In this document: one piece after another, positions 1 through 64,000 of the stretch
How positions within the stretch are numbered: the first letter of the stretch is position 1
Layout: every line of letters begins with the position of its first letter
NCBI RefSeq assembly: GCF_055900595.2
Contig: NZ_CM148325.1
Strand: one strand, 5' to 3'
DNA: 64,000 bases
The notes under the pieces: model-generated
What the model was told of the DNA's origin: nothing
Databases searched by the model: none
Seen by the model: only the letters and a program-made list of their open reading frames with translations
Program-made: the position numbers and the translations under genes

Positions 1-1110
1 CCGGCCTCCCGTTCTCACCGTTTCGGCTGGCAGGCTGAAGAAGCGGTAGATATCGCTCGTAATCAGATTGCCGATCTGGTTGGCGCTGATCCGCGTGAAA
101 TTGTCTTTACCTCTGGTGCTACCGAATCTGACAACCTGGCGATCAAAGGTGCTGCTAACTTTTATCAGAAAAAAGGCAAGCACATCATCACCAGCAAAAC
201 CGAACACAAAGCGGTACTGGATACCTGCCGTCAACTGGAGCGCGAAGGTTTTGAAGTCACTTACCTGGCACCGCAGCGTAACGGTATTATCGACCTGAAA
301 GAACTCGAAGCAGCGATGCGTGATGACACCATCCTTGTTTCCATCATGCACGTAAATAACGAAATCGGCGTGGTGCAGGATATCGCGGCTATCGGTGAAA
401 TGTGCCGTGCTCGTGGCATTATCTATCACGTTGATGCAACCCAGAGCGTGGGCAAACTGCCTATCGACCTGAGCCAGTTGAAAGTTGACCTGATGTCTTT
501 CTCCGGTCACAAAATCTACGGCCCGAAAGGTATCGGTGCGCTGTATGTGCGTCGTAAACCGCGCGTACGTATCGAAGCACAAATGCACGGCGGCGGTCAC
601 GAGCGCGGTATGCGTTCCGGTACTCTGCCTGTTCACCAGATCGTCGGTATGGGCGAAGCCTATCGCATCGCAAAAGAAGAGATGGCGACCGAGATGGAAC
701 GTCTGCGCGGCCTGCGTAACCGTCTGTGGAACGGCATCAAAGATATCGAAGAAGTTTACCTGAACGGTGACCTGGAACACGGTGCGCCGAACATTCTCAA
801 CGTCAGCTTTAATTACGTTGAAGGTGAGTCGCTGATTATGGCGCTGAAAGACCTTGCGGTTTCTTCCGGTTCTGCCTGTACGTCAGCAAGCCTCGAACCG
901 TCCTACGTGCTGCGCGCGCTGGGGCTGAACGACGAGCTGGCACATAGCTCTATCCGTTTCTCTTTAGGTCGTTTTACTACTGAAGAAGAGATCGACTACA
1001 CCATCGAGTTAGTTCGTAAATCCATCGGTCGTCTGCGTGACCTTTCTCCGCTGTGGGAAATGTACAAGCAGGGCGTGGATCTGAACAGCATCGAATGGGC
1101 ACATCATTAA
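1..1110 (+). CDS. iscS: cysteine desulfurase IscS (5' end cut by window edge)
   Basis: Frame-1 translation from nt 1 (..[41 protein letters not shown]..) runs uninterrupted into ORF 316..1110; followed by iscU-iscA-hscBA-fdx in the conserved isc order. Confidence 0.93.
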
Positions 1111-1137
1111 TCGGTATCGGAATCAGGAGAATTTATA

Positions 1138-1524
1138 ATGGCTTACAGCGAAAAAGTTATCGATCATTACGAGAATCCACGTAACGTGGGTTCCTTTGAC
1201 AACAACGACGAGAACGTGGGCAGCGGCATGGTGGGTGCACCGGCCTGTGGCGACGTGATGAAGTTGCAGATTAAAGTCAACGATGAAGGTATCATTGAAG
1301 ACGCGCGTTTTAAAACTTACGGCTGCGGTTCCGCTATCGCTTCCAGCTCCCTGGTCACCGAATGGGTGAAAGGGAAGTCTCTCGACGAAGCACAGGCGAT
1401 CAAAAACACCGATATTGCTGAAGAACTTGAACTGCCGCCGGTGAAAATTCACTGTTCTATTCTGGCAGAAGACGCGATCAAAGCCGCCATTGCGGACTAT
1501 AAAAGCAAACGTGAAGCAAAATAA
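1138..1524 (+). CDS. iscU: Fe-S cluster scaffold protein IscU
   Basis: 128-aa ORF with conserved GAPACGDVMKL and YGCGSAIASSS motifs; AGGAG SD upstream. Confidence 0.95.
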   Translation: MAYSEKVIDHYENPRNVGSFDNNDENVGSGMVGAPACGDVMKLQIKVNDEGIIEDARFKTYGCGSAIASSSLVTEWVKGKSLDEAQAIKNTDIAEELELPPVKIHCSILAEDAIKAAIADYKSKREAK

Positions 1525-1540
1525 GAGTTGAGGTTTGGTT

Positions 1541-1864
1541 ATGTCGATTACACTGAGCGACAGTGCAGCAGCGCGAGTAAATACCTTTCTGGCTAACCGC
1601 GGCAAAGGGTTTGGCCTGCGTCTGGGCGTGAGAACCTCCGGATGTTCAGGTATGGCTTATGTACTGGAATTTGTTGACGAACCGACGCCGGAAGACATCG
1701 TGTTTGAAGACAAAGGCGTGAAAGTCGTGGTCGATGGCAAAAGCCTGCAATTTCTGGACGGTACGCAACTGGATTTCGTAAAAGAAGGCCTGAACGAAGG
1801 GTTTAAATTTACCAACCCGAACGTCAAAGATGAGTGTGGTTGCGGCGAAAGCTTCCACGTTTGA
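1541..1864 (+). CDS. iscA: Fe-S cluster insertion protein IscA
   Basis: ORF 1535..1864; likely start at ATG 1541 (MSITLSD..), C-terminal CGCGESF motif typical of A-type carriers. Confidence 0.93.
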
Positions 1865-1959
1865 TGCGCATACCGATAACCCCACCGTGGTCAGCTGCGC
1901 GTGGGGTTTGTTTTACCTGATTCGTCGTTATTGCGGCGGATCGCAGCCCTGAGAATGTT

Positions 1960-2475
1960 ATGGATTACTTCACCCTCTTTGGCTTGCCTGCCCGTTATCA
2001 ACTCGATACCCAGGCACTGAGCCTGCGTTTTCAGGATCTACAACGTCAGTATCATCCTGATAAATTCGCCAGCGGAAGCCAGGCGGAACAACTCGCCGCC
2101 GTACAGCAATCTGCAACCATTAACCAGGCCTGGCAAACGCTGCGTCATCCGTTAATGCGCGCGGAATATTTACTTTCTTTGCACGGTTTTGATCTCGCCA
2201 GCGAGCAGCATACTGTGCGCGACACCGCGTTCCTGATGGAACAGCTGGAGCTTCGCGAAGAACTGGACGAGATCGAACAGGCGAAAGATGAAGCGCGGCT
2301 GGAAAGCTTTATCAAACGTGTGAAAAAGATGTTTGATACCCGCCATCAGTTGATGGTTGAACAGTTAGACAACGAGACGTGGGACGCGGCGGCGGATACC
2401 GTGCGTAAGCTGCGTTTTCTCGATAAACTGCGAAGCAGTGCCGAACAACTCGAAGAAAAACTGCTCGATTTTTAA
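1960..2475 (+). CDS. hscB: J-domain co-chaperone HscB
   Basis: 171-aa ORF with HPD J-domain motif (QRQYHPDKF), position between iscA and hscA. Confidence 0.92.
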
Positions 2476-2491
2476 TTTCTGGAAGCTAAAC

Positions 2492-4342
2492 ATGGCCTTA
2501 TTACAAATTAGTGAACCTGGTTTGAGTGCTGCGCCGCATCAGCGTCGTCTGGCGGCCGGTATTGACCTGGGCACAACCAACTCGCTGGTGGCGACAGTGC
2601 GCAGCGGTCAGGCCGAAACGTTAGCCGACCATGAAGGCCGTCACCTGCTGCCCTCTGTTGTTCACTATCAACAGCAGGGGCATTCGGTGGGTTATGACGC
2701 GCGCACTAACGCAGCGCTTGACACCGCCAACACCATTAGTTCTGTTAAACGCCTGATGGGGCGCTCGCTGGCTGATATCCAGCAACGCTACCCGCATTTG
2801 CCTTATCAATTCCAGGCCAGCGAAAACGGCTTGCCGATGATTGAAACAGCAGCGGGATTGCTGAATCCGGTGCGCGTTTCTGCGGACATCCTCAAAGCAC
2901 TGGCGGCGCGGGCAACTGAAGCCCTGGCAGGCGACTTGGATGGTGTCGTTATCACCGTTCCGGCGTACTTTGACGATGCCCAGCGTCAGGGCACCAAAGA
3001 CGCGGCGCGTCTGGCTGGGCTGCATGTTCTGCGCTTGCTTAACGAACCGACCGCTGCGGCTATCGCCTACGGGCTGGATTCCGGTCAGGAAGGCGTGATC
3101 GCTGTTTATGACCTCGGTGGCGGGACGTTTGATATTTCCATTCTGCGCTTAAGTCGCGGCGTGTTCGAAGTGCTGGCGACCGGCGGTGATTCCGCGCTCG
3201 GCGGCGATGACTTTGACCATCTGTTAGCAGATTACATTCGCGAACAGGCGGGCATTCCTGACCGTAGCGATAACCGCGTTCAGCGTGAACTGCTGGATGC
3301 CGCCATTGCGGCCAAAATCGCGCTGAGCGATGCGGACTCTGTGACCGTGAGTGTTGCGGGCTGGCAGGGTGAAATCAGCCGTGAACAATTCAACGAACTG
3401 ATCGCGCCATTGGTAAAACGAACCTTACTGGCTTGTCGTCGTGCGCTGAAAGACGCGGGCGTTGAGGCTGACGACGTACTGGAAGTGGTGATGGTTGGTG
3501 GTTCTACCCGCGTGCCGCTGGTGCGTGAACGGGTGGGTGAATTTTTCGGTCGTCCACCGCTGACTTCCATCGACCCGGATAAAGTCGTCGCTATTGGCGC
3601 GGCGATTCAGGCGGATATTCTGGTGGGTAACAAGCCGGACAGCGAAATGCTGTTGCTTGATGTGATCCCGCTGTCGCTGGGCCTCGAAACCATGGGTGGC
3701 CTGGTGGAGAAAGTGATCCCGCGTAACACCACAATTCCGGTGGCGCGCGCCCAGGATTTCACCACCTTTAAAGATGGTCAGACGGCGATGTCTATCCATG
3801 TAATGCAGGGTGAGCGTGAGCTGGTGCAGGACTGCCGCTCGCTGGCACGTTTTGCGCTGCGTGGTATTCCGGCGCTACCGGCTGGCGGCGCGCATATTCG
3901 CGTAACGTTTCAGGTCGATGCTGATGGTCTTTTGAGCGTGACGGCGATGGAGAAATCCACCGGCGTTGAGGCGTCTATTCAGGTTAAACCGTCTTATGGT
4001 CTGACCGACAGTGAAATCGCTTCGATGATCAAAGACTCAATGAGCTATGCCGAGCAGGACGTAAAAGCCCGTATGCTGGCTGAACAAAAAGTAGAAGCGG
4101 CGCGTGTGCTGGAAAGTTTGCACGGCGCGCTGGCTGCTGATGCCGCGCTGTTAAGCGCCCCAGAGCGTCAGGTCATTGACGATGCTGCCGCTCACCTGAG
4201 TGAAGTGGCGCAGGGCGATGATGTTGACGCCATCGAACAAGCGATTAAAAACGTAGACAAACAAACCCAGGATTTCGCCGCTCGCCGCATGGACCAGTCG
4301 GTTCGTCGTGCGCTGAAGGGCCATTCCGTGGACGAGGTTTAA
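2492..4342 (+). CDS. hscA: Hsp70-family chaperone HscA
   Basis: ORF 2438..4342; Hsp70 signatures ([17 protein letters not shown]); probable start MALLQISEP at 2492. Confidence 0.93.
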
Positions 4343-4343
4343 T

Positions 4344-4679
4344 ATGCCAAAGATTGTTATTTTGCCTCATCAGGATCTCTGTCCTGATGGCGCTGTTCTG
4401 GAAGCGAATAGCGGTGAAACCATTCTCGACGTTGCGCTGCGTAACGGCATCGAGATTGAACACGCCTGTGAAAAATCCTGTGCTTGCACCACCTGCCACT
4501 GCATCGTTCGTGAAGGTTTTGATTCGCTGCCGGAAAGCTCAGAGCAGGAAGACGACATGCTGGACAAAGCCTGGGGGCTGGAGCCGGAAAGCCGTTTAAG
4601 CTGCCAGGCGCGCGTTACCGACGAAGATTTAGTGGTCGAAATCCCGCGTTACACTATCAACCATGCGCGTGAGCATTAA
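4344..4679 (+). CDS. fdx: [2Fe-2S] ferredoxin Fdx
   Basis: 111-aa ORF with cysteine cluster [12 protein letters not shown], immediately after hscA. Confidence 0.93.
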
Positions 4680-4690
4680 CAGAGGTTAGT

Positions 4691-4891
4691 ATGGGACTTA
4701 AGTGGACCGATAGCCGCGAAATTGGCGAAGCACTGTACGATGCGTATCCGGATCTTGATCCGAAAACGGTTCGATTCACCGATATGCATCAGTGGATTTG
4801 CGATCTGGAAGATTTCGACGACGACCCGCAGGCATCGAACGAGAAAATCCTCGAAGCGATTTTATTAGTCTGGCTGGACGAAGCCGAGTGA
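4691..4891 (+). CDS. iscX: Fe-S assembly protein IscX (YfhJ)
   Basis: 66-aa acidic ORF closing the isc operon. Confidence 0.88.
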
Positions 4892-5068
4892 TTTCCGCGT
4901 CATGCTTCACGCCGCAGATGCGTTGGCTGCGCTCGTTCACCCCAGTCACATAGTTATCTATGCTCCTGGGGCTTCACTCACTTGCCGCCTTCCTGCAACG
5001 CGAATCATTTAGCGGAAAAATCCTGGGGCTGCCAACTGGCGGCCCTTTTACAAATAAGGATAACTAAA

Positions 5069-6352
5069 ATGACAGAAGCGATGAAGATTACCCTCTCGAC
5101 CCAACCTGCCGACGCGCGCTGGGGAGAAAAAGCAACTTACAGCATTAATAATGACGGCATTACCCTGCATTTGAACGGGGCAGACGATCTGGGGCTGATC
5201 CAGCGTGCGGCGCGCAAGATTGACGGTCTGGGCATCAAGCATGTTCAGCTAAGCGGTGATGGCTGGGATGCGGATCGTTGCTGGGCATTCTGGCAAGGTT
5301 ACAAAGCCCCGAAAGGCACGCGTAAAGTGGAGTGGCCGGATCTGGACGATGCCCAGCGTCAGGAATTGGATAACCGCCTGATGATCATCGACTGGGTGCG
5401 TGACACCATCAACGCACCGGCAGAAGAACTGGGGCCATCGCAACTGGCACAGCGTGCTGTTGATCTGATCAGCAACGTCGCAGGCGATCGTGTGACTTAC
5501 CGGATCACCAAAGGTGAAGATCTTCGTGATCAAGGTTATATGGGGCTGCACACTGTCGGGCGTGGTTCAGAACGTTCCCCGGTATTGCTGGCGCTGGATT
5601 ACAACCCAACTGGCGATAAAGAAGCGCCGGTGTACGCGTGCCTGGTAGGTAAAGGCATCACCTTTGATTCCGGCGGCTACAGCATCAAACAGACCGCGTT
5701 TATGGACTCAATGAAGTCTGACATGGGCGGTGCGGCAACGGTTACCGGGGCGCTGGCATTTGCCATTACGCGCGGTCTGAACAAGCGTGTGAAGCTGTTC
5801 CTCTGCTGTGCGGATAACCTGATTAGCGGCAACGCGTTCAAACTGGGGGATATCATTACCTATCGCAACGGTAAAAAAGTCGAAGTCATGAACACCGATG
5901 CGGAAGGGCGTCTGGTTCTGGCAGATGGCCTGATTGACGCCAGTGCGCAGAAACCGGAACTGATTATCGATGCCGCGACACTCACCGGTGCGGCGAAAAC
6001 CGCGCTGGGTAATGATTATCACGCGCTGTTCAGTTTTGACGATGCGTTGGCCGGTCGCCTACTGGAGAGTGCCGCCCAGGAGAACGAACCGTTCTGGCGT
6101 CTGCCGCTGGCGGAGTTCCACCGTAGCCAGCTGCCGTCTAACTTTGCGGAACTGAACAATACCGGAAGCGCGGCGTATCCGGCGGGTGCAAGTACGGCGG
6201 CGGGCTTCCTGTCGCACTTTGTTGAGAACTATAAACAAGGTTGGCTGCATATCGACTGTTCGGCGACTTACCGTAAAGCACCGGTTGAACAGTGGTCTGC
6301 GGGTGCGACCGGGCTGGGTGTGCGCACGATTGCTAATCTGTTAACGGCGTAA
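5069..6352 (+). CDS. pepB: peptidase B (M17 aminopeptidase)
   Basis: ORF 4982..6352; probable start MTEAMKITL at 5069; M17 leucyl aminopeptidase signature [12 protein letters not shown]. Confidence 0.9.
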
Positions 6353-6359
6353 ACTAATA

Positions 6360-6460
6360 TGCCGGATGCGGCGTAAACGCCTTATCCGGCTTACAAAGTA
6401 TTGTGAATTCAAAAAATTGCGATTCCCTTGTAGGCCTGATAAGCGTAGCGCATCAGGCAC
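6360..6460. repeat. REP/BIME-type extragenic palindromic elements
   Basis: Two imperfect palindromes of the GCCGGATGCGGCG..CGCCTTATCCGGC / TAGGCCTGATAAGCG..CGCATCAGGC type in the pepB-sseB intergenic region. Confidence 0.7.
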
Positions 6461-6494
6461 TTGTGCCCCGAACGTTGAATGAATTGTGGTTCTT

Positions 6495-7271
6495 ATGTCC
6501 GAAACAAAAAACGAACTTGAAGAGCTGCTGGAAAAAGCAGCAACTGAACCGGCGCACCGCCCGGCCTTTTTCCGTACTCTACTGGAATCCACTGTCTGGG
6601 TACCAGGTACGGCGGCGCAGGGCGAGGCAGTGGCTGAAGATAGCGCGCTTGATTTACAGCACTGGGAAAAAGAAGACGGTACCAGCGTCATTCCTTTTTT
6701 CACCTCGTTAGAAGCACTGCAACAGGCGGTTGAAGACGAACAGGCGTTTGTCGTAATGCCCGTTCGCACATTGTTTGAGATGACCCTTGGCGAAACGCTC
6801 TTCCTTAATGCCAAACTGCCAATCGGTAAAGAATTTATGCCGCGTGAAATCAGTTTGTTGATTGGTGAAGAAGGAAATCCGCTGAGTAGTCAGGAAGTAC
6901 TGGAAGGCGGCGAATCGCTGATATTATCGGAAGTCGCAGAGCCGCCAGCACAAATGATTGATTCACTTACCACCTTATTTAAAACCATTAAGCCGGTGAA
7001 GCGTGCTTTTATTTGTTCAATTAAAGAGAACGAAGAGGCACAGCCTAATTTACTTATTGGCATTGAAGCCGATGGCGATATCGAAGAAATTATTCAGGCG
7101 GCGGGAAGTGTAGCGACCGATACATTACCTGGTGATGAACCAATAGATATTTGCCAGGTGAAAAAAGGGGAAAAAGGAATTAGCCACTTTATTACCGAAC
7201 ATATTGCGCCATTCTATGAACGTCGTTGGGGTGGATTCCTGCGTGATTTTAAACAGAATCGAATAATTTAA
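6495..7271 (+). CDS. sseB: serine-sensitivity enhancing protein SseB
   Basis: ORF 6486..7271; start likely MSETKNELEEL at 6495; conserved position between pepB and sseA. Confidence 0.85.
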   Translation: MSETKNELEELLEKAATEPAHRPAFFRTLLESTVWVPGTAAQGEAVAEDSALDLQHWEKEDGTSVIPFFTSLEALQQAVEDEQAFVVMPVRTLFEMTLGETLFLNAKLPIGKEFMPREISLLIGEEGNPLSSQEVLEGGESLILSEVAEPPAQMIDSLTTLFKTIKPVKRAFICSIKENEEAQPNLLIGIEADGDIEEIIQAAGSVATDTLPGDEPIDICQVKKGEKGISHFITEHIAPFYERRWGGFLRDFKQNRII

Positions 7272-7720
7272 AATATGCCGCCCCAAAGGGCGGCATTCGG
7301 GCTTACTTGCTGTTCTGAAGGTTGTTAACCATCAGTAAATTGTTGCCGGAGGGACTCCGGTTATTATTTACCTCGGTTAACAGCGCACCAGAAACAATAA
7401 GTACGATACAGAAGCACCGTATCTTCATTGTGCGGTCCATGCGAAGACCGCATCACGACAGCACCACTGGCGATATTGCCGCGATAGCAAGCGCTGTGGG
7501 GTGCCTGCATTTACGGTCATGGAACATCCTTTCCTAAAGCCAGCGCCCGTTTGCGAGACGGCGAAAAGGGCCGTCACGAATAATACTCTCATATTTGAAT
7601 AATTACTCTATTTATTATCTTGACTTAGCCAGGCATAAAAGAGAGTATTTCAACACTGTGGGGTGCCTGCGTTGCTCCGGCAACACAAGTCAACCTGCTG
7701 GAAAGGCCGCGAACCAGACC
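7272..7720. ncRNA. ryfA: ryfA-like small RNA / possible type I toxin locus; strand and ends uncertain
   Basis: ~500 bp non-coding gap between convergent sseB and sseA, the conserved position of RyfA; flanked by hairpin terminators; contains a 15-bp direct repeat CTGTGGGGTGCCTGC (7494..7508 and 7656..7670) and a small hydrophobic ORF on the minus strand (7303..7440). Confidence 0.35.
7275..7296. terminator. hairpin terminator after sseB, possibly bidirectional
   Basis: Perfect 9-bp stem ATGCCGCCC / GGGCGGCAT with 4-nt loop; the minus strand has a U-rich run immediately after the stem. Confidence 0.55.
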
Positions 7721-7723
7721 AGC

Positions 7724-7757
7724 AATAAAAAACCGCCAAATTTGGCGGTTTTTTATT
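7724..7757. terminator. bidirectional rho-independent terminator downstream of sseA
   Basis: AATAAAAAA-CCGCCAAATTTGGCGG-TTTTTTATT: GC stem flanked by A-run and T-run, directly after the sseA stop. Confidence 0.8.
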
Positions 7758-7770
7758 GCCTGTAAAAAGC

Positions 7771-8616
7771 TTATTTCTCTGGCTCAACCGGTAAATCGGC
7801 CCGTGCGCCCCATTCACTCCATGCGCCGTCGTATAGTTTCACGTTTGGCACATCCAGCGTCGCGAGTGCCAATAAAACCACGGCTGCTGTTACACCAGAA
7901 CCGCAGCTGACGATAATTGGTTTGTCGTAGCTGACACCGCGACCAAAAAATATCGCATCCAGTTCATCGGTCGTTTTTAGTTCGCCTTCACGGACCAGTT
8001 CCGTCCACGGAACGTTCAATGCACCGGGAATATGTCCGCGACGTAAACCTGGGCGAGGTTCATCAACTTCTGCGTTAAAACGTGTAGCCGGGCGGGCATC
8101 AATAATTTGCGCCGTATTTTCATGGCTTGCCAATAATACATCGGTTACTTTCACCACGGCTTCAGGATTAAACGCGGCGTTAAACTCTCCTTCCGGCAGC
8201 TCTACTGCGCCTTCTTCTAATAGCAGATCATCACGCTGCCAGCCTGCAAGTCCACCACCCAGAATCGACACTTTCTCTACACCAAAGGTGCGCAGCATCC
8301 ACCATGCGCGTGGGGCTGAGAAAAGATTACCTTCGTCATAGACAATCAGGTGCTTATCCTGGTTAACGCCTAACTCACGCATTGCAACGGCGAACGTTTC
8401 CGGGCGCGGCAGCATGTGCGGAAGCGGGGAAGTGTGATCAGAAAGCGCTTCGATATCAAAAAACACTGCGCCGGGAATATGTCCATTCAGATACTCCTGG
8501 GCAACGTTACGATCTTCCTGTCCAGGCGGTGCCATGCGGGCATCGATAATCTGAATTTCCGGGTCATCAATATGTTCGGCGAGCCAGTCGGCTCCTACAA
8601 ACCATGTCGTGGACAT
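7771..8616 (-). CDS. sseA: 3-mercaptopyruvate sulfurtransferase (tandem rhodanese)
   Basis: ORF 7771..8628; likely start MSTTWFVGADW at 8616; active-site motif CGSGVTA. Confidence 0.9.
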   Translation of the reverse strand: MSTTWFVGADWLAEHIDDPEIQIIDARMAPPGQEDRNVAQEYLNGHIPGAVFFDIEALSDHTSPLPHMLPRPETFAVAMRELGVNQDKHLIVYDEGNLFSAPRAWWMLRTFGVEKVSILGGGLAGWQRDDLLLEEGAVELPEGEFNAAFNPEAVVKVTDVLLASHENTAQIIDARPATRFNAEVDEPRPGLRRGHIPGALNVPWTELVREGELKTTDELDAIFFGRGVSYDKPIIVSCGSGVTAAVVLLALATLDVPNVKLYDGAWSEWGARADLPVEPEK

Positions 8617-8821
8617 AGGCATCTCCATTTTTGCCGGGTTAGGCTAAATTGTCGGATGTTTGGTGAAAAGCGACAAGCAAAAGAGGCTGATTTGGCTGTC
8701 TGAGCCACAATTCTCACTAAAATTCGGATTCCATGAGCGCGATACTGAATTACATAACGTAAATTCTCACGCATAATAATTATTCGACGTTGCTAACGGG
8801 CCATTGTGGCAGGGATGAAAA

Positions 8822-11800
8822 ATGAAAAAGTTACGCGTAGCCGCCTGCATGCTAATGCTGGCGCTGGCAGGGTGCGACAACAACGATAACGCGCCAACAG
8901 CGGTGAAAAAAGATGCACCTTCTGAAGTTACTAAAGCGGCATCTTCAGAAAACGCGAGTTCAGCAAAACTCTCTGCACCGGAGCGACAAAAACTGGCACA
9001 ACAGAGTGCCGGTAAGGCGCTGACATTGCTGGATCTGTCTGAAGTCCAACTCGATGGCGCAGCCACGCTGGTGCTGACTTTCTCTATCCCTCTCGACCCG
9101 GATCAGGATTTCTCGCGCGTTATTCACGTCGTCGATAAAAAGAGCGGCAAAGTGGATGGTGCCTGGGAGTTGTCAGATAATCTTAAAGAGCTGCGTTTAC
9201 GCCACCTCGAGCCGAAACGTGATTTGATCGTTACTATTGGCAAGGAGGTCAAGGCACTCAACAACGCAACCTTCAGTAAAGATTACGAAAAAACTATAAC
9301 TACCCGCGATATCCAGCCGAGCGTCGGTTTTGCCAGCCGTGGTTCGCTGCTGCCTGGAAAAGTTATTGAAGGGCTGCCGGTAATGGCGCTCAATGTTAAC
9401 AATGTCGATGTTAACTTCTTCCGTGTTAAGCCAGAATCTCTGCCAGCATTTATTAGCCAATGGGAATACCGAAATTCGCTGGCGAACTGGCAGTCAGACA
9501 AACTGCTGCAAATGGCGGATCTGGTTTATACCGGACGTTTTGATCTCAATCCTGCGCGTAACACCCGTGAAAAATTATTGCTGCCGCTGGGTGATATCAA
9601 ACCGCTTCAGCAGGCGGGTGTGTATCTGGCTGTGATGAATCAGGCTGGACGTTACGATTACAGTAATCCCGCGACGCTGTTTACATTAAGTGATATCGGC
9701 GTATCGGCCCACCGTTATCACAATCGTCTGGATATCTTTACCCAAAGCCTGGGAAACGGCGCGGCCCAGCAAGGAGTTGAAGTCTCATTATTAAATGAGA
9801 AAGGGCAGACTCTGACTCAGGCAACCAGTGACGCCCAGGGGCATGTGCAGCTGGAAAATGATAAAAACGCGGCATTACTGTTGGCGCGTAAAGACGGTCA
9901 GACAACGCTACTCGATTTAAAACTTCCGGCGCTGGACTTAGCAGAATTTAACATTGCTGGCGCGCCAGGCTATAACAAACAGTTTTTCATGTTTGGCCCG
10001 CGCGATCTTTATCGCCCGGGTGAAACAGTCATCCTTAATGGTTTATTGCGTGATGCAGACGGTAAAGCGTTGCCCGATCAACCCATCAAGCTGGACGTAA
10101 TTAAACCCGACGGGCAGGTACTCAGGAGCGTCGTTAGTCAGCCGGAGAATGGCCTCTATCACTTTACCTGGCCACTCGATAGTAATGCGGCCACCGGCAT
10201 GTGGCATATCCGAGCCAACACGGGCGATAACCAGTATCGGATGTGGGATTTCCACGTCGAAGATTTTATGCCAGAGCGCATGGCGCTGAATCTGACCGGT
10301 GAGAAAACCCCGTTAACGCCGAAAGATGAAGTGAAATTCTCCGTGGTGGGTTACTACCTGTACGGGGCGCCTGCTAATGGTAATACTTTGCAAGGGCAAC
10401 TTTTCCTGCGCCCACTGCGTGAAGCTGTGTCAGCCTTACCTGGTTTCGAATTCGGCGATATAGCTGCTGAAAACCTTTCGCGCACGCTGGATGAAGTTCA
10501 GTTGACGCTGGATGATAAAGGGCGCGGCGAAGTTTCTACAGAAAGCCAGTGGAAGGAAACGCATTCCCCATTACAGGTTATTTTCCAGGGCAGTTTGCTG
10601 GAGTCTGGCGGTCGCCCGGTGACGCGCCGTGCTGAGCAGGCTATCTGGCCTGCCGATGCATTGCCGGGGATCCGTCCGCAATTCGCCTCGAAATCGGTTT
10701 ACGATTATCGCACTGACAGTACGGTAAAACAGCCCATTGTTGATGAAGGCAGTAACGCCGCTTTTGACATCGTTTATAGCGATGCACAGGGCGTCAAAAA
10801 AGCTGTGTCTGGCTTACAAGTGCGCCTGATTCGCGAACGCCGCGATTACTACTGGAACTGGTCAGAAGATGAAGGCTGGCAGTCACAGTTTGATCAAAAA
10901 GATCTGATCGAAAATGAACAAACACTGGATCTTCAGGCTGATGAAACCGGTAAAGTCAGTTTCCCGGTAGAGTGGGGCGCTTATCGTCTGGAAGTCAAAG
11001 CGCCGAATGAAGCGGTCAGTAGTGTGCGTTTCTGGGCTGGCTATAGCTGGCAGGACAATAGCGACGGTAGCGGTGCTGTGCGACCAGACCGTGTCACGCT
11101 GAAACTGGATAAAGCCAGTTATCGCCCTGGTGATACCATTAAGTTGCACATTGCCGCACCAACGGCGGGTAAAGGCTATGCGATGGTCGAGTCCAGTGAA
11201 GGGCCGCTGTGGTGGCAGGAGATTGATGTTCCGGCACAAGGGCTGGATCTGACGATTCCGGTCGATAAAACCTGGAATCGTCATGATCTTTATTTAAGTA
11301 CGCTGGTGGTACGTCCTGGCGATAAATCTCGCTCCGCGACGCCAAAACGCGCAGTTGGCGTGTTGCATTTGCCGCTTGGCGATGAAAACCGTCGTCTCGA
11401 TCTGGCGCTGGAAACTCCAGCGAAAATACGCCCCAATCAGCCATTAACCGTGAAAATTAAAGCCAGCAATAAAAATGGTGAGATGCCAAAACAGGTGAAT
11501 GTGCTGGTGTCTGCGGTTGATAGCGGTGTGCTGAATATTACTGATTATGTCACGCCAGATCCGTGGCAGGCATTCTTTGGTCAGAAACGCTATGGCGCAG
11601 ATATTTACGATATTTACGGTCAGGTTATTGAAGGTCAGGGGCGTCTGGCAGCTCTGCGTTTTGGTGGCGATGGTGATGAACTGAAACGCGGTGGTAAACC
11701 GCCAGTAAATCACGTCAATATTGTTGCGCAACAGGCGCTACCGGTAACACTCAACGAACAGGGCGAAGGCACGGTTACATTGCCGATTGGTGATTTTAAC

Positions 11801-13783
11801 GGTGAATTGCGCGTCATGGCACAAGCATGGACGGCAGATGATTTCGGTAGCAACGAAAGCAAAGTGGTTGTTGCCGCACCGGTGATAGCAGAACTGAATA
11901 TGCCGCGCTTTATGGCCAGCGGTGACACCTCACGTCTGACGCTGGATATCACTAATCTTACCGATAAACCGCAAAAACTGAACGTTGCTCTGACCGCCAG
12001 TGGCTTGCTTGAACTGGTTAGCGATTCACCCGCAGCCGTTGAATTAGCGCCGGGCGTGCGAACCACGCTGTTTATCCCGGTGCGAGCATTGCCGGGTTAT
12101 GGTGATGGTGAAATTCAGGCCACTATTAGCGGGTTAGCGTTACCGGGCGAAACCGTTGCCGATCAGCATAAGCAGTGGAAAATGGGTGTCCGTCCGGCAT
12201 TTCCGGCACAAACCGTCAATTACGGTACGGCGTTGCAGCCTGGTGAGACATGGGCGATTCCAGCTGATGGATTGCAAAACTTCTCGCCTGTTACGCTGGA
12301 AGGGCAATTGTTGTTGAGCGGCAAAGCACCGTTGAATATTGCACGTTATATCAAAGAGTTAAAAGCGTATCCGTACGGTTGTCTGGAGCAAACCGCCAGC
12401 GGCCTGTTCCCGTCACTTTACACCAACGCAGCCCAACTGCAGGCGTTGGGAATCAAAGGCGACAGTGATGAGAAGCGCCGTGCGGCAGTCGATATCGGCA
12501 TTTCTCGTTTACTGCAAATGCAACGTGATAACGGTGGCTTTGCGCTGTGGGATAAAAACGGTGATGAAGAGTACTGGCTGACGGCTTACGTGATGGATTT
12601 CCTGGTCCGCGCAGGTGAGCAGGGTTACAGCGTGCCGACAGAAGCCATTAACCGGGGGAATGAGCGTCTACTGCGCTATTTACAAGATCCGGGCATGATG
12701 TCGATTCCGTATGCGGATAATCTCAAAGCCAGTAAATTCGCCGTACAGTCTTACGCTGCGCTGGTGCTGGCCCGTCAGCAAAAGGCACCGCTGGGTGCGC
12801 TGCGTGAAATCTGGGAGCATCGTGCCGATGCTGCGTCTGGATTACCGCTGCTGCAACTTGGCGTTGCGCTGAAAACCATGGGCGATGCAACGCGTGGTGA
12901 AGAAGCGATTGTGCTGGCGCTGAAAACGCCGCGCAATAGTGATGAGCGGATATGGCTGGGTGATTACGGTAGTCCACTGCGCGACAACGCATTGATGCTC
13001 TCCTTGCTGGAAGAGAACAAATTGCTATCCGATGAGCAGTACCCTCTGCTGAACACACTTTCGCAGCAGGCGTTCGGTGAACGCTGGTTATCAACTCAGG
13101 AAAGTAACGCGCTGTTCCTGGCTGCCCGTACGATTCAGGATTTACCGGGCAAATGGCAGGCGCAAACGTCTTTCTCTGCTGAGCTGCTGACAGGTGAGAA
13201 AGCGCAAACCAGCAATCTGAATAGCGATCAACTTGCCACCTTACAGGTGACCAACAGTGGCGATCAGCCGTTATGGCTGCGTGTGGATGCCAGCGGTTAT
13301 CCGCAATCCGCCCCTTTACCGGCGAGCAATGTGCTGCAAATCGAGCGCCATATTCTTGGCACTGACGGTAAGAGCAAATCGCTGGATTCGTTACGTAGCG
13401 GCGATCTGGTACTGGTCTGGTTGCAGGTCAAAGCCAGTAACAGCGTGCCGGATGCTTTGGTCGTTGATTTACTGCCTGCTGGCCTGGAACTGGAAAACCA
13501 GAACCTGGCTAACGGCAGCGCCAGCCTGGAGCAAAGTGGTAGCGAAGTGCAAAACCTACTCAGTCAAATGCAACAAGCGAACATTAAGCATATTGAGTTT
13601 CGTGACGATCGCTTTGTGGCGGCGGTTGCCGTTGATGAATATCAACCAGTCACGCTGGTGTATCTGGCGCGGGCGGTAACGCCGGGAACATACAATGTTC
13701 CGCAACCAATGGTGGAATCGATGTATGTTCCCCACTGGCGGGCGACTGGCGCGGCTGAAGATCTGTTGATTGTCAGACCGTAA
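8822..13783 (+). CDS. yfhM: alpha-2-macroglobulin family lipoprotein
   Basis: 1653-aa ORF, lipoprotein signal with lipobox LAGC, thioester-like CLEQ motif; conserved pairing with pbpC. Confidence 0.9.
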   Translation: MKKLRVAACMLMLALAGCDNNDNAPTAVKKDAPSEVTKAASSENASSAKLSAPERQKLAQQSAGKALTLLDLSEVQLDGAATLVLTFSIPLDPDQDFSRVIHVVDKKSGKVDGAWELSDNLKELRLRHLEPKRDLIVTIGKEVKALNNATFSKDYEKTITTRDIQPSVGFASRGSLLPGKVIEGLPVMALNVNNVDVNFFRVKPESLPAFISQWEYRNSLANWQSDKLLQMADLVYTGRFDLNPARNTREKLLLPLGDIKPLQQAGVYLAVMNQAGRYDYSNPATLFTLSDIGVSAHRYHNRLDIFTQSLGNGAAQQGVEVSLLNEKGQTLTQATSDAQGHVQLENDKNAALLLARKDGQTTLLDLKLPALDLAEFNIAGAPGYNKQFFMFGPRDLYRPGETVILNGLLRDADGKALPDQPIKLDVIKPDGQVLRSVVSQPENGLYHFTWPLDSNAATGMWHIRANTGDNQYRMWDFHVEDFMPERMALNLTGEKTPLTPKDEVKFSVVGYYLYGAPANGNTLQGQLFLRPLREAVSALPGFEFGDIAAENLSRTLDEVQLTLDDKGRGEVSTESQWKETHSPLQVIFQGSLLESGGRPVTRRAEQAIWPADALPGIRPQFASKSVYDYRTDSTVKQPIVDEGSNAAFDIVYSDAQGVKKAVSGLQVRLIRERRDYYWNWSEDEGWQSQFDQKDLIENEQTLDLQADETGKVSFPVEWGAYRLEVKAPNEAVSSVRFWAGYSWQDNSDGSGAVRPDRVTLKLDKASYRPGDTIKLHIAAPTAGKGYAMVESSEGPLWWQEIDVPAQGLDLTIPVDKTWNRHDLYLSTLVVRPGDKSRSATPKRAVGVLHLPLGDENRRLDLALETPAKIRPNQPLTVKIKASNKNGEMPKQVNVLVSAVDSGVLNITDYVTPDPWQAFFGQKRYGADIYDIYGQVIEGQGRLAALRFGGDGDELKRGGKPPVNHVNIVAQQALPVTLNEQGEGTVTLPIGDFNGELRVMAQAWTADDFGSNESKVVVAAPVIAELNMPRFMASGDTSRLTLDITNLTDKPQKLNVALTASGLLELVSDSPAAVELAPGVRTTLFIPVRALPGYGDGEIQATISGLALPGETVADQHKQWKMGVRPAFPAQTVNYGTALQPGETWAIPADGLQNFSPVTLEGQLLLSGKAPLNIARYIKELKAYPYGCLEQTASGLFPSLYTNAAQLQALGIKGDSDEKRRAAVDIGISRLLQMQRDNGGFALWDKNGDEEYWLTAYVMDFLVRAGEQGYSVPTEAINRGNERLLRYLQDPGMMSIPYADNLKASKFAVQSYAALVLARQQKAPLGALREIWEHRADAASGLPLLQLGVALKTMGDATRGEEAIVLALKTPRNSDERIWLGDYGSPLRDNALMLSLLEENKLLSDEQYPLLNTLSQQAFGERWLSTQESNALFLAARTIQDLPGKWQAQTSFSAELLTGEKAQTSNLNSDQLATLQVTNSGDQPLWLRVDASGYPQSAPLPASNVLQIERHILGTDGKSKSLDSLRSGDLVLVWLQVKASNSVPDALVVDLLPAGLELENQNLANGSASLEQSGSEVQNLLSQMQQANIKHIEFRDDRFVAAVAVDEYQPVTLVYLARAVTPGTYNVPQPMVESMYVPHWRATGAAEDLLIVRP

Positions 13784-16096
13784 ATGCCTCGCCTGTTAAC
13801 CAAACGCGGCTGCTGGATAGCGCTGGCAGCTGCGCCTTTTCTCCTTTTTTTTGCCGCGTGGGGAGCAGATAAACTCTGGCCCCTGCCATTGCATGAAGTC
13901 AATCCCGCACGCGTAGTCGTGGCGCAGGATGGTACGCCACTCTGGCGTTTCGCCGATGCTGAGGGCATCTGGCGCTATCCGGTAACCATCGAAGATGTCT
14001 CTCCGCGTTACCTTGAAGCACTGATCAATTATGAAGATCGCTGGTTCTGGAAGCATCCGGGGGTGAATCCATTCTCGGTGGCGCGCGCAGCATGGCAAGA
14101 TCTCACTTCGGGACGGGTTATTTCCGGCGGCAGCACACTCACCATGCAGGTTGCTCGTCTGCTTGATCCTCACCCCAAAACTTTTGGCGGCAAAATTCGC
14201 CAGCTCTGGCGCGCGTTTCAACTGGAATGGCACTTGTCTAAACGTGACATTCTGACCTTGTATCTTAATCGCGCTCCGTTTGGTGGTACGTTGCAGGGGA
14301 TCGGTGCGGCAAGCTGGGCATATCTCGGAAAATCGCCTGCGAATTTAAGCTATTCCGAGGCGGCAATGCTGGCGGTGTTACCACAAGCGCCCAGCCGACT
14401 GCGTCCGGATCGCTGGCCGGAACGAGCCGAGGCCGCACGTAATAAAGTGCTCAATCGGATGGCTGCGCAAGGTGTGTGGTCCCGTGAGCAGGTAAAAGAA
14501 TCTAGTGAAGAGCCCATCTGGTTGGCACCCAGACAAATGCCGCAACTGGCACCGCTGTTTTCGCGCATGATGCTCGGTAAAAGCAAAAGCGACAAAATCG
14601 TTACTACGCTGGATGCTGGTTTACAGCGTCGTCTGGAAGAACTGGCGCAAAACTGGAAAGGACGATTGCCACCGCGCAGTTCGTTGGCAATGATCGTTGT
14701 TGATCATACTGATATGAGTGTGCGCGGCTGGGTAGGATCGGTTGATCTTAATGATGATTCCCGCTTTGGGCATGTCGATATGGTCAATGCGATCCGATCG
14801 CCGGGATCGGTACTCAAACCGTTTGTTTATGGTCTGGCGCTGGATGAAGGCTTGATCCACCCTGCATCGCTGTTGCAAGACGTTCCCCGGCGCACTGGTG
14901 ATTATCGACCAGGCAACTTTGACAGCGGTTTTCATGGCCCGATCAGCATGAGCGAGGCGCTGGTGCGCTCTCTGAATTTACCTGCTGTGCAGGTGCTGGA
15001 AGCCTATGGGCCGAAACGGTTTGCGGCAAAGTTACGCAATGTTGGATTGCCGTTATATCTGCCCAACGGCGCTGCACCGAATCTTTCGCTCATTCTCGGC
15101 GGCGCAGGTGCAAAACTGGAGGATATGGCTGCAGCGTATACCGCATTTGCTCGCCACGGTAAGGCGGGTAAGTTGCGCTTACAGCCGGGGGACCCATTAC
15201 TTGAGCGACCGTTAATGTCGCCGGGGGCCGCGTGGATTATCCGCCGTATTATGGCAGATGAAGCGCAGCCGCTTCCGGATGGCGCTTTGCCACGCGTCGT
15301 ACCACTGGCGTGGAAAACAGGAACCAGTTATGGCTATCGCGATGCATGGGCTATTGGCGTTAACGCTCGTTACGTAATTGGGATCTGGACTGGCAGACCG
15401 GACGGTACGCCCGTTGTCGGTCAGTTTGGCTTTGCCAGCGCCGTACCGCTGTTGAATCAGGTCAATAATATCTTACTGTCGCGCAGTGCGAATCTGCCGG
15501 AAGACCCGCGTCCTGATTCTGTAAGCCGTGGCGTTATCTGCTGGCCGGGTGGGCAATCATTGCCAGAAGGCGATAGCAATTGCCGCCGTCGTCTTGCCAC
15601 CTGGCTGCTCGAAGATAGCCAGCCACCAACATTACTTTTACCGGAGCAAGAAGGAATAAGTGGGATTCGTTTCCCCATCTGGCTTGATGAGCAAGGTAAA
15701 CGTGTTGCTGCTGATTGTCCTCAGGCTCGACAAGAAATGATTAATGTCTGGCCATTACCACTTGAACCCTGGCTACCTGCTGCTGAACGACGAGTAGCGC
15801 GCTTACCTGGAGCATCAACAAATTGCCCGCCCTATGGTCGCGATGCTCAGGTACCTTTACAGTTGATTGGTGTGCGTGATGGCGTAATTATCAAACGTCT
15901 GCCAGGAGCTACTGATGCGTCATTACCAGTACAATTAAGCGGAGGAACAGGCGAACGCTGGTGGTTTCTTAATGGTGAACCGTTAGCTGAACGCGGGCGT
16001 AACGTGACTCTGCATTTGACAGAGAAAGGCGATTATCAATTGCTGGTAATGGACGAAATGGGGCAGGTGGCGACAGTGAGATTTGTCATGCAGTAG
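13784..16096 (+). CDS. pbpC: penicillin-binding protein 1C (transglycosylase/transpeptidase)
   Basis: 770-aa ORF starting on the nucleotide after the yfhM stop; glycosyltransferase motifs followed by a transpeptidase domain. Confidence 0.9.
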   Translation: MPRLLTKRGCWIALAAAPFLLFFAAWGADKLWPLPLHEVNPARVVVAQDGTPLWRFADAEGIWRYPVTIEDVSPRYLEALINYEDRWFWKHPGVNPFSVARAAWQDLTSGRVISGGSTLTMQVARLLDPHPKTFGGKIRQLWRAFQLEWHLSKRDILTLYLNRAPFGGTLQGIGAASWAYLGKSPANLSYSEAAMLAVLPQAPSRLRPDRWPERAEAARNKVLNRMAAQGVWSREQVKESSEEPIWLAPRQMPQLAPLFSRMMLGKSKSDKIVTTLDAGLQRRLEELAQNWKGRLPPRSSLAMIVVDHTDMSVRGWVGSVDLNDDSRFGHVDMVNAIRSPGSVLKPFVYGLALDEGLIHPASLLQDVPRRTGDYRPGNFDSGFHGPISMSEALVRSLNLPAVQVLEAYGPKRFAAKLRNVGLPLYLPNGAAPNLSLILGGAGAKLEDMAAAYTAFARHGKAGKLRLQPGDPLLERPLMSPGAAWIIRRIMADEAQPLPDGALPRVVPLAWKTGTSYGYRDAWAIGVNARYVIGIWTGRPDGTPVVGQFGFASAVPLLNQVNNILLSRSANLPEDPRPDSVSRGVICWPGGQSLPEGDSNCRRRLATWLLEDSQPPTLLLPEQEGISGIRFPIWLDEQGKRVAADCPQARQEMINVWPLPLEPWLPAAERRVARLPGASTNCPPYGRDAQVPLQLIGVRDGVIIKRLPGATDASLPVQLSGGTGERWWFLNGEPLAERGRNVTLHLTEKGDYQLLVMDEMGQVATVRFVMQ

Positions 16097-16244
16097 TCTG
16101 TTTTGCTCATATTTGTTGCTTAAACTCGTTTTATTTTAAAAAAATGTTACCTTCATCAATAGTCAACGGCCCTGTTGCTCATTATAATCCGCGCCATCTC
16201 GTACGCTGGTACAGACAACAACAGAATAATTTACAGAGGTAAAA

Positions 16245-16676
16245 ATGGCTATTGAACGTACTTTTTCCATCATCAAACCGAACGCGGTAGCAAAAAACGT
16301 CATTGGCAATATCTTTGCGCGCTTTGAAGCTGCAGGGTTCAAAATTGTCGGCACCAAAATGCTGCACCTGACCGTTGAACAGGCTCGTGGCTTTTATGCT
16401 GAACACGATGGAAAACCGTTCTTTGATGGTCTGGTTGAATTCATGACCTCTGGCCCGATCGTGGTTTCCGTGCTGGAAGGTGAAAACGCCGTTCAGCGTC
16501 ACCGCGATCTGCTGGGCGCGACCAATCCGGCAAACGCACTGGCTGGTACTCTGCGTGCTGATTACGCTGACAGCCTGACCGAAAACGGTACTCACGGTTC
16601 TGATTCCGTCGAATCTGCCGCTCGCGAAATCGCTTATTTCTTCGGCGAAGGTGAAGTGTGCTCGCGCACGCGTTAA
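16245..16676 (+). CDS. ndk: nucleoside diphosphate kinase
   Basis: 143-aa ORF; [16 protein letters not shown]-terminus and NGTHGSDS active-site His motif. Confidence 0.95.
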
Positions 16677-16825
16677 TAATTTCGTAAATGCCGCGTGCAA
16701 ACGTGGCATCCATGCGCCAGAATTTGTACAATGCAGCGCCCCCGGACGAGCAGCCGCTCACCGGGGCGTTTCTTTTTTCAACCCTCCAGGGGCCATAACG
16801 TGTAATAACGAGGCCGGAATAGCAT

Positions 16826-17980
16826 ATGTCTGAACAATTAGTCACACCTGAAAACGTCACCACGAAAGATGGAAAAATCAACCTGCTGGATCTCAACCGT
16901 CAGCAGATGCGGGAGTTTTTTAAAGATTTAGGTGAAAAACCCTTCCGCGCCGATCAGGTGATGAAGTGGATGTATCACTATTGCTGCGACAACTTTGATG
17001 AGATGACCGACATCAACAAAGTGTTGCGCGGCAAACTAAAAGAGGTGGCGGAAATCCGCGCACCGGAAGTGGTTGAAGAACAGCGTTCATCTGACGGCAC
17101 CATTAAATGGGCGATTGCCGTTGGCGATCAGCGCGTTGAAACGGTGTATATCCCGGAAGACGACCGTGCCACGCTTTGCGTTTCCTCGCAGGTGGGGTGT
17201 GCGCTGGAGTGTAAATTCTGTTCCACCGCCCAGCAGGGCTTTAACCGCAATCTGCGGGTGTCGGAAATTATCGGCCAGGTGTGGCGTGCAGCGAAAATCG
17301 TTGGCGCAGCAAAAGTCACCGGTCAGCGCCCAATCACTAACGTAGTGATGATGGGTATGGGCGAGCCGCTGCTCAACCTGAACAACGTCGTTCCGGCGAT
17401 GGAAATCATGCTCGATGATTTCGGTTTTGGTCTGTCTAAACGTCGCGTTACGCTCTCTACATCAGGCGTTGTTCCGGCGCTGGATAAACTGGGCGATATG
17501 ATCGACGTAGCGCTGGCAATTTCCCTGCACGCGCCGAACGACGAAATTCGTGACGAAATTGTGCCGATCAACAAAAAGTACAATATCGAAACGTTCCTTG
17601 CTGCGGTGCGCCGCTATCTGGAGAAATCTAACGCCAATCAGGGCCGAGTCACTATTGAATACGTGATGCTTGATCACGTTAACGACGGCACTGAACACGC
17701 GCACCAACTGGCGGAGCTGCTGAAAGATACGCCGTGTAAGATCAACCTGATCCCGTGGAACCCGTTCCCTGGCGCGCCGTATGGACGCAGCTCAAACAGT
17801 CGTATCGACCGTTTCTCAAAAGTGCTGATGAGCTACGGTTTCACCACTATTGTGCGTAAAACTCGTGGTGATGATATCGATGCTGCCTGTGGTCAGTTGG
17901 CGGGCGATGTTATCGACCGTACGAAACGTACCCTGCGTAAACGAATGCAGGGTGAGGCCATCGACATTAAAGCGGTCTGA
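16826..17980 (+). CDS. rlmN: 23S rRNA/tRNA m2A methyltransferase, radical SAM
   Basis: 384-aa ORF with radical-SAM cysteine motif CALECKFC. Confidence 0.92.
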
Positions 17981-17985
17981 TAGCC

Positions 17986-18030
17986 ATTACGCCACGGTTA
18001 CTTTATGTACCGTGGCGTAATCTTTTATGA
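17986..18030 (+). terminator. rho-independent terminator after rlmN
   Basis: Perfect 13-bp inverted repeat ATTACGCCACGGT / ACCGTGGCGTAAT with 10-nt loop, followed by CTTTTAT. Confidence 0.7.
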
Positions 18031-18264
18031 ATGAAGTATTAAGTTGCAATTGTCTGGTCAATATTAACGGTGCGTTTTTGCTGACTTTAAGGCAGTATGT
18101 AACGATGCAACAGTAAGTTAGCCTTAGTGAATGTGGGCTTTGTCACGAGCACACAGACGGTCTTATACTGTATGATAACGGTTAACTTAACGGATGTTTC
18201 GCGGTGTGGGTGAGCATGATGGTTCACCGGCATCTCAATTCTCATTTAAACGTACCTGCAGCGA

Positions 18265-19278
18265 ATGAATACTGAAGCCACGCACGACCAAAATGAAGCA
18301 CTTACTACCGGCGCTCGCCTGCGTAATGCTCGCGAACAACTAGGACTTAGTCAGCAGGCCGTTGCTGAGCGACTTTGCCTGAAGGTTTCCACGGTACGCG
18401 ACATTGAAGAAGATAAGGCACCTGCCGATCTTGCTTCAACATTCCTGCGCGGATATATCCGCTCTTATGCGCGTCTGGTACATATTCCAGAAGAAGAACT
18501 GCTACCGGGGCTGGAAAAACAGGCTCCACTACGAGCTGCAAAAGTTGCGCCGATGCAGAGTTTTTCCCTCGGTAAACGCCGCAAAAAACGTGACGGCTGG
18601 CTGATGACCTTCACCTGGCTGGTGTTGTTTGTGGTTATTGGCCTGAGCGGTGCCTGGTGGTGGCAAGACCACAAAGCTCAGCAGGAAGAGATCACTACTA
18701 TGGCCGATCAATCTTCTGCGGAACTGAGCAGTAATAACGAACAGGGGCAGAGTGTTCCGTTAGATACGTCGACAACCACAGACCCGACTACGACGTCCAC
18801 GCCGCCAGCGTCTGTGGATACTACCGCAACTAACACGCAAACACCTGCCATAACTTCGCCAGCACCAGCTGTTGATTCACAACAGAATGCAGTTGTTTCA
18901 CCTTCGCAGGCAAATGTTGATACCGCTGCGACCCCGGCACCAACGGCAACAACAACGCCAGATGGTGCTGCGCCGTTGCCAACCGATCAGGCTGGCGTGA
19001 CCACGCCGGCGGCTGACCCGAATGCGCTGGTGATGAACTTTACTGCCGATTGCTGGCTGGAAGTCACTGATGCTACCGGTAAAAAACTGTTTAGCGGTAT
19101 GCAGCGTAAAGACGGTAATTTGAACTTAACCGGCCAGGCTCCGTATAAACTGAAAATTGGTGCGCCAGCCGCAGTACAGATCCAGTATCAAGGGAAACCT
19201 GTCGATCTGAGTCGTTTTATCAGAACTAACCAGGTTGCGCGTCTGACCCTAAATGCCGAACAATCACCGGCGCAGTAA
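18265..19278 (+). CDS. rodZ: cytoskeleton protein RodZ
   Basis: 337-aa ORF: N-terminal XRE-type HTH, single TM segment, Pro/Thr/Ala-rich periplasmic linker. Confidence 0.9.
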
Positions 19279-19304
19279 CAGACGGGTAACGCGGGAGATT
19301 TTTC

Positions 19305-20423
19305 ATGCATAACCAGGCTCCAATTCAACGTAGAAAATCAACACGTATTTACGTTGGGAATGTGCCGATTGGCGATGGTGCCCCCATCGCCGTACAGTCC
19401 ATGACCAATACGCGTACGACAGACGTCGAAGCTACGGTCAATCAAATTAAGGCGCTGGAACGTGTTGGCGCTGATATCGTCCGTGTCTCCGTACCGACGA
19501 TGGACGCGGCAGAAGCGTTCAAGCTCATCAAACAACAGGTTAACGTACCGCTGGTGGCTGATATCCACTTTGACTATCGCATTGCGCTGAAAGTAGCGGA
19601 ATACGGGGTCGATTGTTTGCGTATTAACCCTGGCAATATCGGTAATGAAGAGCGTATTCGCATGGTGGTTGACTGCGCGCGCGATAAAAACATTCCGATC
19701 CGTATTGGCGTTAACGCTGGATCGCTGGAAAAAGATCTGCAAGAAAAGTATGGCGAACCGACGCCGCAGGCGTTGCTGGAATCTGCCATGCGTCATGTTG
19801 ATCATCTCGATCGCCTGAACTTCGATCAGTTCAAAGTCAGCGTGAAAGCGTCTGACGTCTTCCTCGCTGTTGAGTCTTATCGTTTGCTGGCAAAACAGAT
19901 CGATCAACCGCTGCATCTTGGGATCACCGAAGCGGGCGGCGCACGTAGTGGGGCAGTAAAATCTGCCATTGGTTTAGGCCTGCTGCTGTCTGAAGGCATC
20001 GGCGACACGCTGCGCGTATCGCTGGCGGCCGATCCGGTCGAAGAGATCAAAGTCGGTTTCGATATTTTGAAATCGCTGCGTATCCGTTCGCGCGGGATCA
20101 ACTTCATCGCCTGCCCGACCTGTTCGCGTCAGGAGTTTGACGTTATCGGTACGGTTAACGCCCTGGAGCAACGCCTGGAAGATATCATCACTCCGATGGA
20201 CGTTTCGATTATCGGCTGCGTGGTGAATGGACCAGGTGAGGCGCTGGTTTCTACACTCGGCGTCACCGGCGGCAACAAGAAAAGCGGCCTCTATGAAGAT
20301 GGCGTGCGCAAAGACCGTCTGGACAACAACGATATGATCGACCAGCTGGAAGCGCGCATTCGTGCGAAAGCCAGCCAACTGGATGAAGCGCGTCGAATTG
20401 ACATTCAGCAGGTTGAAAAATAA
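19305..20423 (+). CDS. ispG: HMBPP synthase (4-hydroxy-3-methylbut-2-enyl diphosphate synthase)
   Basis: 372-aa ORF; conserved GcpE family sequence with C-terminal Cys ligands. Confidence 0.93.
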
Positions 20424-20533
20424 TAACGTGATGGGAAGCGCCTCGCTTCCCGTGTATGATTGAACCCGCATGGCTCCCGAAATATTGAGGGGCGCGTTGA
20501 GGGTTCATTTTTATATTCAGAAAGAGAATAAAC

Positions 20534-21808
20534 GTGGCAAAAAACATTCAAGCCATTCGCGGCATGAACGATTACCTGCCTGGCGAAACGGCCATCTGGC
20601 AGCGCATTGAAGGCACACTGAAAAACGTGCTCGGCAGCTACGGTTACAGTGAAATCCGCTTGCCGATTGTAGAGCAGACCCCGCTATTCAAACGTGCGAT
20701 TGGTGAAGTCACCGACGTGGTTGAAAAAGAGATGTACACCTTTGAGGATCGCAATGGCGACAGCCTGACTCTGCGCCCTGAAGGGACGGCGGGCTGTGTA
20801 CGCGCCGGCATCGAGCATGGTCTTCTGTACAATCAGGAACAGCGTCTATGGTATATCGGGCCGATGTTCCGTCACGAGCGTCCGCAGAAAGGGCGTTATC
20901 GTCAGTTCCACCAGTTGGGCTGCGAAGTTTTCGGTCTACAAGGTCCTGATATCGACGCTGAACTGATTATGCTCACCGCCCGCTGGTGGCGTGCGCTGGG
21001 TATCTCTGAACACGTAACTCTTGAGCTGAACTCTATCGGTTCGCTGGAAGCACGCGCCAATTATCGCGATGCGCTGGTTGCATTCCTTGAGCAGCATAAA
21101 GAAAAGCTGGACGAAGACTGCAAACGCCGCATGTACACTAACCCGCTGCGCGTGCTGGATTCCAAAAATCCGGAAGTGCAGGCCCTTCTCAACGACGCCC
21201 CAGCATTAGGTGACTATCTTGACGAGGAATCTCGTGAGCACTTTGCTGGTCTGTGCAAACTGCTGGAGAGCGCGGGTATCGCTTACACCGTAAACCAGCG
21301 TCTGGTGCGTGGTCTGGATTACTATAACCGTACTGTTTTTGAGTGGGTGACTAACAGCCTCGGTTCCCAGGGCACCGTGTGCGCAGGCGGTCGTTATGAC
21401 GGTCTGGTGGAACAACTGGGTGGTCGTGCAACACCGGCAGTCGGTTTCGCGATGGGCCTCGAACGTCTTGTATTGTTAGTTCAGGCCGTTAATCCGGAAT
21501 TTAAAGCCGATCCTGTTGTCGATATATATCTGGTGGCTTCAGGTGCTGACACACAATCTGCGGCTATGGCATTAGCAGAGCGTTTGCGTGATGAATTACC
21601 GGGCGTGAAACTGATGACCAACCACGGCGGCGGCAACTTTAAGAAGCAGTTTGCCCGTGCTGATAAATGGGGCGCCCGCGTTGCTGTGGTGCTGGGTGAG
21701 TCTGAAGTGGCTAACGGCACAGCAGTAGTGAAGGATTTGCGCTCTGGTGAGCAAACGGCAGTTGCGCAGGATAGCGTAGCCGCGCATTTGCGCACGTTAC
21801 TGGGTTAA
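20534..21808 (+). CDS. hisS: histidyl-tRNA synthetase
   Basis: 424-aa ORF with class II aaRS motifs; initiates at GTG 20534 ([10 protein letters not shown]). Confidence 0.93.
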
Positions 21809-21825
21809 GGAAGGAGAAGGACAGC

Positions 21826-22446
21826 GTGGAAATTTACGAGAACGAAAACGACCAGGTTGAAGCGGTTAAACGCTTTTTTGCTGAAAATGGCAAAGCACTG
21901 GCTGTTGGGGTGATTTTGGGCGTTGGCGCATTGATTGGCTGGCGCTACTGGAACAGCCATCAGGTTGATTCTACACGCTCCGCTTCTCTTGCCTATCAAA
22001 ATGCGGTTACCGCAGTGAGCGAAGGCAAACCGGATAGCATCCCGGCGGCGGAAAAATTTGCTGCTGAAAATAAAAATACCTATGGTGCGCTGGCTTCTTT
22101 GGAACTTGCGCAGCAATTTGTTGACAAAAATGAACTAGAGAAAGCTGCCACCCAGTTACAACAGGGATTGGCGGACACGAGCGATGAAAATCTCAAAGCC
22201 GTGATAAATCTGCGTCTTGCTCGCGTTCAGGTTCAGCTCAAGCAGGCTGATGCCGCGCTGAAAACCCTTGATACCATCAAAGGTGAAGGGTGGGCTGCCA
22301 TTGTTGCCGACCTGCGTGGTGAAGCATTGCTGAGCAAAGGTGATAAGCAAGGTGCGCGTAGTGCATGGGAAGCAGGCGTGAAAAGCGATGTTACCCCGGC
22401 ACTGAGCGAAATGATGCAGATGAAAATTAATAATTTGTCCATCTGA
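21826..22446 (+). CDS. yfgM: TPR-like membrane-anchored protein YfgM
   Basis: 206-aa ORF with N-terminal TM helix, GTG start; conserved upstream of bamB. Confidence 0.85.
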   Translation: MEIYENENDQVEAVKRFFAENGKALAVGVILGVGALIGWRYWNSHQVDSTRSASLAYQNAVTAVSEGKPDSIPAAEKFAAENKNTYGALASLELAQQFVDKNELEKAATQLQQGLADTSDENLKAVINLRLARVQVQLKQADAALKTLDTIKGEGWAAIVADLRGEALLSKGDKQGARSAWEAGVKSDVTPALSEMMQMKINNLSI

Positions 22447-22456
22447 GAGGGACCCG

Positions 22457-23635
22457 ATGCAATTGCGTAAATTACTGCTGCCAGGACTGCTTTCCGTTAC
22501 CCTTTTAAGCGGCTGTTCGCTGTTTAACAGCGAAGAAGATGTGGTAAAGATGTCCCCATTGCCAACCGTTGAAAACCAGTTTACGCCGACCACGGCGTGG
22601 AGCACTTCCGTTGGTAGCGGCATTGGCAACTTCTATTCCAATCTTCATCCGGCACTGGCGGACAACATTGTCTATGCAGCAGACCGCGCTGGTTTAGTAA
22701 AAGCGCTGAATGCGGATGATGGCAAAGAAATCTGGTCTGTCAGTCTGGCCGAGAAAGATGGCTGGTTCTCTAAAGAGCCTGCATTACTTTCTGGCGGCGT
22801 GACCGTGTCTGGCGGACATGTCTACATTGGTAGCGAAAAGGCGCAGGTTTACGCGCTGAATACCAGCGATGGTACTGTGGCATGGCAAACTAAAGTCGCG
22901 GGTGAAGCGCTTTCTCGCCCGGTGGTCAGCGACGGTCTGGTGTTAATCCACACCAGTAACGGTCAGTTGCAAGCCCTGAACGAAGCTGACGGCGCTGTCA
23001 AATGGACAGTTAACCTCGATATGCCTTCACTCTCTTTGCGTGGCGAGTCTGCGCCAGCAACGGCTTTTGGTGCGGCCGTCGTGGGTGGCGATAATGGTCG
23101 CGTCAGCGCAGTGCTAATGGAACAGGGCCAGATGATTTGGCAGCAGCGTATTTCCCAGGCGACCGGTTCTACCGAAATTGACCGCCTGAGCGATGTTGAC
23201 ACGACTCCCGTCATTGTTAACGGCGTTGTTTTCGCGCTGGCCTATAATGGTAACCTGACAGCGCTTGATCTGCGCAGCGGTCAGATTATGTGGAAGCGCG
23301 AACTGGGTTCGGTGAATGATTTCATCGTCGACGGCAACCGCATCTATCTGGTCGATCAAAATGACCGGGTGATGGCGTTGACCATTGATGGCGGCGTTAC
23401 GCTGTGGACACAAAGCGATCTGCTGCATCGCCTGTTGACTTCTCCGGTGCTGTATAATGGCAACCTGGTGGTAGGTGACAGTGAAGGTTATCTGCACTGG
23501 ATCAACGTCGAAGATGGTCGTTTCGTTGCCCAGCAAAAAGTTGATAGTTCCGGTTTCCAGACTGAACCGGTTGCCGCTGACGGCAAACTGCTGATCCAGG
23601 CAAAAGACGGGACTGTGTACTCTATTACACGTTAA
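22457..23635 (+). CDS. bamB: outer-membrane assembly lipoprotein BamB
   Basis: 392-aa ORF with lipoprotein signal LLSGC and PQQ-like beta-propeller repeats. Confidence 0.92.
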   Translation: MQLRKLLLPGLLSVTLLSGCSLFNSEEDVVKMSPLPTVENQFTPTTAWSTSVGSGIGNFYSNLHPALADNIVYAADRAGLVKALNADDGKEIWSVSLAEKDGWFSKEPALLSGGVTVSGGHVYIGSEKAQVYALNTSDGTVAWQTKVAGEALSRPVVSDGLVLIHTSNGQLQALNEADGAVKWTVNLDMPSLSLRGESAPATAFGAAVVGGDNGRVSAVLMEQGQMIWQQRISQATGSTEIDRLSDVDTTPVIVNGVVFALAYNGNLTALDLRSGQIMWKRELGSVNDFIVDGNRIYLVDQNDRVMALTIDGGVTLWTQSDLLHRLLTSPVLYNGNLVVGDSEGYLHWINVEDGRFVAQQKVDSSGFQTEPVAADGKLLIQAKDGTVYSITR

Positions 23636-23752
23636 TCGTCTCTGTCGTTCACTTTGAAAACGGCTCCTGGACAGGGGCCGTTTTCCTGTTTTTAACAACG
23701 ACACGAATATAGCGTGCGTTGTCTGATGATTTATAAAAATGAGGCTTTAAAC

Positions 23753-25225
23753 ATGGTACCTGTGGTCGCGCTTGTCGGGCGCCCTAACGTAGGAAAATCC
23801 ACGTTATTTAACCGTCTAACTCGCACCCGAGATGCGCTGGTTGCGGATTTCCCGGGTCTGACTCGTGACCGTAAGTACGGTCGTGCGGAAATTGAAGGCC
23901 GCGAGTTTATCTGTATTGATACCGGCGGGATTGACGGAACAGAAGACGGTGTAGAAACCCGCATGGCGGAACAGTCGCTGCTGGCGATTGAAGAAGCGGA
24001 CGTCGTACTGTTTATGGTGGATGCGCGCGCGGGCCTGATGCCTGCGGATGAAGCGATTGCCAAACATCTGCGCTCCCGCGAAAAACCCACCTTTCTGGTG
24101 GCAAACAAAACCGATGGTCTGGATCCGGATCAGGCCGTTGTTGATTTCTATTCGCTCGGTTTAGGTGAAATCTATCCTATCGCCGCGTCTCACGGTCGTG
24201 GCGTATTAAGTCTGCTGGAGCACGTGCTGTTGCCGTGGATGGAAGATATCGCACCACAAGAAGAAGTGGATGAAGACGCTGAGTACTGGGCGCAATTTGA
24301 AGCGGAAGAGAACGGCGAAGAAGAAGAGGAAGACGACTTTGACCCGCAAAGTCTGCCAATCAAACTGGCGATAGTGGGTCGTCCTAACGTCGGTAAGTCT
24401 ACACTCACTAACCGTATCCTTGGCGAAGAACGCGTCGTAGTTTACGACATGCCGGGCACTACGCGTGACAGTATCTACATTCCAATGGAACGCGATGGGC
24501 GTGAGTATGTACTCATTGACACTGCGGGCGTACGTAAACGCGGCAAAATCACCGATGCGGTAGAGAAATTCTCCGTAATCAAAACATTGCAGGCGATTGA
24601 AGATGCCAACGTGGTGATGTTGGTGATTGATGCTCGCGAAGGTATTTCCGATCAGGATCTCTCCCTGCTGGGCTTTATTCTCAATAGTGGGCGCTCACTT
24701 GTCATTGTAGTGAACAAGTGGGACGGCCTGAGCCAGGAAGTGAAAGAGCAAGTAAAAGAGACGCTGGACTTCCGTCTGGGCTTTATCGACTTCGCCCGTG
24801 TGCATTTTATCTCTGCATTATACGGCAGCGGCGTTGGTAACCTGTTTGAGTCAGTACGTGAAGCGTATGACAGCTCCACCCGTCGTGTGGGGACATCTAT
24901 GCTGACGCGTATCATGACCATGGCGGTTGAAGATCACCAGCCGCCGCTGGTTCGCGGGCGTCGTGTGAAGCTGAAATATGCCCACGCCGGTGGTTACAAT
25001 CCGCCGATTGTGGTGATTCACGGCAACCAAGTGAAAGACCTGCCTGATTCGTACAAACGCTACTTGATGAATTACTTCCGCAAGTCTCTGGACGTGATGG
25101 GTACGCCGATTCGTATTCAGTTCAAAGAAGGGGAAAACCCATATGCGAACAAGCGTAACACCCTGACGCCGACCCAGATGCGCAAGCGTAAGCGTTTGAT
25201 GAAGCATATTAAGAAAAGTAAGTAA
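23753..25225 (+). CDS. der: ribosome-associated GTPase Der (EngA)
   Basis: ORF 23714..25225; start likely [17 protein letters not shown] at 23753; two tandem GTPase domains (GRPNVGKST twice). Confidence 0.93.
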
Positions 25226-25287
25226 TCACTTATCTGGTTTCCCTTTCCAAACGGAGAGGGAAACTGAACAACAGGCGAGGAGTATTT

Positions 25288-25503
25288 ATGGAACTCAACT
25301 GCCCAACCTGCCATAACCCTCTCGAACGCAACGGTGAAACTGCCCACTGTGCAACTTGTGCCAAAGATTTCACCATTCAGGCGCTTTGTCCTGACTGCCA
25401 TCAGCCATTACAGGTGTTAAAAGCTTGTGGTGCAGTAGATTATTTCTGCCAGCATGGGCACGGTTTAATATCCAAAAAGCGCGTTGAATTTATTGTTGCT
25501 TAA
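25288..25503 (+). CDS. yfgJ: zinc-ribbon protein YfgJ
   Basis: 71-aa ORF with CPTC..CATC..CPDC..C Cys pairs. Confidence 0.85.
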   Translation: MELNCPTCHNPLERNGETAHCATCAKDFTIQALCPDCHQPLQVLKACGAVDYFCQHGHGLISKKRVEFIVA

Positions 25504-25712
25504 TATTATTTAAATATATGGTGTAATCATTTGTATTCATAATATAAATGATTGCATCCTATTTTATTTGTTGAAACGCAAATGTAAGTGAGCGAAATCA
25601 CTGTGTTATAAATTTAAGATTATATTTAGTTTTCCTGGCGTGCCTTTCTGAATAATCTGGAATAGAATATTAGAGCTAATTTTAAGCATTATTAATGTCA
25701 CAGGGGATGTGC

Positions 25713-27887
25713 ATGCTGCGATGGAAACGCTGTATTATGCTAACATTTATCTCTGGAGCTGCTTTTGCGGCTCCAGAGATAAATGTTGAGCATAAAGAAT
25801 CGTTACCTGATTTAGGTAGTCAGGCCGCACAACAGGAAGAGCAAACTAACAAGGGTAAATCGCTAAAAGAGCGTGGTGCCGATTACGTCATTAACTCTGC
25901 CACGCAAGGGTTTGAAAACCTGACACCCGAGGCGCTGGAGTCCCAGGCCAGAAGCTATCTGCAAAGTCAAATTACCTCTACGACACAATCTTATATTGAG
26001 GATACACTCTCCCCCTACGGTAAGGTCCGAACGAATCTTTCTCTTGGTCAGGGCGGCGATCTGGATGGCAGTTCCATCGATTATTTTGTTCCCTGGTATG
26101 ATAATCAAACTACTGTTTATTTCAGCCAATTTTCTGCACAACGAAAAGAAGATCGTACGATCGGGAATATTGGGCTTGGTGTAAGACATAATTTTGATAG
26201 ATGGTTATTGGGTGGAAATATATTTTATGATTATGACTTTACCCGTGGGCATCGCCGTTTAGGTTTAGGCGCCGAAGCGTGGACTGATTATTTAAAATTC
26301 TCTGGCAACTATTATCACCCGCTTTCTGACTGGAAAGACTCCGAAGATTTCGATTTTTATGAGGAGCGCCCGGCGCGCGGCTGGGATATTCGCGCCGAAG
26401 CCTGGCTACCTGCTTACCCGCAGCTTGGCGGTAAAATCGTTTTCGAACAGTATTACGGTGATGAAGTCGCGCTTTTTGGCACCGATAATCTGGAGAATGA
26501 TCCCTTCGCCGTCACGCTGGGTGTGAAATACCAGCCCCTACCACTCATTGCCGTAGGAACGGATTTCAAAGCCGGCACTGGCGATAATACCGATCTTTCT
26601 GTTAACGCAACGCTGAACTACCAGTTTGGTGTCCCGCTCAAAGACCAGCTTGATCCTGACAAAGTGAGCGCGGCTCACTCGCTCATGGGCAGCCGTCACG
26701 ACTTTGTTGAACGTAACAACTTTATTGTTCTGGAATACAAAGAGAAAGATCCCCTCGATGTCACTTTGTGGCTGAAAGCCGATGCGACGAATGAACATCC
26801 CGAGTGCGTGATTAAAGATACGCCAGAAGCAGCCATCGGGCTGGAAAAATGTAAGTGGACCATTAACGCGCTCATTAATCATCACTACAAAATCGTTGCT
26901 GCCTCCTGGCAGGCGAAAAACAATGCTGCACGTACGCTGGTGATGCCGGTTATCAAAGAAAATACGCTTACCGAAGGGAACAACAATCACTGGAATCTGG
27001 TGCTGCCTGCCTGGCAGTACAGCTCTGATAAAGCCGACCAGGAAAAACTCAATACCTGGCGGGTACGCCTGTCGCTGGAAGATGAAAAGGGCAATCGGCA
27101 GAACTCCGGCGTGGTGGAAATTACCGTTCAGCAGGACCGTAAAATTGAGCTCATTGTTAACAACATCGCCAATGTACCGGATGAGAACAATCACAGCCAC
27201 GAAGCCAGCGCGCAAGCGGATGGTGTAGATGGTGTCGTCATGGATCTCGACGTTACCGATAGTTTTGGCGACAACACTGACCGTAACGGTAATGTCTTGC
27301 CGCAGGATAATCTCAGCCCGCAGCTGTTTGACGCCAATGATAAAAAAGTGACGCTGACAAATAAACCCTGCACCACCGAGGTGCCGTGCGTTTTTATCGC
27401 CAAACAAGATAAAGAAAAGGGGACCGTTACGCTCTCCAGTACGTTGCCCGGCACCTTCCGCTGGAAAGCGAAAGCCGCCCCTTATGATGACAGTAACTAT
27501 GTTGACGTAACGTTCCTGGGTTCTGACATCGGCGGGCTGAATGCTTTTATCTACCGCGTTGGTGCAGCTAAGCCCGTCAATCTTATCGGCAACAAAGAAC
27601 CGTTGCCTCTCAATAGCCGCTATCGCTTTGTGCTGTGGCGCGACGCTAACAAAGACGGCGTGTTCCAGCTTTCTGAGAAGCTCACTGACGATGAGATGAA
27701 ACAGTATGACTATCAGTGGGAATTCACGGGGCATAGCGTAAATGGCAATACCGGTGCGCAAACCAATACCACGAACGTCGATATAGAGATCCCGGCAACC
27801 AACAAGGAAGCGGCAGCAAAGTTTAGTGCCCAGGTAACCGATGGCGTGCAGGGATACGGTTTGCAGGTCAATTACAGCAAGAAATAG
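25713..27887 (+). CDS. sinH: intimin/invasin-family inverse autotransporter (SinH-like)
   Basis: ORF 25695..27887; ATG 25713 has SD AGGGGA and gives signal peptide MLRWKRCIMLTFISGAAFA; N-terminal beta-barrel-type region with Ig-like passenger domains; island position between yfgJ and xseA. Confidence 0.75.
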   Translation: MLRWKRCIMLTFISGAAFAAPEINVEHKESLPDLGSQAAQQEEQTNKGKSLKERGADYVINSATQGFENLTPEALESQARSYLQSQITSTTQSYIEDTLSPYGKVRTNLSLGQGGDLDGSSIDYFVPWYDNQTTVYFSQFSAQRKEDRTIGNIGLGVRHNFDRWLLGGNIFYDYDFTRGHRRLGLGAEAWTDYLKFSGNYYHPLSDWKDSEDFDFYEERPARGWDIRAEAWLPAYPQLGGKIVFEQYYGDEVALFGTDNLENDPFAVTLGVKYQPLPLIAVGTDFKAGTGDNTDLSVNATLNYQFGVPLKDQLDPDKVSAAHSLMGSRHDFVERNNFIVLEYKEKDPLDVTLWLKADATNEHPECVIKDTPEAAIGLEKCKWTINALINHHYKIVAASWQAKNNAARTLVMPVIKENTLTEGNNNHWNLVLPAWQYSSDKADQEKLNTWRVRLSLEDEKGNRQNSGVVEITVQQDRKIELIVNNIANVPDENNHSHEASAQADGVDGVVMDLDVTDSFGDNTDRNGNVLPQDNLSPQLFDANDKKVTLTNKPCTTEVPCVFIAKQDKEKGTVTLSSTLPGTFRWKAKAAPYDDSNYVDVTFLGSDIGGLNAFIYRVGAAKPVNLIGNKEPLPLNSRYRFVLWRDANKDGVFQLSEKLTDDEMKQYDYQWEFTGHSVNGNTGAQTNTTNVDIEIPATNKEAAAKFSAQVTDGVQGYGLQVNYSKK

Positions 27888-27942
27888 GGTCGGCGCCATG
27901 GCTGATCGGGCCACCGCTGAATATTAATCAAGGAGAGTGTTT

Positions 27943-28935
27943 ATGAAACCTGATATGAAACGTGGCCTGACAAAAGTCGCGCTCGCGTTGATGCTGGCTG
28001 GATACTGTGCCGTACCAGCCGCTATGGCGGAAGATGCCGCCTGGGTCGCCAGTGGAGCGACCGCTGAATTCGAAGGGACTATACCCTGGCTCTATCGCGA
28101 AGGGGGGAATGCCACGATTAACTCGGAAGATGCGGATCACATTAAAGTGACGTCTGATGGTAAAGGGACCCGCCCTGCAGGTAGCGAGACGGATAAACGC
28201 CTTTACTCAGGGGATACCATCACGCTGGGATGGGATATCGGCGATACCGAAGGGGATGTTGATGATGGTCCCGCAGGCATTGATGCGAAAACGACGGCCA
28301 CTATCAAATGGTACAGCTACAGCAATAATGCGGGTGGCGATAAAACGGAGCTGACCGCAGCGGCAGGCAAGACGAGTTATAAACTCACTGATGACGATCG
28401 TGGGCGTTATATCGGTGTTGAAATCCAGCCCATCACCCAGACCGGTAATCCCTTCGAGGGAACGTCGCTGACTCTGCTGGATATTTCAACGGCCAGCGGT
28501 GGCGGCAGCGATACGGACAATGTCGATCCCGGCCCGGTTGTGAACCAGAATCTGAAAGTTGCCATCTTCGAGAAAGGCACCACTACCAACCTTATCGGTG
28601 GTAACACGGCCATTGCGCTTAATAAAACGTATGTGGCCAAACTGTACTCGGATGAAAACCAGAACGATAAATACGACGCAGGTACGGATATGGACGTTAC
28701 CGCTAACTATGACTTTGCATGGGTCTTTAACGGTAACAGTAAACAACTTGCTGCGGCGGGCGGTATTGCTAATGCCAGCTTCGATAACAATGACATTGTT
28801 ATCCCGCAAACTAACGAAGAAGCAAGAACCAGCCTTAACGGTAGTGATCGTAATGGTAAGAGTGGTCTTGCGATCCCGGCAAACGGCGACGGCGTTCAGG
28901 GCTATACGCTGTCTATCATTTACAAACACCACTAA
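27943..28935 (+). CDS. secreted SinI-like protein sharing a C-terminal module with SinH
   Basis: ORF 27937..28935; ATG 27943 preceded by AGGAG; signal peptide; C-terminus DGVQGYTLSIIYKHH parallels the SinH C-terminus DGVQGYGLQVNYSKK. Confidence 0.7.
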   Translation: MKPDMKRGLTKVALALMLAGYCAVPAAMAEDAAWVASGATAEFEGTIPWLYREGGNATINSEDADHIKVTSDGKGTRPAGSETDKRLYSGDTITLGWDIGDTEGDVDDGPAGIDAKTTATIKWYSYSNNAGGDKTELTAAAGKTSYKLTDDDRGRYIGVEIQPITQTGNPFEGTSLTLLDISTASGGGSDTDNVDPGPVVNQNLKVAIFEKGTTTNLIGGNTAIALNKTYVAKLYSDENQNDKYDAGTDMDVTANYDFAWVFNGNSKQLAAAGGIANASFDNNDIVIPQTNEEARTSLNGSDRNGKSGLAIPANGDGVQGYTLSIIYKHH

Positions 28936-29043
28936 TGCGCACAACAGCATTCCCTTACGGGAATGCTGTTTTCGCCTGTTTTGCTTAGCGACGCGTTAAG
29001 CAAAACAGGTTGATGTTTTGTTTATCATGCTGGAGTTTTCTAC

Positions 29044-32000
29044 ATGTCGGTATGTCTGAAACCAGGGAAAATCATTATGCTTCTGGGCATGTTGGCAGCT
29101 TTTATGCTGTCTGACTTTGCACGGGCAGGGGCGGAATGGCAGACATATCCTGATTCTACAGGCGAGTTTAACGGAACCGTTCCTTTTGCCGACAGCGCCA
29201 GCGTACCCGTCTATCAGGGCAGTGTTCAGCTTAATCCTGCTGAATCTCATGATGTCGGGTTTTCTGCTAAACCGAATGAATTTAGCGTTGACGATGACGC
29301 TGCTAACCTGATTGTCGCTAATCCTCAGGACAATGAAGGCGACCAGTTTTCCACACCACCTGCGCTGCGCTGGGAAAATCAAACACCCCCTACCGTCAGC
29401 CTGGTGTGGGCCGATGCCGCCACGCCCGATGTGCCCCTTAACCCACAACCTATTGCTAACCGTAGCTTTTGCGCTCAGGGGCTGGCCGGACGCTCGCTGG
29501 TGGCCTGGCCGCAGATTGATGCGCAGCAAACCCTCCCACTGCTCTACCTGTTGACCTCGACCGGCTATCCCTATGCGGGGACGGTGGCGCTGGTGGACCA
29601 GAAAGTGACCCTGAACATCGCGCCCGCGCAGGGCGATTTAATCTCGGTGAGCGCCAGCGGTTATAACGAAACGATCGCGGCGGCAAAAACCACCGTTGGC
29701 GACACCATCACGCTCACCGTCACCACTAAAGATTGTCAGGGCAACGTCGCGGGTAATATTCCGTTTATTATCAAACGTAAAGATGCTGAAAATCGCCAGG
29801 GGGCAGTGAATAATAGTGCGCCAGTGGTACTGGATAGCACCGAGTTAACGACGACGGCTACCGAATACCATGGCACCTCTGATGCCAACGGCACGGCCAC
29901 CATCACGGTGAGCCAACCGAACGGCCCTGGCGTCAAAACGCCACTGGTGGTCAGCATTTCCGGCATTGCGCAAACCAGCGAAACCGCGGTGATTTTTACG
30001 GTGCTCACCAGCCCGGACGCGGCGCAGGCTACGATGTGGGGCCATATGGCGGAAACGGTAGAAGCGCACGGTTACACCTTCAGTCGACCAAAGCTGGCGG
30101 CAGAAGTCAGCAATGAAAGCGCCACGGTCGTCGATCACAACGAAACCTGGTCCACCTTCACCTGGAGCGGCGCAGATAACCACTGCACCGTGCTGCCCGG
30201 CATGCGCCACTTCGGCGCGCTGGCGACCGTTATCCCCACATCGGTGCAGACAGTCCTTGGCTGGCCGATGCAGGGGGATTATTACTGGTCATCGCTGGCG
30301 GGCACCACCGGGCAGCACCATGCGGCGGATGTCTCTAACCGTGGTGAAACGCAAAAGCCGGATAGCACCCCGTTTCTTGTAAGCTGCGTGGATAAACCCG
30401 CGCCTGATGTCGAGCCGAAAATCGTCCTTACGCCCGAAAACTATGATGATACGGCACAGGCGATGAAATCGCAGGTGGGCGAAGACGCCACGATGCGTCT
30501 GACGATCACCGACAATAAAAATAACGATCAACCACTGGCGTATTACTACTTCTCGCTGCATCTGGATGACGGCGTTAACCGCAAAAATCAAACCGATTCC
30601 GCCTGGGAAGCCCATCCGGTGCAGATTACTGGTGGTTCGAATTTGCAACAGGTTGATGCTCACACCTATGAAGGCATGACCGATGTCAACGGTCAGGCTT
30701 CGCTAACCCTGAGTCAGCCCGACGGCGCAGGCGTGAAAACCCATATCACGGCGAAAATGCGCAGCAATTTTACGGCTACAGATGCCAAAGACGTGATTTT
30801 TACTGTGATCACCAGCCCGGACAGCGACAAGGCGCGGATGTGGGGCCATATGCGCGGCATTGTTGTATCTGGCAGTCTGTTCAAACGCCCAGTGCTGGCG
30901 GATGAAACTGAGCATGAACTGGGATCGGTGCGGGAAAATAACGAAGACTGGGCGCTGTTCGATCAAGACACCAGTATGCAGGCTGAATGCGGCGTCGGCC
31001 ATACGCCAAGTCAGAGTGGGCTGGAAAGCCTTTTTTCAGCCCATCCCGGTAACGCGATTGGCACTGAGTATGGCTGGCCCACCGCACAACAGAACTACCT
31101 AAGCGCGGTGGAGCAAGCCACGCATTCATCGGTGAATTTGGCGAACGGAAACGTCGACAGCTACCCCGGCTTTAAGCGAAATTACCTCTCCTGTTCGGGC
31201 AATGAGATGGTCGCGAAGGTTGAAGTGAGCACCGATCACGATGTCACCCCTGGCACCAAAGCGCAGGCCAAAGTGGGAGACACCGTCGTGATGACCGTGC
31301 GTACGGTTAACGCGCTCAATAATACCCCCGTTCCCTTTACTGCCTTCACCATCACTAAAGGCATGGGGTATAACCGAGCGGGGCTGGTGAGCGGGTTTGA
31401 TGACCCGAGCAGCGGCGCAATCTCGATGAATGGCACGCAATACGGCACATCTCAGCCGTCGATGGTCTACACAGGTACGACAGATGCACAAGGCGTGGCA
31501 ACGGTCGAAATAGAGCAACCCCAGGGGGTGGGGTTAAGAACCGTGCTGAGCATTACGCCGGTCAATTCCCATCTACCAAATGCCATTAATTACAATGTTA
31601 TTTTTACCACCCCAACCAGCCCGGATGTTAGTGGGGCGCAGATGTGGGGCCATATGGATGAAACGATTACCGTTGATTCATTAACCTTTACCCGGCCTAA
31701 GCTGGCAGCAGAAATCACCAGTCCGGATGGCACATTAACGGAAAAAAACGAAGTCTGGGCGCGCGTTAGCCAGGCCAGTACGGCCATTACCAGTAAAGGC
31801 GGTTGCGGAACCAATATGCTGCCGCGCCGCTCCCAGCTCAGTGCGCTCTATGACGCTAATAACGGTAATGCGGTGCAAGCCACACACGGCTGGCCGACGC
31901 AGCGTCAGCCCTACTGGAGCAGTTCCCCCGCGGATTTAACGCCGCACAATTACACCATTGCCCTGGATAACGGCGCACAGGCCATCGGCGGCGATACGCC

Positions 32001-35000
32001 GGTTTACGTCAGTTGCCTGACGACGGCGAACAAACCTGCCAGCAGCATTACGCTGGATGTGGTTGATAACGCACAGTGGGCTGCCGGAAATAACGCGGCG
32101 AAGCTGAAAAAAGGCGAAACGCTACAGGTTAAGGTAACGGTAAAAGATGCGCAGGGTAATCCGCTCACGGATATGCCATTTAAACTGAGTCGCGGAGACG
32201 GTTATACCCGCACGGGCGAAAAACATATTGCCGGTAGTGGCGATGCGCTGGTGGCACCGGTGGTGATTAACAGTGGGCTGGCGGATGAAACGACGTTGAA
32301 CGACACCGCGGGATTTTATACTGCCATGACCGGCAGCGACGGCAGCAAAATCCTCAATATTACCCGCCCGGATACTCACGGTACCAAAACGGCGCTGACG
32401 GCGACGTTGTATTCCGATCCAACAAAAAAAGACAGCCTGGATACAATCTTTACTGTGGTCACCAGCCCGGATAGTAGCAAAGCGAAAATGTGGGGCCATA
32501 TGCCGGAAACCTTAACGGCGGCAGATGGTACCGTTTTTAAACGCCCATTGCTGATAAAGGAACTGTCGAGTCAGACCGGGCGAACAGCAATATTCGAAGA
32601 CAATGAAAACTGGGCGCTGTTTACTCAAACCCAGGCGAACTCAACCAGTAACGGCTGCGGCACTAGCTATGTTCCCACTCAGGCAGGGTTGTTGTCGTTG
32701 TTTGATAATCACGCTGGCAATACCATCAAAACCGTCCAGGGCTGGCCGGTAGTAACGCGTTATTTATCCAGCACGCCCGACAACACTGGCATGGAACAGC
32801 GTAACTACAAAGCGGTGGATCTCGGCAATGGCACCAGTGCCATGGTGTCAACGTCGACACTGGATCTACTGACCTGCCAAACCACGCCAGTCACCACGGT
32901 GAGCCAGATTCTGCTGGAAGCGGCAGATCCTGCGGCTCTGATTTATGTTGACGATACACTGAGTGTGGTTAAAGCCAAAAAAGGCGAAGAGTCGGTAGTG
33001 CGCGTCACCACGAAAGATGCGCAAGGTAACCCGGTTGGCAATGCGGCGTTTATTCTGAAACGTGCCACCAGCATAAACCGGAGGTATACATCAGCGACAG
33101 CGAGTGTAGGTGCGCTGACTGTAACCGATGCCTGGGGAAATACGCGGAGTAATTTTCAGGCAACAACTGAAATGATCTATGGCGTGACGGGGGCTGACGG
33201 GTCGACAACCTTTACGCTGAAACAGGATAACAGTACCGGGTTAAGAACCGATCTCACGGCATCACTGGATGGCGTCAGCAGCGTTCAGGCGACCCTCCCG
33301 ATGGTCTTTACCGTGGTAACCAGTCCAGATTCTCCTAAAGCGAATTTTTGGGGACACATGCCTGAAACGGTAACGGCCGCTGATGGCATGACGTATAAGC
33401 GACCATTACTGTTTAAAGAACTTACCAATAACTATGCACGCTATAGCACTTTTGAGAATGGTGAAGATTGGGCAAGATTCAGTGTGGTTCAGTCAAATAA
33501 CACCGATATGGATGGATGCGGTGCAGAGTATATGCCGACACTGGATGGCCTGCAGTCCTTGTACAGTGCCAATAGTGGTAATGCGATGAGTACAGTGCAG
33601 GGATGGCCGGTAGCTAATAGTTATCTCACCAATACACCGAGTGATACGCAACCCAGTAACCGTTATTACAATGTGGTGCAACTGAATTCCGGCGCGGTTT
33701 CTCAAATCGTGACCACCGTGCTGGCATTACAAACTTGTCGCACAACGCCTGCGGTTATTGCCAGCCAGGTGTCTCTGGAGCCTGCGGACGCCACGCAATT
33801 CGTTAAGGTTGACGATACTCTGAGCGCCATTAAGGTGAAAAAAGGCGATGAGGTTGTTATTCGCGTCACGACCAAAGATGCGCAAGGAAACCCGGTGGGT
33901 AATACGCCGTTTACACTGAAGCGTAGCAGTTCTTTCAATCGCCAGAATGCATTAGTGACGATGCAGACGGTTTCGGTGACACCCGCAGCGGCCAGTACAG
34001 TTGATACCAATGCATCGGCCACCGTGTATGGCGTGACCGGGCCAGACGGAACCACCACGATGACACTCCGACAGGATGCGTCTACTGGACTCAAAACCGA
34101 CTTTTATGCTCTGTTGAACGATACCGGCGTGTCGTCGAACACCTTGCCAGTGATCTTCACCGTCGTCACCAGCCCGGATACACCGCTGGCGGCCAACTGG
34201 GGGCATATGGCGGAAACCTTTACCAGCAGCAAGGGCGTCACCTTCAAACGGCCTTTCCTCAAAGCTGAACTTTCTGGTGGTACGGCGGTAACGACCAATA
34301 ATGAAGTCTGGTCGCGCCTGACAGCAACGGAGAAAACGGATGCCAGCAAGGCGGGTTGTGATGAGAGTTATCAACCGCTGATGACTGACATGCAGGGGTT
34401 GTATGCGGATTACCCTAACAACCAGTTGGGCACGGTGCTCGGCTTGCCGACTTCCGCCGGGTATATGTGGGCCTACGACATGATGACGGTTTCTGGCAGC
34501 AGCTGGAGCAACCAGGCATATTCGCTCGTTAATGGTCAGACAGTTCAGGCATCGTCCAGTTATACGGCGGTAGTGATGTGCCTGGTGGAACCGCATACCG
34601 TTCCGGCGATGATAGAGATCACTTCAACAGCACAGGATGCGGCAAAAACGGTCAGCAATGGTGGTCGACCGAGCGCCGTAGCGAAGAAAGGTGAGACGAT
34701 TCCGCTGACGGTGACCGTACGTGATAGCACCGGGAATCCGGTACCCTACGCCGACTTTACCCTCACGCGTGGAACGACGCTGGATCGCTCGAAAGCAACC
34801 GTTAACTCGAGTGCGGACGATCTTACCGTGAAGTCATTGATACCCGCGAACAGCGACGCTGGGCTGACGGCAAATGGGGCAAAAGTGCTCAGAACAACGG
34901 GCAGTGATGGCACTGCCACCTTTGAAGTGAGCCAGAATGCCACGACAGGTCTGGCGACACCGATAACCGTCACGCTGGCGCGCGATACAACCAAAACCGC

Positions 35001-37131
35001 CACGCTGGATGTTATCTACACGGTGATAACCAGCCCGGACTCACCGAGCGCGAAATTCTGGGGACACATGCCGGACACCTTTACCAGTTCGGCAGGCGTC
35101 ACCTTCAGACGACCGCTCCTGAAAGCCGAAGCGACTTCAGGGTCATCGATTAGCACTAACGGTAATGGTGAAGTGTGGTCGTATATGAGCAACGTTCAAA
35201 ATTTAACATCGACAGATTGTCCGCTGGAGAATCAACCGCGCAGTAATGAATTGTTGGATTTGTATAATGATCATCCCAACGGCGCGATAATGACTGACCT
35301 GGGGCTGCCGATATATGCAGGCAAGTGGTGGGCTTATGATATGGTCATGCCGGATTTATATACGTGGCAGTATCAGACTGTCAGCCTGAGCGCAGGAGAT
35401 ATCGCGAAGAGCTCGGCAAACAACGCGCTGATGCTTTGCCTGGCGAAGCCGCATCCGGCAGGCGTCAGCGTAATGTTGACGTCATCCGCAATGGATAACG
35501 CCAGAACCCTCAGTAATGGCGGGCGACCCAGCGCGTCAGTGAAAAAAGGTAACCCACTGCCAATTGTGGTGACGGTCAAAGATCGTGATGGCAACCCGCT
35601 GGCGGGAGAGGCCGTGACGCTCAGGCGTGGTTCAGCGATGAGTCGTTCAGGAGCAGGAGTGGGCACGCCGGCAAATGCAATGACGTTGACAGAATTGACA
35701 CCTGTGTCGGCGGAGTTTTCTCTGGCCGCACACGATACGCAATGGCAAGGTTTCACCGGTAGTGATGGTACGGCCACTTTCAATGTTGAACAGCCTGAGA
35801 CCATCGGCCTGGCTATCTCGTTCACCGCTATACTGGCGCGAGATGTCGCAACTACCAGCGTCATTGATGCGATCTTTACCGTCGTCACCAGCCCGGATTC
35901 CGCAATGGCGACCTACTGGGGCCATATGCCGGATACGGTAACGGCGGAAAACGGCGTGGTCTTTGAACGGCCTAAATTGTTGAAAGAGCTGCCGTCGAGC
36001 GCCGGAGTCAGTCAGGTGACGGATAACAATGAAGTGTGGCCGTTGTTTAAGGCAACGCAAAGGGAAGATAGCAGCCTCAGTCCTTGTGAAGCGGCACGTC
36101 GGCCATTGAGCGATGATTTATTATCGCTCTACGCGCGCTATCCGGGGAACACGCTGACGACTCAAATCGGCTGGTCTACGAAGTATGCATGGTGGGCACT
36201 GGATAACAAGCAGGGGAATGCCCTGGTTGTCAGTCTGAATAATGGTTTTGAGTCGTCGACGGCGAGTACGGGGTATCAGGGATGTCTGGTCAATCCCCGC
36301 GCGACCGTCTCCAGCGTCACGCTGACATCGACGGCGATAGATGCCACTACGCAGGCGGCGAAGGTAAAAAAAGGTGAAGCCGCGCCCGTCGTTGTTACCG
36401 TAAAAGACAGCGCCGGGAAGCCGGTACCTAATGTCGCTTTCACCTTAAAACGTGGTGATGCCGTGCCGCGTAACAGCGGGGCGACGTTGTATGGTGATGT
36501 TGCGGCGATGGATGATATGACGGTACAACCTGCCAGCGGGACGGTGGTAACGCTGGCTGACAGTGGGAATACGATCGACGGTGTGACAGGGGCGGACGGT
36601 ACGGCAAGTTTTGCCGTTCGTCAGGATAATACGCCAGGATATAAAACGCCGTTGACGGTGACGCTGACGGATAACGCCACAATAACGGCGACGCTGGATA
36701 CGATTTTCACCGTGCCGACCAGCCCGAATGTCGCCACGGCGTATTTCTGGGGGCATATGGCGGATACCGCCACCGTAAGTGGCAAGACGTTACATCGCCC
36801 GCTATTGAAATCAGAGTTGCCGTCAGGGGCTACAGCGGCAGTAGCGCCAACGGTGAATAATGAAATCTGGGCGCTGGCACATGTGATCGATGCTCAAAAA
36901 TGGGATATTGCAAAGCAGTGCGGTGACTTTAGTAGAGCACCGAGCTATACCGATTTACAGTCATTGCATAGCGGTTTTAGCGCGCTGGGATGGCCATCAT
37001 CGATAAGCTTCCCCTATTTCTCTACCGATCGGGCCGGTTCGTTCTATTGTGGTATGGATGAAGGGGCGGGGACACAAAACTGCGGTATTCAGGCATCCAG
37101 TACCGCAGGGTTTGCGACTTGTTTCCAGTAG
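29044..37131 (+). CDS. ratA: giant repetitive secreted/surface protein (RatA-like)
   Basis: 2695-aa ORF with N-terminal signal peptide; nine tandem ~270-aa units each carrying FTV(V/L)TSPD..(M/F)WGHM motifs. Confidence 0.8.
29650..37100 (+). repeat. nine in-frame tandem coding repeats (~0.81-0.86 kb period) within the ratA-like gene
   Basis: WGHM signature recurs near nt 30033, 30838, 31642, 32490, 33347, 34197, 35058, 35917 and 36757. Confidence 0.8.
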
Positions 37132-37178
37132 TCTTATCGGGTCTGTAAGCGGGGGAAAGTCTGGTACGCAATACGTCT

Positions 37179-38576
<1,398 letters not shown>

Positions 38577-38658
38577 TTATTCAGTCGATAGTAACCCGCC
38601 CTCCGGGGATAGCAAGCATTTTTTGCAAAAAGGGGTAGATGCAATCGGTTACGCTCTG

Positions 38659-38664
38659 TATAAT
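38659..38664 (+). promoter_or_regulatory. candidate -10 hexamer (TATAAT) of the guaBA promoter
   Basis: Perfect TATAAT 44 bp upstream of the guaB ATG in the xseA-guaB divergent region; -35 element not clearly resolved. Confidence 0.4.
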
Positions 38665-38707
38665 GCCGCGGCAATATTTATTAACCACTCTGGTCGAGAT
38701 ATTGCCC

Positions 38708-40174
38708 ATGCTACGTATCGCTAAAGAAGCTCTGACGTTTGACGACGTTCTCCTCGTTCCTGCACATTCTACCGTTCTGCCGAATACCGCTGACCTCAGC
38801 ACCCAGCTGACAAAAACTATTCGTCTGAATATCCCTATGCTCTCCGCAGCAATGGATACCGTAACGGAAGCGCGCCTGGCTATCGCCCTGGCTCAGGAAG
38901 GCGGTATCGGCTTTATCCACAAAAACATGTCCATTGAACGCCAGGCTGAAGAAGTTCGCCGCGTGAAAAAACACGAATCTGGCGTGGTAACCGATCCGCA
39001 GACTGTTCTGCCAACCACGACGCTGCGCGAAGTGAAAGAGCTGACCGAGCGTAACGGTTTTGCAGGCTATCCGGTTGTGACCGAAGAAAACGAACTGGTC
39101 GGCATTATCACCGGTCGTGACGTGCGTTTTGTTACCGATCTGAACCAGCCGGTTAGCGTTTACATGACGCCGAAAGAGCGTCTGGTAACCGTGCGTGAAG
39201 GCGAAGCCCGTGAAGTGGTGCTGGCAAAAATGCACGAAAAACGCGTTGAAAAAGCGCTGGTGGTTGATGATGAATTCCACCTGATCGGCATGATCACTGT
39301 GAAGGACTTCCAGAAAGCGGAACGTAAACCGAACGCCTGTAAAGACGAACAAGGCCGTCTGCGTGTAGGTGCAGCGGTTGGCGCAGGTGCGGGTAACGAA
39401 GAGCGTGTTGATGCGCTGGTTGCCGCAGGCGTTGACGTTCTGCTGATCGACTCCTCTCACGGTCACTCTGAAGGCGTTCTGCAGCGTATCCGTGAAACTC
39501 GCGCTAAATATCCTGACCTGCAAATCATCGGCGGCAACGTGGCAACAGCTGCAGGTGCCCGCGCGCTGGCAGAAGCCGGTTGCAGTGCCGTTAAAGTGGG
39601 TATCGGCCCAGGTTCTATTTGTACTACCCGCATTGTTACTGGCGTCGGTGTACCGCAGATCACTGCCGTTGCTGACGCAGTAGAAGCCCTGGAAGGCACC
39701 GGGATTCCGGTTATCGCTGACGGTGGTATTCGTTTCTCTGGCGATATCGCGAAAGCTATCGCTGCTGGTGCAAGCGCGGTGATGGTAGGCTCCATGCTGG
39801 CAGGTACGGAAGAATCCCCGGGTGAAATCGAACTCTACCAGGGCCGTTCTTACAAGTCTTACCGTGGGATGGGCTCTCTGGGCGCGATGTCCAAAGGTTC
39901 TTCTGACCGTTACTTCCAGAGCGACAACGCTGCCGACAAACTGGTGCCGGAAGGTATCGAAGGTCGCGTAGCCTATAAAGGTCGCCTGAAAGAGATCATT
40001 CACCAGCAGATGGGCGGCCTGCGCTCCTGTATGGGCCTGACCGGCTGTGGTACTATCGACGAACTGCGTACTAAAGCGGAGTTTGTACGTATCAGCGGTG
40101 CGGGCATTCAGGAAAGCCACGTTCACGACGTGACCATTACTAAAGAGTCCCCGAACTACCGTCTGGGCTCCTGA
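38708..40174 (+). CDS. guaB: IMP dehydrogenase
   Basis: ORF 38639..40174; start [18 protein letters not shown] at 38708; catalytic [11 protein letters not shown] loop. Confidence 0.95.
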
Positions 40175-40242
40175 TTCTCTTCGCCCGACTTCATGTCGGG
40201 CGATTTATATTATCTGTTTCACTTGCCTCGGAATAAGCGTCA

Positions 40243-41820
40243 ATGACGGAAAACATTCATAAGCATCGCATCCTCATTCTGGACTTCGGTTCTCAGTACA
40301 CCCAACTGGTTGCGCGCCGCGTGCGTGAACTGGGTGTTTACTGCGAACTGTGGGCGTGGGATGTGACAGAAGCACAAATTCGTGACTTCAATCCAAGCGG
40401 CATTATTCTTTCCGGCGGCCCGGAAAGCACCACCGAAGAAAACAGCCCGCGTGCGCCGCAGTATGTCTTTGAAGCAGGCGTACCGGTATTCGGCGTTTGC
40501 TATGGTATGCAGACCATGGCAATGCAGTTGGGTGGTCATGTTGAAGCCTCTAACGAACGTGAATTTGGCTATGCGCAGGTTGAAGTCGTAAACGACAGCG
40601 CACTGGTTCGCGGTATCGAAGATGCGCTGACAGCAGACGGTAAACCTCTGCTCGATGTCTGGATGAGCCATGGCGATAAAGTTACCGCTATCCCGTCCGA
40701 CTTCATCACCGTAGCCAGCACCGAAAGCTGCCCGTTCGCCATCATGGCAAATGAAGAAAAACGCTTCTATGGCGTACAGTTCCACCCGGAAGTGACTCAT
40801 ACCCGCCAGGGGATGCGCATGCTGGAGCGTTTTGTGCGTGATATCTGCCAGTGTGAAGCCCTGTGGACGCCAGCGAAAATTATCGACGATGCAGTAGCCC
40901 GTATCCGCGAGCAGGTAGGCGACGATAAAGTGATCCTCGGCCTCTCTGGTGGCGTGGATTCCTCCGTGACTGCAATGCTGCTGCACCGCGCAATCGGCAA
41001 AAACCTGACTTGCGTATTCGTTGACAACGGCCTGCTGCGTCTCAACGAAGCAGAGCAGGTTCTGGATATGTTTGGCGATCACTTTGGTCTGAACATTGTT
41101 CACGTTCCGGCAGAAGATCGCTTCTTGTCAGCGCTGGCTGGTGAAAACGATCCGGAAGCAAAACGTAAAATCATCGGTCGCGTTTTCGTTGAAGTATTCG
41201 ATGAAGAAGCGCTGAAACTGGAAGATGTGAAGTGGCTGGCGCAGGGTACTATCTACCCTGATGTTATCGAATCTGCCGCGTCTGCAACCGGTAAAGCTCA
41301 CGTCATCAAATCTCACCATAACGTGGGCGGCCTGCCGAAAGAGATGAAGATGGGCCTGGTTGAACCGCTGAAAGAGCTGTTCAAAGACGAAGTGCGTAAA
41401 ATTGGTCTGGAGCTGGGCCTGCCGTACGACATGCTGTACCGTCACCCGTTCCCGGGACCAGGCCTTGGCGTTCGTGTGCTGGGCGAAGTGAAGAAAGAGT
41501 ACTGCGACCTGCTGCGCCGTGCTGATGCCATCTTCATTGAAGAACTGCGTAAAGCGGACCTGTACGACAAAGTTAGCCAGGCGTTTACCGTGTTCCTGCC
41601 GGTACGTTCTGTTGGCGTAATGGGCGATGGTCGTAAATACGACTGGGTTGTGTCTCTGCGTGCCGTCGAAACCATCGACTTTATGACCGCACACTGGGCG
41701 CATCTGCCGTACGATTTCCTTGGTCGCGTTTCCAACCGCATTATCAATGAAGTGAACGGTATTTCCCGCGTGGTGTATGACATCAGCGGCAAGCCACCGG
41801 CGACTATTGAGTGGGAATGA
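40243..41820 (+). CDS. guaA: GMP synthase (glutamine-hydrolysing)
   Basis: 525-aa ORF; GATase domain (GVCYGMQ) plus ATP-pyrophosphatase SGGVDSSV motif. Confidence 0.95.
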
Positions 41821-41865
41821 TTCGTTAACGCTTTTCTGCGATTAACACCCATCGAAAATAATACT

Positions 41866-41900
41866 AACCGCCTTGATTTACAGGCGGTTTTTTTATTTTC
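41866..41900 (+). terminator. rho-independent terminator after guaA
   Basis: AACCGCC-TTGATTTACA-GGCGGTT hairpin followed by TTTTTTATTTT. Confidence 0.8.
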
Positions 41901-41985
41901 AGTCATTAATAACCATCAGTTACTATCTGTTGTTTTTAGCGGTAAATTTGACGGTATAAGAAATTTTTAGTCAGTGTTACACTCC

Positions 41986-42024
41986 ATTTTACCGTCAGGT
42001 TTTAGCCAGCGGTGACGGTAAAAT
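41986..42024. promoter_or_regulatory. perfect 12-bp inverted repeat just upstream of the integrase start (candidate operator or att-associated site)
   Basis: ATTTTACCGTCA (41986..41997) and TGACGGTAAAAT (42013..42024) separated by 15 bp; a related GACGGTA half-site occurs near 41950. Confidence 0.45.
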
Positions 42025-42030
42025 TTCACA

Positions 42031-43245
42031 ATGGAGAGTGACCCGATGCTGACCGATACCAAACTGAAAAACCTCAAAGCGCGGGAAAAACTTTATAAAG
42101 TTGCAGACCGTGATGGGCTGTATGTAACCGTATCTCCCAAGGGATTGGTGACGTTTCGCTATGACTATCGAATCAATGGTCGTCGTGAAACGTTAACTAT
42201 TGGTCGCTATGGTGACGGTATTTCTCTGGCGCAGGCGCGCGAAAAATTAGTGGAAGCCAAAAAACGCGTAAATGCAGGAATATCGCCCGCTGGAGAGAAG
42301 CGTGACGGTAAAACAAAGCGAAAAGAAGAAAAGACACTCCACGATTTTACCGTCAGCTACATGAAACACACCCGGCTGGCGGACAGCACAAGGGCGATGA
42401 AGCAAAGCATTATCGACAGAGACATCACGCCAGTATGGGGGCGCAAGCTGCTGTCAGAGATAACCCCCTCTCTCCTACGTGAGTATTGCGACAAGATAAA
42501 AGCGCGTGGTGCGCCAGCGACGGCGATTCAGGTTCGCAATATCGTTAGTGCGGTATTTAAGTTCGCCGCGCTTCACGGCGACTATTACCCCAATCCTGCC
42601 GAAGAGGTTTTACCGGCTTCAATTGCGACATTCGAAGCGCGCGACAGGGCGCTCAAGCCAGAGGAGATAGGCTGGTTTTTCAATCAGCTTGAACAAACGG
42701 GTACATTACCCACCATCAAGCTGGCCATTAAATTGGTTTTATTAACGATGGTACGTAAAAGTGAACTGCTGAACGCTCCGTGGGGTGAGGTTAATTTTAA
42801 TGCCTGCCTTTGGACGATTGACGCCAGCCGGATGAAGGGATCACGGGATCATAATGTTTATCTGTCCCGGCAGGCACAGGACATTCTGATTGCCCTGAAA
42901 ATGTGCGCAGGAAGCAGTGATTGGGTTTTGCCTTCATGCAATCAGTCGTCGCATAAGACCATGTCGGCGGCGACCTTAAACCGGGTCATTAATCTTACGG
43001 TTAAGCAGGCGCAGGAACGGGGGATCAGGCTGGCGTCGTTTTCCGTTCACGATATGCGCCGAACGGCATCGACGTTATTGCATGAGGCGGGGTTTAATTC
43101 CGACTGGATAGAAAAATGCCTCGCGCACGAGGAAAGAAGCGTCAGAGCCGTTTATAACAAAGCGGAATACGCAGAGCAGCGCCGTGATATGTTGCAGCAG
43201 TGGGCGGATATGGTTGATGGGTGGATCAAGCAATACCGCCCGTAA
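42031..43245 (+). CDS. int: tyrosine-type site-specific integrase (P4-like family)
   Basis: 404-aa ORF; N-terminal LTDTKLKNLKAREKLYKVADRDGLYVTV arm-binding type sequence and C-terminal catalytic region (HDMRRTASTLL..CLAHEE..VYN); alternative start ATG 42046. Confidence 0.9.
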   Translation: MESDPMLTDTKLKNLKAREKLYKVADRDGLYVTVSPKGLVTFRYDYRINGRRETLTIGRYGDGISLAQAREKLVEAKKRVNAGISPAGEKRDGKTKRKEEKTLHDFTVSYMKHTRLADSTRAMKQSIIDRDITPVWGRKLLSEITPSLLREYCDKIKARGAPATAIQVRNIVSAVFKFAALHGDYYPNPAEEVLPASIATFEARDRALKPEEIGWFFNQLEQTGTLPTIKLAIKLVLLTMVRKSELLNAPWGEVNFNACLWTIDASRMKGSRDHNVYLSRQAQDILIALKMCAGSSDWVLPSCNQSSHKTMSAATLNRVINLTVKQAQERGIRLASFSVHDMRRTASTLLHEAGFNSDWIEKCLAHEERSVRAVYNKAEYAEQRRDMLQQWADMVDGWIKQYRP

Positions 43246-43248
43246 GTA

Positions 43249-43503
43249 CTATGCGGGGATCTTGGTACCAGAGCGCTTTGGGACTTTGGCCAGATTTTTC
43301 TGTACCGCGTTATCAATATGGTGATGGTTATTTTCCTGCCGTGCTTTGAGCCAGCGTTCCACTTCCTCTTTGTCCCACGCGACGGCGCGCTTCGTTAGCG
43401 CAAAACGTTTGGGAAACAGGCCTTTTTGCTCCAACGCATAAATCGTACTTTCAGAGAGTGGCACCATCTGTAAAAGCACGTTTTTTCTAATGGCAATTTT
43501 CAT
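43249..43503 (-). CDS. AlpA/Vis-family phage transcriptional regulator (excisionase-like)
   Basis: 84-aa ORF resembling AlpA (..LSESTIYALEQKGLFPKRFALTKRAVAWDKEEVERWL..); adjacent to and divergent from int. Confidence 0.75.
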   Translation of the reverse strand: MKIAIRKNVLLQMVPLSESTIYALEQKGLFPKRFALTKRAVAWDKEEVERWLKARQENNHHHIDNAVQKNLAKVPKRSGTKIPA

Positions 43504-44314
43504 TGTTTATTCCTTTAATCCAAAGGCACTCAGTTCTGATAACAGATCCTTTTTTACCAGCAGCGGCAGATTGCTTTGTCTCTTTACGCCAGCCGGTTAG
43601 CAAATCGTTATACATTTCGGTGTCGTAGCCGCTGATAACCACGCTTCCTTGTAACCGGGTGACGGTCTCCAGTAAGCGCAGGTGGGCACCATCGTCCATT
43701 TCGTGGCGATAATATTTGTTAGTCAGATTACGGGTGCTATGAACATACGGCGGATCGACAAAATGCAGCGTGTCGGCGGCGTCATGATCCAGAATACACT
43801 GGATGGCATCGCGGTTTTCCACCAGAACCCCTTCAAAACGCTGACCAACGGCGGCCAGATTATCGGGCATACGGCTCCAGATGTGTTGGGCCGTTCCACT
43901 GGCGCGTTTAGTGTCCAGCCGAAAGCCGGTAGTGCCTTTAGTTGCCCCGGCAGAACCGAAGCCCATCGTGGCGCGAATCACTAAACGCCTTGCCTGTTCA
44001 ACAGAATTTTTCCCATAGCGATAGGCCGAAATAAACTCGGTGCGGGAATAGGGTGTCAGGCTGCAGGCTTCAACCAGTCTTTCGCGCAGTTGTGGGGTAC
44101 GAAGAACGGCGAACAGGTTAACGACGTCGCCATCCAGATCGTTGTAAACCTCGGCGTAGCTACGTGGTTTTCTGAGCAGTACGCTGGCTGCACCGCCGAA
44201 GGGTTCCACATAGCATCTGTGGGCCGGAAAGTGGCTAATGATCCACGGAGCTAGTCGCCACTTGCCGCCGTGGTAGCGGATTGCAGGGTGCTTAATCATC
44301 CAGTTTTTCTCCAC
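43487..44314 (-). CDS. Dam-family DNA N6-adenine methyltransferase (paralog 1)
   Basis: 275-aa ORF with N-terminal YHGGK..RCYVEPFGGAAS AdoMet motif and catalytic DPPY motif. Confidence 0.8.
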   Translation of the reverse strand: MEKNWMIKHPAIRYHGGKWRLAPWIISHFPAHRCYVEPFGGAASVLLRKPRSYAEVYNDLDGDVVNLFAVLRTPQLRERLVEACSLTPYSRTEFISAYRYGKNSVEQARRLVIRATMGFGSAGATKGTTGFRLDTKRASGTAQHIWSRMPDNLAAVGQRFEGVLVENRDAIQCILDHDAADTLHFVDPPYVHSTRNLTNKYYRHEMDDGAHLRLLETVTRLQGSVVISGYDTEMYNDLLTGWRKETKQSAAAGKKGSVIRTECLWIKGINNENCH

Positions 44315-44891
44315 GCCGTTCTACGTTCAGGTGTCGCCACTGCACCGCAATCCGTTTCATCACCGCATTCCCCTCTGGGATCACCTCCTGCGGCTCCTTC
44401 ATCAACATGACCCGCCCCCGAATAACGATCAGCGCTTGTTCCAGCAGGCCATAGTCCAGATAACAGAGATCGGGAATATCCAGTTGCCACACATAGCCAT
44501 TCCATGCTGAAAGTAGCACTTGCGCGGCGGCGCGTCCGCCGCTGGTTTCTGTGAGCGCGATTTTGGCAAGTGTATTGACGGCTGCGCCATATTCCTCTGG
44601 CGTGACGCGGAGTTTCTGCTGGCTGTTATCTTCTTTTGCCAGCGTTAATAATCCAATCGGGTGTAATACGCCCAGCTCTTCCATCTTTTCTTTCAATGTT
44701 GCAGCTGTATTCCATCCAATTCTGAATTTGCGCTGCAGGCGGCTGATACTGATAATGCCTTCCGCCTCGGCCAGTTCGACCGCTTTGGGATAGAGTTCAT
44801 TGAGCCGATATTCGTAATCAGCGAAGGGCGCACCGCTATTCTCTGGCAGGCCAGAGAGTGTTTGTGAATTATTTCCAGAGGATTTCATCAT
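44292..44891 (-). CDS. protein with FtsK-gamma-like winged-helix domain
   Basis: 199-aa ORF; segment ISISRLQRKFRIGWNTAATLKEKMEELGVL closely parallels the FtsK gamma domain ([29 protein letters not shown]); overlaps downstream Dam gene by 23 bp. Confidence 0.55.
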   Translation of the reverse strand: MMKSSGNNSQTLSGLPENSGAPFADYEYRLNELYPKAVELAEAEGIISISRLQRKFRIGWNTAATLKEKMEELGVLHPIGLLTLAKEDNSQQKLRVTPEEYGAAVNTLAKIALTETSGGRAAAQVLLSAWNGYVWQLDIPDLCYLDYGLLEQALIVIRGRVMLMKEPQEVIPEGNAVMKRIAVQWRHLNVERRGEKLDD

Positions 44892-44901
44892 AATTTCCTT
44901 T

Positions 44902-47559
44902 TTAACGTTGAAAAACCCAACACTTCACCGTCGCCGGGCGGCGCGGTGCGGCTGGGTAACGGCGGTTAAATTCAGCGTTGATGCCGCTGTTAACCGTTCT
45001 GACTTCAATAAACTTGTGGGTACGGCTGGTTTTTAGCACTCGCTTCAAATCGCTGATCGGCGGGATCTGCTGGCGGCGCTCGGTAGCCAGTTGAATAAAG
45101 TGGTTAAGGTTAACGGCGATAAGCTGTTCATCGCGCGAGTGGTTGAGCTGTGGTTCGTCGTCGCCATCGAGGAAGTCGAAAATATCCCAGAACTCCTGCA
45201 CCAGAGGATGGTCGGCGCTGATGGCCTGTTGGCGCTCCAGACTGAGGCGGATAAACATTTCTCTGGTCGCCTGTAGCTGCTCTTCCGTGACCGGAATAAC
45301 CAGCGCCAGCGCGTCGAGCAGCGCCATAAGCTGGGCGTGGTTTTTAATGATGCGGATATGGCGAATATCTGGGTGGGAGTGAAGTTGCTGCTCGTATAGC
45401 GGGATCTGACGGTTAACGCACTCCAGCACGGCCTGTTCCGCCAGCGCTGCCTTCAGCATAAAGCCGGAAAGCTGTTCTACCGGCAGGCGTTCGAGCTGCT
45501 CGGCAGCGACCTTGGTCTGAGTATTCTGGCCGCTGCGGTCGGTGTACAGGTGAATAATACGTTCCAGCACCGGGTTAGAGGCGCTAACATCGGCGTTTTG
45601 CGCAATCACAATCGCGCCCCGGAACGGCGGTTCATAGGTCTCGTTGCCGCTGTTACGCAGACCGCGAGAACGCACCGACCGCCCGTTATAGGCGGTTTTC
45701 AGCTCTTCCCAATCAAAGCCACGCTGCTTTGCCCCCTCCTGATTACGGTCACCCTCGATCAGCACCACCGGCATATTTGCTACCTGCGCAAAGTTGCGCG
45801 CGCGGGCGGCCAGCGTTGATTTAGACGGATCGAAACCTTCATAGTCGCGTCGGCCCAACAGTTTCCAGAGGAACTCTATCAGCGTGGTTTTACCGCTGCC
45901 GGGTTCGCCAACGATTTCCAGAAATGGAAAGCTCTTGTGCTTGTCGCGGATCTGTTCGGCAAACATCGTCCCAAACCAGTACGCCAGCGCCACAAACCCC
46001 TTTGCGCCAAACGCCTGCCAGAGTAGCTGGGGCCACTGGCTGTCCATCTGTTTTAAATTGTCGTTCAGCGTCAGGCTGACCGACTGGTTCAGGCTTTTAA
46101 GGCTAAGTTTGCCCATGTCGAAGAAGTCTTCTTCGTTGAGTGTGTACAGCCGACCATCGCGAACGGCCAGATCGTTGAACACGTAAGCGCGGTATTCTTT
46201 GCTGTAGCCGATAAAATCAGTGGTCTGGACAGTTTTGATTTTGGGAAGCTGCTTGAGCAGCAACTTATCTAACTGCTGACTGGTGCCGGTGAAGATGCCG
46301 CCCTGCGCGATATGCAGCAGGCGCTTTTTGAATTCTGAGCCGCTGGAAAGTTGGGAGCCGGTGAAGGTGTTTTTTATCGGTGGAGTGTCGTCGGGGAAGT
46401 TAATGCGAAAGTAATACCAGCTTTCGTCGGTAATGGTGTTGGCCTGATAGTAGAGGGCGGTCGGGTAGCAGTTGGCTATCTCAACAACGGCGGCTGACTC
46501 CTGTAGCGCTTTATGTTTGGCTTCTTCTTCGTCCAGCTCCTCTTTGCCGTTATACATCACGTTATCAAAGGCACGCATATAACGGTCAATATCCAGCTTG
46601 AACCAGTACAGGCGGCTGTCGAACTCGAAGTGAAACTCTTTGCGTTCGGTACGCTCATGCATCAGTAATGCTTTGGCATTCGGATTGGGAGCGATCAACA
46701 GTGAACCGTAGTAACGATATTTTTTAATCAGATCCGGGTTTAGCCGATCGCGCTGGTGCAAATCGTTCCAGTCCAGCTTGGTGCGGGAATAGGGCGTTTG
46801 TGCGGCGGTGGAAAGCCAGCCGTCGTCGCGGCTGCGTTTTACCCAGCGGCGGGTGTAATTCATGCCCGCTTTGTCGTTATCCAGCGCCCAGACCAGTAAA
46901 GGACGCTTTTTATCCACGAACAGCGCGGCCAGTTGGCTTAACGCCTGCGCCGGATAGTTGTTACAGGTCATCAGGGAAACGGCGGCAATGCCGTGGTGGT
47001 GCAGGGCGATAGCGTCAAAAATGCCCTCAACCAGCCAGATCTCCTGCTGTTCTTCCAGCTTAAGCGTTGGCAATTGCCACCATAGCCCGCTGTAAGCGCC
47101 GTGAAAATTGGCTTTGCGATCGCCGAAACGCTGTGGGCGGTCAACGATCCGCTCCCACCACACGCCGTCAGCCAGCGGGAAACGCACAGTGGCCGAGCCG
47201 AGATCGCGCCGTGCGTCATAGTAGTTCTCTTGAGCGTAACAGTTACGGAGCAGCGAAAGGTCAAAGCCGCGCATCTCGCGCAGGTAGGCATCGGCGGCGG
47301 CCTGTGGGTTTTCCGGGGTTGGGGGATATCTGTCTGACCAGCTTTCAAATAGATCCGGGTACACCTCTTTGATATGGATTTCGGCATTGCATTTATTCAG
47401 GCGACCGCAGCGCAGTACCCACGGGCTGATGGCGTAGGTGTACAGCTCTTTTTTCTGGCAGTCCGGGCAGACGCCCTGCCGCAGCCAGTCGCCCTGTTCT
47501 TTAAAGGAAAAATCGGCTAGCAGTCGCCGCGTAATTTCCTGATGAAGTTGTGGTTGCAT
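44902..47559 (-). CDS. phage/plasmid primase-helicase (zinc-binding + TOPRIM-like primase fused to P-loop NTPase; P4 alpha-like)
   Basis: 885-aa ORF; N-terminal CPDC..C..C zinc motif, EGIFDAIAL TOPRIM-like segment, Walker A GEPGSGKTT in the C-terminal half. Confidence 0.75.
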   Translation of the reverse strand: MQPQLHQEITRRLLADFSFKEQGDWLRQGVCPDCQKKELYTYAISPWVLRCGRLNKCNAEIHIKEVYPDLFESWSDRYPPTPENPQAAADAYLREMRGFDLSLLRNCYAQENYYDARRDLGSATVRFPLADGVWWERIVDRPQRFGDRKANFHGAYSGLWWQLPTLKLEEQQEIWLVEGIFDAIALHHHGIAAVSLMTCNNYPAQALSQLAALFVDKKRPLLVWALDNDKAGMNYTRRWVKRSRDDGWLSTAAQTPYSRTKLDWNDLHQRDRLNPDLIKKYRYYGSLLIAPNPNAKALLMHERTERKEFHFEFDSRLYWFKLDIDRYMRAFDNVMYNGKEELDEEEAKHKALQESAAVVEIANCYPTALYYQANTITDESWYYFRINFPDDTPPIKNTFTGSQLSSGSEFKKRLLHIAQGGIFTGTSQQLDKLLLKQLPKIKTVQTTDFIGYSKEYRAYVFNDLAVRDGRLYTLNEEDFFDMGKLSLKSLNQSVSLTLNDNLKQMDSQWPQLLWQAFGAKGFVALAYWFGTMFAEQIRDKHKSFPFLEIVGEPGSGKTTLIEFLWKLLGRRDYEGFDPSKSTLAARARNFAQVANMPVVLIEGDRNQEGAKQRGFDWEELKTAYNGRSVRSRGLRNSGNETYEPPFRGAIVIAQNADVSASNPVLERIIHLYTDRSGQNTQTKVAAEQLERLPVEQLSGFMLKAALAEQAVLECVNRQIPLYEQQLHSHPDIRHIRIIKNHAQLMALLDALALVIPVTEEQLQATREMFIRLSLERQQAISADHPLVQEFWDIFDFLDGDDEPQLNHSRDEQLIAVNLNHFIQLATERRQQIPPISDLKRVLKTSRTHKFIEVRTVNSGINAEFNRRYPAAPRRPATVKCWVFQR

Positions 47560-47647
47560 TGCCAGTACCTTTATTCAGGTAATACTTACCCGTCGCATAG
47601 ACACGTTGTTTATGCGTTGTGGTTGTGAGTCTTTTATTTACTGAGCG

Positions 47648-47896
47648 TTACGCGATTTTCTGCTTTTGCAGAAATTGCCCGCGTGTGGATAGCGGTATGT
47701 GTATCTTAGGATTCGGGCAACCGCTGGGTACTACCGTTCCCATCACGGTCTCCATCGCGATAAATGAAAACGAACAGTTAACGTTCTTGCACTGGTAATA
47801 GAGCTTACGTACCAGCGGTGACATATATTCGCTGCTGCGAATTATCGCCTTACCGTCGCAGTGTGGGCATTTCATCATGTCCGATCTCCTTACCAC
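47648..47896 (-). CDS. ogr: Ogr/Delta-family zinc-finger late-gene transcriptional activator
   Basis: 82-aa ORF (likely start MKCPHCDG at 47875) with CPHC..22 aa..CKNVNC zinc-finger spacing typical of P2 Ogr / P4 Delta. Confidence 0.8.
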   Translation of the reverse strand: MVRRSDMMKCPHCDGKAIIRSSEYMSPLVRKLYYQCKNVNCSFSFIAMETVMGTVVPSGCPNPKIHIPLSTRGQFLQKQKIA

Positions 47897-48201
47897 TTTT
47901 AACTAACTGAAACACTAACGCTTTTCGTTAACGGACTGACGAAATAGTGTGATGCCGTTCAAAAAAATGATTCTTGCCATGCTGGACATCGAACGGTTCT
48001 GCTCCAGCGCTAATGCTTACAGTTCCGCGATTTCAGCGGGGAGCAGACGCATTGCCACCGGTTTGTTCGACATCACCCCGCGGGGTGCTCGTGAGCGTAA
48101 GACGTTCTCATTTGTTTTCATGGTGGTATATTGTGGTTATTAACATTACACAATCTATAATTCCCTCAATTGAGTGAATTGTCAATGGTAATTATATCCA
48201 A

Positions 48202-48540
48202 ATGAAAGAATTTGGCATCCGTTTGAAGGAAGAACGTATCCGACTTGGCCTTGATCAAGACGGCTTTGGACAACTTGGGGGCGTGAAGAAAAACGCACAA
48301 AGTAACTATGAGAATGGACTGCGCAAGCCGGACAGTGACTATCTTGCTGGCATAGCGGCAGCGGGAGTTGATGTTCTGTATGTTCTAACAGGCAACCGCA
48401 CGCCTGTGGCTACGTTGTCCAGTAAAGAGAGTGTGTTGGTGGAGAACTATCGTTCTGCTACGCCAGAACACCAGTCCACCCTTGACACGGTTAGCGCTGC
48501 GCTTGCGCAACCGGGAGTAGGGAAAGCAGCTAAGGGATAA
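48202..48540 (+). CDS. XRE-family helix-turn-helix transcriptional regulator (Cro/CI-like)
   Basis: 112-aa ORF with classic HTH_XRE N-terminus (FGIRLKEERIRLGLDQDGFGQLGGVKKNAQSNYENGLRKPDSDYLAGIA); divergent from ogr. Confidence 0.8.
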   Translation: MKEFGIRLKEERIRLGLDQDGFGQLGGVKKNAQSNYENGLRKPDSDYLAGIAAAGVDVLYVLTGNRTPVATLSSKESVLVENYRSATPEHQSTLDTVSAALAQPGVGKAAKG

Positions 48541-48580
48541 CGAGTAGAATGAATTTGGTTATTGTCTGTATGGAGGCAAA

Positions 48581-49153
48581 ATGAAGTTGAATAATCTGGT
48601 TGCTCTTTACAGGAACATGACAGAGCAAAAATTGGATAGGGTTAAATTCCCATACAGACACAATAATTTACATTTTGATGTATTTTTCTTTATTGATGGA
48701 AAACCGTTTGAGCTTCTTTTCGGAGCATTAGGCGCTAATCTTTGCTTTCGTCTAAAAGTCGAGAAGGGATTCGTCATAAATCCTAATCTGGGAAGTGAGA
48801 CTTATAAAGAATTATGCAAGGCGCTAGGTTTGAAATATGACCCTGCCAATCCATTTAGAACAAGTAAGTTTTTTGAAGATTTTGATGGGAAAATCCCTAC
48901 ATCGGTTACTGTTAAGAATAAGGCAAAATATACTGATATTGCTGTGCATGTCAGGGATGTTGAAGAAGCAGACAGAATATATTTCTGTGGATGGAAAAAC
49001 AACAATGAAGAAAAGAGTCATGTTACTGAAGATAATTTAAAGAAAACGAAAGAGTTTTTAGGGTATCAGGCTTTTCTTGTTTGTAAGGAAAAGAATATTA
49101 GCAGTAGATGGACTGATTTAGAAAATAAAGCAAAAGATTTTTATTTACCATAG
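48581..49153 (+). CDS. hypothetical protein (cargo gene 1, no recognisable domain)
   Basis: 190-aa ORF with strong SD GGAGG; A+T-rich, Lys/Asn-rich; first gene of compact operon. Confidence 0.6.
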   Translation: MKLNNLVALYRNMTEQKLDRVKFPYRHNNLHFDVFFFIDGKPFELLFGALGANLCFRLKVEKGFVINPNLGSETYKELCKALGLKYDPANPFRTSKFFEDFDGKIPTSVTVKNKAKYTDIAVHVRDVEEADRIYFCGWKNNNEEKSHVTEDNLKKTKEFLGYQAFLVCKEKNISSRWTDLENKAKDFYLP

Positions 49154-49167
49154 GATTGTGAGGTTAT

Positions 49168-50316
49168 ATGTCTGATATTTCATTAGGGTGCGTGGTTGTT
49201 CATAGGTTGATAAAAGAGCAACATAAAGATTTCGATCACTCAAAACCATATAGTCGCCGTGATACGGTTCTTGACCGAAATAATGAAATCGTAATTAAAC
49301 TAGTGTCCAGTATAGCCGCATTGTATGGTAAAAAATCTAATAGCTCGCATTATGGTATATTTAATTTAGATGAAACACGCAGGGGGCCTTTTCCAGCGGA
49401 ATTTGATAAATATCGGAATGATACATCCAAGAAGTTAGACGATGAATTGTTTATAGGATTATCAAAAAATGTTATGCATCAGTTATATATTGAGGCAAAG
49501 GATCGACCTGCTGCATCAGGAGGATTACTTCTTTTTGCTGATTATATCAGTAAATCCGTGCGTTACTTTCTTATTGCAATGATTAAGCAAAAGGAAGGTA
49601 TAGTTATTAGTGATAAATTAGAGCCAAAGGAGTTAGAGCATCTTGATCTGGCAAAACTAAACCAGGCGGCACGAATAAACTATGATTTGTATGATAAATA
49701 TATTTCCGCTGATGAGAATGAAAGACAGGATGTTAATTATTTAAGTTTTGTTAGTCCCAGTTCTAACCAGACAACTTCAGGGTATTTCATTACTGCCTTA
49801 GGTTGTGATAAAGGTAATACATCAACTAAAGCTACGAGTAATTTAATTAATGAATCTTTTAACTTCTTCAGAAATCATCAAGAATTAAAGGATAATGCCC
49901 GTAAATTTAAAAATGAAATTATTGAGTATTTATTCGATTGTTCTGAAAATAACATTTCAGCTAAGCTCTCTGTTGTTAGTGAGATGGCGGCGAAGCATAT
50001 GGTTAATTTAGAAGATGACATTAAAGATAAATTGTCAGAAGAATTATATGCTCATTTGAATAGTGAAAGTATTCGTGTGCCTGTGGAATTTAGGGTAAGC
50101 AAATCAGTAGTTAAGAAAAACAGAAATATTAAATATACAAGTGATAATGTTAATTTTGAGTTTAAATCTAGTTTACTAGGCAATACTCTTGATAATGAGA
50201 TATGCTATAATAAGAAAACTGGACATTTAACTTTTACTCGGATTACTCCTGAGAAAAAAAGTGAAATAGCTCAATTGCTTGATGAGTTAATAAAAGAAAG
50301 AAATAGCGAAAAATAA
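49168..50316 (+). CDS. NdpA/YejK-like nucleoid-associated protein homolog (cargo gene 2)
   Basis: 382-aa ORF, SD GTGAGG; collinear similarity to E. coli YejK recalled from memory (VVVHRLIKEQH vs IALHQLIKRDE; GGLLLFADY..VRYFLIAMI vs GGxVLFCHY..VEYLLVAVL). Confidence 0.55.
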   Translation: MSDISLGCVVVHRLIKEQHKDFDHSKPYSRRDTVLDRNNEIVIKLVSSIAALYGKKSNSSHYGIFNLDETRRGPFPAEFDKYRNDTSKKLDDELFIGLSKNVMHQLYIEAKDRPAASGGLLLFADYISKSVRYFLIAMIKQKEGIVISDKLEPKELEHLDLAKLNQAARINYDLYDKYISADENERQDVNYLSFVSPSSNQTTSGYFITALGCDKGNTSTKATSNLINESFNFFRNHQELKDNARKFKNEIIEYLFDCSENNISAKLSVVSEMAAKHMVNLEDDIKDKLSEELYAHLNSESIRVPVEFRVSKSVVKKNRNIKYTSDNVNFEFKSSLLGNTLDNEICYNKKTGHLTFTRITPEKKSEIAQLLDELIKERNSEK

Positions 50317-50318
50317 GG

Positions 50319-50957
50319 TTGCTTAATATGTCATGTTTTGAAACGGTTGTTGAGCTTTTCAGATATGTAGGGCGTCCTAAATTTGATGCTATTAATAATC
50401 GTTTTTCAGCAACTATTTCTTATGATGCTCATATATATGAACTCTTAGTTTCTTTGCAACCTCATACAGCGTGGGGAGAAATTGAAGAGATTGTCATTGA
50501 TGATGTGGATATAGATGTTGATGATAGCCTTCCCGCTAAAGGAACATCAATAACACTGACAATCTCTATATCAACTGGAGCTAGTGAGTCATTTTTTATC
50601 GATATTAAAGATCTAATTCAAAAGTCTCCGATGTTAAATAGAGGTATTTTAAGAAAGTCTTTTTACTTGGTTGAGGAAGATTTTTATTTTAATGAAGGAA
50701 TGGTTGAGGGATTAGCAAAAATACCAGAACTATCTGTTTTAAAGAATCTTTGTGATTTTATTTTATGTCTATCAAAAGTTGCACACTACAGCAATAGTAA
50801 AAGTGATGATGTATGCCATAAGTTAGTTTTCTTGAAAAATACTAATGCTAAGTCATTACCTTTAATTATTGAAACTAATGTTGATTATTCACTTCTTTTA
50901 ACAGGTATTAAGGATTTAAAAATCATCGAATCTTTTTCTGATGAAAAAAAGCTATAA
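50319..50957 (+). CDS. hypothetical protein (cargo gene 3)
   Basis: 212-aa ORF beginning 2 bp after the preceding stop; acidic, no recognisable domain. Confidence 0.55.
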   Translation: MLNMSCFETVVELFRYVGRPKFDAINNRFSATISYDAHIYELLVSLQPHTAWGEIEEIVIDDVDIDVDDSLPAKGTSITLTISISTGASESFFIDIKDLIQKSPMLNRGILRKSFYLVEEDFYFNEGMVEGLAKIPELSVLKNLCDFILCLSKVAHYSNSKSDDVCHKLVFLKNTNAKSLPLIIETNVDYSLLLTGIKDLKIIESFSDEKKL

Positions 50958-51001
50958 CGGATGATAATTATTTTGAGCGAAAAGGGATTTTCATTAATAC
51001 G

Positions 51002-51583
51002 GTGGTCGATTTTCTTGAATCAATCGATGTAAAGAAACAGTTTCATTTTTTATTCTGTGAGTGGGATGAATTTCTAAAACTATACCATAATAACCTCGGT
51101 GTATATCTTAGTGGTTTTTCATTTCATAAAGTAAGAAAGGAAGTGGCAGAGGCAGAAGCTAATTTAGCTGAGCGTTTTTCAAAAATAATGTCAGACATGA
51201 TAGCTAAGCTTTTAGGTATTCCTGTTTCTTTGGTTGCTACTTTTGGCATGATAAAATTAAATACCCTGCCGGAAATGTTAGTGGTTTTTTTAGGTGTATT
51301 GCTCACGTCGATAATTATGTTTTTTATTGTAAGAAGTCAATACACACAGTTTAGGATGATTTGTGATGCTAAAGATATTATATTTTCCCCATTAGTGAAA
51401 AAATCTGTAGGTTATACAGAAGATTTGAAAAAATTAGTATGCAATGCAAAGGATAATTTAGACAAAAATCAGGTCATGTTAAATCGTTACCTTCTTTTCT
51501 TTCAATGCTTATGCTGGATTCCGACAGCCTTAGGTGGTGGAATGATCTTAATGGCTATTATGGTTCATTTAGGATTACTATAA
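51002..51583 (+). CDS. predicted membrane protein (cargo gene 4)
   Basis: 193-aa ORF with apparent GTG start; hydrophobic segments (IPVSLVATFGMIKL.., MLVVFLGVLLTSIIMFFIV, ..CWIPTALGGGMILMAIMVHLGLL); 3' end overlaps convergent gene D by 6 bp; start codon uncertain. Confidence 0.45.
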   Translation: MVDFLESIDVKKQFHFLFCEWDEFLKLYHNNLGVYLSGFSFHKVRKEVAEAEANLAERFSKIMSDMIAKLLGIPVSLVATFGMIKLNTLPEMLVVFLGVLLTSIIMFFIVRSQYTQFRMICDAKDIIFSPLVKKSVGYTEDLKKLVCNAKDNLDKNQVMLNRYLLFFQCLCWIPTALGGGMILMAIMVHLGLL

Positions 51584-52678
51584 ACTTAATTCCATTTCTA
51601 ATGCGGTGACATAACCAGTACCGCCATCCAACGTATGCACGCACCGCGTAATCACCCACGCGGTGCCATCAATTTCCGCCTTAAACCCCTTCACCTGCAG
51701 CGGTAATTCCGGGAACAAATCGGGCCGTCCACGCGCAAGATTCAGGCTGAACGTTGCCGCGCCGCGCTGTAGCTGCTCCCACGCGCTTTTTGCCGCTCTG
51801 TAGGCGTTATTTTTGTTGGCATAGGTGTGGCGCAGCACCTTGATATTTCCCTCTTCGCCAACCATCACGTTATCAGCATTGAATGAGGCGTCTGACGGCG
51901 GAGATTCTGTTGGTTGCGTTTGTGGACGGTTTTTCCGTGTCTTGCGCTTCATGTCAGTGGACTGCTTTTTTGCCTGCCGTGTATCCAGCCAGTAGGCCGT
52001 CACACCGGTATACGCCTCCCTGTCCGCGATGCTGAACCGGTGGCTGTCGCCGTCCTCGCGGGTAATGGTTGCGACCGGCAGCGGTTTGCCGCTGGCACTT
52101 TTACCGGAACCTGTCGGCATTAGCAGCAGAGCATCATTTTTCACGCAGGCGATAGCGCCGTGCAGTTGCGCCAGCCGGGTCAGGAAGGAGGCATCGGATT
52201 CGTTAGTCTGGTCAACGTGCTCAATGGCGATCCCAGCCAGCTCGCCGCTGACGGTTGATTCCAGCTTATGACGCGCCGCCACGGTTTGCACAATCGCGCC
52301 CAGCGTCGCATCATGGTAGCTCTGTTCCCGTTTAACGTTCAGCGAATCGCGGAAATCGGCGCTGCGGGCGCGGAGGCTGAGTACGTCCGGTGCGCCGCTG
52401 TGCTCCAGTTCGTCCACTGTGAAGACATTCTGGTGCATCACGCCGTCACCCTTCCAGCCTAGAGAAACCGTTAGCTTTTCGCCCTTTGCCGGAAACGCCA
52501 GCAGGCCGTCGCTGTCGTCCAGTTCGAGCTGCAGTTCGTCGGCCTCAAAGCCCCGGTTGTCGGTGATACGCAGGCTGATTAAGCGGTTGTCCAGATTCCG
52601 CGTAATGTCCTTACCGTTCAGCACCACGCTGTACTCCGGCTGCGGCTGGGCGTTTAAGAGTGCGTTTAACATCGTCAT
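51578..52678 (-). CDS. P2 gpD-like tail protein (late control D)
   Basis: 366-aa ORF, MTMLNALLNAQPQPEYSVVLNGKDITRNLDNRLISLRITDN.. typical of gpD; position after U. Confidence 0.85.
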   Translation of the reverse strand: MTMLNALLNAQPQPEYSVVLNGKDITRNLDNRLISLRITDNRGFEADELQLELDDSDGLLAFPAKGEKLTVSLGWKGDGVMHQNVFTVDELEHSGAPDVLSLRARSADFRDSLNVKREQSYHDATLGAIVQTVAARHKLESTVSGELAGIAIEHVDQTNESDASFLTRLAQLHGAIACVKNDALLLMPTGSGKSASGKPLPVATITREDGDSHRFSIADREAYTGVTAYWLDTRQAKKQSTDMKRKTRKNRPQTQPTESPPSDASFNADNVMVGEEGNIKVLRHTYANKNNAYRAAKSAWEQLQRGAATFSLNLARGRPDLFPELPLQVKGFKAEIDGTAWVITRCVHTLDGGTGYVTALEMELSL

Positions 52679-53103
52679 AGTCCGTCTACCATCGTGATGA
52701 TGTCGCCCAGCAAGCCACCCAGCTTCGGCGGATCGACACGTTTTAACGCCAGCGTAAACTCAATGCGCCGGGCCGCACCGTCGCGAAAAAAGACGCTCCG
52801 GGTGACGTTCAGACTCTCAATCACAAACCAGCCATGCAGCGATCCGGTGCCTTCAATCAGCGGCCAAGCCATCCCCTGATCGGCCATCTTTCGCAGGAAA
52901 AACAGGGTAAATCGCCCGCCGGTCAGTTCCGGCAACAGCACGCCGTTTAGCGTAATGGTTTCGTCACCCACGCCGATAAACTGGCTGGCCGGACGTAGCC
53001 CCACGCGGGAACTGGCAGGATGCCGCCACGCTACGGCGTGCTGCATATCCTGATAGGGCAGGGTTTTCAGGCTGAAGACGAACAGCCCCAGTACCATCAT
53101 CAT
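52675..53103 (-). CDS. P2 gpU-like tail protein
   Basis: ORF 52675..53211; probable start at MMMVLGLFVF (53103) overlapping end of T; 4-bp overlap with D start. Confidence 0.75.
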   Translation of the reverse strand: MMMVLGLFVFSLKTLPYQDMQHAVAWRHPASSRVGLRPASQFIGVGDETITLNGVLLPELTGGRFTLFFLRKMADQGMAWPLIEGTGSLHGWFVIESLNVTRSVFFRDGAARRIEFTLALKRVDPPKLGGLLGDIITMVDGL

Positions 53104-53113
53104 AAGAGCCTCC

Positions 53114-55963
53114 TTAATCAATATCGCGCAGGCTGCTGCGGGTTCTGGCGGCATTCTGCCTTTCGCGCTTGTCCAGTTCCTGCGCCACCAGTTTCGCCAG
53201 TTGTTGTTCATTCATGCCGGGAGCAGCGTGGATGTGAATAGTGACAGGCCCGCCGCTGGCTGCCGGTACAGAAAGGGATGCTGGCGCGAGCGGGGCGCGA
53301 TTATCCGGCAGGGCGGCGATAGGGGGCATGGCGACAGCGGCGGCGCTGAGCGTCAGCCCGGCACCGGCGGCGATTAACTGCTTCGAGAGTTGCCCTACGC
53401 TGGCCAGCGCCGTTTGCGTGTTGCCCTCAATCCCGACCGCCAGCCCGTCCACGGTATAGCGGCCCATTTCGGCGAACACCCGCGACGGTGAATGAATACC
53501 GAGCTTGTCCTTAAACCAGTTGGAAATATTGCTGCCCAGATCCAGCACGCCCTGTTTAATCGCTTCCCATTTGGCAAAGATCCCCTGTTTCAGCCCTTCC
53601 ATGATATTGCCGCCGATCTCGGTAAAGCGGGTGGACAGGTTACTGAAACTGTTCAGAACGTTATCCCAGACTGTGGTAAACACCGTGGACAGGTTCCAGT
53701 TGGTGAAAAAAGCATTGATGGCATTCAGGGCAGTGCTGACGGTGGTTTTAATTCCCTCCCAGATACCGGTGGCGGTAGTGGTAATGCCCGTCCAGATTTG
53801 CCCCAGAAATGCCACCACGCTGTTCCACGCCTCAGCGGTACTGGCTTTGATAGTATCCCAGTGCTGGTAAATCAGGCCGGGAAGCGTCCAGTTCAGCAGG
53901 ATATTCACCAGCCCGTTCCAGCAGCCGGAGAGAAACGTTTTAATCCCTTCCCAGACGGCGCTGGTTGTGGCTTTTACACTGTTCCACGCATCGCTGCATA
54001 CCTGCTTAAAACTATTCCAGAGCGCGGCGAACTTCGGCCCCAGCCAGTCCCAGTTACTCCAGATCCAGATGGCGGCACCGGCGATCAGCGCAATCACCGC
54101 CAGAATCGGGTTAGCCATCATTGCGCGGCCCAGCCAAATTACCGCTTTTCCCGCGCCTTTAAAGGCATTCGCCAGCAGCCCCAGCGCGCTGCCGCCCTTA
54201 ATACCGAGCACCGACAGGCTGAGTTTTAGCGCCGCCATCGGGCCGAGGATACCGGCCAGCGTCAGGGATATGCCTCCGAGCGCCACGGCGAACGCGCCGA
54301 TCGCCATGCCGATTTTCACCAGCGTGGCGGTTAATTGTGGGTTGGCCTTCATCCATGCGCCGATGGACTGTAAAACGCCGGTTATGCGTTGGGTAATACT
54401 GCGCAACGGGCTGTCAACTGATTCGAACATCTCAATACCGAGATCTTCCCACGCCGAGTCAAGATTCTGGAGATCACCCTTCATATTATCGGCCATCGTT
54501 TTGGCAACTTTGCCAGCGGTACCGAGGGAGGCTTTCACCTGTTCGGCATAGGCTTCAATACGCTGCGACGGATCGAGTGACGCCTGTTTGTCGAGCAGTT
54601 CCATCATCGCGGAAGAGGCTTCCACACCGAAAATATCCTTGATGTAGGACATTTTCTTCACGTTGCCGACGCCGCCGATCCCTTGCTTCTCAAACGCGGC
54701 GGAGATTTCTGCCAGTAGCTGCGGCATCTCTTTCATTTTTCCGGTGCTGTCCGCCACCGAGACTTTCAGGTCTTCCAGCGCGGCGGCGGCTTTTTTCGGC
54801 TGTGATGCCAGCCGCAACAGCGCCATACGTAAGGATGTACCTGCCTGCGCTCCCTGAATCCCCACGTTACCCAGCATCCCGACCATCGCTGACATGGTTT
54901 CAAAGTCCTGCCCCGCAGCCTGTGCAGCCGGGCCGACGTATTTCATGGTTTCACCCAGCATCTGCAGGTCGGTATTAGACGTAGTGAACGTGAAGGTGAG
55001 CGCGTCAGCCATGCGTTGCATCTGGTCTGCCGGGATTTTATAGGCGCTCTGAATATTGGAGGCGATATCGGAAACCTGAGCAAGCTGCGTGTCCATCCCC
55101 GCCGCTTTCGCCAGATCCAACATGTGCGGCATCGCCTTTTCGATTTTATCTGGCGTGTAGCCCGCCATTGCCAGAAAACCCTGCCCCTGCGCCACATCGT
55201 TGGCGGTAAAGCTGGTTGATGCGCCTAAATCTCGCGATTGCGTTCGCAGCCGTTTCAGTTCATCAGAGTTTTTATCGGTGCGTGTTAACGCCTGTACGCG
55301 CGACATGCCCACGTCGAAATCGTAGCCGGGCATCATTACCCGCGCGCTGCCGTAAAGCATACCCACGCCGGTGGCCGTCGTGGTTGCGCCGAATCCGGCC
55401 AGTTTGTTGCGGGCGTCCATTGCTCCTGCGTAGCTATTTTTTGCTGCGTTCATCCGCTGCTGCTGCCGGTTTAGCCGTTCCAGTCGCCTGCGCTGTTCCT
55501 CCATGCTACGGTTAGCACTCTCCAGTCGTTGCCGTAGTTCACTCTGGCGCTGGCTGAGATTACGGGTATCGATACCAGCGTTGCGCAGTACGGTGCGGCT
55601 ATGCTGCTGGGCCTGAGTAAGCTGACCATGCCGTTCTTTAAGTCGCCGCGCCTCCTGCTGAGCACGTTCAAACTCCCGACGCATCGCAGCCGTGGGCGCA
55701 GTGCTGCTTTGCATTGCCGTGGCCAGCGCCCGGACGCGATCCTGCGCGCTTTTAAGCTGATTGCCGGTGACGGCGACATCGCGCGCCAGCTTGCGGTAGC
55801 CATCGATTTGTCCGGCCTGTTTGTTCAGGTCTTTGACCTGCTGCTGCGCCGCTTTCAGTGCTCTGGCGGTGTCGCTGCTGCTTTGCGTGACGGCTTTTAG
55901 CGGACGGGTGATTTTATCTACGGCGCTGAGTAGTACCTGTAAACGAAGGTTTTGTGTGCTCAT
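53114..55963 (-). CDS. tail tape measure protein (gpT-like)
   Basis: 949-aa ORF with coiled-coil N-terminus and Ala/Gly-rich hydrophobic middle; located between E/E' and U. Confidence 0.85.
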   Translation of the reverse strand: MSTQNLRLQVLLSAVDKITRPLKAVTQSSSDTARALKAAQQQVKDLNKQAGQIDGYRKLARDVAVTGNQLKSAQDRVRALATAMQSSTAPTAAMRREFERAQQEARRLKERHGQLTQAQQHSRTVLRNAGIDTRNLSQRQSELRQRLESANRSMEEQRRRLERLNRQQQRMNAAKNSYAGAMDARNKLAGFGATTTATGVGMLYGSARVMMPGYDFDVGMSRVQALTRTDKNSDELKRLRTQSRDLGASTSFTANDVAQGQGFLAMAGYTPDKIEKAMPHMLDLAKAAGMDTQLAQVSDIASNIQSAYKIPADQMQRMADALTFTFTTSNTDLQMLGETMKYVGPAAQAAGQDFETMSAMVGMLGNVGIQGAQAGTSLRMALLRLASQPKKAAAALEDLKVSVADSTGKMKEMPQLLAEISAAFEKQGIGGVGNVKKMSYIKDIFGVEASSAMMELLDKQASLDPSQRIEAYAEQVKASLGTAGKVAKTMADNMKGDLQNLDSAWEDLGIEMFESVDSPLRSITQRITGVLQSIGAWMKANPQLTATLVKIGMAIGAFAVALGGISLTLAGILGPMAALKLSLSVLGIKGGSALGLLANAFKGAGKAVIWLGRAMMANPILAVIALIAGAAIWIWSNWDWLGPKFAALWNSFKQVCSDAWNSVKATTSAVWEGIKTFLSGCWNGLVNILLNWTLPGLIYQHWDTIKASTAEAWNSVVAFLGQIWTGITTTATGIWEGIKTTVSTALNAINAFFTNWNLSTVFTTVWDNVLNSFSNLSTRFTEIGGNIMEGLKQGIFAKWEAIKQGVLDLGSNISNWFKDKLGIHSPSRVFAEMGRYTVDGLAVGIEGNTQTALASVGQLSKQLIAAGAGLTLSAAAVAMPPIAALPDNRAPLAPASLSVPAASGGPVTIHIHAAPGMNEQQLAKLVAQELDKRERQNAARTRSSLRDID

Positions 55964-56084
55964 GATTCAACACCGCTGCGCTGGCGGGCCTGCTCCCGCC
56001 AGTAAAGGGTTTCGCCAAGGGTTAATGCGTCCATCGCGGATAGTGGCCAATGGAAGATGACGGCTATGTCGCCTTGAGCCTCCT

Positions 56085-56381
56085 CTATGCGTCCGGGGTA
56101 TCCGTTGCTTCCGGCGAGGTCTGCGGCAAAAAACCGACAAGCGCCGTACCGAAAGCCGTCAGGTCGATAAAATCCAGTTGCGCCACCTCATGCTTATTCA
56201 GCGGCGGTGCGGTGATGCGCGGTAGAACGCTGGTGAGTGCATCTACGTTAAGGCTTAACAGCTCCACCAGACTGACACCGCGCAGGTCGCCGCCCAGTGG
56301 TTTACGGATCTGGAACTCGACAAATTCGGTTTCGCCGCGTTTCAGGGGAGTATTCAGGGTAACGGTTTTACGTTCGCTCAT
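56085..56381 (-). CDS. P2 gpE-like tail assembly chaperone
   Basis: 98-aa ORF between FII and T with slippery site near its 3' end. Confidence 0.8.
   Translation of the reverse strand: MSERKTVTLNTPLKRGETEFVEFQIRKPLGGDLRGVSLVELLSLNVDALTSVLPRITAPPLNKHEVAQLDFIDLTAFGTALVGFLPQTSPEATDTPDA
56106..56112 (-). other. candidate -1 programmed frameshift slippery site (TTTTTTG) for E+E' synthesis
   Basis: Minus-strand heptamer T-TTT-TTG nine codons before the gpE stop; the -1 frame stays open across the 121-bp gap toward T, as in P2 E/E+E'. Confidence 0.6.
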
Positions 56382-56390
56382 GGTTCATCC

Positions 56391-56906
56391 TTACAGGCCA
56401 ATGGCGCGACGTGCGCCAGCCAGACGGTCTTTGCCGTCGATATTTTCAATAAAGTTCACGGTGTCGATTTCGACGATGGTTTCACCGTTGACGCTCTCTT
56501 TGTAATAGGTACAAAGGGTGCTGATTTTGGTCGCGGAGTTCTCGCCCTGCTTGTATTCGCCGCGATCCAGCTCTTTGTGGCGACCACGCACCACGATTTC
56601 CACCGCGTCGTACTCTTCGCTGTCTTCACGCTGGATAGCGCCGGAGAATCGCAGCATCACGCCGCTGATCTTCGTCCAGCCGATCTGCCGCAGCGCCAGC
56701 AGCTCATAGCCGCCGATTGACCATTCCACGCTGAGCGCCTCGTCATCCAGTCCCAGATCGACATGCGCCGCGCCGTTCATGCCGCCGCCGCGATAGGCTT
56801 CCAGCTTGCGCGTCAGCTTTGCCGGGGTGAAGGACTCCACCTGTGCCAGATAGATATCGCCCTCGTTAAACAGGTTGAGGTATTTCAGTTTGCTGGGTAG
56901 TGCCAT
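56391..56906 (-). CDS. tail tube protein (gpFII-like)
   Basis: 171-aa ORF MALPSKLKYLNLFNEG.. with typical FII C-terminus (..IDTVNFIENIDGKDRL..). Confidence 0.88.
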   Translation of the reverse strand: MALPSKLKYLNLFNEGDIYLAQVESFTPAKLTRKLEAYRGGGMNGAAHVDLGLDDEALSVEWSIGGYELLALRQIGWTKISGVMLRFSGAIQREDSEEYDAVEIVVRGRHKELDRGEYKQGENSATKISTLCTYYKESVNGETIVEIDTVNFIENIDGKDRLAGARRAIGL

Positions 56907-56920
56907 GGTGCGTTCTCCTG

Positions 56921-58099
56921 TTACACAGTGGTGGCGATGGATTCAGCCAGATTGACCAGATAGCGGTCAGTGATGCGCTGGCGGAACATCAGGTTTTCCA
57001 GCGGCGGCACCGGGGTGTAGTCGTAGTCGATATACGCTTTACCCGCTTTCAGGATGTCCGGCGTGTTGGCGGCGGGATCGAACCATGCGGAGCCGTCGAC
57101 GATGTAGCCGTTGCCTTTCAGTTCGCGGAATTTGGCGTTCACGCCTTCGATAATGTCGCGGAACAGAGAAGCGTGTTGCGGTTTATCTATCGCCCAGAAG
57201 TGGGCGTCGGCGATGGTATCCGCCAGCACCTGCGCGGTGCGGGTGTAGTTCTCAAAGGCAAACAGCGGATCGGTGCTGCAGGTGCGCGATCCCCAGAAGC
57301 GATAGCCGGCGTTGCAAATCAGCGTGGTGACGTCGTGGCTGTTGAGGTAATCCGAATCGGTGGCGGTGGACTGCAGATCCCAGAATACGCTGCGGGAAAT
57401 GCCGGTCACGCCGTTGACGTCAACGTTGGACAGCGTTTTATGCCAGCCGGTTTCTTCATCAATTTTTGCACGCAGGCCCACGGCGCGGGCGGTGGCGTAT
57501 AGGGTACGTTCGGCGGCAGCCTGTGTATCAAAGCCGACAAAATCCGGCCAGATAATCATCGCCTCTCGCGCACCTAGCTGATCGCGATACAGCACCGCCT
57601 CTTCTTTGGTCTGCGCGCCGAACGCCGACAGATAGCTGAAGGCGCGAAGCTGTTGTGAAATGCTGACCAGTTCGGTGGCGATGGGCAGAGAATCCAGCCC
57701 TGGTACCGCCAGAATGCGCGGTTTTATTTTCAGTTTGGTTTGCGAGTCCAGTAGCGCCTTCATGCCGGTGTATTTCCCGGCTGGCGTGCTGCCGCCGATG
57801 ATATTGGCGGTGGTTTCGGCGGCGGAGTCACCTTCGGCTACGCGCACGGCGACCACCACCGGCTGCGTCTGGTCGGCGATGGCATCCAGAGAGTGTGCCA
57901 GCGTACCGCTATCACCGGCTTTACCCAGCGCAGATCGCACGTCGGTTAACAGTACTGGGGTATCAAGGGGAAAGGTTTTTTCATCGGCATCTGAACCGGT
58001 ACAGACAATGCCGATCACGGCAGTGGAAATGGTACGGATCGGGCGCACGCCTTCATTGATTTCAATAACGCGCGCGCCGTGGTGGTAGTCGGTTGCCAT
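56921..58099 (-). CDS. tail sheath protein (gpFI-like)
   Basis: ORF 56921..58186; probable start MATDYHHGARVIEINEG at 58099; C-terminal ..IDYDYTPVPPLENL.. sheath signature. Confidence 0.88.
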   Translation of the reverse strand: MATDYHHGARVIEINEGVRPIRTISTAVIGIVCTGSDADEKTFPLDTPVLLTDVRSALGKAGDSGTLAHSLDAIADQTQPVVVAVRVAEGDSAAETTANIIGGSTPAGKYTGMKALLDSQTKLKIKPRILAVPGLDSLPIATELVSISQQLRAFSYLSAFGAQTKEEAVLYRDQLGAREAMIIWPDFVGFDTQAAAERTLYATARAVGLRAKIDEETGWHKTLSNVDVNGVTGISRSVFWDLQSTATDSDYLNSHDVTTLICNAGYRFWGSRTCSTDPLFAFENYTRTAQVLADTIADAHFWAIDKPQHASLFRDIIEGVNAKFRELKGNGYIVDGSAWFDPAANTPDILKAGKAYIDYDYTPVPPLENLMFRQRITDRYLVNLAESIATTV

Positions 58100-58204
58100 G
58101 AGGCGAGCCTCCATCAGGTCAATAAATGACGATGGTGGCACAGAGCGAAAAGGGCGGTGACGGCTTCCACTTGTAACCACTGGCACTACAAGCAGAAGCG
58201 GTTT

Positions 58205-58963
58205 TTAATTCAGGATAATCAGTTCTGATGTGGTGCTGGCTGGCTTTCCACCTACGGTATAGCGAATCCCTACCGTTGAGAATGTCAGGCCGTGGAAGAT
58301 ATCGCGCATTTCCGGGATGTCGTTAACCGAGATAATCATCCGGCCCTGCATGGTGCGCGCCAGCTCTGCCATACGCTGGTACTGCTCAAGGCCAAATGGT
58401 ACGCCGTAGCCTTCGGTTTTCCAGTATGGTGGGTCGCAGTAGAACAGGGTATGCGGGCGGTCATAGCGGCGAATACAGTCGGCCCAGTCCAGATTTTCAA
58501 TGCAGACGCGCGCCAGCCGCAGATGGGCGGCGGATAAATCCTCTTCCATACGCAGCAGGTTCAGGCGCGGCGGTGAGGTGGTGGCGGTACCGAACGTGCG
58601 ACTTTCCACTTTGCCGCCGAATGCCAGCTTTTGCAGATAGTAGAAGCGCGCCGCGCGCTGGATATCGGTCAGCGTTTCTTCCGGGGTGATCTGGAGCCAG
58701 CGGTACATTTCGCGGCTGACCAGCGACCATTTAAACTGGCGGACAAACTCTTCTAAATGGTGCTGAAGTACGCGGTAGAGGTTGGTAACGTCACCGTTGA
58801 TATCGTTCAGCACCTCGGCCTGTGCGGGCTGTTTCATAAAGAACAACGCTGCCGCCCCGCAGAACGGTTCAACGTAGCAGCGGTGTTTGGGAAACAGTGG
58901 CAGAATGTGTTTTGCCAGCCTGCGCTTACCGCCGATCCACGGAATAACGGGTAACGTATTCAA
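58205..58963 (-). CDS. Dam-family DNA N6-adenine methyltransferase (paralog 2), moron between G and FI
   Basis: 252-aa ORF with IGGK..RCYVEPFCGAAA and DPPY motifs; start overlaps upstream stop (ATGA). Confidence 0.8.
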   Translation of the reverse strand: MNTLPVIPWIGGKRRLAKHILPLFPKHRCYVEPFCGAAALFFMKQPAQAEVLNDINGDVTNLYRVLQHHLEEFVRQFKWSLVSREMYRWLQITPEETLTDIQRAARFYYLQKLAFGGKVESRTFGTATTSPPRLNLLRMEEDLSAAHLRLARVCIENLDWADCIRRYDRPHTLFYCDPPYWKTEGYGVPFGLEQYQRMAELARTMQGRMIISVNDIPEMRDIFHGLTFSTVGIRYTVGGKPASTTSELIILN

Positions 58964-59418
58964 ATTGTCAATTTTCCAGACCGACTGCTGACCAACGCAT
59001 ACAGCAGATTAGGAGACCAGCGCCAACTATCGCGCAGGTGCAGAAATTCGGCGCAGAACTCGCTGCAAAACAGGCGTTCCTGTTTACCCTGACTGAGTAA
59101 CACAAAACCCATGGCGCCCAGCCAGTCGTAACCTTTATCGTCGTGCTGACGAAAAAAGGTTTCCAGTGCCAGCGGATCGGCGTTGATCGGGAGTAAATCC
59201 CATTTCTCAATCGGCAGCGGCATTCGTTTGCTGCGCACGCCTTTATCCCGTACCGATGATGAGTAACAGATAAACAGGCCATCCGGCAGGCGTTCGACCA
59301 GTTCGCAGTGAGAGTAAGGGCCGCGCGTGACCTGTCGCGTCAACCAGTCGGAGAGCCGGGCAAGGCTGAAAAAGCGTTCAGCCCGGCCACGGTAGAACGC
59401 CATGTAAACCTGACTCAT
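58960..59418 (-). CDS. hypothetical protein (moron gene at Z/fun position)
   Basis: ORF 58960..59427; start likely MSQVYMAF at 59418 giving an ATGA overlap with the G stop; Cys/His-containing, no recognised domain. Confidence 0.55.
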   Translation of the reverse strand: MSQVYMAFYRGRAERFFSLARLSDWLTRQVTRGPYSHCELVERLPDGLFICYSSSVRDKGVRSKRMPLPIEKWDLLPINADPLALETFFRQHDDKGYDWLGAMGFVLLSQGKQERLFCSEFCAEFLHLRDSWRWSPNLLYALVSSRSGKLTI

Positions 59419-60122
59419 GGTTGCCATCCTGATGAGTAGTCGTAACCCATAACCGCCTGCACCTCCGTCAACGCTTCAACGGCGGCAATATGCTGCTGGG
59501 CAGCGGCGAACAGGCGCATATCGTGCGCCATTGTTTCGGTTTCAAACCGGGCGGCGATCTCGTTGGTTAGTTCAATCAGGTTGTGATTTTTGGTCTGCCA
59601 CATTAAGCCTGCCGGTATTTGTTTAGCCACGCCCATTTTGGTGAGCGAGAGCTGCTGGATGCGGCTGTTAGCGTCGCTGTGGAAATGGTGATTATCGATG
59701 ATGATGTAGTCAGCGGTGATTCGATCGCGATACTGCTTTATTTCTGCCACCTTTGCCTGTCGGGCTTTTTCGATATCGGGCTGCCAGCGTTTGCCGTCCC
59801 AACGGACAAAGGCGTTATCGGGCTTCAGCAGAGTGACGTTATCCGGCAATGGCCCCAGATGATGAAGCTGTACCTCACTGCCCGCATCGGTATCAAACGC
59901 GGTTTTACCGCGATGATCTTCTACCGCAAGCCATGTTTCTCCGTTGAATGTCAGGGCAAAGCCGCTCTGGCATTCGGGCGGTTCGATAGTGGTACAGCAT
60001 TCCGGTAAGCCGGTGTTGGGGGCGATATAGGCGTCGCTGACGCCGATAAATTCCTGAGTATCTGCCGCGTAGTTAAAGATGCGCAGGGTTTGCGGTTCGT
60101 CGGAAAATGCGAATGTGCTCAT
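59415..60122 (-). CDS. tail fiber assembly protein (gpG-like)
   Basis: 235-aa ORF immediately downstream of tail fiber H with ATGA overlap. Confidence 0.75.
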
Positions 60123-61780
60123 GCCAGCCTCACGATATAGTTGAAAGCGATATTTTTAACGGTGTTTTCGGTGTTCCCGGCGGCATTCACCGTAATAGTG
60201 TGGCTGTGGGAACCCAAGGCGATAGCGTGGTTATGCGCGCCGATAGTCAGCGAATGGGTATGAGCGCCGATGGCTACTGTGTGAGTATGGACACCGTCTG
60301 TACTGGTTCTGAATTTGTAGTTATCCCAGTCTGTGTCTGCAGACCCCTGATTATTACGGGTACTGTCGAAGTAACCGTGACGTCCACCGCTGGCTTCACC
60401 CCATCCGCTGTCGTGGTTGTGAGCACCGGCTGACGCTGTTGATTTTGTCCCGTAGTCAAACGCGCTGGTATTTTTAGTACCCAAATCGGTGGAACTGGCA
60501 GTTTTAGTGCCTAAATCTGTGTTAGTGGCGCTGGCTGTGTGACTATGAGATTTAACGCCATCCTGTTCCTGAGACAGTATCGAGCGTCCGCTGGCGGGTT
60601 TCCCCTTGATTGTCCAGCCGCGCATATCCGGGATTACCCCAGAGGGGTAAGCGATTGCCAGTTTAGGGTAGGCGGTTTTATTGAAGGACTGACCGACCAT
60701 CAGGGCGTAGCCGCTGGGGATTGCATCGGATGACCACGGTATCGGCGTGCCGACCGGACAGGTTTCCGCCGCCAGCGCTTTGTCTACTGCCGCTTTCACC
60801 GCCTTGGGCGTGGCGGCCAGTGTTTCGCTGGTGCTGTCGATGGCGCTACTAAGCTGGACAATCCCTTTACGCGCCGTGGTGGCATCCTGCGCGGTATATT
60901 TGCCATTAGCCATATCGTAGGCCGCTTTCACCGCCTTGGGCGTGGCGGCCAGTGTTTCGCTGGTGCTGTCGATGGCGCTACTAAGCTGGACAATCCCTTT
61001 ACGCGCCGTGGTGGCATCCTGAGCGGTATATTTGCCATTAGCCATATCGTAGGCCGCTTTCACCGCCTTGGGCGTGGCGGCCAGCGTTTCGCTGATACTG
61101 TCGATGGAGCTACTAAGCTGGACAATCCCTTTACGTGAGGTGGTGGCATCCAGTGCGGTATATTTTCCATTAGCCAGATCGTAGGCTGCTTTCACTGCTT
61201 TGGGCGTGGCGGCCAGTGTTTCGCTGATGCTGTTGGTCGCACTGCTTAATTGAGTAAAACCTTTGGCAGTTAACGTGGCGTCAGGATGGTTACGGGACTG
61301 CACGTGGCACGTCAGGCTTTCATCCACATACTGTCTTGTTGCCAGCACCACGGCAGGGTCGATTTTCAGCTCCACGTTTTCCGTATGGGAGACAATCAGC
61401 ACCATGCGGATAATCTGCGTGCGGCCCGAACCTTCGATTAACTGCGGCTTGTAGGTTGGCGGGCAGTTGCCGACGGCAATCAGCCGGTCGTGCTCGTCGT
61501 ACAGGCCAATTTCTCTGATCCACCATCCGCCTACATCCTCCGGTAGTACCTGTTCGGCAATAATCTGGTTGGGGTTGTTAGGGTCAATACTGAGCGTATT
61601 CAGCGGCGCACGTCGGCGTTCGTTGATTAACCGGGTTTGGCCAGTCTCCGGTGTTGGCAGGTTACCGTTTCCGTCGCCCACGGCCATTTGCGTCAGATGA
61701 AGAGGTGAACCCTGTGCGGTGGCGGTCGCCAGCGCGGATTCGCCGGTAGTGGTTAATAGCGTGAAATAGGTAGCGCTCAT
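60119..61780 (-). CDS. tail fiber protein (gpH-like)
   Basis: 553-aa ORF; conserved P2 H-type N-terminus (..[24 protein letters not shown]..) and repetitive, variable C-terminal half. Confidence 0.88.
60790..61250 (-). repeat. about 3.5 tandem copies of a 132-bp (44-aa) coding repeat within tail fiber gene H
   Basis: Near-identical units begin at 60790, 60922 and 61054 with a diverged partial unit from 61186; encode ..[44 protein letters not shown].. Confidence 0.85.
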
Positions 61781-62391
61781 GGGGCGATCCTTAGCGTATC
61801 AATCAGATGCAGCGCAGCCCCGCGGTAGTTACGGCCCACGCTGTATACATGTTCGGGAATAAAGGGATAAACGGTGAGCGTATCGCCGGTATAGTTCGTC
61901 GCGCTGAACCAGACGTATCCGTTGCTCTGCAGGCTGATCGCCAGTCCGATTAAGTGGCGTGAACAGGGTTTGGCATCATCGATCAGGCGCTCCAGCTCCA
62001 CATACATCTGCTCGGTGATGCCCTGTTCGCGCACGCCGACCTCCAGTGCGAAGGTGCCGGGAATACCTTCCGGGCGCAGTTGCCACCATTCGGTTACCCG
62101 GATAAGGAAACCGAGCGGTTCCACCGCACGTTGCAGTGCGCCGATGGTGCCTTTGTGCTGATGGATGTAGAAAGAGGCGGCAATCACCTGCCGCTTGGTA
62201 TCGACTGGCCAGTTTTCATCCCAGCGGTCAACGGAAAACGCCCATGCCAGATAAGGCAACAGCGCGGCGGGGCAGCTACCCGGTTGCCACAAGCTACGCA
62301 GCGGGACTGGCACTTGTTCAGTCAGGCTGCCGGTTTGTGCCAGATTCTGCTCCAGCGGGCTGGCATTGTTGGGGAGCAGGGAGCTATTCAT
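61777..62391 (-). CDS. baseplate protein (gpI-like)
   Basis: ORF 61777..62460; probable start [14 protein letters not shown] at 62391 just after the J stop. Confidence 0.8.
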
Positions 62392-63295
62392 CGCTTCCCC
62401 CGATGGCAATTTTCCATCCGGTGCAGTAGCTGGCCTGCGTTTTGTTGATAATGACATCAACGGCAGGGGAGAGCAGTTCTACGCGCTGAACACCGGTGAC
62501 ATGCAGTGCGGCGTAAATCGCGCTGCGGCGAATATCACGCCCGATCCGATGCTGGTCATTAACGTAGCTTTTTAGCCGCTGCTCGGCGGCCTGCCGAATG
62601 GGTTCCTGCTCCGGGCCAGGATAGCAATAAAGTACGGCATCAATCTGATATGGGATCACTTCGGCGGACTGAATGGTTGGGCGATCACCTACCGGACGAA
62701 TATCAATATCGTTCAGGGCGGAATCGACTATCGCCAGCAGTTCTGCGCTGGCCAGCCCGTTGCCTTCGCGGGAGAGTACCGACACGGTGACGTAACAAGG
62801 ATAGGGGCTGATAGCGGAGACGTCTGCGATACGCCCGTCTGCGCTGCGGGCGTGATATTCGTAGGCGGCGGTCGGGCCTGCGACGGACAGACCTTCAAAC
62901 GCCTGCTGTGCGCGCATTCGTAAATCGCTGTCGGATTCATAAACCGGATCAACGGGCGGTATCGCCGTACTGTCTCCGGGCGAAATTTGCAGGCGAAAAA
63001 CCTTAAAGTTAGCGACCAGATTATCCAGATCGCGCCCGGCGGCATGGGCCAGCATATTAGCAACGGCGGCTTCATTGATGCGTACCCGCAGCGCCATCTC
63101 TAAGTAAGTATTTTCCTGCAACAGCTTGACGAAGGGTTCTGATTCATAGCCCAGTGTGCGGGTAACTTCTGCTTGCTGTTCGGCAGGATACAGGCTGATA
63201 AAGCGCTGCTTGCGGGCGGTTAGCAGGGTTTCAAAATCGACTGTTTCCACCACATCGGGGATCGGTAATTGGCTTAAATCGGTCAGTGCGCTCAT
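62384..63295 (-). CDS. baseplate protein (gpJ-like)
   Basis: ORF 62384..63331; start likely MSALTDLSQLP at 63295 forming an ATGA overlap with the W stop. Confidence 0.85.
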   Translation of the reverse strand: MSALTDLSQLPIPDVVETVDFETLLTARKQRFISLYPAEQQAEVTRTLGYESEPFVKLLQENTYLEMALRVRINEAAVANMLAHAAGRDLDNLVANFKVFRLQISPGDSTAIPPVDPVYESDSDLRMRAQQAFEGLSVAGPTAAYEYHARSADGRIADVSAISPYPCYVTVSVLSREGNGLASAELLAIVDSALNDIDIRPVGDRPTIQSAEVIPYQIDAVLYCYPGPEQEPIRQAAEQRLKSYVNDQHRIGRDIRRSAIYAALHVTGVQRVELLSPAVDVIINKTQASYCTGWKIAIGGSDE

Positions 63296-63642
63296 GGACG
63301 TCTCCTGTCGATTGGAATGGAGAATGTCCACGGCTGGCCGGGGATATCGGTACGTTCGGCTTCAATAGTGACGCTAAGATCGGCATTATCCGCAGCAAAG
63401 TCCACACCGATAATCTCGATGCGGGGTTCCCAGCGCGTCAGCGCCATGACCACTGCCGACATCACCCGTAGCCGGGTAGCGCCATCGTTGGGCTGGTCGA
63501 TCAGGTTGCCGATCAGTGAGCCATAATCGCGACGCATCACGCGCGTACCTACCGGCGTGGTCAAAATATCTTTTACGGATTGCTTAATGTGCAACTCGTC
63601 GCTTAACACTCTGCCGGTTTCAGCGTTCATACCGAGGTACAT
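63292..63642 (-). CDS. baseplate wedge protein (gpW-like)
   Basis: 116-aa ORF in P2 order between V and J. Confidence 0.85.
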   Translation of the reverse strand: MYLGMNAETGRVLSDELHIKQSVKDILTTPVGTRVMRRDYGSLIGNLIDQPNDGATRLRVMSAVVMALTRWEPRIEIIGVDFAADNADLSVTIEAERTDIPGQPWTFSIPIDRRRP

Positions 63643-64000
63643 TACTGCGGCCCTCCGGTATTGCTACCCCCGCGCTCTACGCCTGTGTGCGTGTGGGTAT
63701 GAACGGTGACGCCGTTGGAGGTAAAACTGCCGCCGCTGTGGGTGTAAGCACCTTTAAGCGTGCCGCCTTTTTTAACCGACAGCGTGGCGGTTTCCAGATG
63801 CTGGGTGCAGACGACGAGCGGTGTATCCAGCGTGACGCGGGTGCTGGCTTCGACCAGTGCGGTCTTGATGCCGGTAGCTTTTAACGTGCTGGAGCGCGGA
63901 TCATATTCAATCACCGCACCATCGGGGTAAACGCTATGGTGAACCTGTTCATCCAGCAGCGGGGCGGGGTTGGCGTCAGAGTAAATGGCCGGAAGTGCCA
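63642..64000 (-). CDS. baseplate spike/assembly protein (gpV-like), 5' end beyond window
   Basis: Open minus-strand frame running to the window edge; stops at the W start; P2 gene order V-W-J-I-H-G. Confidence 0.7.
   Translation of the reverse strand, partial: ALPAIYSDANPAPLLDEQVHHSVYPDGAVIEYDPRSSTLKATGIKTALVEASTRVTLDTPLVVCTQHLETATLSVKKGGTLKGAYTHSGGSFTSNGVTVHTHTHTGVERGGSNTGGPQ

Follow-up and report, generated by a model that had tools for sequence, protein, structure and literature searches.

A nucleoid-associated protein homolog encoded in a P2-like prophage

Proteins of the NA37 family bind DNA non-specifically, as is established for YejK. What is a gene for such a protein doing inside a prophage, and which of the genes around it belong to the same functional unit? 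This question is raised by a 382-aa open reading frame in a 64,000-nucleotide stretch of contig NZ_CM148325.1 (RefSeq assembly GCF_055900595.2), the whole of which we refer to as the window. The features that bear on the question are as follows.

42031-43245: integrase, next to guaA and upstream of the island
47648..47896, minus strand: Ogr/Delta-like late transcription activator of a P2-like prophage, left flank of the ogr-gpD hotspot
48202..48540, plus strand: gene for a 112-aa Xre-type HTH protein, always found at the left border of the hotspot
48581..49153, plus strand: DUF6037 gene, 190 aa, ending 14 nt upstream of the NdpA-like gene; called "RloE protein" in some sources
49168..50316, plus strand: NdpA-like gene, ATG start, 382 aa, proposed sensor subunit and counterpart of DS-1A and Pag2A (see below)
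50328..50957, plus strand: 5' fragment of the partner (putative effector) gene, 209 aa from ATG 50328, with an alternative start at TTG 50319
50944..50950, plus strand: A7 homopolymer, where one base of the intact allele (A8) has been lost, splitting the partner gene
50951..51583, plus strand: 3' fragment of the partner gene in the shifted frame; the listed open reading frame starts at GTG 51002 and encodes 193 aa
51578..52678, minus strand: late control D gene (P2 gpD), flanking the hotspot on the right

The HTH, DUF6037, NdpA-like and partner genes all lie on the same strand (the partner being present in the window as two open reading frames) and make up an island of ~3.4 kb with a GC content of 30-33%, against a background of ~52-59%. 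On one side the island is bordered by the Ogr/Delta-like gene, which matches NCBIfam NF007241 at 1.2e-14 and is annotated as Ogr/Delta in sibling prophages. On the other side are the gpD, gpU and tape-measure genes, which run from 51578 onward on the minus strand. The identity of gpD comes from the annotation of the orthologous gene in E. coli GMF054 and from Pfam Phage_GPD matches in two related loci (L045 and L091); the gpD gene and the partner gene overlap tail to tail by 6 nt. A megablast search of the island against 50,697 phage records gave no match.

The Pfam NA37 model (PF04245) aligned with residues 10-361 of the NdpA-like protein over model positions 1-322 of 325, a significant and full-length match (i-E=6.1e-45, 154.5 bits). 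The protein also matched the phage protein family phrog_3767, "nucleoid associated protein" (E=4e-63), and the solved YejK structure 9be2 (E=1.4e-9). Judged by these alignments, the resemblance of the 382-aa protein to the NA37 family is far beyond chance. The NCBIfam YejK model (NF001557) covered residues 6-368 with a score of 108.1 bits, and because this is well under the equivalog cut-off of 341 bits, the protein appears to be a divergent paralog and not the housekeeping YejK. The two belong to the same Pfam family and align over their full length, but the window protein is larger, with 382 aa compared to 334 positions in the YejK model and 338 residues in the solved chain (PDB 9be2). Its gene, unlike that of chromosomal YejK, belongs to a low-GC prophage island and invariably has a putative effector gene as its companion. 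This location and this constant pairing likewise argue that it is not a housekeeping nucleoid-associated protein (NAP). Among the novel defense genes predicted by DefensePredictor is one for a 382-aa nucleoid-associated protein of E. coli, WP_120130707.1, which is tied to our open reading frame by length and name only.

Much of what the initial annotation proposed for this gene is borne out. It had described an NdpA/YejK homolog, carried as prophage cargo, with no helicase next to it; the homology is confirmed by the NA37 profile, the low-GC island does lie inside a P2-like prophage, between ogr and gpD and with an integrase by guaA, and the neighbors are DUF6037 and a membrane partner, with no helicase or PRTase gene nearby. 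Its statement that an NdpA-like protein serves as the antitoxin of PsyrTA (RqlHI) was mistaken. According to Millman et al., the PsyrA antitoxin resembles DprA and a PRTase domain is found in the toxin. All that PsyrTA has in common with the window genes is that it is a module of two genes, one of them for a DNA-binding protein, and it differs from them in its neighbors. No PsyrTA model, nor any other model of PADLOC-DB 2023, was matched by the NdpA-like protein at E<=1, and the same was true of both halves of the partner. This null result is explained by the age of the database, which is older than the two systems, DS-1 and PANGU, that turn out to be most relevant here.

The conserved unit consists of two genes

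A pattern scan of one genome per species identified 35 loci encoding relatives of the NdpA-like protein and its partner, mostly in Gamma- and Betaproteobacteria, with a few in MAGs assigned to other phyla. Look-ups of two homologs added Salmonella and E. coli lambdoid prophages to this set. All 40 loci that extend far enough have a partner gene encoding ~410 aa directly 3' of the NdpA-like gene on the same strand. The exceptions to the survey were one decayed pair, pseudogenized in a Pantoea insect symbiont, and one contig that ends at the junction between the two genes. Among 33 non-redundant pairs, the intergenic gap ranged from -26 to +39 nt, and the pairwise divergences of the two proteins were correlated (r=0.91). 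In the window, the stop of the NdpA-like gene is at 50316 and the ATG of the partner at 50328, a spacing that falls within the <40 bp used to define bicistronic type II PANGU loci. The pair is inherited as a unit, and is probably evolving as one.

Phages of several kinds carry this pair. In addition to the P2-like prophage in the window, we found it in the Salmonella and E. coli lambdoid prophages, in IMG/VR contigs, and in Klebsiella phage P7641, a sequenced virus in which the two proteins (43% and 33.5% identity) are annotated as hypothetical and were found by tblastn only.

The initial annotation suggested that the locus is a new three-partner arrangement. The HTH protein, DUF6037, the NdpA-like protein and the membrane protein would then form an obligate system of three or four components, with DUF6037 as a required sensor or modulator of the NAP pair. 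Three observations speak for such a system. First, the DUF6037 gene is just 14 nt upstream of the NdpA-like gene. Second, the DUF6037-NAP-partner triplet reappears in a different backbone, that of the Salmonella lambdoid prophages, at 38-47% protein identity, as well as in three IMG/VR contigs. Third, two of the 39 viral contigs that encode DUF6037 have it directly before a type I PANGU-like pair of a NAP and a toxSAS protein, which brings the viral loci with any NAP system to 5 of 39. Apart from the P2-like lineage in the window, however, the Salmonella prophages and the three IMG/VR contigs are the only places where DUF6037 was found with the pair of the window type: it is absent from all 35 genome loci, from the E. 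coli lambdoid version, and from Klebsiella phage P7641.

The distribution of DUF6037 itself points the same way. In 34 of the 39 viral loci, which are without a NAP system, it is either a lone antisense moron or is located ahead of PDC-S20, PD-Lambda-5 or AbiP2. It also precedes TIR, caspase and PDC-M11A genes in a Logan contig (L050), and stands alone in Yersinia and Ralstonia prophages. DS-1 and PANGU, moreover, function as two-gene constructs. An obligate system of three or four components is therefore unlikely, and we regard DUF6037 and the HTH gene as separable neighbors outside the required core. DUF6037 is nonetheless of interest: its structure is novel, and its gene repeatedly heads the defense cargo of prophages.

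What the HTH gene is doing at this locus can be seen from its other occurrences. The protein matches phrog_8 at 3e-12 and an RstR-family entry at 1.4e-5, and its gene precedes three different cargos at the hotspot. The DNA corresponding to window positions 48100-48513 is found with 98.6% identity in E. coli CEC15 and L725, where it is situated at the same ogr-gpD hotspot before a cassette encoding a 362-aa NAP and a RelA_SpoT protein. This cassette is type I PANGU-like, and its NAP is only ~20% identical to the NdpA-like protein of the window. In L050, an HTH open reading frame of the same length heads the cassette of DUF6037 and ThsB-TIR/caspase/PDC-M11A genes. Whole cassettes are thus exchanged behind the HTH gene, which may regulate its cargo: NAP systems like those of type I and type II, as well as TIR/caspase genes, replace one another at a single P2-like hotspot. 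The supposed three-partner arrangement is accordingly a hotspot neighborhood and not an obligate system: the conserved unit is the two-gene pair seen in 40 of 40 loci, DUF6037 is missing from most of the loci, and the HTH gene marks the edge of the hotspot.

The partner combines an acidic N-terminal part with hydrophobic C-terminal segments

In all of the partner homologs, the N-terminal ~280 aa carry a net charge of -7 to -22 and are followed by two or three hydrophobic segments. For the intact E. coli partner, the N part (residues 1-211) has a pI of 4.8 and the C part a pI of 9.2, and the hydrophobic segments are found at about 294-342 and 392-421. An AF2 model of the partner (pLDDT 91.9) predicts an alpha/beta domain from residue 1 to ~211 that gives way to long helices. 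The partner family is a large one, comprising 1,285 clusters (50% identity, E<=1e-3). The intact partner matched no Pfam family even at E<=10, and a Foldseek search of AFDB50 returned uncharacterized homologs only.

The pair is homologous to DS-1 and resembles type II PANGU

Two recently described systems pair a nucleoid-associated protein with a second protein. The first, DS-1, is system D390 of the DefensePredictor study (Science 2026, PMC13092281). It consists of an E. coli pair, the 391-aa NA37 protein DS-1A (WP_000355468.1) and the 404-aa hypothetical protein DS-1B (WP_000150292.1), which was cloned and whose defense was replicated (PMC13092281). In the first screen, the -log EOP was 7.6 for Bas1, 2.7 for Bas26, and 1.7 for T3 and Bas3 (PMC13092281).

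NCBIfam release 20 contains a model for each DS-1 protein, NF053868 (DS1_1, "nucleoid-associated anti-phage protein") and NF053869 (DS1_2, "anti-phage protein"). The former scored 80.8 bits against the NdpA-like protein and the latter 48.5 bits (E=6.8e-13) against the C-terminal half of the partner; with equivalog cut-offs of 330 and 315, respectively, these scores indicate significant homology below the equivalog level. In BLASTP comparisons with the published sequences, the NdpA-like protein was 26% identical to DS-1A over 214 aa, and the partner was 26% identical to DS-1B over 68 colinear aa. Profiles built from the clade of the window pair extended these alignments: DS-1A reached 68.9 bits, and DS-1B, aligned with model positions 70-409, reached 83.5 bits, a score with E=1.4e-18 even if computed for 1.8e9 library proteins. 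Judged by these profiles, both window proteins are distant, near full-length homologs of DS-1A and DS-1B.

The likeness extends to the organization of the genes. Both pairs come from E. coli accessory DNA, and both encode, in the same order and in one operon, a protein with an NA37/YejK domain followed by a partner of ~400 aa. They differ in several respects besides the low identity (~26%) and the frameshift in the window copy. DS-1A has an N-terminal zinc-ribbon extension (a NinF-like match in the authors' table) that the window protein is without, and DS-1B has no strong TM segment in a hydropathy scan, which is a crude method, whereas the predicted TM segments of the window clade are stronger.

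The second system, PANGU (bioRxiv 10.64898/2026.04.06.716658), comes with a proposed mechanism. According to the preprint, a YejK-like NAP is bound to the nucleoid and is freed when a phage induces degradation of the genome: the NAP leaves the nucleoid on T4 infection, in which T4 EndoII is involved, and escape mutants map to denA (bioRxiv 10.64898/2026.04.06.716658). Once free, the NAP activates the effector by binding to its acidic "DMK" domain. The type I system joins the NAP Pag1A to the GRel toxSAS protein Pag1B; it would share its NAP sensing logic with the window pair, but its effector is a nucleotide pyrophosphokinase, whereas the window partner is a predicted membrane protein. The type II system is the closer match. 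Its NAP, Pag2A, is paired with the effector Pag2B, in which the DMK domain is N-terminal and a TM domain forms the C-terminal part. Infection is reported to end abortively, which takes both genes, and neither of them is toxic by itself (bioRxiv 10.64898/2026.04.06.716658). Like the window pair, it is a bicistronic E. coli locus in which a YejK-like NAP is followed by a protein with an acidic N-terminal and a hydrophobic C-terminal part, and by charge and hydropathy the window clade has the acidic N-terminal domain and C-terminal TM domain of a type II effector. Neither a DUF6037 nor an HTH neighbor is mentioned in the available text on type II PANGU. On this common architecture, and on it only, the window pair may be homologous to type II PANGU.

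A probable abortive-infection module

We consider it probable that the pair, which is homologous to DS-1A and DS-1B, is operonically linked and co-divergent across Proteobacteria and phages, and combines a NAP with a partner of acidic-N/hydrophobic-C architecture, is an abortive-infection module of the DS-1/type II PANGU-like kind, made up of a NAP sensor and a membrane effector, with the effector inactivated in the lineage of the window. By analogy with the two 2026 studies, from which we infer NAP release, binding of the NAP to the partner and membrane killing, the NA37 protein would sit on the host nucleoid until an infecting phage degrades the host DNA. Once released, it would bind the acidic N-terminal domain of the ~410-aa partner, a candidate DNA mimic proposed from net charge alone, and the C-terminal hydrophobic helices of the partner would then damage the membrane, aborting the infection.

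The pair could alternatively be read as a toxin-antitoxin or addiction module, in which an NdpA-like antitoxin would restrain a membrane toxin and so stabilize the prophage, with no sensing of infection. Its layout, an operon of two closely coupled genes of which the second is putatively membrane-active, would suit this reading. So would the state of the window copy, since a frameshift in the putative toxin with the NAP kept is a pattern frequent in decaying toxin-antitoxin loci. In the closest characterized systems, however, neither gene is toxic alone and both are needed for defense. In addition, small type II toxin-antitoxin pairs do not typically have this gene order, with the putative antitoxin first, or proteins of these lengths, and no toxin-antitoxin model in PADLOC or NCBIfam was matched. 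Taken together, this makes an addiction module quite unlikely.

A function in lysogenic conversion or superinfection exclusion would involve no abortive infection at all. Incoming DNA could be trapped or blocked at the membrane, or the NAP could silence or organize prophage and host DNA. In several prophage types the genes do occupy the place of a moron and run antisense to the phage genes, and the non-specific DNA binding established for YejK together with a partner that is a predicted membrane protein could serve either purpose. Yet the pair is also found in loci without an established prophage context, and its validated relatives act from plasmids on unrelated lytic phages, with PANGU showing abortive-infection kinetics and denA escape mutants. 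We therefore find a function of this kind very unlikely.

An abortive-infection module of this composition would belong to a two-gene kind that has already been shown experimentally to be anti-phage, by DS-1 (PMC13092281) and by type II PANGU (bioRxiv 10.64898/2026.04.06.716658). The first accounts of NAPs that sense the genome damage inflicted by phages date from 2026, and the locus adds to them a large and distinct clade of the putative NAP and membrane-effector type, carried by P2-like, lambdoid and other phages.

The partner gene is broken in the window

The two open reading frames that follow the NdpA-like gene are parts of one gene. Both halves match the same 412-residue family, phrog_5023, at positions 9-198 and 224-397 (the latter with E=5.6e-31). 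The island is also present in E. coli GMF054 (99.4% identity), where the partner is a single intact open reading frame of 418 aa; the intact allele is at NZ_CM183924.1:1340728-1343144. Alignment and direct reading of the sequences showed that the sole length difference between the two is one A: the window has A7 at 50944-50950 where GMF054 has A8. The resulting frameshift creates the premature TAA that ends the 5' fragment (50957), and the partner DNA 3' of the indel is identical to that of GMF054. Substitutions relative to the intact lineage are few and mostly synonymous (15 synonymous and 3 non-synonymous across the four genes).

The split allele is common. All 23 contigs that we read with an identical NdpA-like protein show the split into 209 and 193 aa, and the 193-aa half was seen on 377 contigs, compared to 178 for the intact 418-aa protein. 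The halves also exist as separate E. coli UniProt/AFDB entries. A sequencing error was considered as the cause of the frameshift and rejected, given the 23 of 23 contigs and the separate database entries. Frequent phase variation likewise found no support, as the exact NdpA variant of the window always occurs with the split allele in the 23 contigs read.

In the AlphaFold model, the break at residue ~209 coincides with the predicted junction between the N-terminal alpha/beta domain and the long C-terminal helices. With its partner split at A7, the module is most likely inactive in the window, where it would leave an orphan NAP and a soluble acidic fragment. The A8 and A7 alleles form a natural intact/broken pair of the effector.

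There are more elaborate ways to read these observations. The frameshifted allele could be a retained, re-purposed pair of NAP and decoy, or the A-tract could act as an ON/OFF switch of a costly effector; separately, the Xre HTH and DUF6037 genes could together regulate, or sense on behalf of, a range of interchangeable defense cargos in prophage hotspots, among them two unrelated NAP systems. We hold these proposals to be unlikely.

A purine-rich stretch lies ~15 nt upstream of GTG 51002, which is, by eye, farther than the usual position of a Shine-Dalgarno site. Translation of the C-terminal half from this GTG was also considered; the spacing of the purine-rich stretch, as judged by eye, appears unfavorable for it.

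Cargo at the ogr-gpD junction

In this lineage of P2-like prophages, the junction between ogr and gpD (window 47900-51600) is a cargo hotspot, in which the gene for an Xre-type helix-turn-helix (HTH) regulator is constant at the left edge. In sibling prophages, we found the following at this place:

L043 and L044 (prophages of E. coli CEC15 and L725), 6103-8556: NAP plus RelA_SpoT cassette, resembling type I PANGU
L050 (a further sibling prophage), 4622-8414: DUF6037, ThsB-TIR, caspase, PDC-M11A and ASCH

When the window is aligned with the CEC15 and L725 prophages, DNA identity ends near window 48513, within the 3'-terminal part of the HTH gene.

A relative of this HTH protein is also encoded upstream of the pair formed by the NdpA-like gene and its partner in two Salinicola genomes (L018 5219-5896; L042 3227-3589), and in L018 it lies directly upstream. 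This placement in two genomes is a hint of a genuine, if occasional, association between an Xre-type regulator and the pair.

Decay and distribution of the pair

In the window, the effector gene (50328-51583) is broken where an A tract (50944-50950) has lost one base: the tract reads A7 here versus A8 in E. coli GMF054, whose sibling prophage encodes the intact protein. The split point falls exactly at the boundary between the N-terminal domain and the helical part. We found the split allele's 193-aa half in 377 contigs and the intact effector protein in 178, and all 23 contigs read that encode the identical NdpA protein carry the split allele. In Pantoea sp. Eser, a symbiont of Euschistus servus, the NdpA-like gene and its partner (L027 6001-8277) are each present as several ORF fragments; this is a second, independent instance of decay of the pair.

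The pair was also found in metagenome-assembled genomes assigned to Candidatus Moraniibacteriota, Riflebacteria and Lewinella (L016, L028 and L041), where identity to the E. coli protein is 33-43%. These occurrences stem either from horizontal transfer on a wide scale or from contamination during binning.

Other regions of the window

In the early region of the prophage, the window encodes two proteins on the minus strand:

43487-44314, -: 274-aa Dam-family adenine methyltransferase-like protein, which the dam model matches in part
44292-44891, -: 199-aa ORF

The corresponding place in the GMF054 sibling prophage holds just a 125-aa DUF7673 gene, and this difference in gene content makes the place a second spot at which the prophage varies.

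An adhesin island is placed ahead of two long ORFs that are themselves upstream of guaA:

25695-37131, +: sinH (intimin-like inverse autotransporter; match score 1474 bits), a sinI-family partner and a 2695-aa RatA-like adhesin

GC content dips to 42-48% in the 25-27 kb region of the window.

Follow-up and report, generated by a model that had tools for sequence, protein, structure and literature searches.

What is the last open reading frame (ORF) of the A+T-rich block that abuts phage tail gene D in this prophage: a small gene in its own right, or a piece of a larger one? In the window (the whole stretch of DNA that was analysed, 64,000 nucleotides long), the ORF list places it at 51002-51583 on the + strand, running over 193 codons from a GTG at 51002 to a TAA at 51581-51583, as the last of a run of same-strand ORFs within a 3.4-kb A+T-rich block. 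An earlier note on this DNA had read it as a separate terminal gene for a small multi-pass membrane protein, comparable to the effectors of abortive-infection (Abi) or exclusion systems, and had called its start codon uncertain. Much of that description holds: strongly hydrophobic stretches are present, as three hydropathy peaks; the cassette is A+T-rich (GC 0.29–0.35, against ~0.55–0.6 in its flanks); and the lack of a recognisable enzymatic motif is borne out by zero matches in Pfam and PADLOC for both the fragment and the intact effector protein described below. The 6-bp overlap with the convergent gene D is also real, at 51578-51583, where the stop codon of the effector gene and that of gene D each lie on the other's last Leu codon, and the same overlap of effector gene and D is annotated in Escherichia coli GMF054. 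What falls is the gene itself: the ORF makes up the 3' part of a gene of 418 codons, and the feature is a frameshift-broken copy of a recently described defence system, not a new gene. The parts of that gene, and the tail gene beyond it, are as follows.

50328-50957, + strand: 5' fragment of the effector gene, comprising codons 1-208, one aberrant Leu codon and a premature TAA; its ATG, with an AAGG, is the PGAP start in GMF054
50944-50950, + strand: poly(A) tract and frameshift site, seven adenines (A7) here and eight (A8) in intact alleles
50951-51001, + strand: 17 conserved codons, AITDDNYFERKGIFINT, outside both ORF calls and translated in the intact allele
51002-51583, + strand: 3' fragment of the effector gene, the ORF in question, from the ORF list and the alignment to GMF054
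51578-52678, - strand: tail gene D (Pfam Phage_GPD, E 3.5e-23), overlapping the effector gene by 6 bp

One comparison is with GMF054, which a megablast search of complete E. coli genomes found to carry the entire cassette at 99.3% DNA identity, and in which PGAP calls one 418-aa hypothetical protein (WP_024247619.1) across two ORFs of the window: 51002-51583 and the one upstream that ends at 50957. The latter has 209 codons if read from the ATG at 50328, which has AAGG 8 nt upstream, or 212 if read from 50319, and has no family match. Compared base by base over 4.1 kb, the window and GMF054 differ by substitutions, a terminal gap and a sole internal indel, the A missing at 50944-50950; within 51002-51583 there are 0 differences. 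In the zero frame the tract reads GAT GAA AAA AAG CTA TAA, ending at the stop, and the rest of the protein lies in the -1 frame from the GCT at 50951. Homologues agree with the GMF054 annotation: eight of them, at 35–99% identity, are contiguous proteins of 401–419 aa, and the codons between the two ORF calls (50951-51001) are conserved among homologues at 54–86% identity. Nearly all of 505 relatives found at E < 0.001 (HMMER, 1.84 billion cluster representatives) are 400–430 aa long and align over positions ~4–405, and PHROG 5023 (function unknown), a profile of 412 positions, is matched over 9–397. Because GMF054 has a single coding sequence, its homologues are contiguous, PHROG 5023 spans the break and the inter-ORF codons are conserved, this is one gene and not two: a single effector gene at 50328-51583, encoding 418 aa, split by an A8 to A7 contraction at 50944-50950.

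The doubt over the start codon was therefore justified, as conserved coding sequence extends 5' of the GTG. Since 17 conserved codons continue upstream of it to the frameshift site, GTG 51002 is no true start (the nearest AAGGG is 15 nt upstream of it), and is simply the first start-like codon reachable by a mechanical ORF rule. The ORF corresponds to residues 226–418 of the intact protein, that is, to the end of a helical stalk and a membrane module.

An AlphaFold2 (AF2) model of the intact protein, built with 81 homologues, has a pLDDT of 93. It begins with an alpha/beta domain from residue 1 to ~210 (pLDDT 87–93) that is acidic, with a net charge of -11, equal to the family median, and a pI of 4.8. 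On its 3' side come helices spanning 215–295, then a hydrophobic hairpin of 297–310 and 314–336, the second arm of which is prolonged as a helix to 362, a return helix at 365–395 and a last hydrophobic helix at 398–417; the product of 51002-51583 covers the helices 215–295, 297–310, 314–362, 365–395 and 398–417. The frame is lost after codon 208, in the linker that joins the alpha/beta domain to the helices. Kyte-Doolittle peaks over 19-residue windows of the intact protein lie at residues 291–309 (1.88), 314–336 (2.94) and 389–418 (1.6–1.9), and correspond to two features of the DNA:

51197-51253 and 51266-51334, + strand: hydrophobic hairpin, residues 291–309 and 314–336, predicted TM1 and TM2 (hydropathy)
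51491-51580, + strand: C-terminal hydrophobic segment, residues 389–418, predicted TM3 (hydropathy)

All three peaks recur in 61 of 81 homologues, with family means of 1.78 (TM1), 2.3 (TM2) and 1.77 (TM3), and P299 is invariant (81/81 sequences). The effector is thus predicted, from model and hydropathy together, to consist of an acidic N-domain, a helical stalk and three membrane segments. A sequence search of the PDB with the family profile gave zero matches. In a phage collection, megablast with the cassette found no match, and tblastn found one full-length relative, in Klebsiella phage P7641 (33.5% identity), and three partial ones.

Upstream of the effector gene, on the same strand, lie the remaining genes of the cassette:

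48105-48132, + strand: promoter-like site, TTCTCA-16-TATATT with TG; weak, from a consensus scan alone
48202-48540, + strand: XRE-type HTH regulator, first cassette gene and common left arm of the hotspot described below (Pfam HTH_3, HTH_31)
48581-49153, + strand: DUF6037 protein, named 'RloE' in UniProt (Pfam DUF6037, E 1.7e-31)
49168-50316, + strand: YejK-like nucleoid-associated protein (NAP; NA37), presumed sensor, intact (Pfam NA37, E 5e-45)

The promoter-like site is the sole + strand match just upstream of the first cassette gene. The NAP matches the NCBIfam models YejK (E 5e-31) and DS1_1_antiphage (E 9e-23), both under cut-off, and the PDB entry for YejK, 9be2, at E 1.4e-9. Its stop codon is 11 bp from the effector ATG; ahead of the pair come the HTH and DUF6037 genes. 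A NAP gene sits directly upstream of a ~400-aa effector gene in every homologous locus inspected, a set comprising Serratia marcescens, two lambdoid prophages (by the Q antiterminator), a Morganella island (by a PglZ gene), a metagenome contig and another enterobacterial island. Across these comparisons the identities of NAP and effector fall together (80/68%, 47–50/37–39% and 44/34%), and distant homologues are plain pairs of NAP and effector.

DUF6037 was considered as a core third component and rejected, since it is absent or degraded beside intact pairs and travels with TIR and caspase cargo. It is absent from two pairs (loci L011 and L012; in L005 and L007 the upstream DNA is too short to tell), is reduced in Morganella to a 38-codon remnant beside an intact NAP and effector pair, and in Edwardsiella adjoins TIR and caspase genes instead. 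We therefore treat the NAP and the effector as the core, the HTH gene as a shared regulator or left arm, and DUF6037 as a separate module. DUF6037 accompanies different defence cargo across hosts at >90% identity, which suggests an independent, uncharacterised defence-associated module; a literature search for 'DUF6037' found no papers.

A pair of this kind invites comparison with two recent descriptions. DS-1, found with DefensePredictor, is an experimentally validated two-gene system consisting of a NAP with a YejK domain (WP_000355468.1) and a second protein, WP_000150292.1 (PMC13092281). PANGU comprises a type I, in which a YejK-like NAP is paired with a GRel toxSAS, and a type II, in which the NAP Pag2A is paired with Pag2B; it is defined as a bicistronic operon with a spacing of <40 bp (Li et al., bioRxiv 10.64898/2026.04.06.716658). 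In Pag2B a TM domain forms the C-terminal part, and the N-terminal domain, acidic and DNA-mimicking, binds Pag2A (KD 19 nM); the NAP leaves the nucleoid as T4 degrades host DNA, with abortive defence as the outcome (10.64898/2026.04.06.716658).

The relation to DS-1 was assessed with the protein sequences from the supplementary tables of PMC13092281 and with the NCBIfam models NF053868 and NF053869. The intact effector matches DS1_2_antiphage at E 1.4e-19 and 70.5 bits against an equivalog cut-off of 315, and the window NAP matches DS1_1 at 80.8 bits against a cut-off of 330. DS1_2 (NF053869) is matched by 81/81 aligned family members, with a best E of 4e-38, and the family profile aligns with WP_000150292.1 over 315 columns (query 73–406 against 64–385) at an hhalign probability of 98.8% and E 1.2e-16, so that homology to the second DS-1 protein covers the membrane region. 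Yet identity to DS-1 is low, at 16–26%: the effector is only 26% identical to that protein over 68 residues (BLASTP), and the NAPs are 26% identical over 214 residues, with an N-terminal CxxC zinc ribbon in the DS-1 NAP that the window NAP is without. These scores place the window family and DS-1 in the same superfamily and in different equivalogs. The resemblance to PANGU type II is one of described architecture: a NAP gene followed by a protein with an acidic N-domain and C-terminal TM segments, found in prophages and defence islands, in a hotspot that elsewhere holds the type I layout. Unlike PANGU, the window cassette has two extra genes (HTH and DUF6037) and a frameshifted effector. Between the N-domain of the effector and the toxSAS partner in E. 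coli L725, hhalign found no sequence relation (probability 0.3%).

The window copy thus belongs, as a distant member, to a defence family that was described in 2025–2026, and we consider it probable, taking the explanation as a whole, that the intact pair protects against phage as a system of two genes, of the PANGU type II or DS-1 kind. The generic small Abi or exclusion membrane protein was the wrong comparison in the earlier note, the right one being the TM effector of NAP-based defence systems (Pag2B, the second protein of DS-1). Its wider idea, of a membrane effector at the end of a prophage-borne defence cassette and flush against D, stands; the small stand-alone multi-pass protein does not. 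Beyond the window, the comparison documents a large family of ~410-aa TM effectors, apart from DS-1 at the equivalog level, found in P2-like as well as lambdoid prophages, always beside a YejK-like NAP that diverges along with the effector, and belonging to a class of NAP-sensor defence described only in 2025–2026.

By analogy, we infer that this subfamily works like PANGU and DS-1 in defence. Carrying over the PANGU scheme, the NAP would sit on the chromosome and be freed when an infecting phage degrades host DNA, and would then bind the acidic, putatively DNA-mimicking N-domain of the effector. The long helical stalk may pass the signal on to the presumed toxic part, the membrane module of three segments, which would damage the membrane and abort the infection. 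In an A7 copy the NAP-binding domain (the 209-aa product) and the stalk with its membrane module are encoded in different frames, and uncoupling residues 1–208 from 209–418 would disable signalling. Because the halves are in different frames, and because no start codon of the downstream part has a ribosome-binding site at a suitable distance, the system is most likely off, and the window effector most likely disabled.

As cargo, the cassette is flanked by ogr and D in a P2-like prophage that is integrated beside guaA. Tail gene D forms the right boundary of the hotspot, and the left boundary is:

47648-47896, - strand: Ogr/Delta zinc-finger late activator (Pfam Ogr_Delta, E 1.1e-19)

In E. coli L725 and CEC15 the same junction holds the same HTH gene (99% protein identity in L725) with different downstream cargo, namely an unrelated NAP and a RelA/SpoT-family protein in the type I layout. 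In Edwardsiella anguillarum it holds an HTH gene, a BRCT-like gene, DUF6037 (>90% identical to that of the window), a ThsB-TIR gene, a caspase-like peptidase gene and further genes; an ASCH gene is among this cargo. The ogr-D junction is thus a cargo hotspot, with a conserved HTH gene on the left and interchangeable cargo. Rousset and colleagues reportedly described, in 2022, hotspots of P2-like prophages at which interchangeable A+T-rich defence cassettes occupy a fixed site between conserved phage genes; the hotspot of the window lies where ogr meets D, in a P2-like element that carries a Toprim primase and is integrated at guaA. Its coordinates are 47648-51583 in the window, 4049-7056 in locus L002 and 4519-9436 in locus L027. 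Upstream of the guaA region, the window also contains a 2695-codon ORF at 29044-37131 on the + strand.

How common is the broken allele, and what surrounds it? The exact 209-aa product is found on 355 public contigs and the exact 193-aa product on 377, and the 193-aa fragment is listed in 744 collection blocks, SPAdes Illumina contigs among them. Both fragments are annotated as separate hypothetical proteins (UniProt A0A2K3TWD2 and A0A2K3TWG2). Two 'hypothetical proteins' on hundreds of E. coli contigs are therefore halves of one defence effector, and counts of defence systems, or assays of the 'small membrane protein' alone, would mislead. For the intact 418-aa protein the count is 178 E. coli contigs; Morganella and Salmonella houtenae have it as well. 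Direct reading of three more loci showed the A7 tract again, and these differ from the window by 3–6 SNPs in 20.6 kb, so that the A7 carriers form a single near-clonal lineage of the guaA prophage. Intact A8 alleles belong to a sister background of the prophage: over the 2.7 kb before the tract it shows 19 SNPs, and over the 4 kb after it most loci show ~120–140. An A6 allele was found in the A7 background and A9 alleles in the A8 background, the contigs concerned in the latter case ending 45–76 nt from the tract.

Damage is not confined to the poly(A) tract. Other E. coli effector copies are cut by a frameshift in a T run (249 aa), by another near residue 119 (128 + 294 aa) or by a stop after residue 217, and in Serratia marcescens (L003 4866-5999) and one Morganella genome (L014 4843-5942) the NAP genes themselves are split. 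Decay appears to be common among these cassettes, and what emerges is a homopolymer prone to mutation and function lost again and again, not a designed two-gene arrangement. In one E. coli, an IS1 lies between the HTH and DUF6037 genes (L025 7496-8193).

Against this background, other readings of the split have to be weighed. Homopolymer indels are a common error, and the difference from the intact allele is one base in a run of A, so that the missing base might be an assembly artefact and the gene really intact. The chance of this is exceedingly slim: identical split products occur on the 355–377 contigs counted above, from many independent assemblies and sources that include both Illumina/SPAdes contigs and complete chromosomes, A7 and A8 each go with a prophage background of their own, and we treat a sequencing artefact as ruled out by the contig counts and the direct tract reads. 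The split might also be functional, with two polypeptides at work: the acidic domain of 209 aa and a membrane protein of 193 aa whose own translation starts at GTG 51002 or at an internal ATG. Such a division would suit two ORFs that are both intact and recur as separate proteins in many genomes, and a break that hits the linker joining the alpha/beta domain to the helical stalk; the A6 and A9 alleles, moreover, bring an ATG at 50941 into frame with the C-terminal part. Outside the clonal lineage, however, no homologue is split here and the family is single-chain, the GTG has no well-spaced ribosome-binding site, the 17 conserved codons would go missing, and the unrelated disruptions in other E. 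coli copies form a pattern of decay and not of design. We regard a functional split as highly improbable, and a single gene broken by frameshift remains the preferred reading.

Leaky expression deserves closer attention, in that the A7 allele could still yield some full-length effector through -1 ribosomal or transcriptional slippage, leaving a low-dose, less costly system with the 209-aa domain as its main product. The A7 tract gives rise to A_AAA_AAG at 50945-50951, in phase with the upstream frame (codons GAA AAA AAG), a heptamer recognised as slippery in E. coli (PMC9307594) and identical to that of the dnaX -1 frameshift site (PMC5389563, PMC9307594). A -1 slip there would give ...SDEKK|AIT..., the very protein that the intact allele encodes; the heptamer is also where the downstream frame opens, at 50945; there is no further damage downstream of the tract by comparison with GMF054; and the A7 allele is abundant. 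The stimulators of dnaX, by contrast, an upstream SD-like sequence and a downstream hairpin, are both absent: no SD-like sequence precedes the heptamer, and the 80 nt at 50952-51031 fold at -12.8 kcal/mol, with z = 0.00 against shuffles. Unstimulated slippage in vivo is very low, at 10^-4 to 10^-5 (PMC9307594). Nor is the tract conserved, Morganella and P0001 encoding EKR there, and the site arose from a recent 1-bp deletion. The additional A6 and A9 alleles are what random slippage mutations predict, and abundance among near-clonal carriers need not mean selection. Leaky expression of this kind is, in our view, unlikely. More speculative still is the idea that the tract is a contingency switch, ON at A8 and OFF or low at A6, A7 and A9, by which the prophage toggles a costly abortive-infection effector, with A7 keeping a trickle of full-length protein through the heptamer and overproducing the free acidic NAP-binding domain as a decoy. 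Compatible with it are four tract lengths in two prophage backgrounds and the lack of decay downstream of the break; against it, no A8 was seen in the A7 background among the loci compared, and other copies are broken in unrelated ways. We judge a switch to be improbable, and return to an effector most likely disabled by the contraction. The A8 (ON) and A7 (OFF) alleles, in near-identical prophages, offer a ready pair of natural alleles on which to test both the system and its effector's cost.

The two backgrounds also differ away from the hotspot cargo. The prophage of the A7 lineage carries a D12-class DNA methyltransferase gene and a longer FtsK_gamma and DUF7673 gene (window 43487-44314 and 44292-44891), whereas the A8-lineage prophages (L019-L026) are without the D12 methyltransferase and have a shorter DUF7673 gene of 125 aa. 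The Toprim primase gene has 885 codons in the window (44902-47559), and in one A7-lineage genome, AP025754.1 (L008 3901-6558), it is split into 318 and 564 codons.

What the first reader, a model, noticed from the sequence alone, without database searches (positions are those of the whole stretch)
55964..56112. Programmed -1 frameshift signal (TTTTTTG) for the tail chaperone E/E+E' pair
The heptamer TTTTTTG lies nine codons before the gpE stop on the minus strand, and the 121-bp gap between E and T remains open in the -1 frame. This matches the conserved E/E+E' frameshift of P2 (analogous to lambda G/GT), so the apparently non-coding gap encodes the E' extension.
Basis: partly seen in the sequence, partly recalled or inferred. 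Interest (0 to 1): 0.35.

Follow-up and report, generated by a model that had tools for sequence, protein, structure and literature searches.

The report
P2-type tail chaperone frameshift site
This is an ordinary copy of the well-known phage P2 E/E+E' programmed -1 ribosomal frameshift in a P2-like prophage, so the apparent 121-bp gap before the tape-measure gene is coding sequence.

Summary
A slippery heptamer T_TTT_TTG lies in gene E on the minus strand at 56133..56127. That is outside the stated 55964-56112, and it is 13 codons (not nine) before the E stop. From it the -1 frame is open for 55 codons and ends at a TGA (55962..55960) overlapping the ATG of tape-measure gene T.

Openness alone is weak evidence: the +1 frame is also open, and chance gives about 0.18. 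The decisive evidence is:
- The -1 product matches Pfam Phage_P2_GpE (9e-15); the +1 product matches nothing.
- The fused 140-aa protein aligns through the junction with P2 E+E' (45% identity, 2e-40), with the heptamer at the same nucleotide offset (248).
- All 82 related loci keep an in-frame TTTTTT[G/A] followed by a 54-58 codon extension.
- In the "gap", 26 of 40 variable sites are synonymous in the -1 frame, against 6 and 3 in the other frames.
- No canonical start codon precedes the conserved E' motif.

RefSeq annotates E' in a 96.6%-identical E. coli prophage as a separate CDS starting at ATA, an annotation workaround.

This copy lacks both a downstream RNA structure and the upstream GGTG element that most relatives conserve. 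It is a known mechanism, a new ordinary member, and of low interest.

The parts
56127..56133 (-). Slippery heptamer T_TTT_TTG (zero-frame codons GGT TTT TTG = G83 F84 L85 of E). This is the site of the -1 shift, and G 56127 is read twice.
   Evidence: The offset (248 nt) and the 12-mer GTCGGTTTTTTG are the same as in P2 and L-413C. It is conserved as TTTTTT[G/A] in 82 of 82 related loci. Codon usage would predict it in about 1.8% of lineages.
56085..56381 (-). Gene E, the zero-frame product: a 98-aa tail assembly chaperone.
   Evidence: Pfam Phage_TAC_7 7e-11; PHROG 103 'tail' 2e-32; 43 of 59 variable columns are synonymous in this frame.
55960..56127 (-). E' extension in the -1 frame: 55 codons plus stop TGA (55962..55960). 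The first 13 codons overlap the tail of E and the other 42 fill the 121-bp 'gap'.
   Evidence: Pfam Phage_P2_GpE 9e-15; PHROGs 6416 and 1756; 46% identity to P2 E'; 26 of 40 variable columns in the gap are synonymous in this frame against 6 and 3 in the others; no ATG/GTG/TTG precedes the DIAVIFHW motif.
55960..56381 (-). Composite E+E' coding region, join(56381..56127, 56127..55960): predicted 140-aa frameshift product with junction ...ALVGFL|AADLAG...
   Evidence: Aligns with P2 E+E' (142 aa) at 45% identity, E 2e-40, through the junction. 336 phage records match at least 80% of it, and all listed near-full-length matches are in two pieces, meaning two frames.
53114..55963 (-). Gene T, tape measure protein (949 aa). 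Its ATG overlaps the E+E' stop as ATGA.
   Evidence: Pfam PhageMin_Tail 2e-46; the junction sequence is shown.
56391..56906 (-). Gene FII, tail tube protein, immediately upstream of E.
   Evidence: Pfam Phage_tube 3e-54.
56921..58099 (-). Gene FI, tail sheath protein. The start at M30 of the 421-aa ORF is inferred from the 392-aa RefSeq homologue.
   Evidence: Pfam Phage_sheath_1 and Phage_sheath_1C; the length of the homologue is.
51578..53103 (-). Genes U (52675..53103; start inferred from the 142-aa RefSeq homologue) and D (51578..52678), completing the FETUD-type operon.
   Evidence: Pfam Phage_P2_GpU 1.5e-40 and Phage_GPD 3.5e-23; annotation of the homologous locus.

Best explanation
The locus is the tail-assembly-chaperone pair of a P2-like (Peduoviridae-type) prophage, expressed by programmed -1 ribosomal frameshifting.

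Most ribosomes translate gene E (56381..56085, minus strand) to its TAG stop and make the 98-aa chaperone.

A minority shift when tRNA-Phe sits on UUU in the P site and tRNA-Leu on UUG in the A site. Both tRNAs slip back one base on U_UUU_UUG, the G at 56127 is re-read, and translation continues in the -1 frame for 55 more codons. It ends at a TGA that overlaps the ATG of tape-measure gene T. The product is a 140-aa protein, E+E', that shares its first 85 residues with E.

By analogy with phage lambda G/GT, the shared E part is expected to coat the tape-measure protein. The E' domain is expected to recruit the tail tube protein. The frameshift efficiency would fix the E : E+E' ratio.

Shown here: the anatomy, the homology of both frames, family-wide conservation of the signal, and purifying selection on the -1 frame.

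Inferred, not shown: the frameshift event itself, its efficiency, and the chaperone role. These rest on P2 and lambda experiments reported in the literature.

In this copy the heptamer appears to act alone. No downstream RNA structure and no upstream SD-like element were found.
For: - Register and open frame.
- Pfam Phage_TAC_7 for E (7e-11) and Phage_P2_GpE for the -1 extension (9e-15, 54 bits against a cutoff of 23); nothing for the +1 frame. PHROGs agrees.
- P2 and L-413C records annotate E+E' as a joined CDS with a '-1 frameshift' note. The heptamer is at an identical offset, the lengths are 140 vs 142 aa, and BLASTP gives 45% identity, 2e-40, through the junction.
- 410 phage records match the fused protein, 336 at 80% coverage or more, and all listed near-full-length matches are in two pieces.
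- 82 of 82 comparison loci have an in-frame TTTTTT[G/A] and a 54-58 codon extension containing DIAVIFHW.
- The heptamer is invariant across 6 clusters at 70% identity while flanking codons vary. The joint codon-usage expectation is 0.018 per lineage.
- Gap substitutions are 26/40 synonymous in the -1 frame, against 6/40 and 3/40 in the others.
- There is no canonical start in the -1 frame from its upstream stop to beyond the conserved motif. The RefSeq 'GpE family' CDS in E. coli L725 starts at ATA.
- Literature: the P2 shift at TTTTTTG yields a 91-aa E and a 142-aa E+E', is conserved in P2-like phages, and has no downstream hairpin (PMC3091744; PMC3931495). The lambda G/GT mechanism and its 30:1 ratio are described in PMC5009743.
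Against: - There is no direct expression evidence for this prophage.
- There is no stimulatory RNA structure downstream (z = 0.29).
- The upstream GGTG/AAGGTG element that most relatives conserve at the nucleotide level is missing here, so efficiency could be lower than in P2.
- The neighbouring cargo gene carries a 1-nt frameshift. That could mean the prophage is decaying, or that the assembly has homopolymer errors.
- Only part of the prophage is in the window, so its integrity is unknown.
Confidence: 0.93

Rival explanations
1. E' is a separate small gene translated from its own start, as RefSeq/PGAP annotates it (a 42-aa 'GpE family phage tail protein' overlapping the E stop by 4 nt), not a frameshift extension.
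For: The 96.6%-identical E. coli L725 locus carries such a separate CDS. Pfam and PHROGs hold E' as families of their own.
Against: - That CDS begins at ATA, which is not a normal start codon.
- In the window the -1 frame has no ATG/GTG/TTG between its upstream stop (20 codons before the slip site) and an ATG that lies after the conserved DIAVIFHW motif.
- The fused protein aligns with P2 E+E' continuously across the junction, including residues upstream of the PGAP start.
- The heptamer would have no reason to be invariant in 82 of 82 loci.
- P2 E' is reported to lack a ribosome binding site (PMC3931495).
Confidence: 0.03
2. The -1 frame is reached by transcriptional slippage. RNA polymerase adds one extra U in the U6 run, so a fraction of the mRNAs encode E+E' directly and no ribosomal shift is needed.
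For: The site is a homopolymer run. The same frame change would result, and sequence analysis alone cannot separate the two routes. Recoding reviews list both mechanisms (PMC5009743).
Against: - Established knowledge, not tested here: efficient slippage by bacterial RNA polymerase generally needs runs of about 8-9 or more A/T, and six T is short.
- The conserved feature is the full heptamer in a fixed codon register, with only G or A allowed at position 7. That fits tandem tRNA re-pairing, whereas polymerase slippage would not care about register or the seventh base.
- The P2 site is described in the literature as translational.
Confidence: 0.03
3. The gap is non-coding, or the 57-aa +1-frame ORF (56140..55967) is the real product, and the heptamer plus open -1 frame is a coincidence of GC-rich sequence.
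For: The +1 frame is open for 52 codons. The chance of a 55-codon open frame at this composition is about 0.18, and TTTTTTG occurs 20 times in the window.
Against: - The +1 product has no family match.
- It is interrupted after 37 and 10 codons in relatives L004 and L005.
- Only 3 of 40 variable sites are synonymous in that frame.
- The -1 frame shows a coding substitution pattern and strong homology.
Confidence: 0.01

Closest known systems
Bacteriophage P2 E / E+E' (FETUD tail operon; Christie et al. 2002, J Bacteriol 184:6522, cited through PMC3091744 and PMC3931495) and its copy in Yersinia phage L-413C
   Same: - The gene order is FI-FII-E(E')-T-U-D.
- The heptamer TTTTTTG is identical, in the same register and at the same nucleotide offset (248) in E, on the conserved residues V-G-F-L.
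- The extension is of similar length (55 vs 57 codons) and carries the conserved DIAVIFHWP...WR...RSG motif.
- The extension ends overlapping the T start.
- There is no downstream hairpin.
   Different: - Protein identity is only 45%.
- The E tail after the slip site is 13 codons instead of 6.
- The overlap with T is 4 nt (ATGA) instead of 8 nt (ATGAGTAA).
- The upstream AAGGTG present in P2 and most relatives is replaced by GCGCTTGTC.
- This copy belongs to a small separate cluster with L003-L005 and the E. coli L725 prophage.
Bacteriophage lambda G / GT tail assembly chaperones (Levin et al. 1993; Xu, Hendrix and Duda 2004, 2013, 2014; summarised in PMC5009743)
   Same: - The genes occupy the same position, between the major tail (tube) gene and the tape-measure gene.
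[quoted passage not shown]
- Neither protein is in the virion.
- This gives the functional model: the chaperone coats the tape measure and the extension recruits the tube subunit.
   Different: - No sequence similarity is reported (PMC3931495).
- The slippery sequence differs (lambda uses G_GGA_AAG, from my own knowledge).
- Lambda has a non-contractile tail, whereas this is a contractile tail with a sheath gene.
P2-like phages of Burkholderia (KS5, KS14, KL3) and Stenotrophomonas phage Smp131
   Same: The E/E+E' frameshift site is predicted to be conserved by the same kind of comparative argument, and no downstream structure was found (PMC3091744; PMC3931495).
   Different: Smp131 and the xanthomonad prophages use T7G or T7C instead of T6G. 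Those were isolated phages, whereas this is an unannotated prophage next to guaA in an Escherichia chromosome.

Membership tests
P2-type E/E+E' frameshifted tail assembly chaperone pair | Located between the tail tube gene and the tape-measure gene of a contractile-tail operon (FI-FII-E-T-U-D). | tested here: met
   Pfam assigns sheath, tube, TAC_7, PhageMin_Tail, GpU and GPD in that order on the minus strand. The order matches the P2 record.
P2-type E/E+E' frameshifted tail assembly chaperone pair | The zero-frame product is homologous to gpE. | tested here: met
   Phage_TAC_7 7e-11, above the gathering score; PHROG 103 2e-32; alignment to P2 E.
P2-type E/E+E' frameshifted tail assembly chaperone pair | Slippery heptamer T_TTT_TTG (X_XXY_YYZ) in the zero-frame register near the 3' end of E. 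| tested here: met
   56133..56127 (-), offset 248 as in P2 and L-413C. Conserved in 82 of 82 relatives and beyond the codon-usage expectation.
P2-type E/E+E' frameshifted tail assembly chaperone pair | A -1 frame extension homologous to E', with no start codon or RBS of its own, ending at or overlapping the T start. | tested here: met
   Phage_P2_GpE 9e-15; no canonical start before the conserved motif; the TGA overlaps the T ATG; coding substitution pattern in the -1 frame.
P2-type E/E+E' frameshifted tail assembly chaperone pair | Both E and E+E' are actually produced, with E+E' as a minor fraction, by ribosomal -1 slippage. | not testable with these tools
   Needs protein analysis or a reporter assay. 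It is known for P2 only through the literature.
P2-type E/E+E' frameshifted tail assembly chaperone pair | E and E' are both essential for tail assembly. | not testable with these tools
   Needs genetics. The purifying selection seen is consistent with it but indirect.
Lambda G/GT-like tail assembly chaperones (functional class of Xu et al. 2004) | Two overlapping ORFs between the major tail gene and the tape-measure gene, linked by a conserved programmed frameshift. | tested here: met
Lambda G/GT-like tail assembly chaperones (functional class of Xu et al. 2004) | Sequence or structural homology to lambda gpG/gpGT. | not tested
   No similarity is reported between P2 E/E' and lambda G/T (PMC3931495). 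No solved structure is related by sequence. No structure prediction was run.
-1 PRF sites with cis stimulators (dnaX type) | A downstream stem-loop or pseudoknot and/or an upstream SD-like element. | tested here: not met
   The downstream 97 nt fold no better than shuffles (z 0.29). The best anti-SD duplex in the upstream 30 nt is -3.1 kcal/mol, which is background level.

The most novel reading that the evidence does not exclude
The most novel reading concerns the GGTG/AAGGTG element 5 nt upstream of the heptamer. Most P2-type sites conserve it at the nucleotide level. Val is GTG in 60 of 69 cases against 33% elsewhere in E, Lys is AAG in 36 of 41 against 24% elsewhere, and the third-position G is kept even where the amino acid changes. 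This may be a real Shine-Dalgarno-like modulator of the frameshift. This prophage lineage (the window, L003 and E. coli L725) has lost it and also has no downstream structure. It would then be a natural 'bare heptamer' variant with a different E : E+E' ratio, useful for testing how the ratio is set. I could not establish whether this element has been described before.
Probability: 0.15. Interest if true: 0.3.

Novelty: new member of a known kind. Interest (0 to 1): 0.1.

Why it matters
The main value is for annotation. The 121-bp "gap" is coding, and the correct gene model is a joined E+E' CDS: join(56381..56127, 56127..55960) on the minus strand. RefSeq currently represents the equivalent region in near-identical E. 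coli prophages as an independent 42-aa gene starting at ATA. That misstates the protein, so proteomics and homology searches will miss the true 140-aa product. Biologically the site is a textbook mechanism, and a specialist would not be surprised. The only mildly interesting point is that this lineage lacks the upstream GGTG element conserved in most P2-type sites.

Tried and rejected
- **Openness of the -1 frame as evidence.** Rejected as insufficient. The +1 frame is open for 52 codons, chance is about 0.18, and the same criterion gives 3 hits in the window.
- **+1-frame 57-aa ORF (56140..55967).** No family hit, broken in relatives, and a non-coding substitution pattern.
- **Downstream stimulatory RNA structure.** None found (z 0.29; 0.28 with a 70-nt window).
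- **Upstream SD-like stimulator.** Absent in this copy, though present in most relatives.
- **NCBIfam.** No model matched E, E' or the fusion.
- **PDB sequence search.** No related solved structure.
- **Primary paper.** Christie et al. 2002 (PMC135442) is not held, so I cite it only through PMC3091744 and PMC3931495. The roughly 10% efficiency I recall from its abstract is unverified here.
- **tRNA scan for the attachment site.** No tRNA in the window. The prophage abuts guaA instead.
- **Tool-use errors.** Two tool calls failed on term syntax and one script on a file name.
- **Structure prediction of E+E'.** I decided it was not needed for the verdict.

Full report
**What is in the sequence.**
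On the minus strand the window carries a P2-type tail operon.

| Gene | Coordinates (minus strand) | Pfam family |
|---|---|---|
| FI, sheath | 56921..58099 | Phage_sheath_1 / 1C |
| FII, tube | 56391..56906 | Phage_tube, 3e-54 |
| E | 56085..56381, 98 aa | Phage_TAC_7, 7e-11 |
| T, tape measure | 53114..55963, 949 aa | PhageMin_Tail, 2e-46 |
| U | 52675..53103 | Phage_P2_GpU |
| D | 51578..52678 | Phage_GPD |

E ends at TAG 56087..56085 and T starts at ATG 55963, leaving exactly 121 bp between them.

**Checking the observation.**
- The heptamer TTTTTTG exists, but at 56133..56127 (-). That is outside the stated 55964..56112.
- It is followed by 13 zero-frame codons before the stop, not nine.
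- It is in the X_XXY_YYZ register. The codons are GGT TTT TTG (Gly83-Phe84-Leu85), at offset 248 in E.
- Re-reading G 56127 opens a -1 frame of 55 codons: AADLAGSNGYPGRIEEAQGDIAVIFHWPLSAMDALTLGETLYWREQARQRSGVES. It ends at TGA 55962..55960, which overlaps the T start as ATGA.

**Is it more than chance?**
- TTTTTTG occurs 20 times in the window.
- The +1 frame is also open, for 52 codons.
- Shuffles of the stretch stay open for 55 codons 18% of the time.
- The rule [quoted passage not shown] gives three hits in this window, one of them in a spurious antisense frame inside T.

The case rests on four other lines of evidence.

**1. Homology of the shifted frame.**
- The -1 extension matches Pfam PF06528 Phage_P2_GpE (9e-15, 54 bits against a cutoff of 23). 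It also matches PHROGs 6416 and 1756, category 'tail'. The +1 product matches nothing.
- The predicted fusion is 140 aa. It aligns with P2 E+E' (142 aa, reconstructed from NC_001895) at 45% identity, E = 2e-40, continuously through the junction.
- The E' parts alone align at 46% identity, E = 5e-14.
- The heptamer is at the same nucleotide offset (248) in P2, L-413C and the window, within the identical 12-mer GTCGGTTTTTTG.
- Both reference records annotate E+E' as a joined CDS with a '-1 frameshift' note.

**2. Family-wide conservation.**
- tblastn of the fusion finds 410 phage records, 336 covering at least 80%. All listed near-full-length matches are in two pieces, meaning two frames.
- I examined 82 comparison loci: 80 IMG/VR contigs plus P2 and L-413C. 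Every one has an in-frame TTTTTT[G/A] (61 G, 21 A).
- Each is followed by a -1 extension of 54-58 codons carrying DIAVIFHW, and nearly all end at the T start.
- The heptamer is invariant across 6 protein clusters at 70% identity (11 at 80%), while flanking codons vary.
- Codon usage in these same genes would give GGT-TTT-TTR only 1.8% of the time per lineage.

**3. Selection in this lineage.**
I compared four close relatives (L003, L004, L005 and the E. coli L725 prophage).
- Variable columns downstream of the E stop are synonymous in the -1 frame in 26 of 40 cases, against 6 of 40 and 3 of 40 in the other frames.
- That mirrors the body of E in its own frame, 43 of 59.
- The +1 ORF is cut to 37 and 10 codons in L004 and L005.

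**4. No independent start.**
- The -1 frame has no ATG, GTG or TTG from its upstream stop (20 codons before the slip site) until an ATG that lies after the conserved motif.
- RefSeq annotates the 96.6%-identical E. coli L725 locus with a separate 42-aa 'GpE family phage tail protein'. That CDS starts at ATA, evidently a workaround forced by the family hit.

**Mechanism.**
The best-supported reading is tandem -1 slippage of tRNA-Phe (P site, UUU) and tRNA-Leu (A site, UUG) on U_UUU_UUG. This gives E (98 aa) as the major product and E+E' (140 aa, junction ...ALVGFL|AADLAG...) as the minor one.

The literature describes exactly this for P2. A shift at TTTTTTG gives a 91-aa E and a 142-aa E+E'. 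E' lacks a ribosome binding site, and the arrangement is conserved in P2-like phages (PMC3091744; PMC3931495).

The functional model comes from lambda G/GT. The shared part binds the tape measure, the extension binds the tube subunit, and the ratio is critical (PMC5009743). It is inferred by analogy and was not tested here.

I looked for cis stimulators.
- The 97 nt downstream fold no better than shuffles (z 0.29). This matches what is reported for P2 and the Burkholderia phages.
- Upstream, most relatives have AAGGTG ending 5 nt before the heptamer.
- That element is conserved beyond protein needs. Val is GTG in 60 of 69 cases against 33% elsewhere in E. Lys is AAG in 36 of 41 against 24% elsewhere. 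The third-position G is kept where the residue varies.
- The window, L003 and L725 lack it (GCG CTT GTC), and their best anti-SD duplex is -3.1 kcal/mol, at background level.
- Whether that element modulates frameshifting is unknown. These counts are not phylogenetically independent.

**Rivals.**
- Independent initiation of E' is contradicted by the missing start codon and the through-junction alignment.
- Transcriptional slippage cannot be excluded from sequence. It is disfavoured by the short T6 run and by conservation of register and of the seventh base. The junction residue (Leu against Phe) would discriminate.
- The "non-coding gap" and "+1 ORF" readings are refuted.

**Differences from P2.**
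- Identity is 45%.
- The E tail is 13 codons against 6; other clades show 12, 13 or 22.
- The overlap with T is 4 nt against 8 nt.
- The upstream GGTG is absent.
- The copy sits in a small cluster of its own with L003-L005 and L725.

**Context.**
- The prophage lies immediately after guaA. Host homology ends near 41822 and the integrase is at 42031..43245.
- The flanking chromosome matches 9 RefSeq 'E. coli' genomes at 99% or more, and about 5,400 at 90-95%.
- No complete E. coli genome in the collection holds this tail region above 97% identity.

**Verdict.**
The mechanism is already known, and this is a new, ordinary member of the P2 E/E+E' class. Its practical value is a corrected gene model. 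Interest is low.

Noticed in passing
window 50319..51583 (+), poly-A tract about 50944..50950: Two unknown ORFs next to gpD (212 aa and 193 aa) are a single 418-aa hypothetical protein in E. coli GMF054 (99.7% identical DNA). The only indel is an A8 run there against A7 here. In the window the break falls on an in-frame A_AAA_AAG two codons before the stop, and a -1 shift there regenerates exactly the intact protein. It could be a pseudogene, a homopolymer assembly error or a phase-variable tract, possibly rescued in part by frameshifting or transcriptional slippage.
   Followed up: partly
relatives L001-L082, 5-11 nt upstream of the heptamer; window 56134..56145 (-) lacks it: Most P2-type E genes carry an SD-like AAGGTG / GGTG core 5 nt upstream of the slippery heptamer. 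Its synonymous-codon bias is far above that of the rest of E (GTG 60/69 against 33%; AAG 36/41 against 24%). The window, L003 and E. coli L725 have lost it. It may be a frameshift modulator, or only a local codon preference.
   Followed up: partly
L009, L010, L015, L021, L058 (downstream of the heptamer): A clade that uses TTTTTTA instead of TTTTTTG has a stable hairpin (GGAGGCG...CGCCTC) starting about 12 nt after the heptamer, with z about -3 against mononucleotide shuffles. The window and P2 have none.
   Followed up: no
L083 7412..7540 (E. coli L725, NZ_CP036202.1); equivalent to window 56088..55960 (-): RefSeq/PGAP annotates E' as an independent 42-aa 'GpE family phage tail protein' whose first codon is ATA. 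This looks like a systematic mis-annotation of the frameshifted E+E' product.
   Followed up: yes
window 48202..50316 (+): A cargo island lies between the prophage regulatory region and gpD: an HTH protein, a DUF6037 protein and a 37-kD nucleoid-associated (NA37) protein, with no PADLOC defence hit apart from a weak HTH match. In E. coli L725 the slot nearest gpD holds a 'GTP pyrophosphokinase' next to NA37 and HTH genes, so this is a variable cargo hotspot.
   Followed up: partly
window 58205..58963 (-) and 43487..44314 (-): The prophage carries two D12-class N6-adenine DNA methyltransferases. One is inserted inside the tail cluster, between the tail-fibre assembly side and the sheath gene, where P2 has none.
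   Followed up: no
window about 37200..41822 and 42031..43245: The prophage abuts the 3' end of guaA (xseA-guaB-guaA flank), with the integrase 200 bp further on and no tRNA in the whole window. The flank matches only 9 RefSeq 'E. coli' genomes at 99% or more and about 5,400 at 90-95%, so the host is a divergent Escherichia lineage.
   Followed up: partly
window 29044..37131 (+): A giant 2695-aa ORF has nine InvE adhesion domains and nine BIg21 Ig-like repeats (a large repetitive adhesin), just upstream of xseA.
   Followed up: no
window 44902..47559 (-): An 885-aa Toprim-domain protein (a primase-like replication gene of the prophage) gives weak PADLOC matches to DnaG-like parts of DRT reverse-transcriptase models. 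These probably reflect only the shared Toprim domain.
   Followed up: no

Follow-up and report, generated by a model that had tools for sequence, protein, structure and literature searches.

In phage P2, the junction between genes G and FI carries fun(Z), a lysogenic-conversion gene encoding 528 aa, which lies on the opposite strand after the terminator of the V operon. This junction is a variable locus in P2-like phages. In other phages, the slot downstream of the tail-fibre chaperone gene holds other cargo, such as a macro-domain protein (Gifsy-1, SEN4 and SEN5), a hexapeptide acetyltransferase (after STM4198) or an invertase cassette (E. coli ET734). The published work on P2 hotspots (PMC9122126) covers the old/tin locus, not the G/FI junction. 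In Mu, a gene for late modification of DNA adenines occupies the com-mom slot, at the far end of the tail-fibre operon, and the replacement of mom by methylases (Hin1523, Hia5, Nma1821) has been published (PMC3299994).

The chaperones gp27 of phage V22 and gp9 of phage A5, both infecting Alteromonas, carry a DUF4376 domain and have been described as "transient chaperone caps"; no enzyme partner is described for them in that work (PMC10579305). Permuted NlpC/P60 enzymes (PPNE) of the YaeF/YiiX kind (PDB 2if6 and 3kw0; Pfam Peptidase_C92) form a class with a Cys/His/polar triad plus a Tyr and a hydrophobic S1 pocket, with a fatty acid bound in YiiX (PMC3142127).

Anatomy of the G/FI junction

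We analysed a stretch of 64,000 nucleotides of E. coli DNA (RefSeq assembly GCF_055900595.2, contig NZ_CM148325.1), hereafter called the window, in which a P2-like prophage carries two extra genes at this junction. The host was identified from the housekeeping genes that flank the prophage, whose identity to those of E. coli is 100%. The prophage is a rare one, the pair of genes being present in 3 of 5,426 complete E. coli genomes, and an exact 22-mer spanning the junction had no match in the GTDB representative genomes. A sister prophage, 97% identical, is found in E. coli L725. When the region was compared with phage genomes by megablast, the sheath gene alone matched, at ∼73% identity, meaning that the phages sequenced include no close relative.

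Read along the minus strand, the region comprises H, G, the gene of a 152-aa protein, a methyltransferase gene, a gap of 105 nt, and FI. The tail-fibre gene H (60119..61780) was recognised from its translation, which shares 46-62% identity with the fibres encoded upstream of homologous modules; within it, a 132-nt unit is repeated in tandem 3.4 times. G (59415..60122) encodes a tail-fibre assembly protein, or chaperone, of 235 aa, Tfa-like in its N-terminal part and with a DUF4376 domain in its C-terminal part (aa 120-224). The Pfam match to DUF4376 has an E value of 1.5e-12 and that to Caudo_TAP is weak, phrog_1807, phrog_105 and phrog_2837 are matched as well, and the copy of the sister prophage is entered in RefSeq as "DUF4376 domain-containing protein". 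FI (56921..58099, starting with an ATG at 58099) opens the next late operon and was assigned from its ∼73% DNA identity to the FI gene of RSA1 and from its RefSeq label, "phage tail sheath protein".

The preliminary description of this DNA had reported two additional genes oriented like the late operon, and both are indeed there on the minus strand, at 58960..59418 for the 152-aa protein and 58205..58963 for the methyltransferase. Profile matches to phrog_1128 (E 1.3e-52) and phrog_56 (E 2.3e-97) respectively indicate that neither is a chance ORF. The span proposed for the pair, 58205-59427, is right at its lower end. Its upper end corresponds to an upstream in-frame ATG at 59427, which would give a protein of 155 aa, whereas the start at 59418, giving 152 aa, is the one used by the homologues and by RefSeq in the sister prophage. 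This start also produces a 4-nt ATGA overlap with the stop codon of G, as had been described. The same ATGA arrangement had been proposed for the second junction, and there it does not apply: the sequence is ACAATTTGAATACG, with a TTG start and a TTGA overlap, again of 4 nt. In the sister prophage the junction reads ACAATATGAATACG and is an ATGA.

No sigma-70-like promoter was found by scanning positions 57900-60300, and the two terminator-like matches of the scan are both located outside the 152-aa gene, the methyltransferase gene and the gap that separates the latter from FI. Translation of the two genes is coupled in a chain to that of the late V operon. Contrary to fun(Z) of P2, they run in the direction of the late operon, each begins within the end of the preceding late gene, and neither has its own promoter. 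The slot first likened to that of Z/fun is the same in position only, as Z/fun is antisense, has its own regulation and is homologous to neither protein (BLASTP E values with Fun(Z) of 6.3 and 32).

In the gap, a perfect dyad (CTTGTA-N11-TACAAG, that is TGT-N13-ACA) is found on the minus strand at 58170..58192, ∼80 nt upstream of the ATG of FI. It is the sole TGT-N12/13-ACA motif between the stop codon of the 152-aa gene and FI, and the annotated activator site of the P2 pF promoter lies at an equivalent distance from FI. In three P2-like loci lacking the methylase, a motif of the same form directly follows the homologue of the 152-aa gene. The dyad is thus a putative Ogr-type activator site for the late promoter of the F operon. 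Base composition and GATC counts showed nothing anomalous, and were uninformative on acquisition history or specificity.

The predicted methyltransferase

The 252-aa product of the second gene matches PF02086 (MethyltransfD12) over residues 9-225, with an E value of 7.1e-29, which places it in the D12 class, or Dam family, of N6-adenine DNA methyltransferases. Its motifs YCDPPYW (DPPY, motif IV), VEPFCGAAALF (SAM-binding motif I, in which the last Gly is an Ala) and IPWIGGK (WxGGK) align to E. coli Dam structures. The best PADLOC model is of a general kind (MTase_II PDLC03253, E 1.6e-114), and the L725 copy is 99% identical. Judged by curated cut-offs, it would be a relative of Dam rather than a Dam equivalog: the score against the dam subfamily TIGR00571 is 105.6 bits for a cut-off of 114.85, and against the equivalog NF008152 it is 62.3 bits for a cut-off of 441. 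Moreover, the region aligned to the recognition hairpin of E. coli Dam (residues ∼118-138) is not conserved. GATC is consequently no more than a candidate specificity for this protein, whose host is a Dam-positive E. coli.

The identification of an orphan Dam-family methyltransferase made in the preliminary description is thus borne out, since no cognate restriction endonuclease adjoins the gene, the neighbours being the permuted NlpC/P60-fold protein discussed below and the sheath gene. With its catalytic motifs intact, it appears to be an ordinary phage orphan adenine methylase. Its relatives are the Dam proteins of phages B3 (Pseudomonas) and VP882 (Vibrio), gp27 of phiE125 (Burkholderia) and the methylases of the BcepMu-like phages PhiKM and KP12, which are 64-73% identical to it over its full length, have in common with it PF02086 and the DPPY, SAM-binding and WxGGK motifs, and likewise have no partner endonuclease. 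They differ in context: in those phages the methylase is solitary and the 152-aa gene is absent, whereas here the gene is joined by the TTGA overlap to a P2-type V operon, between a gene of the fibre module and FI, with neither a Com regulator nor a promoter of its own.

Another similar slot is com-mom, the resemblance being in late timing, in the modification of DNA adenine and in the distal position within the tail-fibre operon; the differences are the absence of Com here and the P2-like nature of the phage. Among the Mu-like relatives of our locus, the order is fibre, chaperone, 152-aa homologue, com and methylase, and Com-like zinc-finger ORFs were detected in 13 of the 15 relatives that were checked and have a gap of at least 280 nt between the 152-aa homologue and the methylase. 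The window has no such gap, as the two genes overlap by 4 nt, and no Com gene precedes the methyltransferase. Because a Com gene intervenes in the Mu-like relatives, the methylase there occupies the mom slot, and constitutes a separate, independently controlled unit, in agreement with the published replacement of mom by methylases (PMC3299994). The methylase of the window belongs to another family than SuMu gp53, with which it has no BLAST match and which, from its annotation, would be of the Hin1523/Hia5 type.

An anti-restriction or epigenetic role, suggested at the outset, is the standard and most likely reading for such a protein. The methylase would be encoded last on the shared late transcript, with its translation coupled to that of the gene before it, and would modify replicated phage DNA ahead of packaging, so that restriction in the next host is blunted. 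It would then be the functional equivalent of the com-mom or methylase slot at the right end of Mu-like phages. As such it is routine, one more late orphan adenine methylase probably helping a temperate phage to escape restriction.

Fold of the 152-aa protein and its linkage to the chaperone

The 152-aa protein had been left as a product without known function, for which profile and structure searches were proposed. These led to phrog_1128 and to a papain-like NlpC/P60 fold, nearest to the solved PPNE structures. The top structural matches are YiiX and BcPPNE, which have a lipid pocket, and not deubiquitinases. Across 44 sequences, His37 (in SHCE) and Cys118 (in FCSE) never vary, and they line up with His49 and Cys154 of 3kw0; the catalytic His therefore precedes the catalytic Cys, which is the circularly permuted order. 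Two further positions are invariant, Ser53, aligned to Glu64 of 3kw0, and Tyr97, 21 residues ahead of the Cys.

Searches with the protein as single query gave no match in Pfam, NCBIfam or PADLOC, nor in the sequences of the PDB; only the family profile reached 3kw0, with an E value of 0.0015. When the 44 homologues were scanned one by one against Pfam, none matched Peptidase_C92 (PF05708) at E≤0.001, and the best value, 4.3e-3, was the sole weak match of that scan. A BFVD fold search returned uncharacterised phage proteins only. We conclude that the protein is a divergent branch of the YaeF/YiiX-like permuted NlpC/P60 enzymes, recognised mainly by structure. It differs from the described members by its smaller size, by a sequence too divergent for Pfam, and by its presence in phages and its genetic tie to a tail-fibre chaperone, a setting undescribed for that family. 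Direct reading of the sequence reveals neither a signal peptide nor a membrane segment, and we take the enzyme to be cytoplasmic.

The family is large, with 3,097 cluster representatives at E≤1e-3 and 1,360 clusters at 50% identity and E≤1e-10, and it extends over prophages of Enterobacterales, Pasteurellaceae, Neisseriaceae, Moraxella and Pseudomonas. Its longer members are chimeras or deletion products, as in P0253, where the N-terminus of the 152-aa protein is joined to FI. The label carried by phrog_1128, "enoyl-CoA hydratase/carnithine racemase-like", is a mislabel for a family of permuted papain-like Cys-His enzymes. No functional study of the family was found in the literature on STM4198, HI1521, DUF4376 and YiiX.

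We then consider its association with the chaperone, which holds in both directions. Among 80 IMG/VR loci picked with the 152-aa protein, 57 had a homologue of G (BLASTP E≤1e-3) directly upstream, matched mostly through the C-terminal ∼120 aa of G. Conversely, 66 of 80 loci picked with the C-terminal domain of the chaperone had a member of the 152-aa family directly downstream; these loci came from a search with an alignment of chaperone C-domains, as a search with G alone returned the same contig only. Six of the seven phage records with the C-domain also have the 152-aa family. Pairwise identity of the 152-aa proteins follows that of the C-domain (Spearman 0.73) and not that of the N-domain (0.29), and in close pairs the median identities are 74% for the C-domain and 23% for the N-domain. 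The adjacency is kept while the downstream neighbour changes (FI, com plus methylase, holin or host genes), it is found in myoviruses and siphoviruses of several bacterial families, and the 4-nt start/stop overlap is conserved among homologous loci.

Altogether, these comparisons show a tight and ancient co-inheritance of the 152-aa protein with the C-terminal domain of the chaperone. Simple linkage might account for it, the gene lying in the conserved flank of a fibre cassette that can be swapped. No natural fusion of the two proteins was seen among 231 ORFs matching the 152-aa family and 179 matching the chaperone C-domain. In an AF2 model of the C-domain linked to the 152-aa protein, both domains were well predicted (pLDDT ∼95) with no confident interface (pTM 0.54); this test, made on a linker fusion with a 29-row paired alignment, is crude, and we count it as weak negative evidence. 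In jumbo phage RP12, the gene of the 152-aa family stands alone. As P2 and many phages with DUF4376 chaperones do without it, the gene is not essential for fibre assembly in general. G shares its C-terminal domain, and its position after a fibre gene, with V22 gp27 and A5 gp9, the difference being the gene of a Cys-His enzyme that comes after the chaperone gene in the window, as it does in hundreds of loci.

Roles of the two genes

The comparison of the junction across P2-like phages, also proposed at the start, showed that the locus is variable and that there are other P2-like phages in which the 152-aa gene directly precedes FI. The preliminary description had opposed its two-gene module to the case of a structural or assembly protein conserved in all P2-like phages. 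What was found comes close to that case, as the 152-aa gene is a conserved terminal gene of the fibre/chaperone module in phages of many types, P2 itself being without it. The two genes are separable passengers rather than one module or a defence system. Our preferred explanation, held with moderate confidence, is that the late V operon, for baseplate and fibre, carries at its distal end a fibre-linked Cys-His enzyme and a late orphan methylase, whose adjacency comes from this shared terminal position and not from mutual need.

Under this explanation of two passengers, the 152-aa protein would be a soluble, YiiX-like permuted NlpC/P60 enzyme, made late and translationally coupled to a DUF4376-type chaperone. 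It may act by hydrolysis or transfer of an acyl or peptide group, its presumed target being associated with the fibre/chaperone module, as in processing or removing the chaperone "cap" or in modifying the fibre; its solved relatives have a hydrophobic S1 pocket with a fatty acid bound (PMC3142127). Of more use is the finding that a large family labelled as enoyl-CoA hydratase consists of permuted papain-like Cys-His enzymes genetically locked to one class of tail-fibre chaperone, and its annotation should be corrected whatever the substrate turns out to be.

A bolder version, which we regard as rather unlikely, makes the protein an unrecognised enzymatic step of tail-fibre biogenesis, a YiiX-like thiol hydrolase or acyltransferase working with DUF4376-type chaperones. 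The chaperone "cap" would be removed or processed, or the fibre tip or the chaperone would be acylated or de-acylated. Well over a thousand phage lineages would share such a step, P2-like, Mu-like and siphoviruses included. A process thought to involve chaperones only would thereby gain an enzyme, which would matter for the engineering of fibres, tailocins and host range.

Alternatively, the enzyme may be a moron directed at the host and foreign to fibre assembly, an amidase or acyltransferase of lipids or lipoproteins with an effect on the envelope or a part in lysis. The unrelated enzymes held by the same slot in other phages, the lipid links of such enzymes, the AF2 model and the solitary gene of RP12 are all consistent with this, and the effector would then be widespread and expressed late, acting on host lipids or proteins. 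We nevertheless find it doubtful, given the two-way association with a single chaperone C-domain across phage types and bacterial families, and the lack of a visible signal peptide or membrane segment. Its corollary, that the gene follows the chaperone only because the spot tolerates cargo, seems to us equally doubtful, as the start/stop overlap is kept and no promoter was found.

That the two genes form a functional pair is improbable. In such a pair, the methylase would be the target of the permuted-papain enzyme and be modified, activated or regulated by it, or both would make a hypermodified adenine, or, as first suggested, they would constitute a two-component defence or exclusion system. 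The genes are translationally coupled in the window. Within 1.5 kb on the downstream side of the 152-aa family gene, an adenine methylase is present at 18 of the 51 loci from IMG/VR and at 31 of the 71 from named genomes, the methylases belonging to two different families. The fold family takes in acyltransferases, and Mom of Mu is an acyl-type adenine modifier. Yet more than half of the loci of the 152-aa family have no methylase, other P2-like phages run straight to FI, the closest methylase homologues are solitary elsewhere in phage genomes, and Com separates the two genes in Mu-like phages. The two-gene module of the preliminary description is thus not upheld. Defence is unlikely: the locus includes no nuclease or effector, a PADLOC search gave 0 matches for the 152-aa protein, and the top matches of the methylase there are generic type II and orphan methylases, with PD-Lambda-5_B at only 1.2e-15. 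Expression from a late operon, with no sigma-70-like promoter, fits a prophage-borne defence poorly.

Finally, a counter-defence peptidase, that is a PPPDE-like deconjugase stripping ubiquitin-like tags from tail proteins or an enzyme cleaving a host immune protein, is very improbable, as the best structural matches are YiiX and BcPPNE instead of deubiquitinases, and the family is linked to a chaperone domain and not to a particular host.

Against the explanation of two separate passengers, the proportion of 152-aa family loci followed by a methylase, 35-44%, is higher than a purely independent view would naively predict.

Gene order between G and FI

The late genes of this P2-like prophage lie on the minus strand, in the transcription order H (tail fibre, 60119-61780), G (tail-fibre assembly, 59415-60122), an ORF of 152 aa (58960-59418), a methyltransferase ORF of 252 aa (58205-58963) and, after a gap of 105 nt, FI, the sheath gene, whose ATG is at 58099. 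The two extra genes that the preliminary description placed at the G/FI junction are present, on the minus strand and co-oriented with the late genes. The 152-aa protein matched phrog_1128 (E = 1.3e-52) and the methyltransferase phrog_56 (E = 2.3e-97); both ORFs are genuine genes. An upper limit of 59427 had been proposed for the pair because an in-frame ATG is found there, 9 bases upstream of the 152-aa start, the latter being the start used by homologues and by RefSeq. ATGA overlaps had been reported at both junctions. The G stop and the 152-aa start do overlap in this way, but the next junction is ACAATTTGAATACG in the window, with a TTG start in a TTGA stop overlap. The corresponding junction in the sister prophage of E. 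coli L725, which is 97% identical, is ATGA, and the methyltransferase starts there with ATG (L252, the sister locus, 9861-9863) instead of TTG (window 58961-58963). The methyltransferase start codon in the window therefore carries a single A-to-T change, which probably lowers translation of the methylase. Inside H, a 132-nt tandem repeat (window 60789-61233, 3.4 copies, 94% matching) encodes a repeated 44-aa fibre segment; an IMG/VR sister contig aligned with H in two blocks only, and the repeat region may differ.

The slot had also been equated with that of Z/fun in P2. The junction is the same, but its content is not: in P2, the V-operon terminator is followed by fun(Z) on the opposite strand and then by the pF activator site, whereas both extra genes of the window are on the sense strand and chained by overlaps. 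Neither protein resembled Fun(Z) upon sequence comparison. A sequence scan of 57900-60300 returned no sigma-70-like promoter. About 80 nt before the FI start, in the methyltransferase-FI gap, lies the perfect dyad CTTGTA-N11-TACAAG (TGT-N13-ACA); in P2, the pF activator site is at this distance from FI. No other motif of this type occurs from the 152-aa stop to FI, and in three P2-like loci lacking a methylase one comes directly after the 152-aa homologue. The overlaps, the lack of a promoter and the position of the dyad past the methylase suggest that the two genes are the last ones of the V late transcript, with pF lying after the methylase. The G-FI junction is variable elsewhere; in another E. 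coli prophage, it carries an alternative fibre cassette together with an invertase.

The 152-aa family and the tail-fibre chaperone

Sequence searches with the 152-aa protein gave no match in Pfam, NCBIfam, PADLOC or the PDB. The family profile, however, matched 3kw0, a solved permuted NlpC/P60 structure (E = 0.0015), SHCE aligning with the catalytic His and FCSE with the catalytic Cys, in the permuted His-then-Cys order common to these enzymes. The defining features of these enzymes, according to Xu et al. (PMC3142127), are a hydrophobic S1 pocket and a Cys/His/polar triad complemented by a Tyr; the authors saw a fatty acid bound in YiiX and proposed lipid-amide amidase or acyl-transfer chemistry. 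In an alignment of 44 homologues, the invariant residues were Y9, D24, R28, T31, S36-H37-C38-E39, C51, S53, S55, R57-D58, G60-V61-R62, K64, W73, Y97-D98, G101, F117-C118-S119-E120 and P136; of these, S53 lines up with the third residue of the triad. Members are nearly all single-domain proteins of 135-170 aa, and clustering at 50% identity gives the family 3,097 representatives at E<=1e-3 (1,360 at 1e-10). Pfam Peptidase_C92 matched none of the 44 homologues at E<=0.001, which places the protein outside that family by sequence; some AFDB relatives bear the Peptidase_C92 label, and most are called "enoyl-CoA hydratase". We saw no signal peptide or membrane segment on reading the 152-aa sequence.

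In annotated phages, a tail-fibre assembly or "tail" gene lies directly 5′ of the 152-aa homologue, often with a 4-nt overlap. Such pairs are Salmonella STM4199/STM4198, Haemophilus SuMu gp50/gp51 and Pasteurella Pm86 ORF69/70, and further examples were found in Moraxella Mcat2, Pseudomonas pAN and Acidovorax AP1. Among 80 IMG/VR loci chosen by the 152-aa protein, 57 had a G homologue ending at the 152-aa start (BLASTP E<=1e-3). Conversely, among 80 IMG/VR loci chosen with an alignment of chaperone C-domains, a 152-aa family ORF was immediately downstream in 66; a tblastn search with the C-domain of G returned 7 phage records, 6 of which also carry the family. The conserved stretch of the upstream G homologues is the C-terminal ~120 residues. 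This part of G is Pfam DUF4376 (aa 120-224, E = 1.5e-12), present in Alteromonas phage tail-fibre chaperones called "transient caps" (PMC10579305).

Pairwise identities were computed over 70 non-identical loci. Identity of the 152-aa protein followed that of the chaperone C-domain (Spearman 0.73) but not that of the N-domain (0.29), and where two 152-aa proteins shared 55% identity or more, the C-domains had a median identity of 74% and the N-domains one of 23%. It follows that the chaperone exchanges its fibre-binding half freely and keeps its DUF4376 half together with the 152-aa gene. Tfa proteins reportedly have a modular architecture (North et al. 2019), consistent with such swapping.

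We lean towards a reading of the locus as a late orphan adenine methylase and a separate late YiiX-like thiol enzyme. The former would shield progeny DNA, and the latter would belong to the tail-fibre/chaperone module. On physical contact between chaperone and enzyme, two weak negatives were obtained: an AF2 model of the chaperone C-domain joined by a linker to the 152-aa protein (29-row paired alignment) gave pLDDT ~95 per domain, pTM 0.54 and no confident interface, and none of 231 ORFs matching the family was a natural fusion with the chaperone. A Salmonella protein of 328 aa in AFDB (A0A3S4HXI3, 'Phage tail fiber assembly') shows 51% identity to the 152-aa model over 120 aligned columns; it may represent a fusion of chaperone and enzyme, or an artefact produced by a frameshift at the ATGA overlap.

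A less likely alternative is that the 152-aa protein has nothing to do with fibres and acts instead on lipids or proteins of the host; its frequent company with the DUF4376 half speaks against this.

Other enzymes and cassettes occupy the slot just 3′ of the tail-fibre assembly gene in other phages: a macro-domain protein in Gifsy-1 (NC_010392), SEN5 (NC_028701) and SEN4 (NC_029015), a hexapeptide-repeat acetyltransferase after STM4198 (Salmonella locus L001, 5772-6248), and, in the E. coli ET734 P2-like prophage (L253, 5856-8172), an invertase plus alternative fibre/chaperone genes.

The methyltransferase and its proximity to the 152-aa gene

The proposal of an orphan Dam-family methyltransferase held. 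The protein matched Pfam PF02086 (7e-29), its WxGGK, EPFCGAA and DPPY align with the corresponding motifs in E. coli Dam structures, and it is an orphan since no endonuclease is adjacent; it belongs to the D12 class. It scored 105.6 bits against the NCBI curated Dam model, under the 114.85 cut-off, and the segment aligned with the Dam DNA-recognition hairpin is not conserved, so that GATC specificity should not be assumed. GC content and GATC counts showed nothing unusual. Its relatives, 64-73% identical, are the methylases of PhiKM and KP12 (BcepMu-like), Vibrio phage VP882, Pseudomonas phage B3, where it is annotated with Com, and Burkholderia phiE125/phi1026b. An orphan adenine methylase protecting progeny DNA is an already known kind of gene.

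In 18 of 51 IMG/VR loci and 31 of 71 named-genome loci, the 1.5 kb downstream of the 152-aa family include a methylase; most of these are Mu-like prophages from Pasteurellaceae and Neisseriaceae. Two methylase families are involved, the Dam-like one of the window and that of SuMu gp53, judged from its annotation to be of Hin1523/Hia5 type. Of the 15 loci checked in which the gap measures 280 nt or more, 13 had a Com-like zinc-finger ORF in it. These Mu-like relatives run fibre, chaperone, 152-aa gene, com and methylase, as at the Mu right end, with the methylase in the mom slot, an arrangement already described (Drozdz et al., PMC3299994). Both genes lie distally in the fibre operon, hence their frequent adjacency; direct coupling is peculiar to the lineage of the window. 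In other P2-like phages, the 152-aa gene is found directly before FI (5 loci of the named-genome set and 9 of the IMG/VR set, the latter including the sister prophage, whose methylase lies in between), and PhiKM and KP12 have the methylase at another genomic position and lack the 152-aa gene. This argues against the single module or two-component defence system first suggested, and we regard a functional pair as improbable despite the adjacency. Least credible is a counter-defence peptidase.

Lineage and other cargo

Several complete E. coli chromosomes match the flanking der-hisS-bamB-ispG-rodZ region with 100% identity. Of 5,426 complete E. coli genomes, only 3 have the two-gene segment (95.5-96.8% identity), and one IMG/VR contig is ~97% identical over it, with the same layout. 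[quoted passage not shown] A 307-aa metagenomic protein (P0253) joins residues 1-81 of a near-identical 152-aa protein in frame to internal FI. It looks like a deletion of the rest of the 152-aa gene, the methylase and the FI start, in a decaying copy of this lineage.

At the D/ogr end of the prophage, four co-oriented ORFs (48581-51583, plus strand) adjoin gene D (51578-52678, minus strand). The 382-aa product, a YejK-like nucleoid-associated protein, matched NCBIfam DS1_1_antiphage below threshold, and the 193-aa product matched DS1_2_antiphage, likewise below threshold; PADLOC returned no match for the four. Annotations in the sister prophage are HTH, nucleoid-associated protein and GTP pyrophosphokinase. 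As possible defence cargo of the prophage, these ORFs are a stronger candidate than the 152-aa/methylase pair. Outside the prophage, two chromosomal ORFs on the plus strand (8822-13783 and 29044-37131) encode 1,653 and 2,695 aa. Past the right end of the window, another cargo slot of the L725 sister prophage, between baseplate gene V and a virion morphogenesis gene, holds an 'abortive phage resistance protein' gene (L252, 15248-16153).

Follow-up and report, generated by a model that had tools for sequence, protein, structure and literature searches.

A 132-bp tandem repeat within the tail fibre gene of a P2-like E. coli prophage very probably encodes four Phage_fiber_2 modules of the fibre shaft, the inner units of which have recently been duplicated or homogenised. 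The repeat lies in a 64,000-nucleotide stretch of the NCBI RefSeq assembly GCF_055900595.2 (contig NZ_CM148325.1), referred to here as the window. Tandem Repeats Finder places the array at 60789..61233, with a period of 132, 3.4 copies, 94% matches, no indels and a score of 778. A repeat search likewise recovers three in-register copies of 212 nt at a spacing of 132 nt, with identities of 100, 98 and 87%, so the place and period given in the initial annotation are right. The array stands far above chance expectation. It is contained within a 553-codon open reading frame on the minus strand (60119..61780) and, when read in frame, resolves into four 44-codon units.

The first of these, U1 (61145..61276, minus strand, aa 169–212), is a diverged full unit that matches U2 at 100 and U3 at 102 of 132 nt, an identity of ~76%. 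U2 (61013..61144, minus strand, aa 213–256) and U3 (60881..61012, minus strand, aa 257–300) are equal at 124 of 132 nt, and the codons that differ between them comprise four synonymous and three non-synonymous changes. The repeated part of U4 spans 60788..60880 (minus strand, aa 301–331); its full 44-aa frame runs from 60880 to 60749, departs from the repeat after the first 92 nt and leads into the collar. Across those 92 nt U4 is the same as U3, silent sites included, and U3 forms part of the longest exact repeat within the gene, which is 101 nt. Pfam recognises U4 as the fourth Phage_fiber_2 match. The initial annotation, which counted three full units plus a diverged one, was therefore slightly generous: two of the units are full and near-identical, one is partial (92 nt) and one is full but diverged.

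The reading frame encodes a 553-aa tail fibre of the P2 gpH type, in agreement with its original designation as gene H. Its first 150 residues (61331..61780, minus strand) form a Phage_tail_fib domain for baseplate attachment (PF12571, E 3.6e-62, profile covered 1–150 of 150). The gene lies between gpI and a tail-fibre assembly gene, and tblastn against Peduovirus P2 aligns aa 24–319 with P2 gpH at 71.6% identity (E 6e-127). The shaft follows, with four matched stretches of PF03406 (Phage_fiber_2; 246.8 bits against a cut-off of 22, E 6.9e-75) at an exact spacing of 44 aa. The remaining 215 residues (aa 339–553; 60122..60766, minus strand) form a collar (PF07484, E 2.7e-9) and a receptor-binding tip resembling that of T4 gp37, and align with chain residues 27–242 of the T4 long tail fiber protein P37 (PDB 2XGF, E 3.2e-67). 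This tip lies outside the repeat. It contains six HxH motifs, starting at aa 412, 454, 498, 507, 516 and 525 and spanning aa 412–527. HxH motifs bind iron in T4 gp37.

Set against the two reference fibres, the protein is mosaic: its attachment domain is of the P2 type, its shaft is modular and its tip is of the T4 gp37 type. Mosaics of this sort have been recognised in tail fibres for a long time. P2 gpH shares the succession of a Phage_tail_fib domain and Phage_fiber_2 repeats, and the same gene order, but its C-terminal third differs: the same tblastn comparison finds no similarity to P2 gpH beyond aa 319, where the present fibre carries the T4 gp37-type collar and tip. The T4 tip, in turn, aligns end to end, including the collar, the HxH repeats and an 11-residue C-terminal stretch, whereas the central stretch that separates the HxH boxes shows no sequence relationship, and outside the tip the protein resembles P2 and not T4. 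A DNA search of cultured phages returned no close phage, only short matches of ~75–80% identity to lambda stf-type genes.

The genes on either side fit this assignment. Upstream, H adjoins the baseplate gene gpI (61777..62460, minus strand; Pfam Tail_P2_I, E 4e-51), for which the coordinates given are those of the longest open reading frame and relatives annotate 204–210 aa. Downstream, the stop of H is overlapped by a 235-aa tail-fibre assembly (chaperone) gene (59415..60122, minus strand) that matches Pfam Caudo_TAP and DUF4376 and the tail fiber assembly family phrog_105 of PHROG (E 1e-43). The same-strand order is baseplate J, gpI, H, the Caudo_TAP/DUF4376 assembly gene, a 155-aa open reading frame, a Dam-type methyltransferase and the tail sheath gene, and annotated relatives keep the order J, I, H and assembly gene. 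Similarity to prophage-free E. coli genomes stops at ~41822, directly after guaA, and a tyrosine integrase gene (42031..43245, plus strand) follows this junction. Judged from gene content, the host element is a P2-like E. coli prophage inserted after guaA. Related prophages occupy the same guaA site in GMF054, L725 and CEC15.

Several other features of the element were recorded alongside the fibre. Two adenine methyltransferase genes of the D12 class (Dam-like) are present in the prophage, at 43487..44314 and 58205..58963, both on the minus strand. The second of these, together with the 155-aa open reading frame (58960..59427, PHROG phrog_1128), sits between the assembly gene and the sheath gene. 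In P2, the slot between the tail-fibre assembly and sheath genes holds the non-essential cargo Z/fun. A further block between the replication genes and the tail genes (48202..51583, plus strand) encodes an HTH protein, a DUF6037 protein, an NA37-type nucleoid-associated protein and two further open reading frames (50319..50957 and 51002..51583), these last two having no Pfam or PADLOC match. On the nearby cargo genes PADLOC returned only methyltransferase matches, plus one weak match of an HTH protein to RmrA. From its position and content, the block could be an unrecognised defence or cargo island. Past the end of the window, the related loci L003 to L011 carry a HicA/HicB toxin–antitoxin pair (locus positions ~838..1434) between tail genes S and V. 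The same slot is occupied by an 'abortive phage resistance protein' in L725 and by a hypothetical protein in GMF054; since its contents differ among relatives, it is a variable cargo site.

As a protein feature, the array is ordinary and already catalogued: these are Phage_fiber_2 repeats in a P2 gpH-type fibre, and the exact protein is in public databases, where it is named tail fiber protein. Members of PF03406 include lambda Stf, StfR of E. coli K-12, Mu gpS and collagen-like proteins of E. coli O157 prophages, and the repeat has been described under the name Pf2 in lambda Stf and O157 prophage fibres (PMC3368898). Elsewhere in the family the motif occurs once per fibre or at intervals of 56 or 100 aa; here it is strictly tandem at 44 aa and near-identical at the DNA level. 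Our homologue set consisted of the best 120 sequences from the protein search and cluster members added later. The 122 homologues that carry at least two motifs keep a strict 44-aa spacing, with some fibres showing 56 or 100 aa instead, which bears out the earlier reading of a reiterated 44-aa shaft motif. Copy number ranges from 1 to 8 among full-length homologues. Of the 122, 32 contain two or more unit cores that are 100% identical to each other, so near-identical adjacent units are common in the family.

Given the strict period and the family annotation, each unit would correspond to one serial segment of a trimeric shaft. Literature searches returned no specific account of how the Pf2 unit is built. 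Chains of Mu S (PDB 5YVQ and 8JU3) align to one unit, as does a fibre chain of phiTE, and the papers on these two phages give no description of the segment in question. An AlphaFold2 monomer model built from a 29-sequence alignment (mean pLDDT 43) reached mostly 70–90 only in the N-terminal domain and was rejected as a model of the shaft, as its pLDDT stays below 50 from aa 162 on.

The distribution of differences among the units indicates how they came to be alike. U1 differs from U3 by 12 synonymous codons, and U3 and U4 show no difference in 92 nt; because this identity extends to silent sites, it points to recent duplication or conversion. U1 itself is orthologous across alleles, matching the U1 of GMF054 and L725 at 83–84 of 92 nt and any other unit at 64–70 of 92. 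The inner units behave differently. In the complete genome of L725, whose fibre gene flanks are ~95% identical to those of the window, U2 equals U3 at 92 of 92 nt, and U3 of the window matches U2 of L725 at only 88 of 92. Duplicated units within a genome are thus closer to each other than are corresponding units between genomes, which argues for a recent duplication or homogenisation of the inner units that took place separately in each of the two lineages. This step and the likely assembly origin of much copy-number variation, taken up below, are the two points that go beyond the catalogued family membership. In GMF054 the three units are clearly diverged from each other.

The near-identity of the units could instead be ancient and held in place by strong purifying selection on the protein. 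The motif core does show strong conservation in the family, many of its alignment columns being invariant, as this explanation would expect. Such selection sits poorly with U3 and U4 agreeing at every silent site over 92 nt while U1 and U3 differ at 12 synonymous codons, and with the 4 of 92 nt that separate orthologous units of L725 from those of the window, when the duplicates inside either genome show no difference at all. We regard it as scarcely plausible beside recent duplication or homogenisation of the inner units.

Two further alleles deserve mention for their form. The L725 fibre gene (positions 6001..7644 of its locus, L002) contains an exact internal repeat of 257 nt with a period of 132, compared with 101 nt in the window, and this exceeds what most short reads resolve. 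A close allele of 627 aa found on 135 contigs (P0005) has the same N-terminal part, U1, U2 and gp37-like tip as the window; its third unit is diverged, and ~150 additional aa separate that unit from the collar, an example of module insertion at the end of the array. The central segment of the tip is also what distinguishes close alleles such as the 553-aa and 547-aa forms. Many homologues cover only ~60% of the query, having kept the N-terminal part and repeats and swapped their C-terminal parts. Tail-fibre genes evolve as mosaics through exchange at shared motifs according to Sandmeier (1994, Mol Microbiol 12:343), as cited in PMC8986868. The present family resembles that picture in its kept N-terminal part and repeats and its swapped C-terminal parts, but mosaicism of this type concerns exchange of the distal module, whereas the variation considered here is in how many units the array contains.

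The four-copy array in the window is itself real. The exact 553-aa protein is carried by 186 contigs, and the index lists 191 blocks, five of them with contigs longer than 1 Mb. In three fetched loci, which include the complete genome AP025754.1 (5.36 Mb) and a 4.39 Mb contig, the array is base-for-base the same. Its presence on 186 contigs, chromosome-sized ones among them, means that the array is not an artefact. Over-expansion or a misjoin during assembly, for which nothing speaks except the general difficulty of assembling tandem repeats, is next to inconceivable given the recurrence of the same protein in independent assemblies and a longest exact repeat of 101 nt, which is resolvable by reads of at least 150 nt.

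The variation around this form is another matter. We compared prophages whose 6 kb flanks differ from the window by 0–2 substitutions and at most one 1-nt deletion. Within this set the fibre occurs as a four-copy protein of 553 aa (186 contigs), a three-copy protein of 509 aa (30 contigs for P0136 and 1 for its V91 variant, P0001), a two-copy protein of 465 aa (three junction variants, in Logan only) and a one-copy protein of 421 aa (13 contigs, against 7 in the cluster table). Logan contigs contain each 31-mer only once, by construction (PMC12424806). It follows that neither a four-copy nor a three-copy array can be represented there, and that a two-copy contig is the expected collapsed picture. 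Consistent with this, the exact four-copy protein has no Logan source. In a k-mer test, the two-copy allele of L012 had no 31-mer that is missing from the four-copy gene. The three-copy alleles of L003 and L005 contained no novel k-mers up to k=101, and that of L004 none up to at least k=55; the two three-copy forms are exactly both possible walks of a collapsed loop. Following the k-mer test and the account of the Logan method, the series of 4, 3, 2 and 1 copies was dropped as a clean allelic series for the two- and three-copy forms. Most of the apparent copy-number series is indistinguishable from assembly collapse, and the three- and two-copy alleles are unproven.

Taken to its limit, the same reasoning would make the array stable and all copy differences among near-identical relatives artefacts of loop collapse in de Bruijn graphs. 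The Logan constraint, the confinement of the two-copy alleles to Logan, the want of novel k-mers in L012 and the three-copy alleles, and the frequent breaking of contigs within the array all lean this way. The one-copy allele does not conform to it. There the head of U1 is joined to the tail of U4, and three 31-mers at the junction are absent from the four-copy gene; the allele is present in NCBI assemblies and in two Logan runs. The recombinant units of L013 and L014 contain 20 and 3 novel 31-mers, respectively. These 31-mers, like those of the one-copy junction, must derive from reads. Diverged complete genomes also differ in copy number, with three in GMF054 against four in L725, and units are more alike within genomes than between them. 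Complete stability of the array is accordingly unlikely, although it retains more weight than any other alternative considered here. These novel k-mers mean that recombination inside the array does occur, and one full contraction or more is probably genuine. The earlier proposal of expansion and contraction thus stands in part: unit homogenisation, the one-copy allele and the recombinant units speak for it, and most of the copy series cannot be separated from collapse.

The background of the one-copy allele qualifies its meaning. In loci L006 to L009 a single T is missing at about codon 7 of gpW (locus position ~2159; gpW of the window is 63292..63642, minus strand), a frameshift that shifts the called start. 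The set with this frameshift includes the complete genome AP025754.1 and all one-copy fibre alleles, and suggests a defective prophage lineage. Because the one-copy allele is found only in the background with the 1-nt deletion in gpW, it may reflect a defective prophage in decay and not variation that serves a function.

A more ambitious reading would make the array a contingency locus, in which units are frequently and reversibly gained and lost, so that fibre length is tuned to how deep the surface layers of the host are and adsorption or host range changes as a result. Recombinant and deleted alleles do occur in nearly identical prophages, and copy number in the family extends from 1 to 8. 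An exact look-up of seven modelled five-, six- and seven-copy proteins, however, returned none in the collection, so that no alleles of five or more copies were found. The only well-supported contraction is in the prophage with the frameshifted gpW, and the receptor-binding tip lies outside the repeat. We consider a contingency locus of this kind improbable by a wide margin. The narrower idea of a length dial, by which reversible gain and loss of whole units would alter the reach of the tip and adapt the phage or a tailocin-like derivative to the depth of O-antigen or capsule, seems to us equally improbable. A literature search on tail-fibre repeat copy number and host range found nothing specific. 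Look-ups of two modelled alleles with a converted U2 and of one three-copy form were likewise without an exact match in the collection.

The evidence as a whole is most consistent with an array that encodes four Phage_fiber_2 modules, each of 44 residues per chain, as the middle shaft of a putative trimeric fibre. The conserved P2 gpH N-terminal domain would dock on the baseplate, the modular shaft would come next, and the T4 gp37-type collar and His-rich tip would bind the receptor, with the chaperone encoded downstream helping the tip to fold. The DNA identity of the inner units very probably stems from recent in-frame duplication or recombinational homogenisation rather than from selection on the protein. 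Tandem repeats are unstable in E. coli, and unequal crossing-over or replication slippage between the 132-bp direct repeats was probably the mechanism. The same process could delete units and give rise to fibres that differ by whole modules. Both this mechanism and any effect on fibre length or adsorption are inferred.

The repeat also leaves a clear mark on assemblies, confirming the initial annotation's expectation that it would confound short reads. Within the 90% protein cluster, many 'partial' proteins of 222–303 aa end in U2–U3 or start in U3–U4, breaking inside the array, and one more short entry, of 193 aa, begins just beyond it. One scaffold (L016) has a gap of 100 N within the array. 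A 226-aa protein on 39 contigs that starts inside U4 (P0123) was considered as evidence of a disrupted gene and rejected: in L015 the four-copy gene is intact and only its gene call is short, and in L016 the protein adjoins the scaffold gap. In protein databases this one fibre protein is consequently represented by many truncated fragments and by short alleles that are probably false, and much of the copy-number variation recorded there is likely a product of assembly. Unless long reads back it, a difference in copy number seen in draft assemblies or Logan contigs should not be given a biological meaning.

The value of the finding is thus mostly practical, in that short-read assemblies break, gap or collapse in the fibre gene. 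For the biology of these phages, the array adds one more case in which the modules of a phage fibre have evolved in concert. Phage engineers would be interested in a link between adsorption and the number of shaft modules, if such a link is real.
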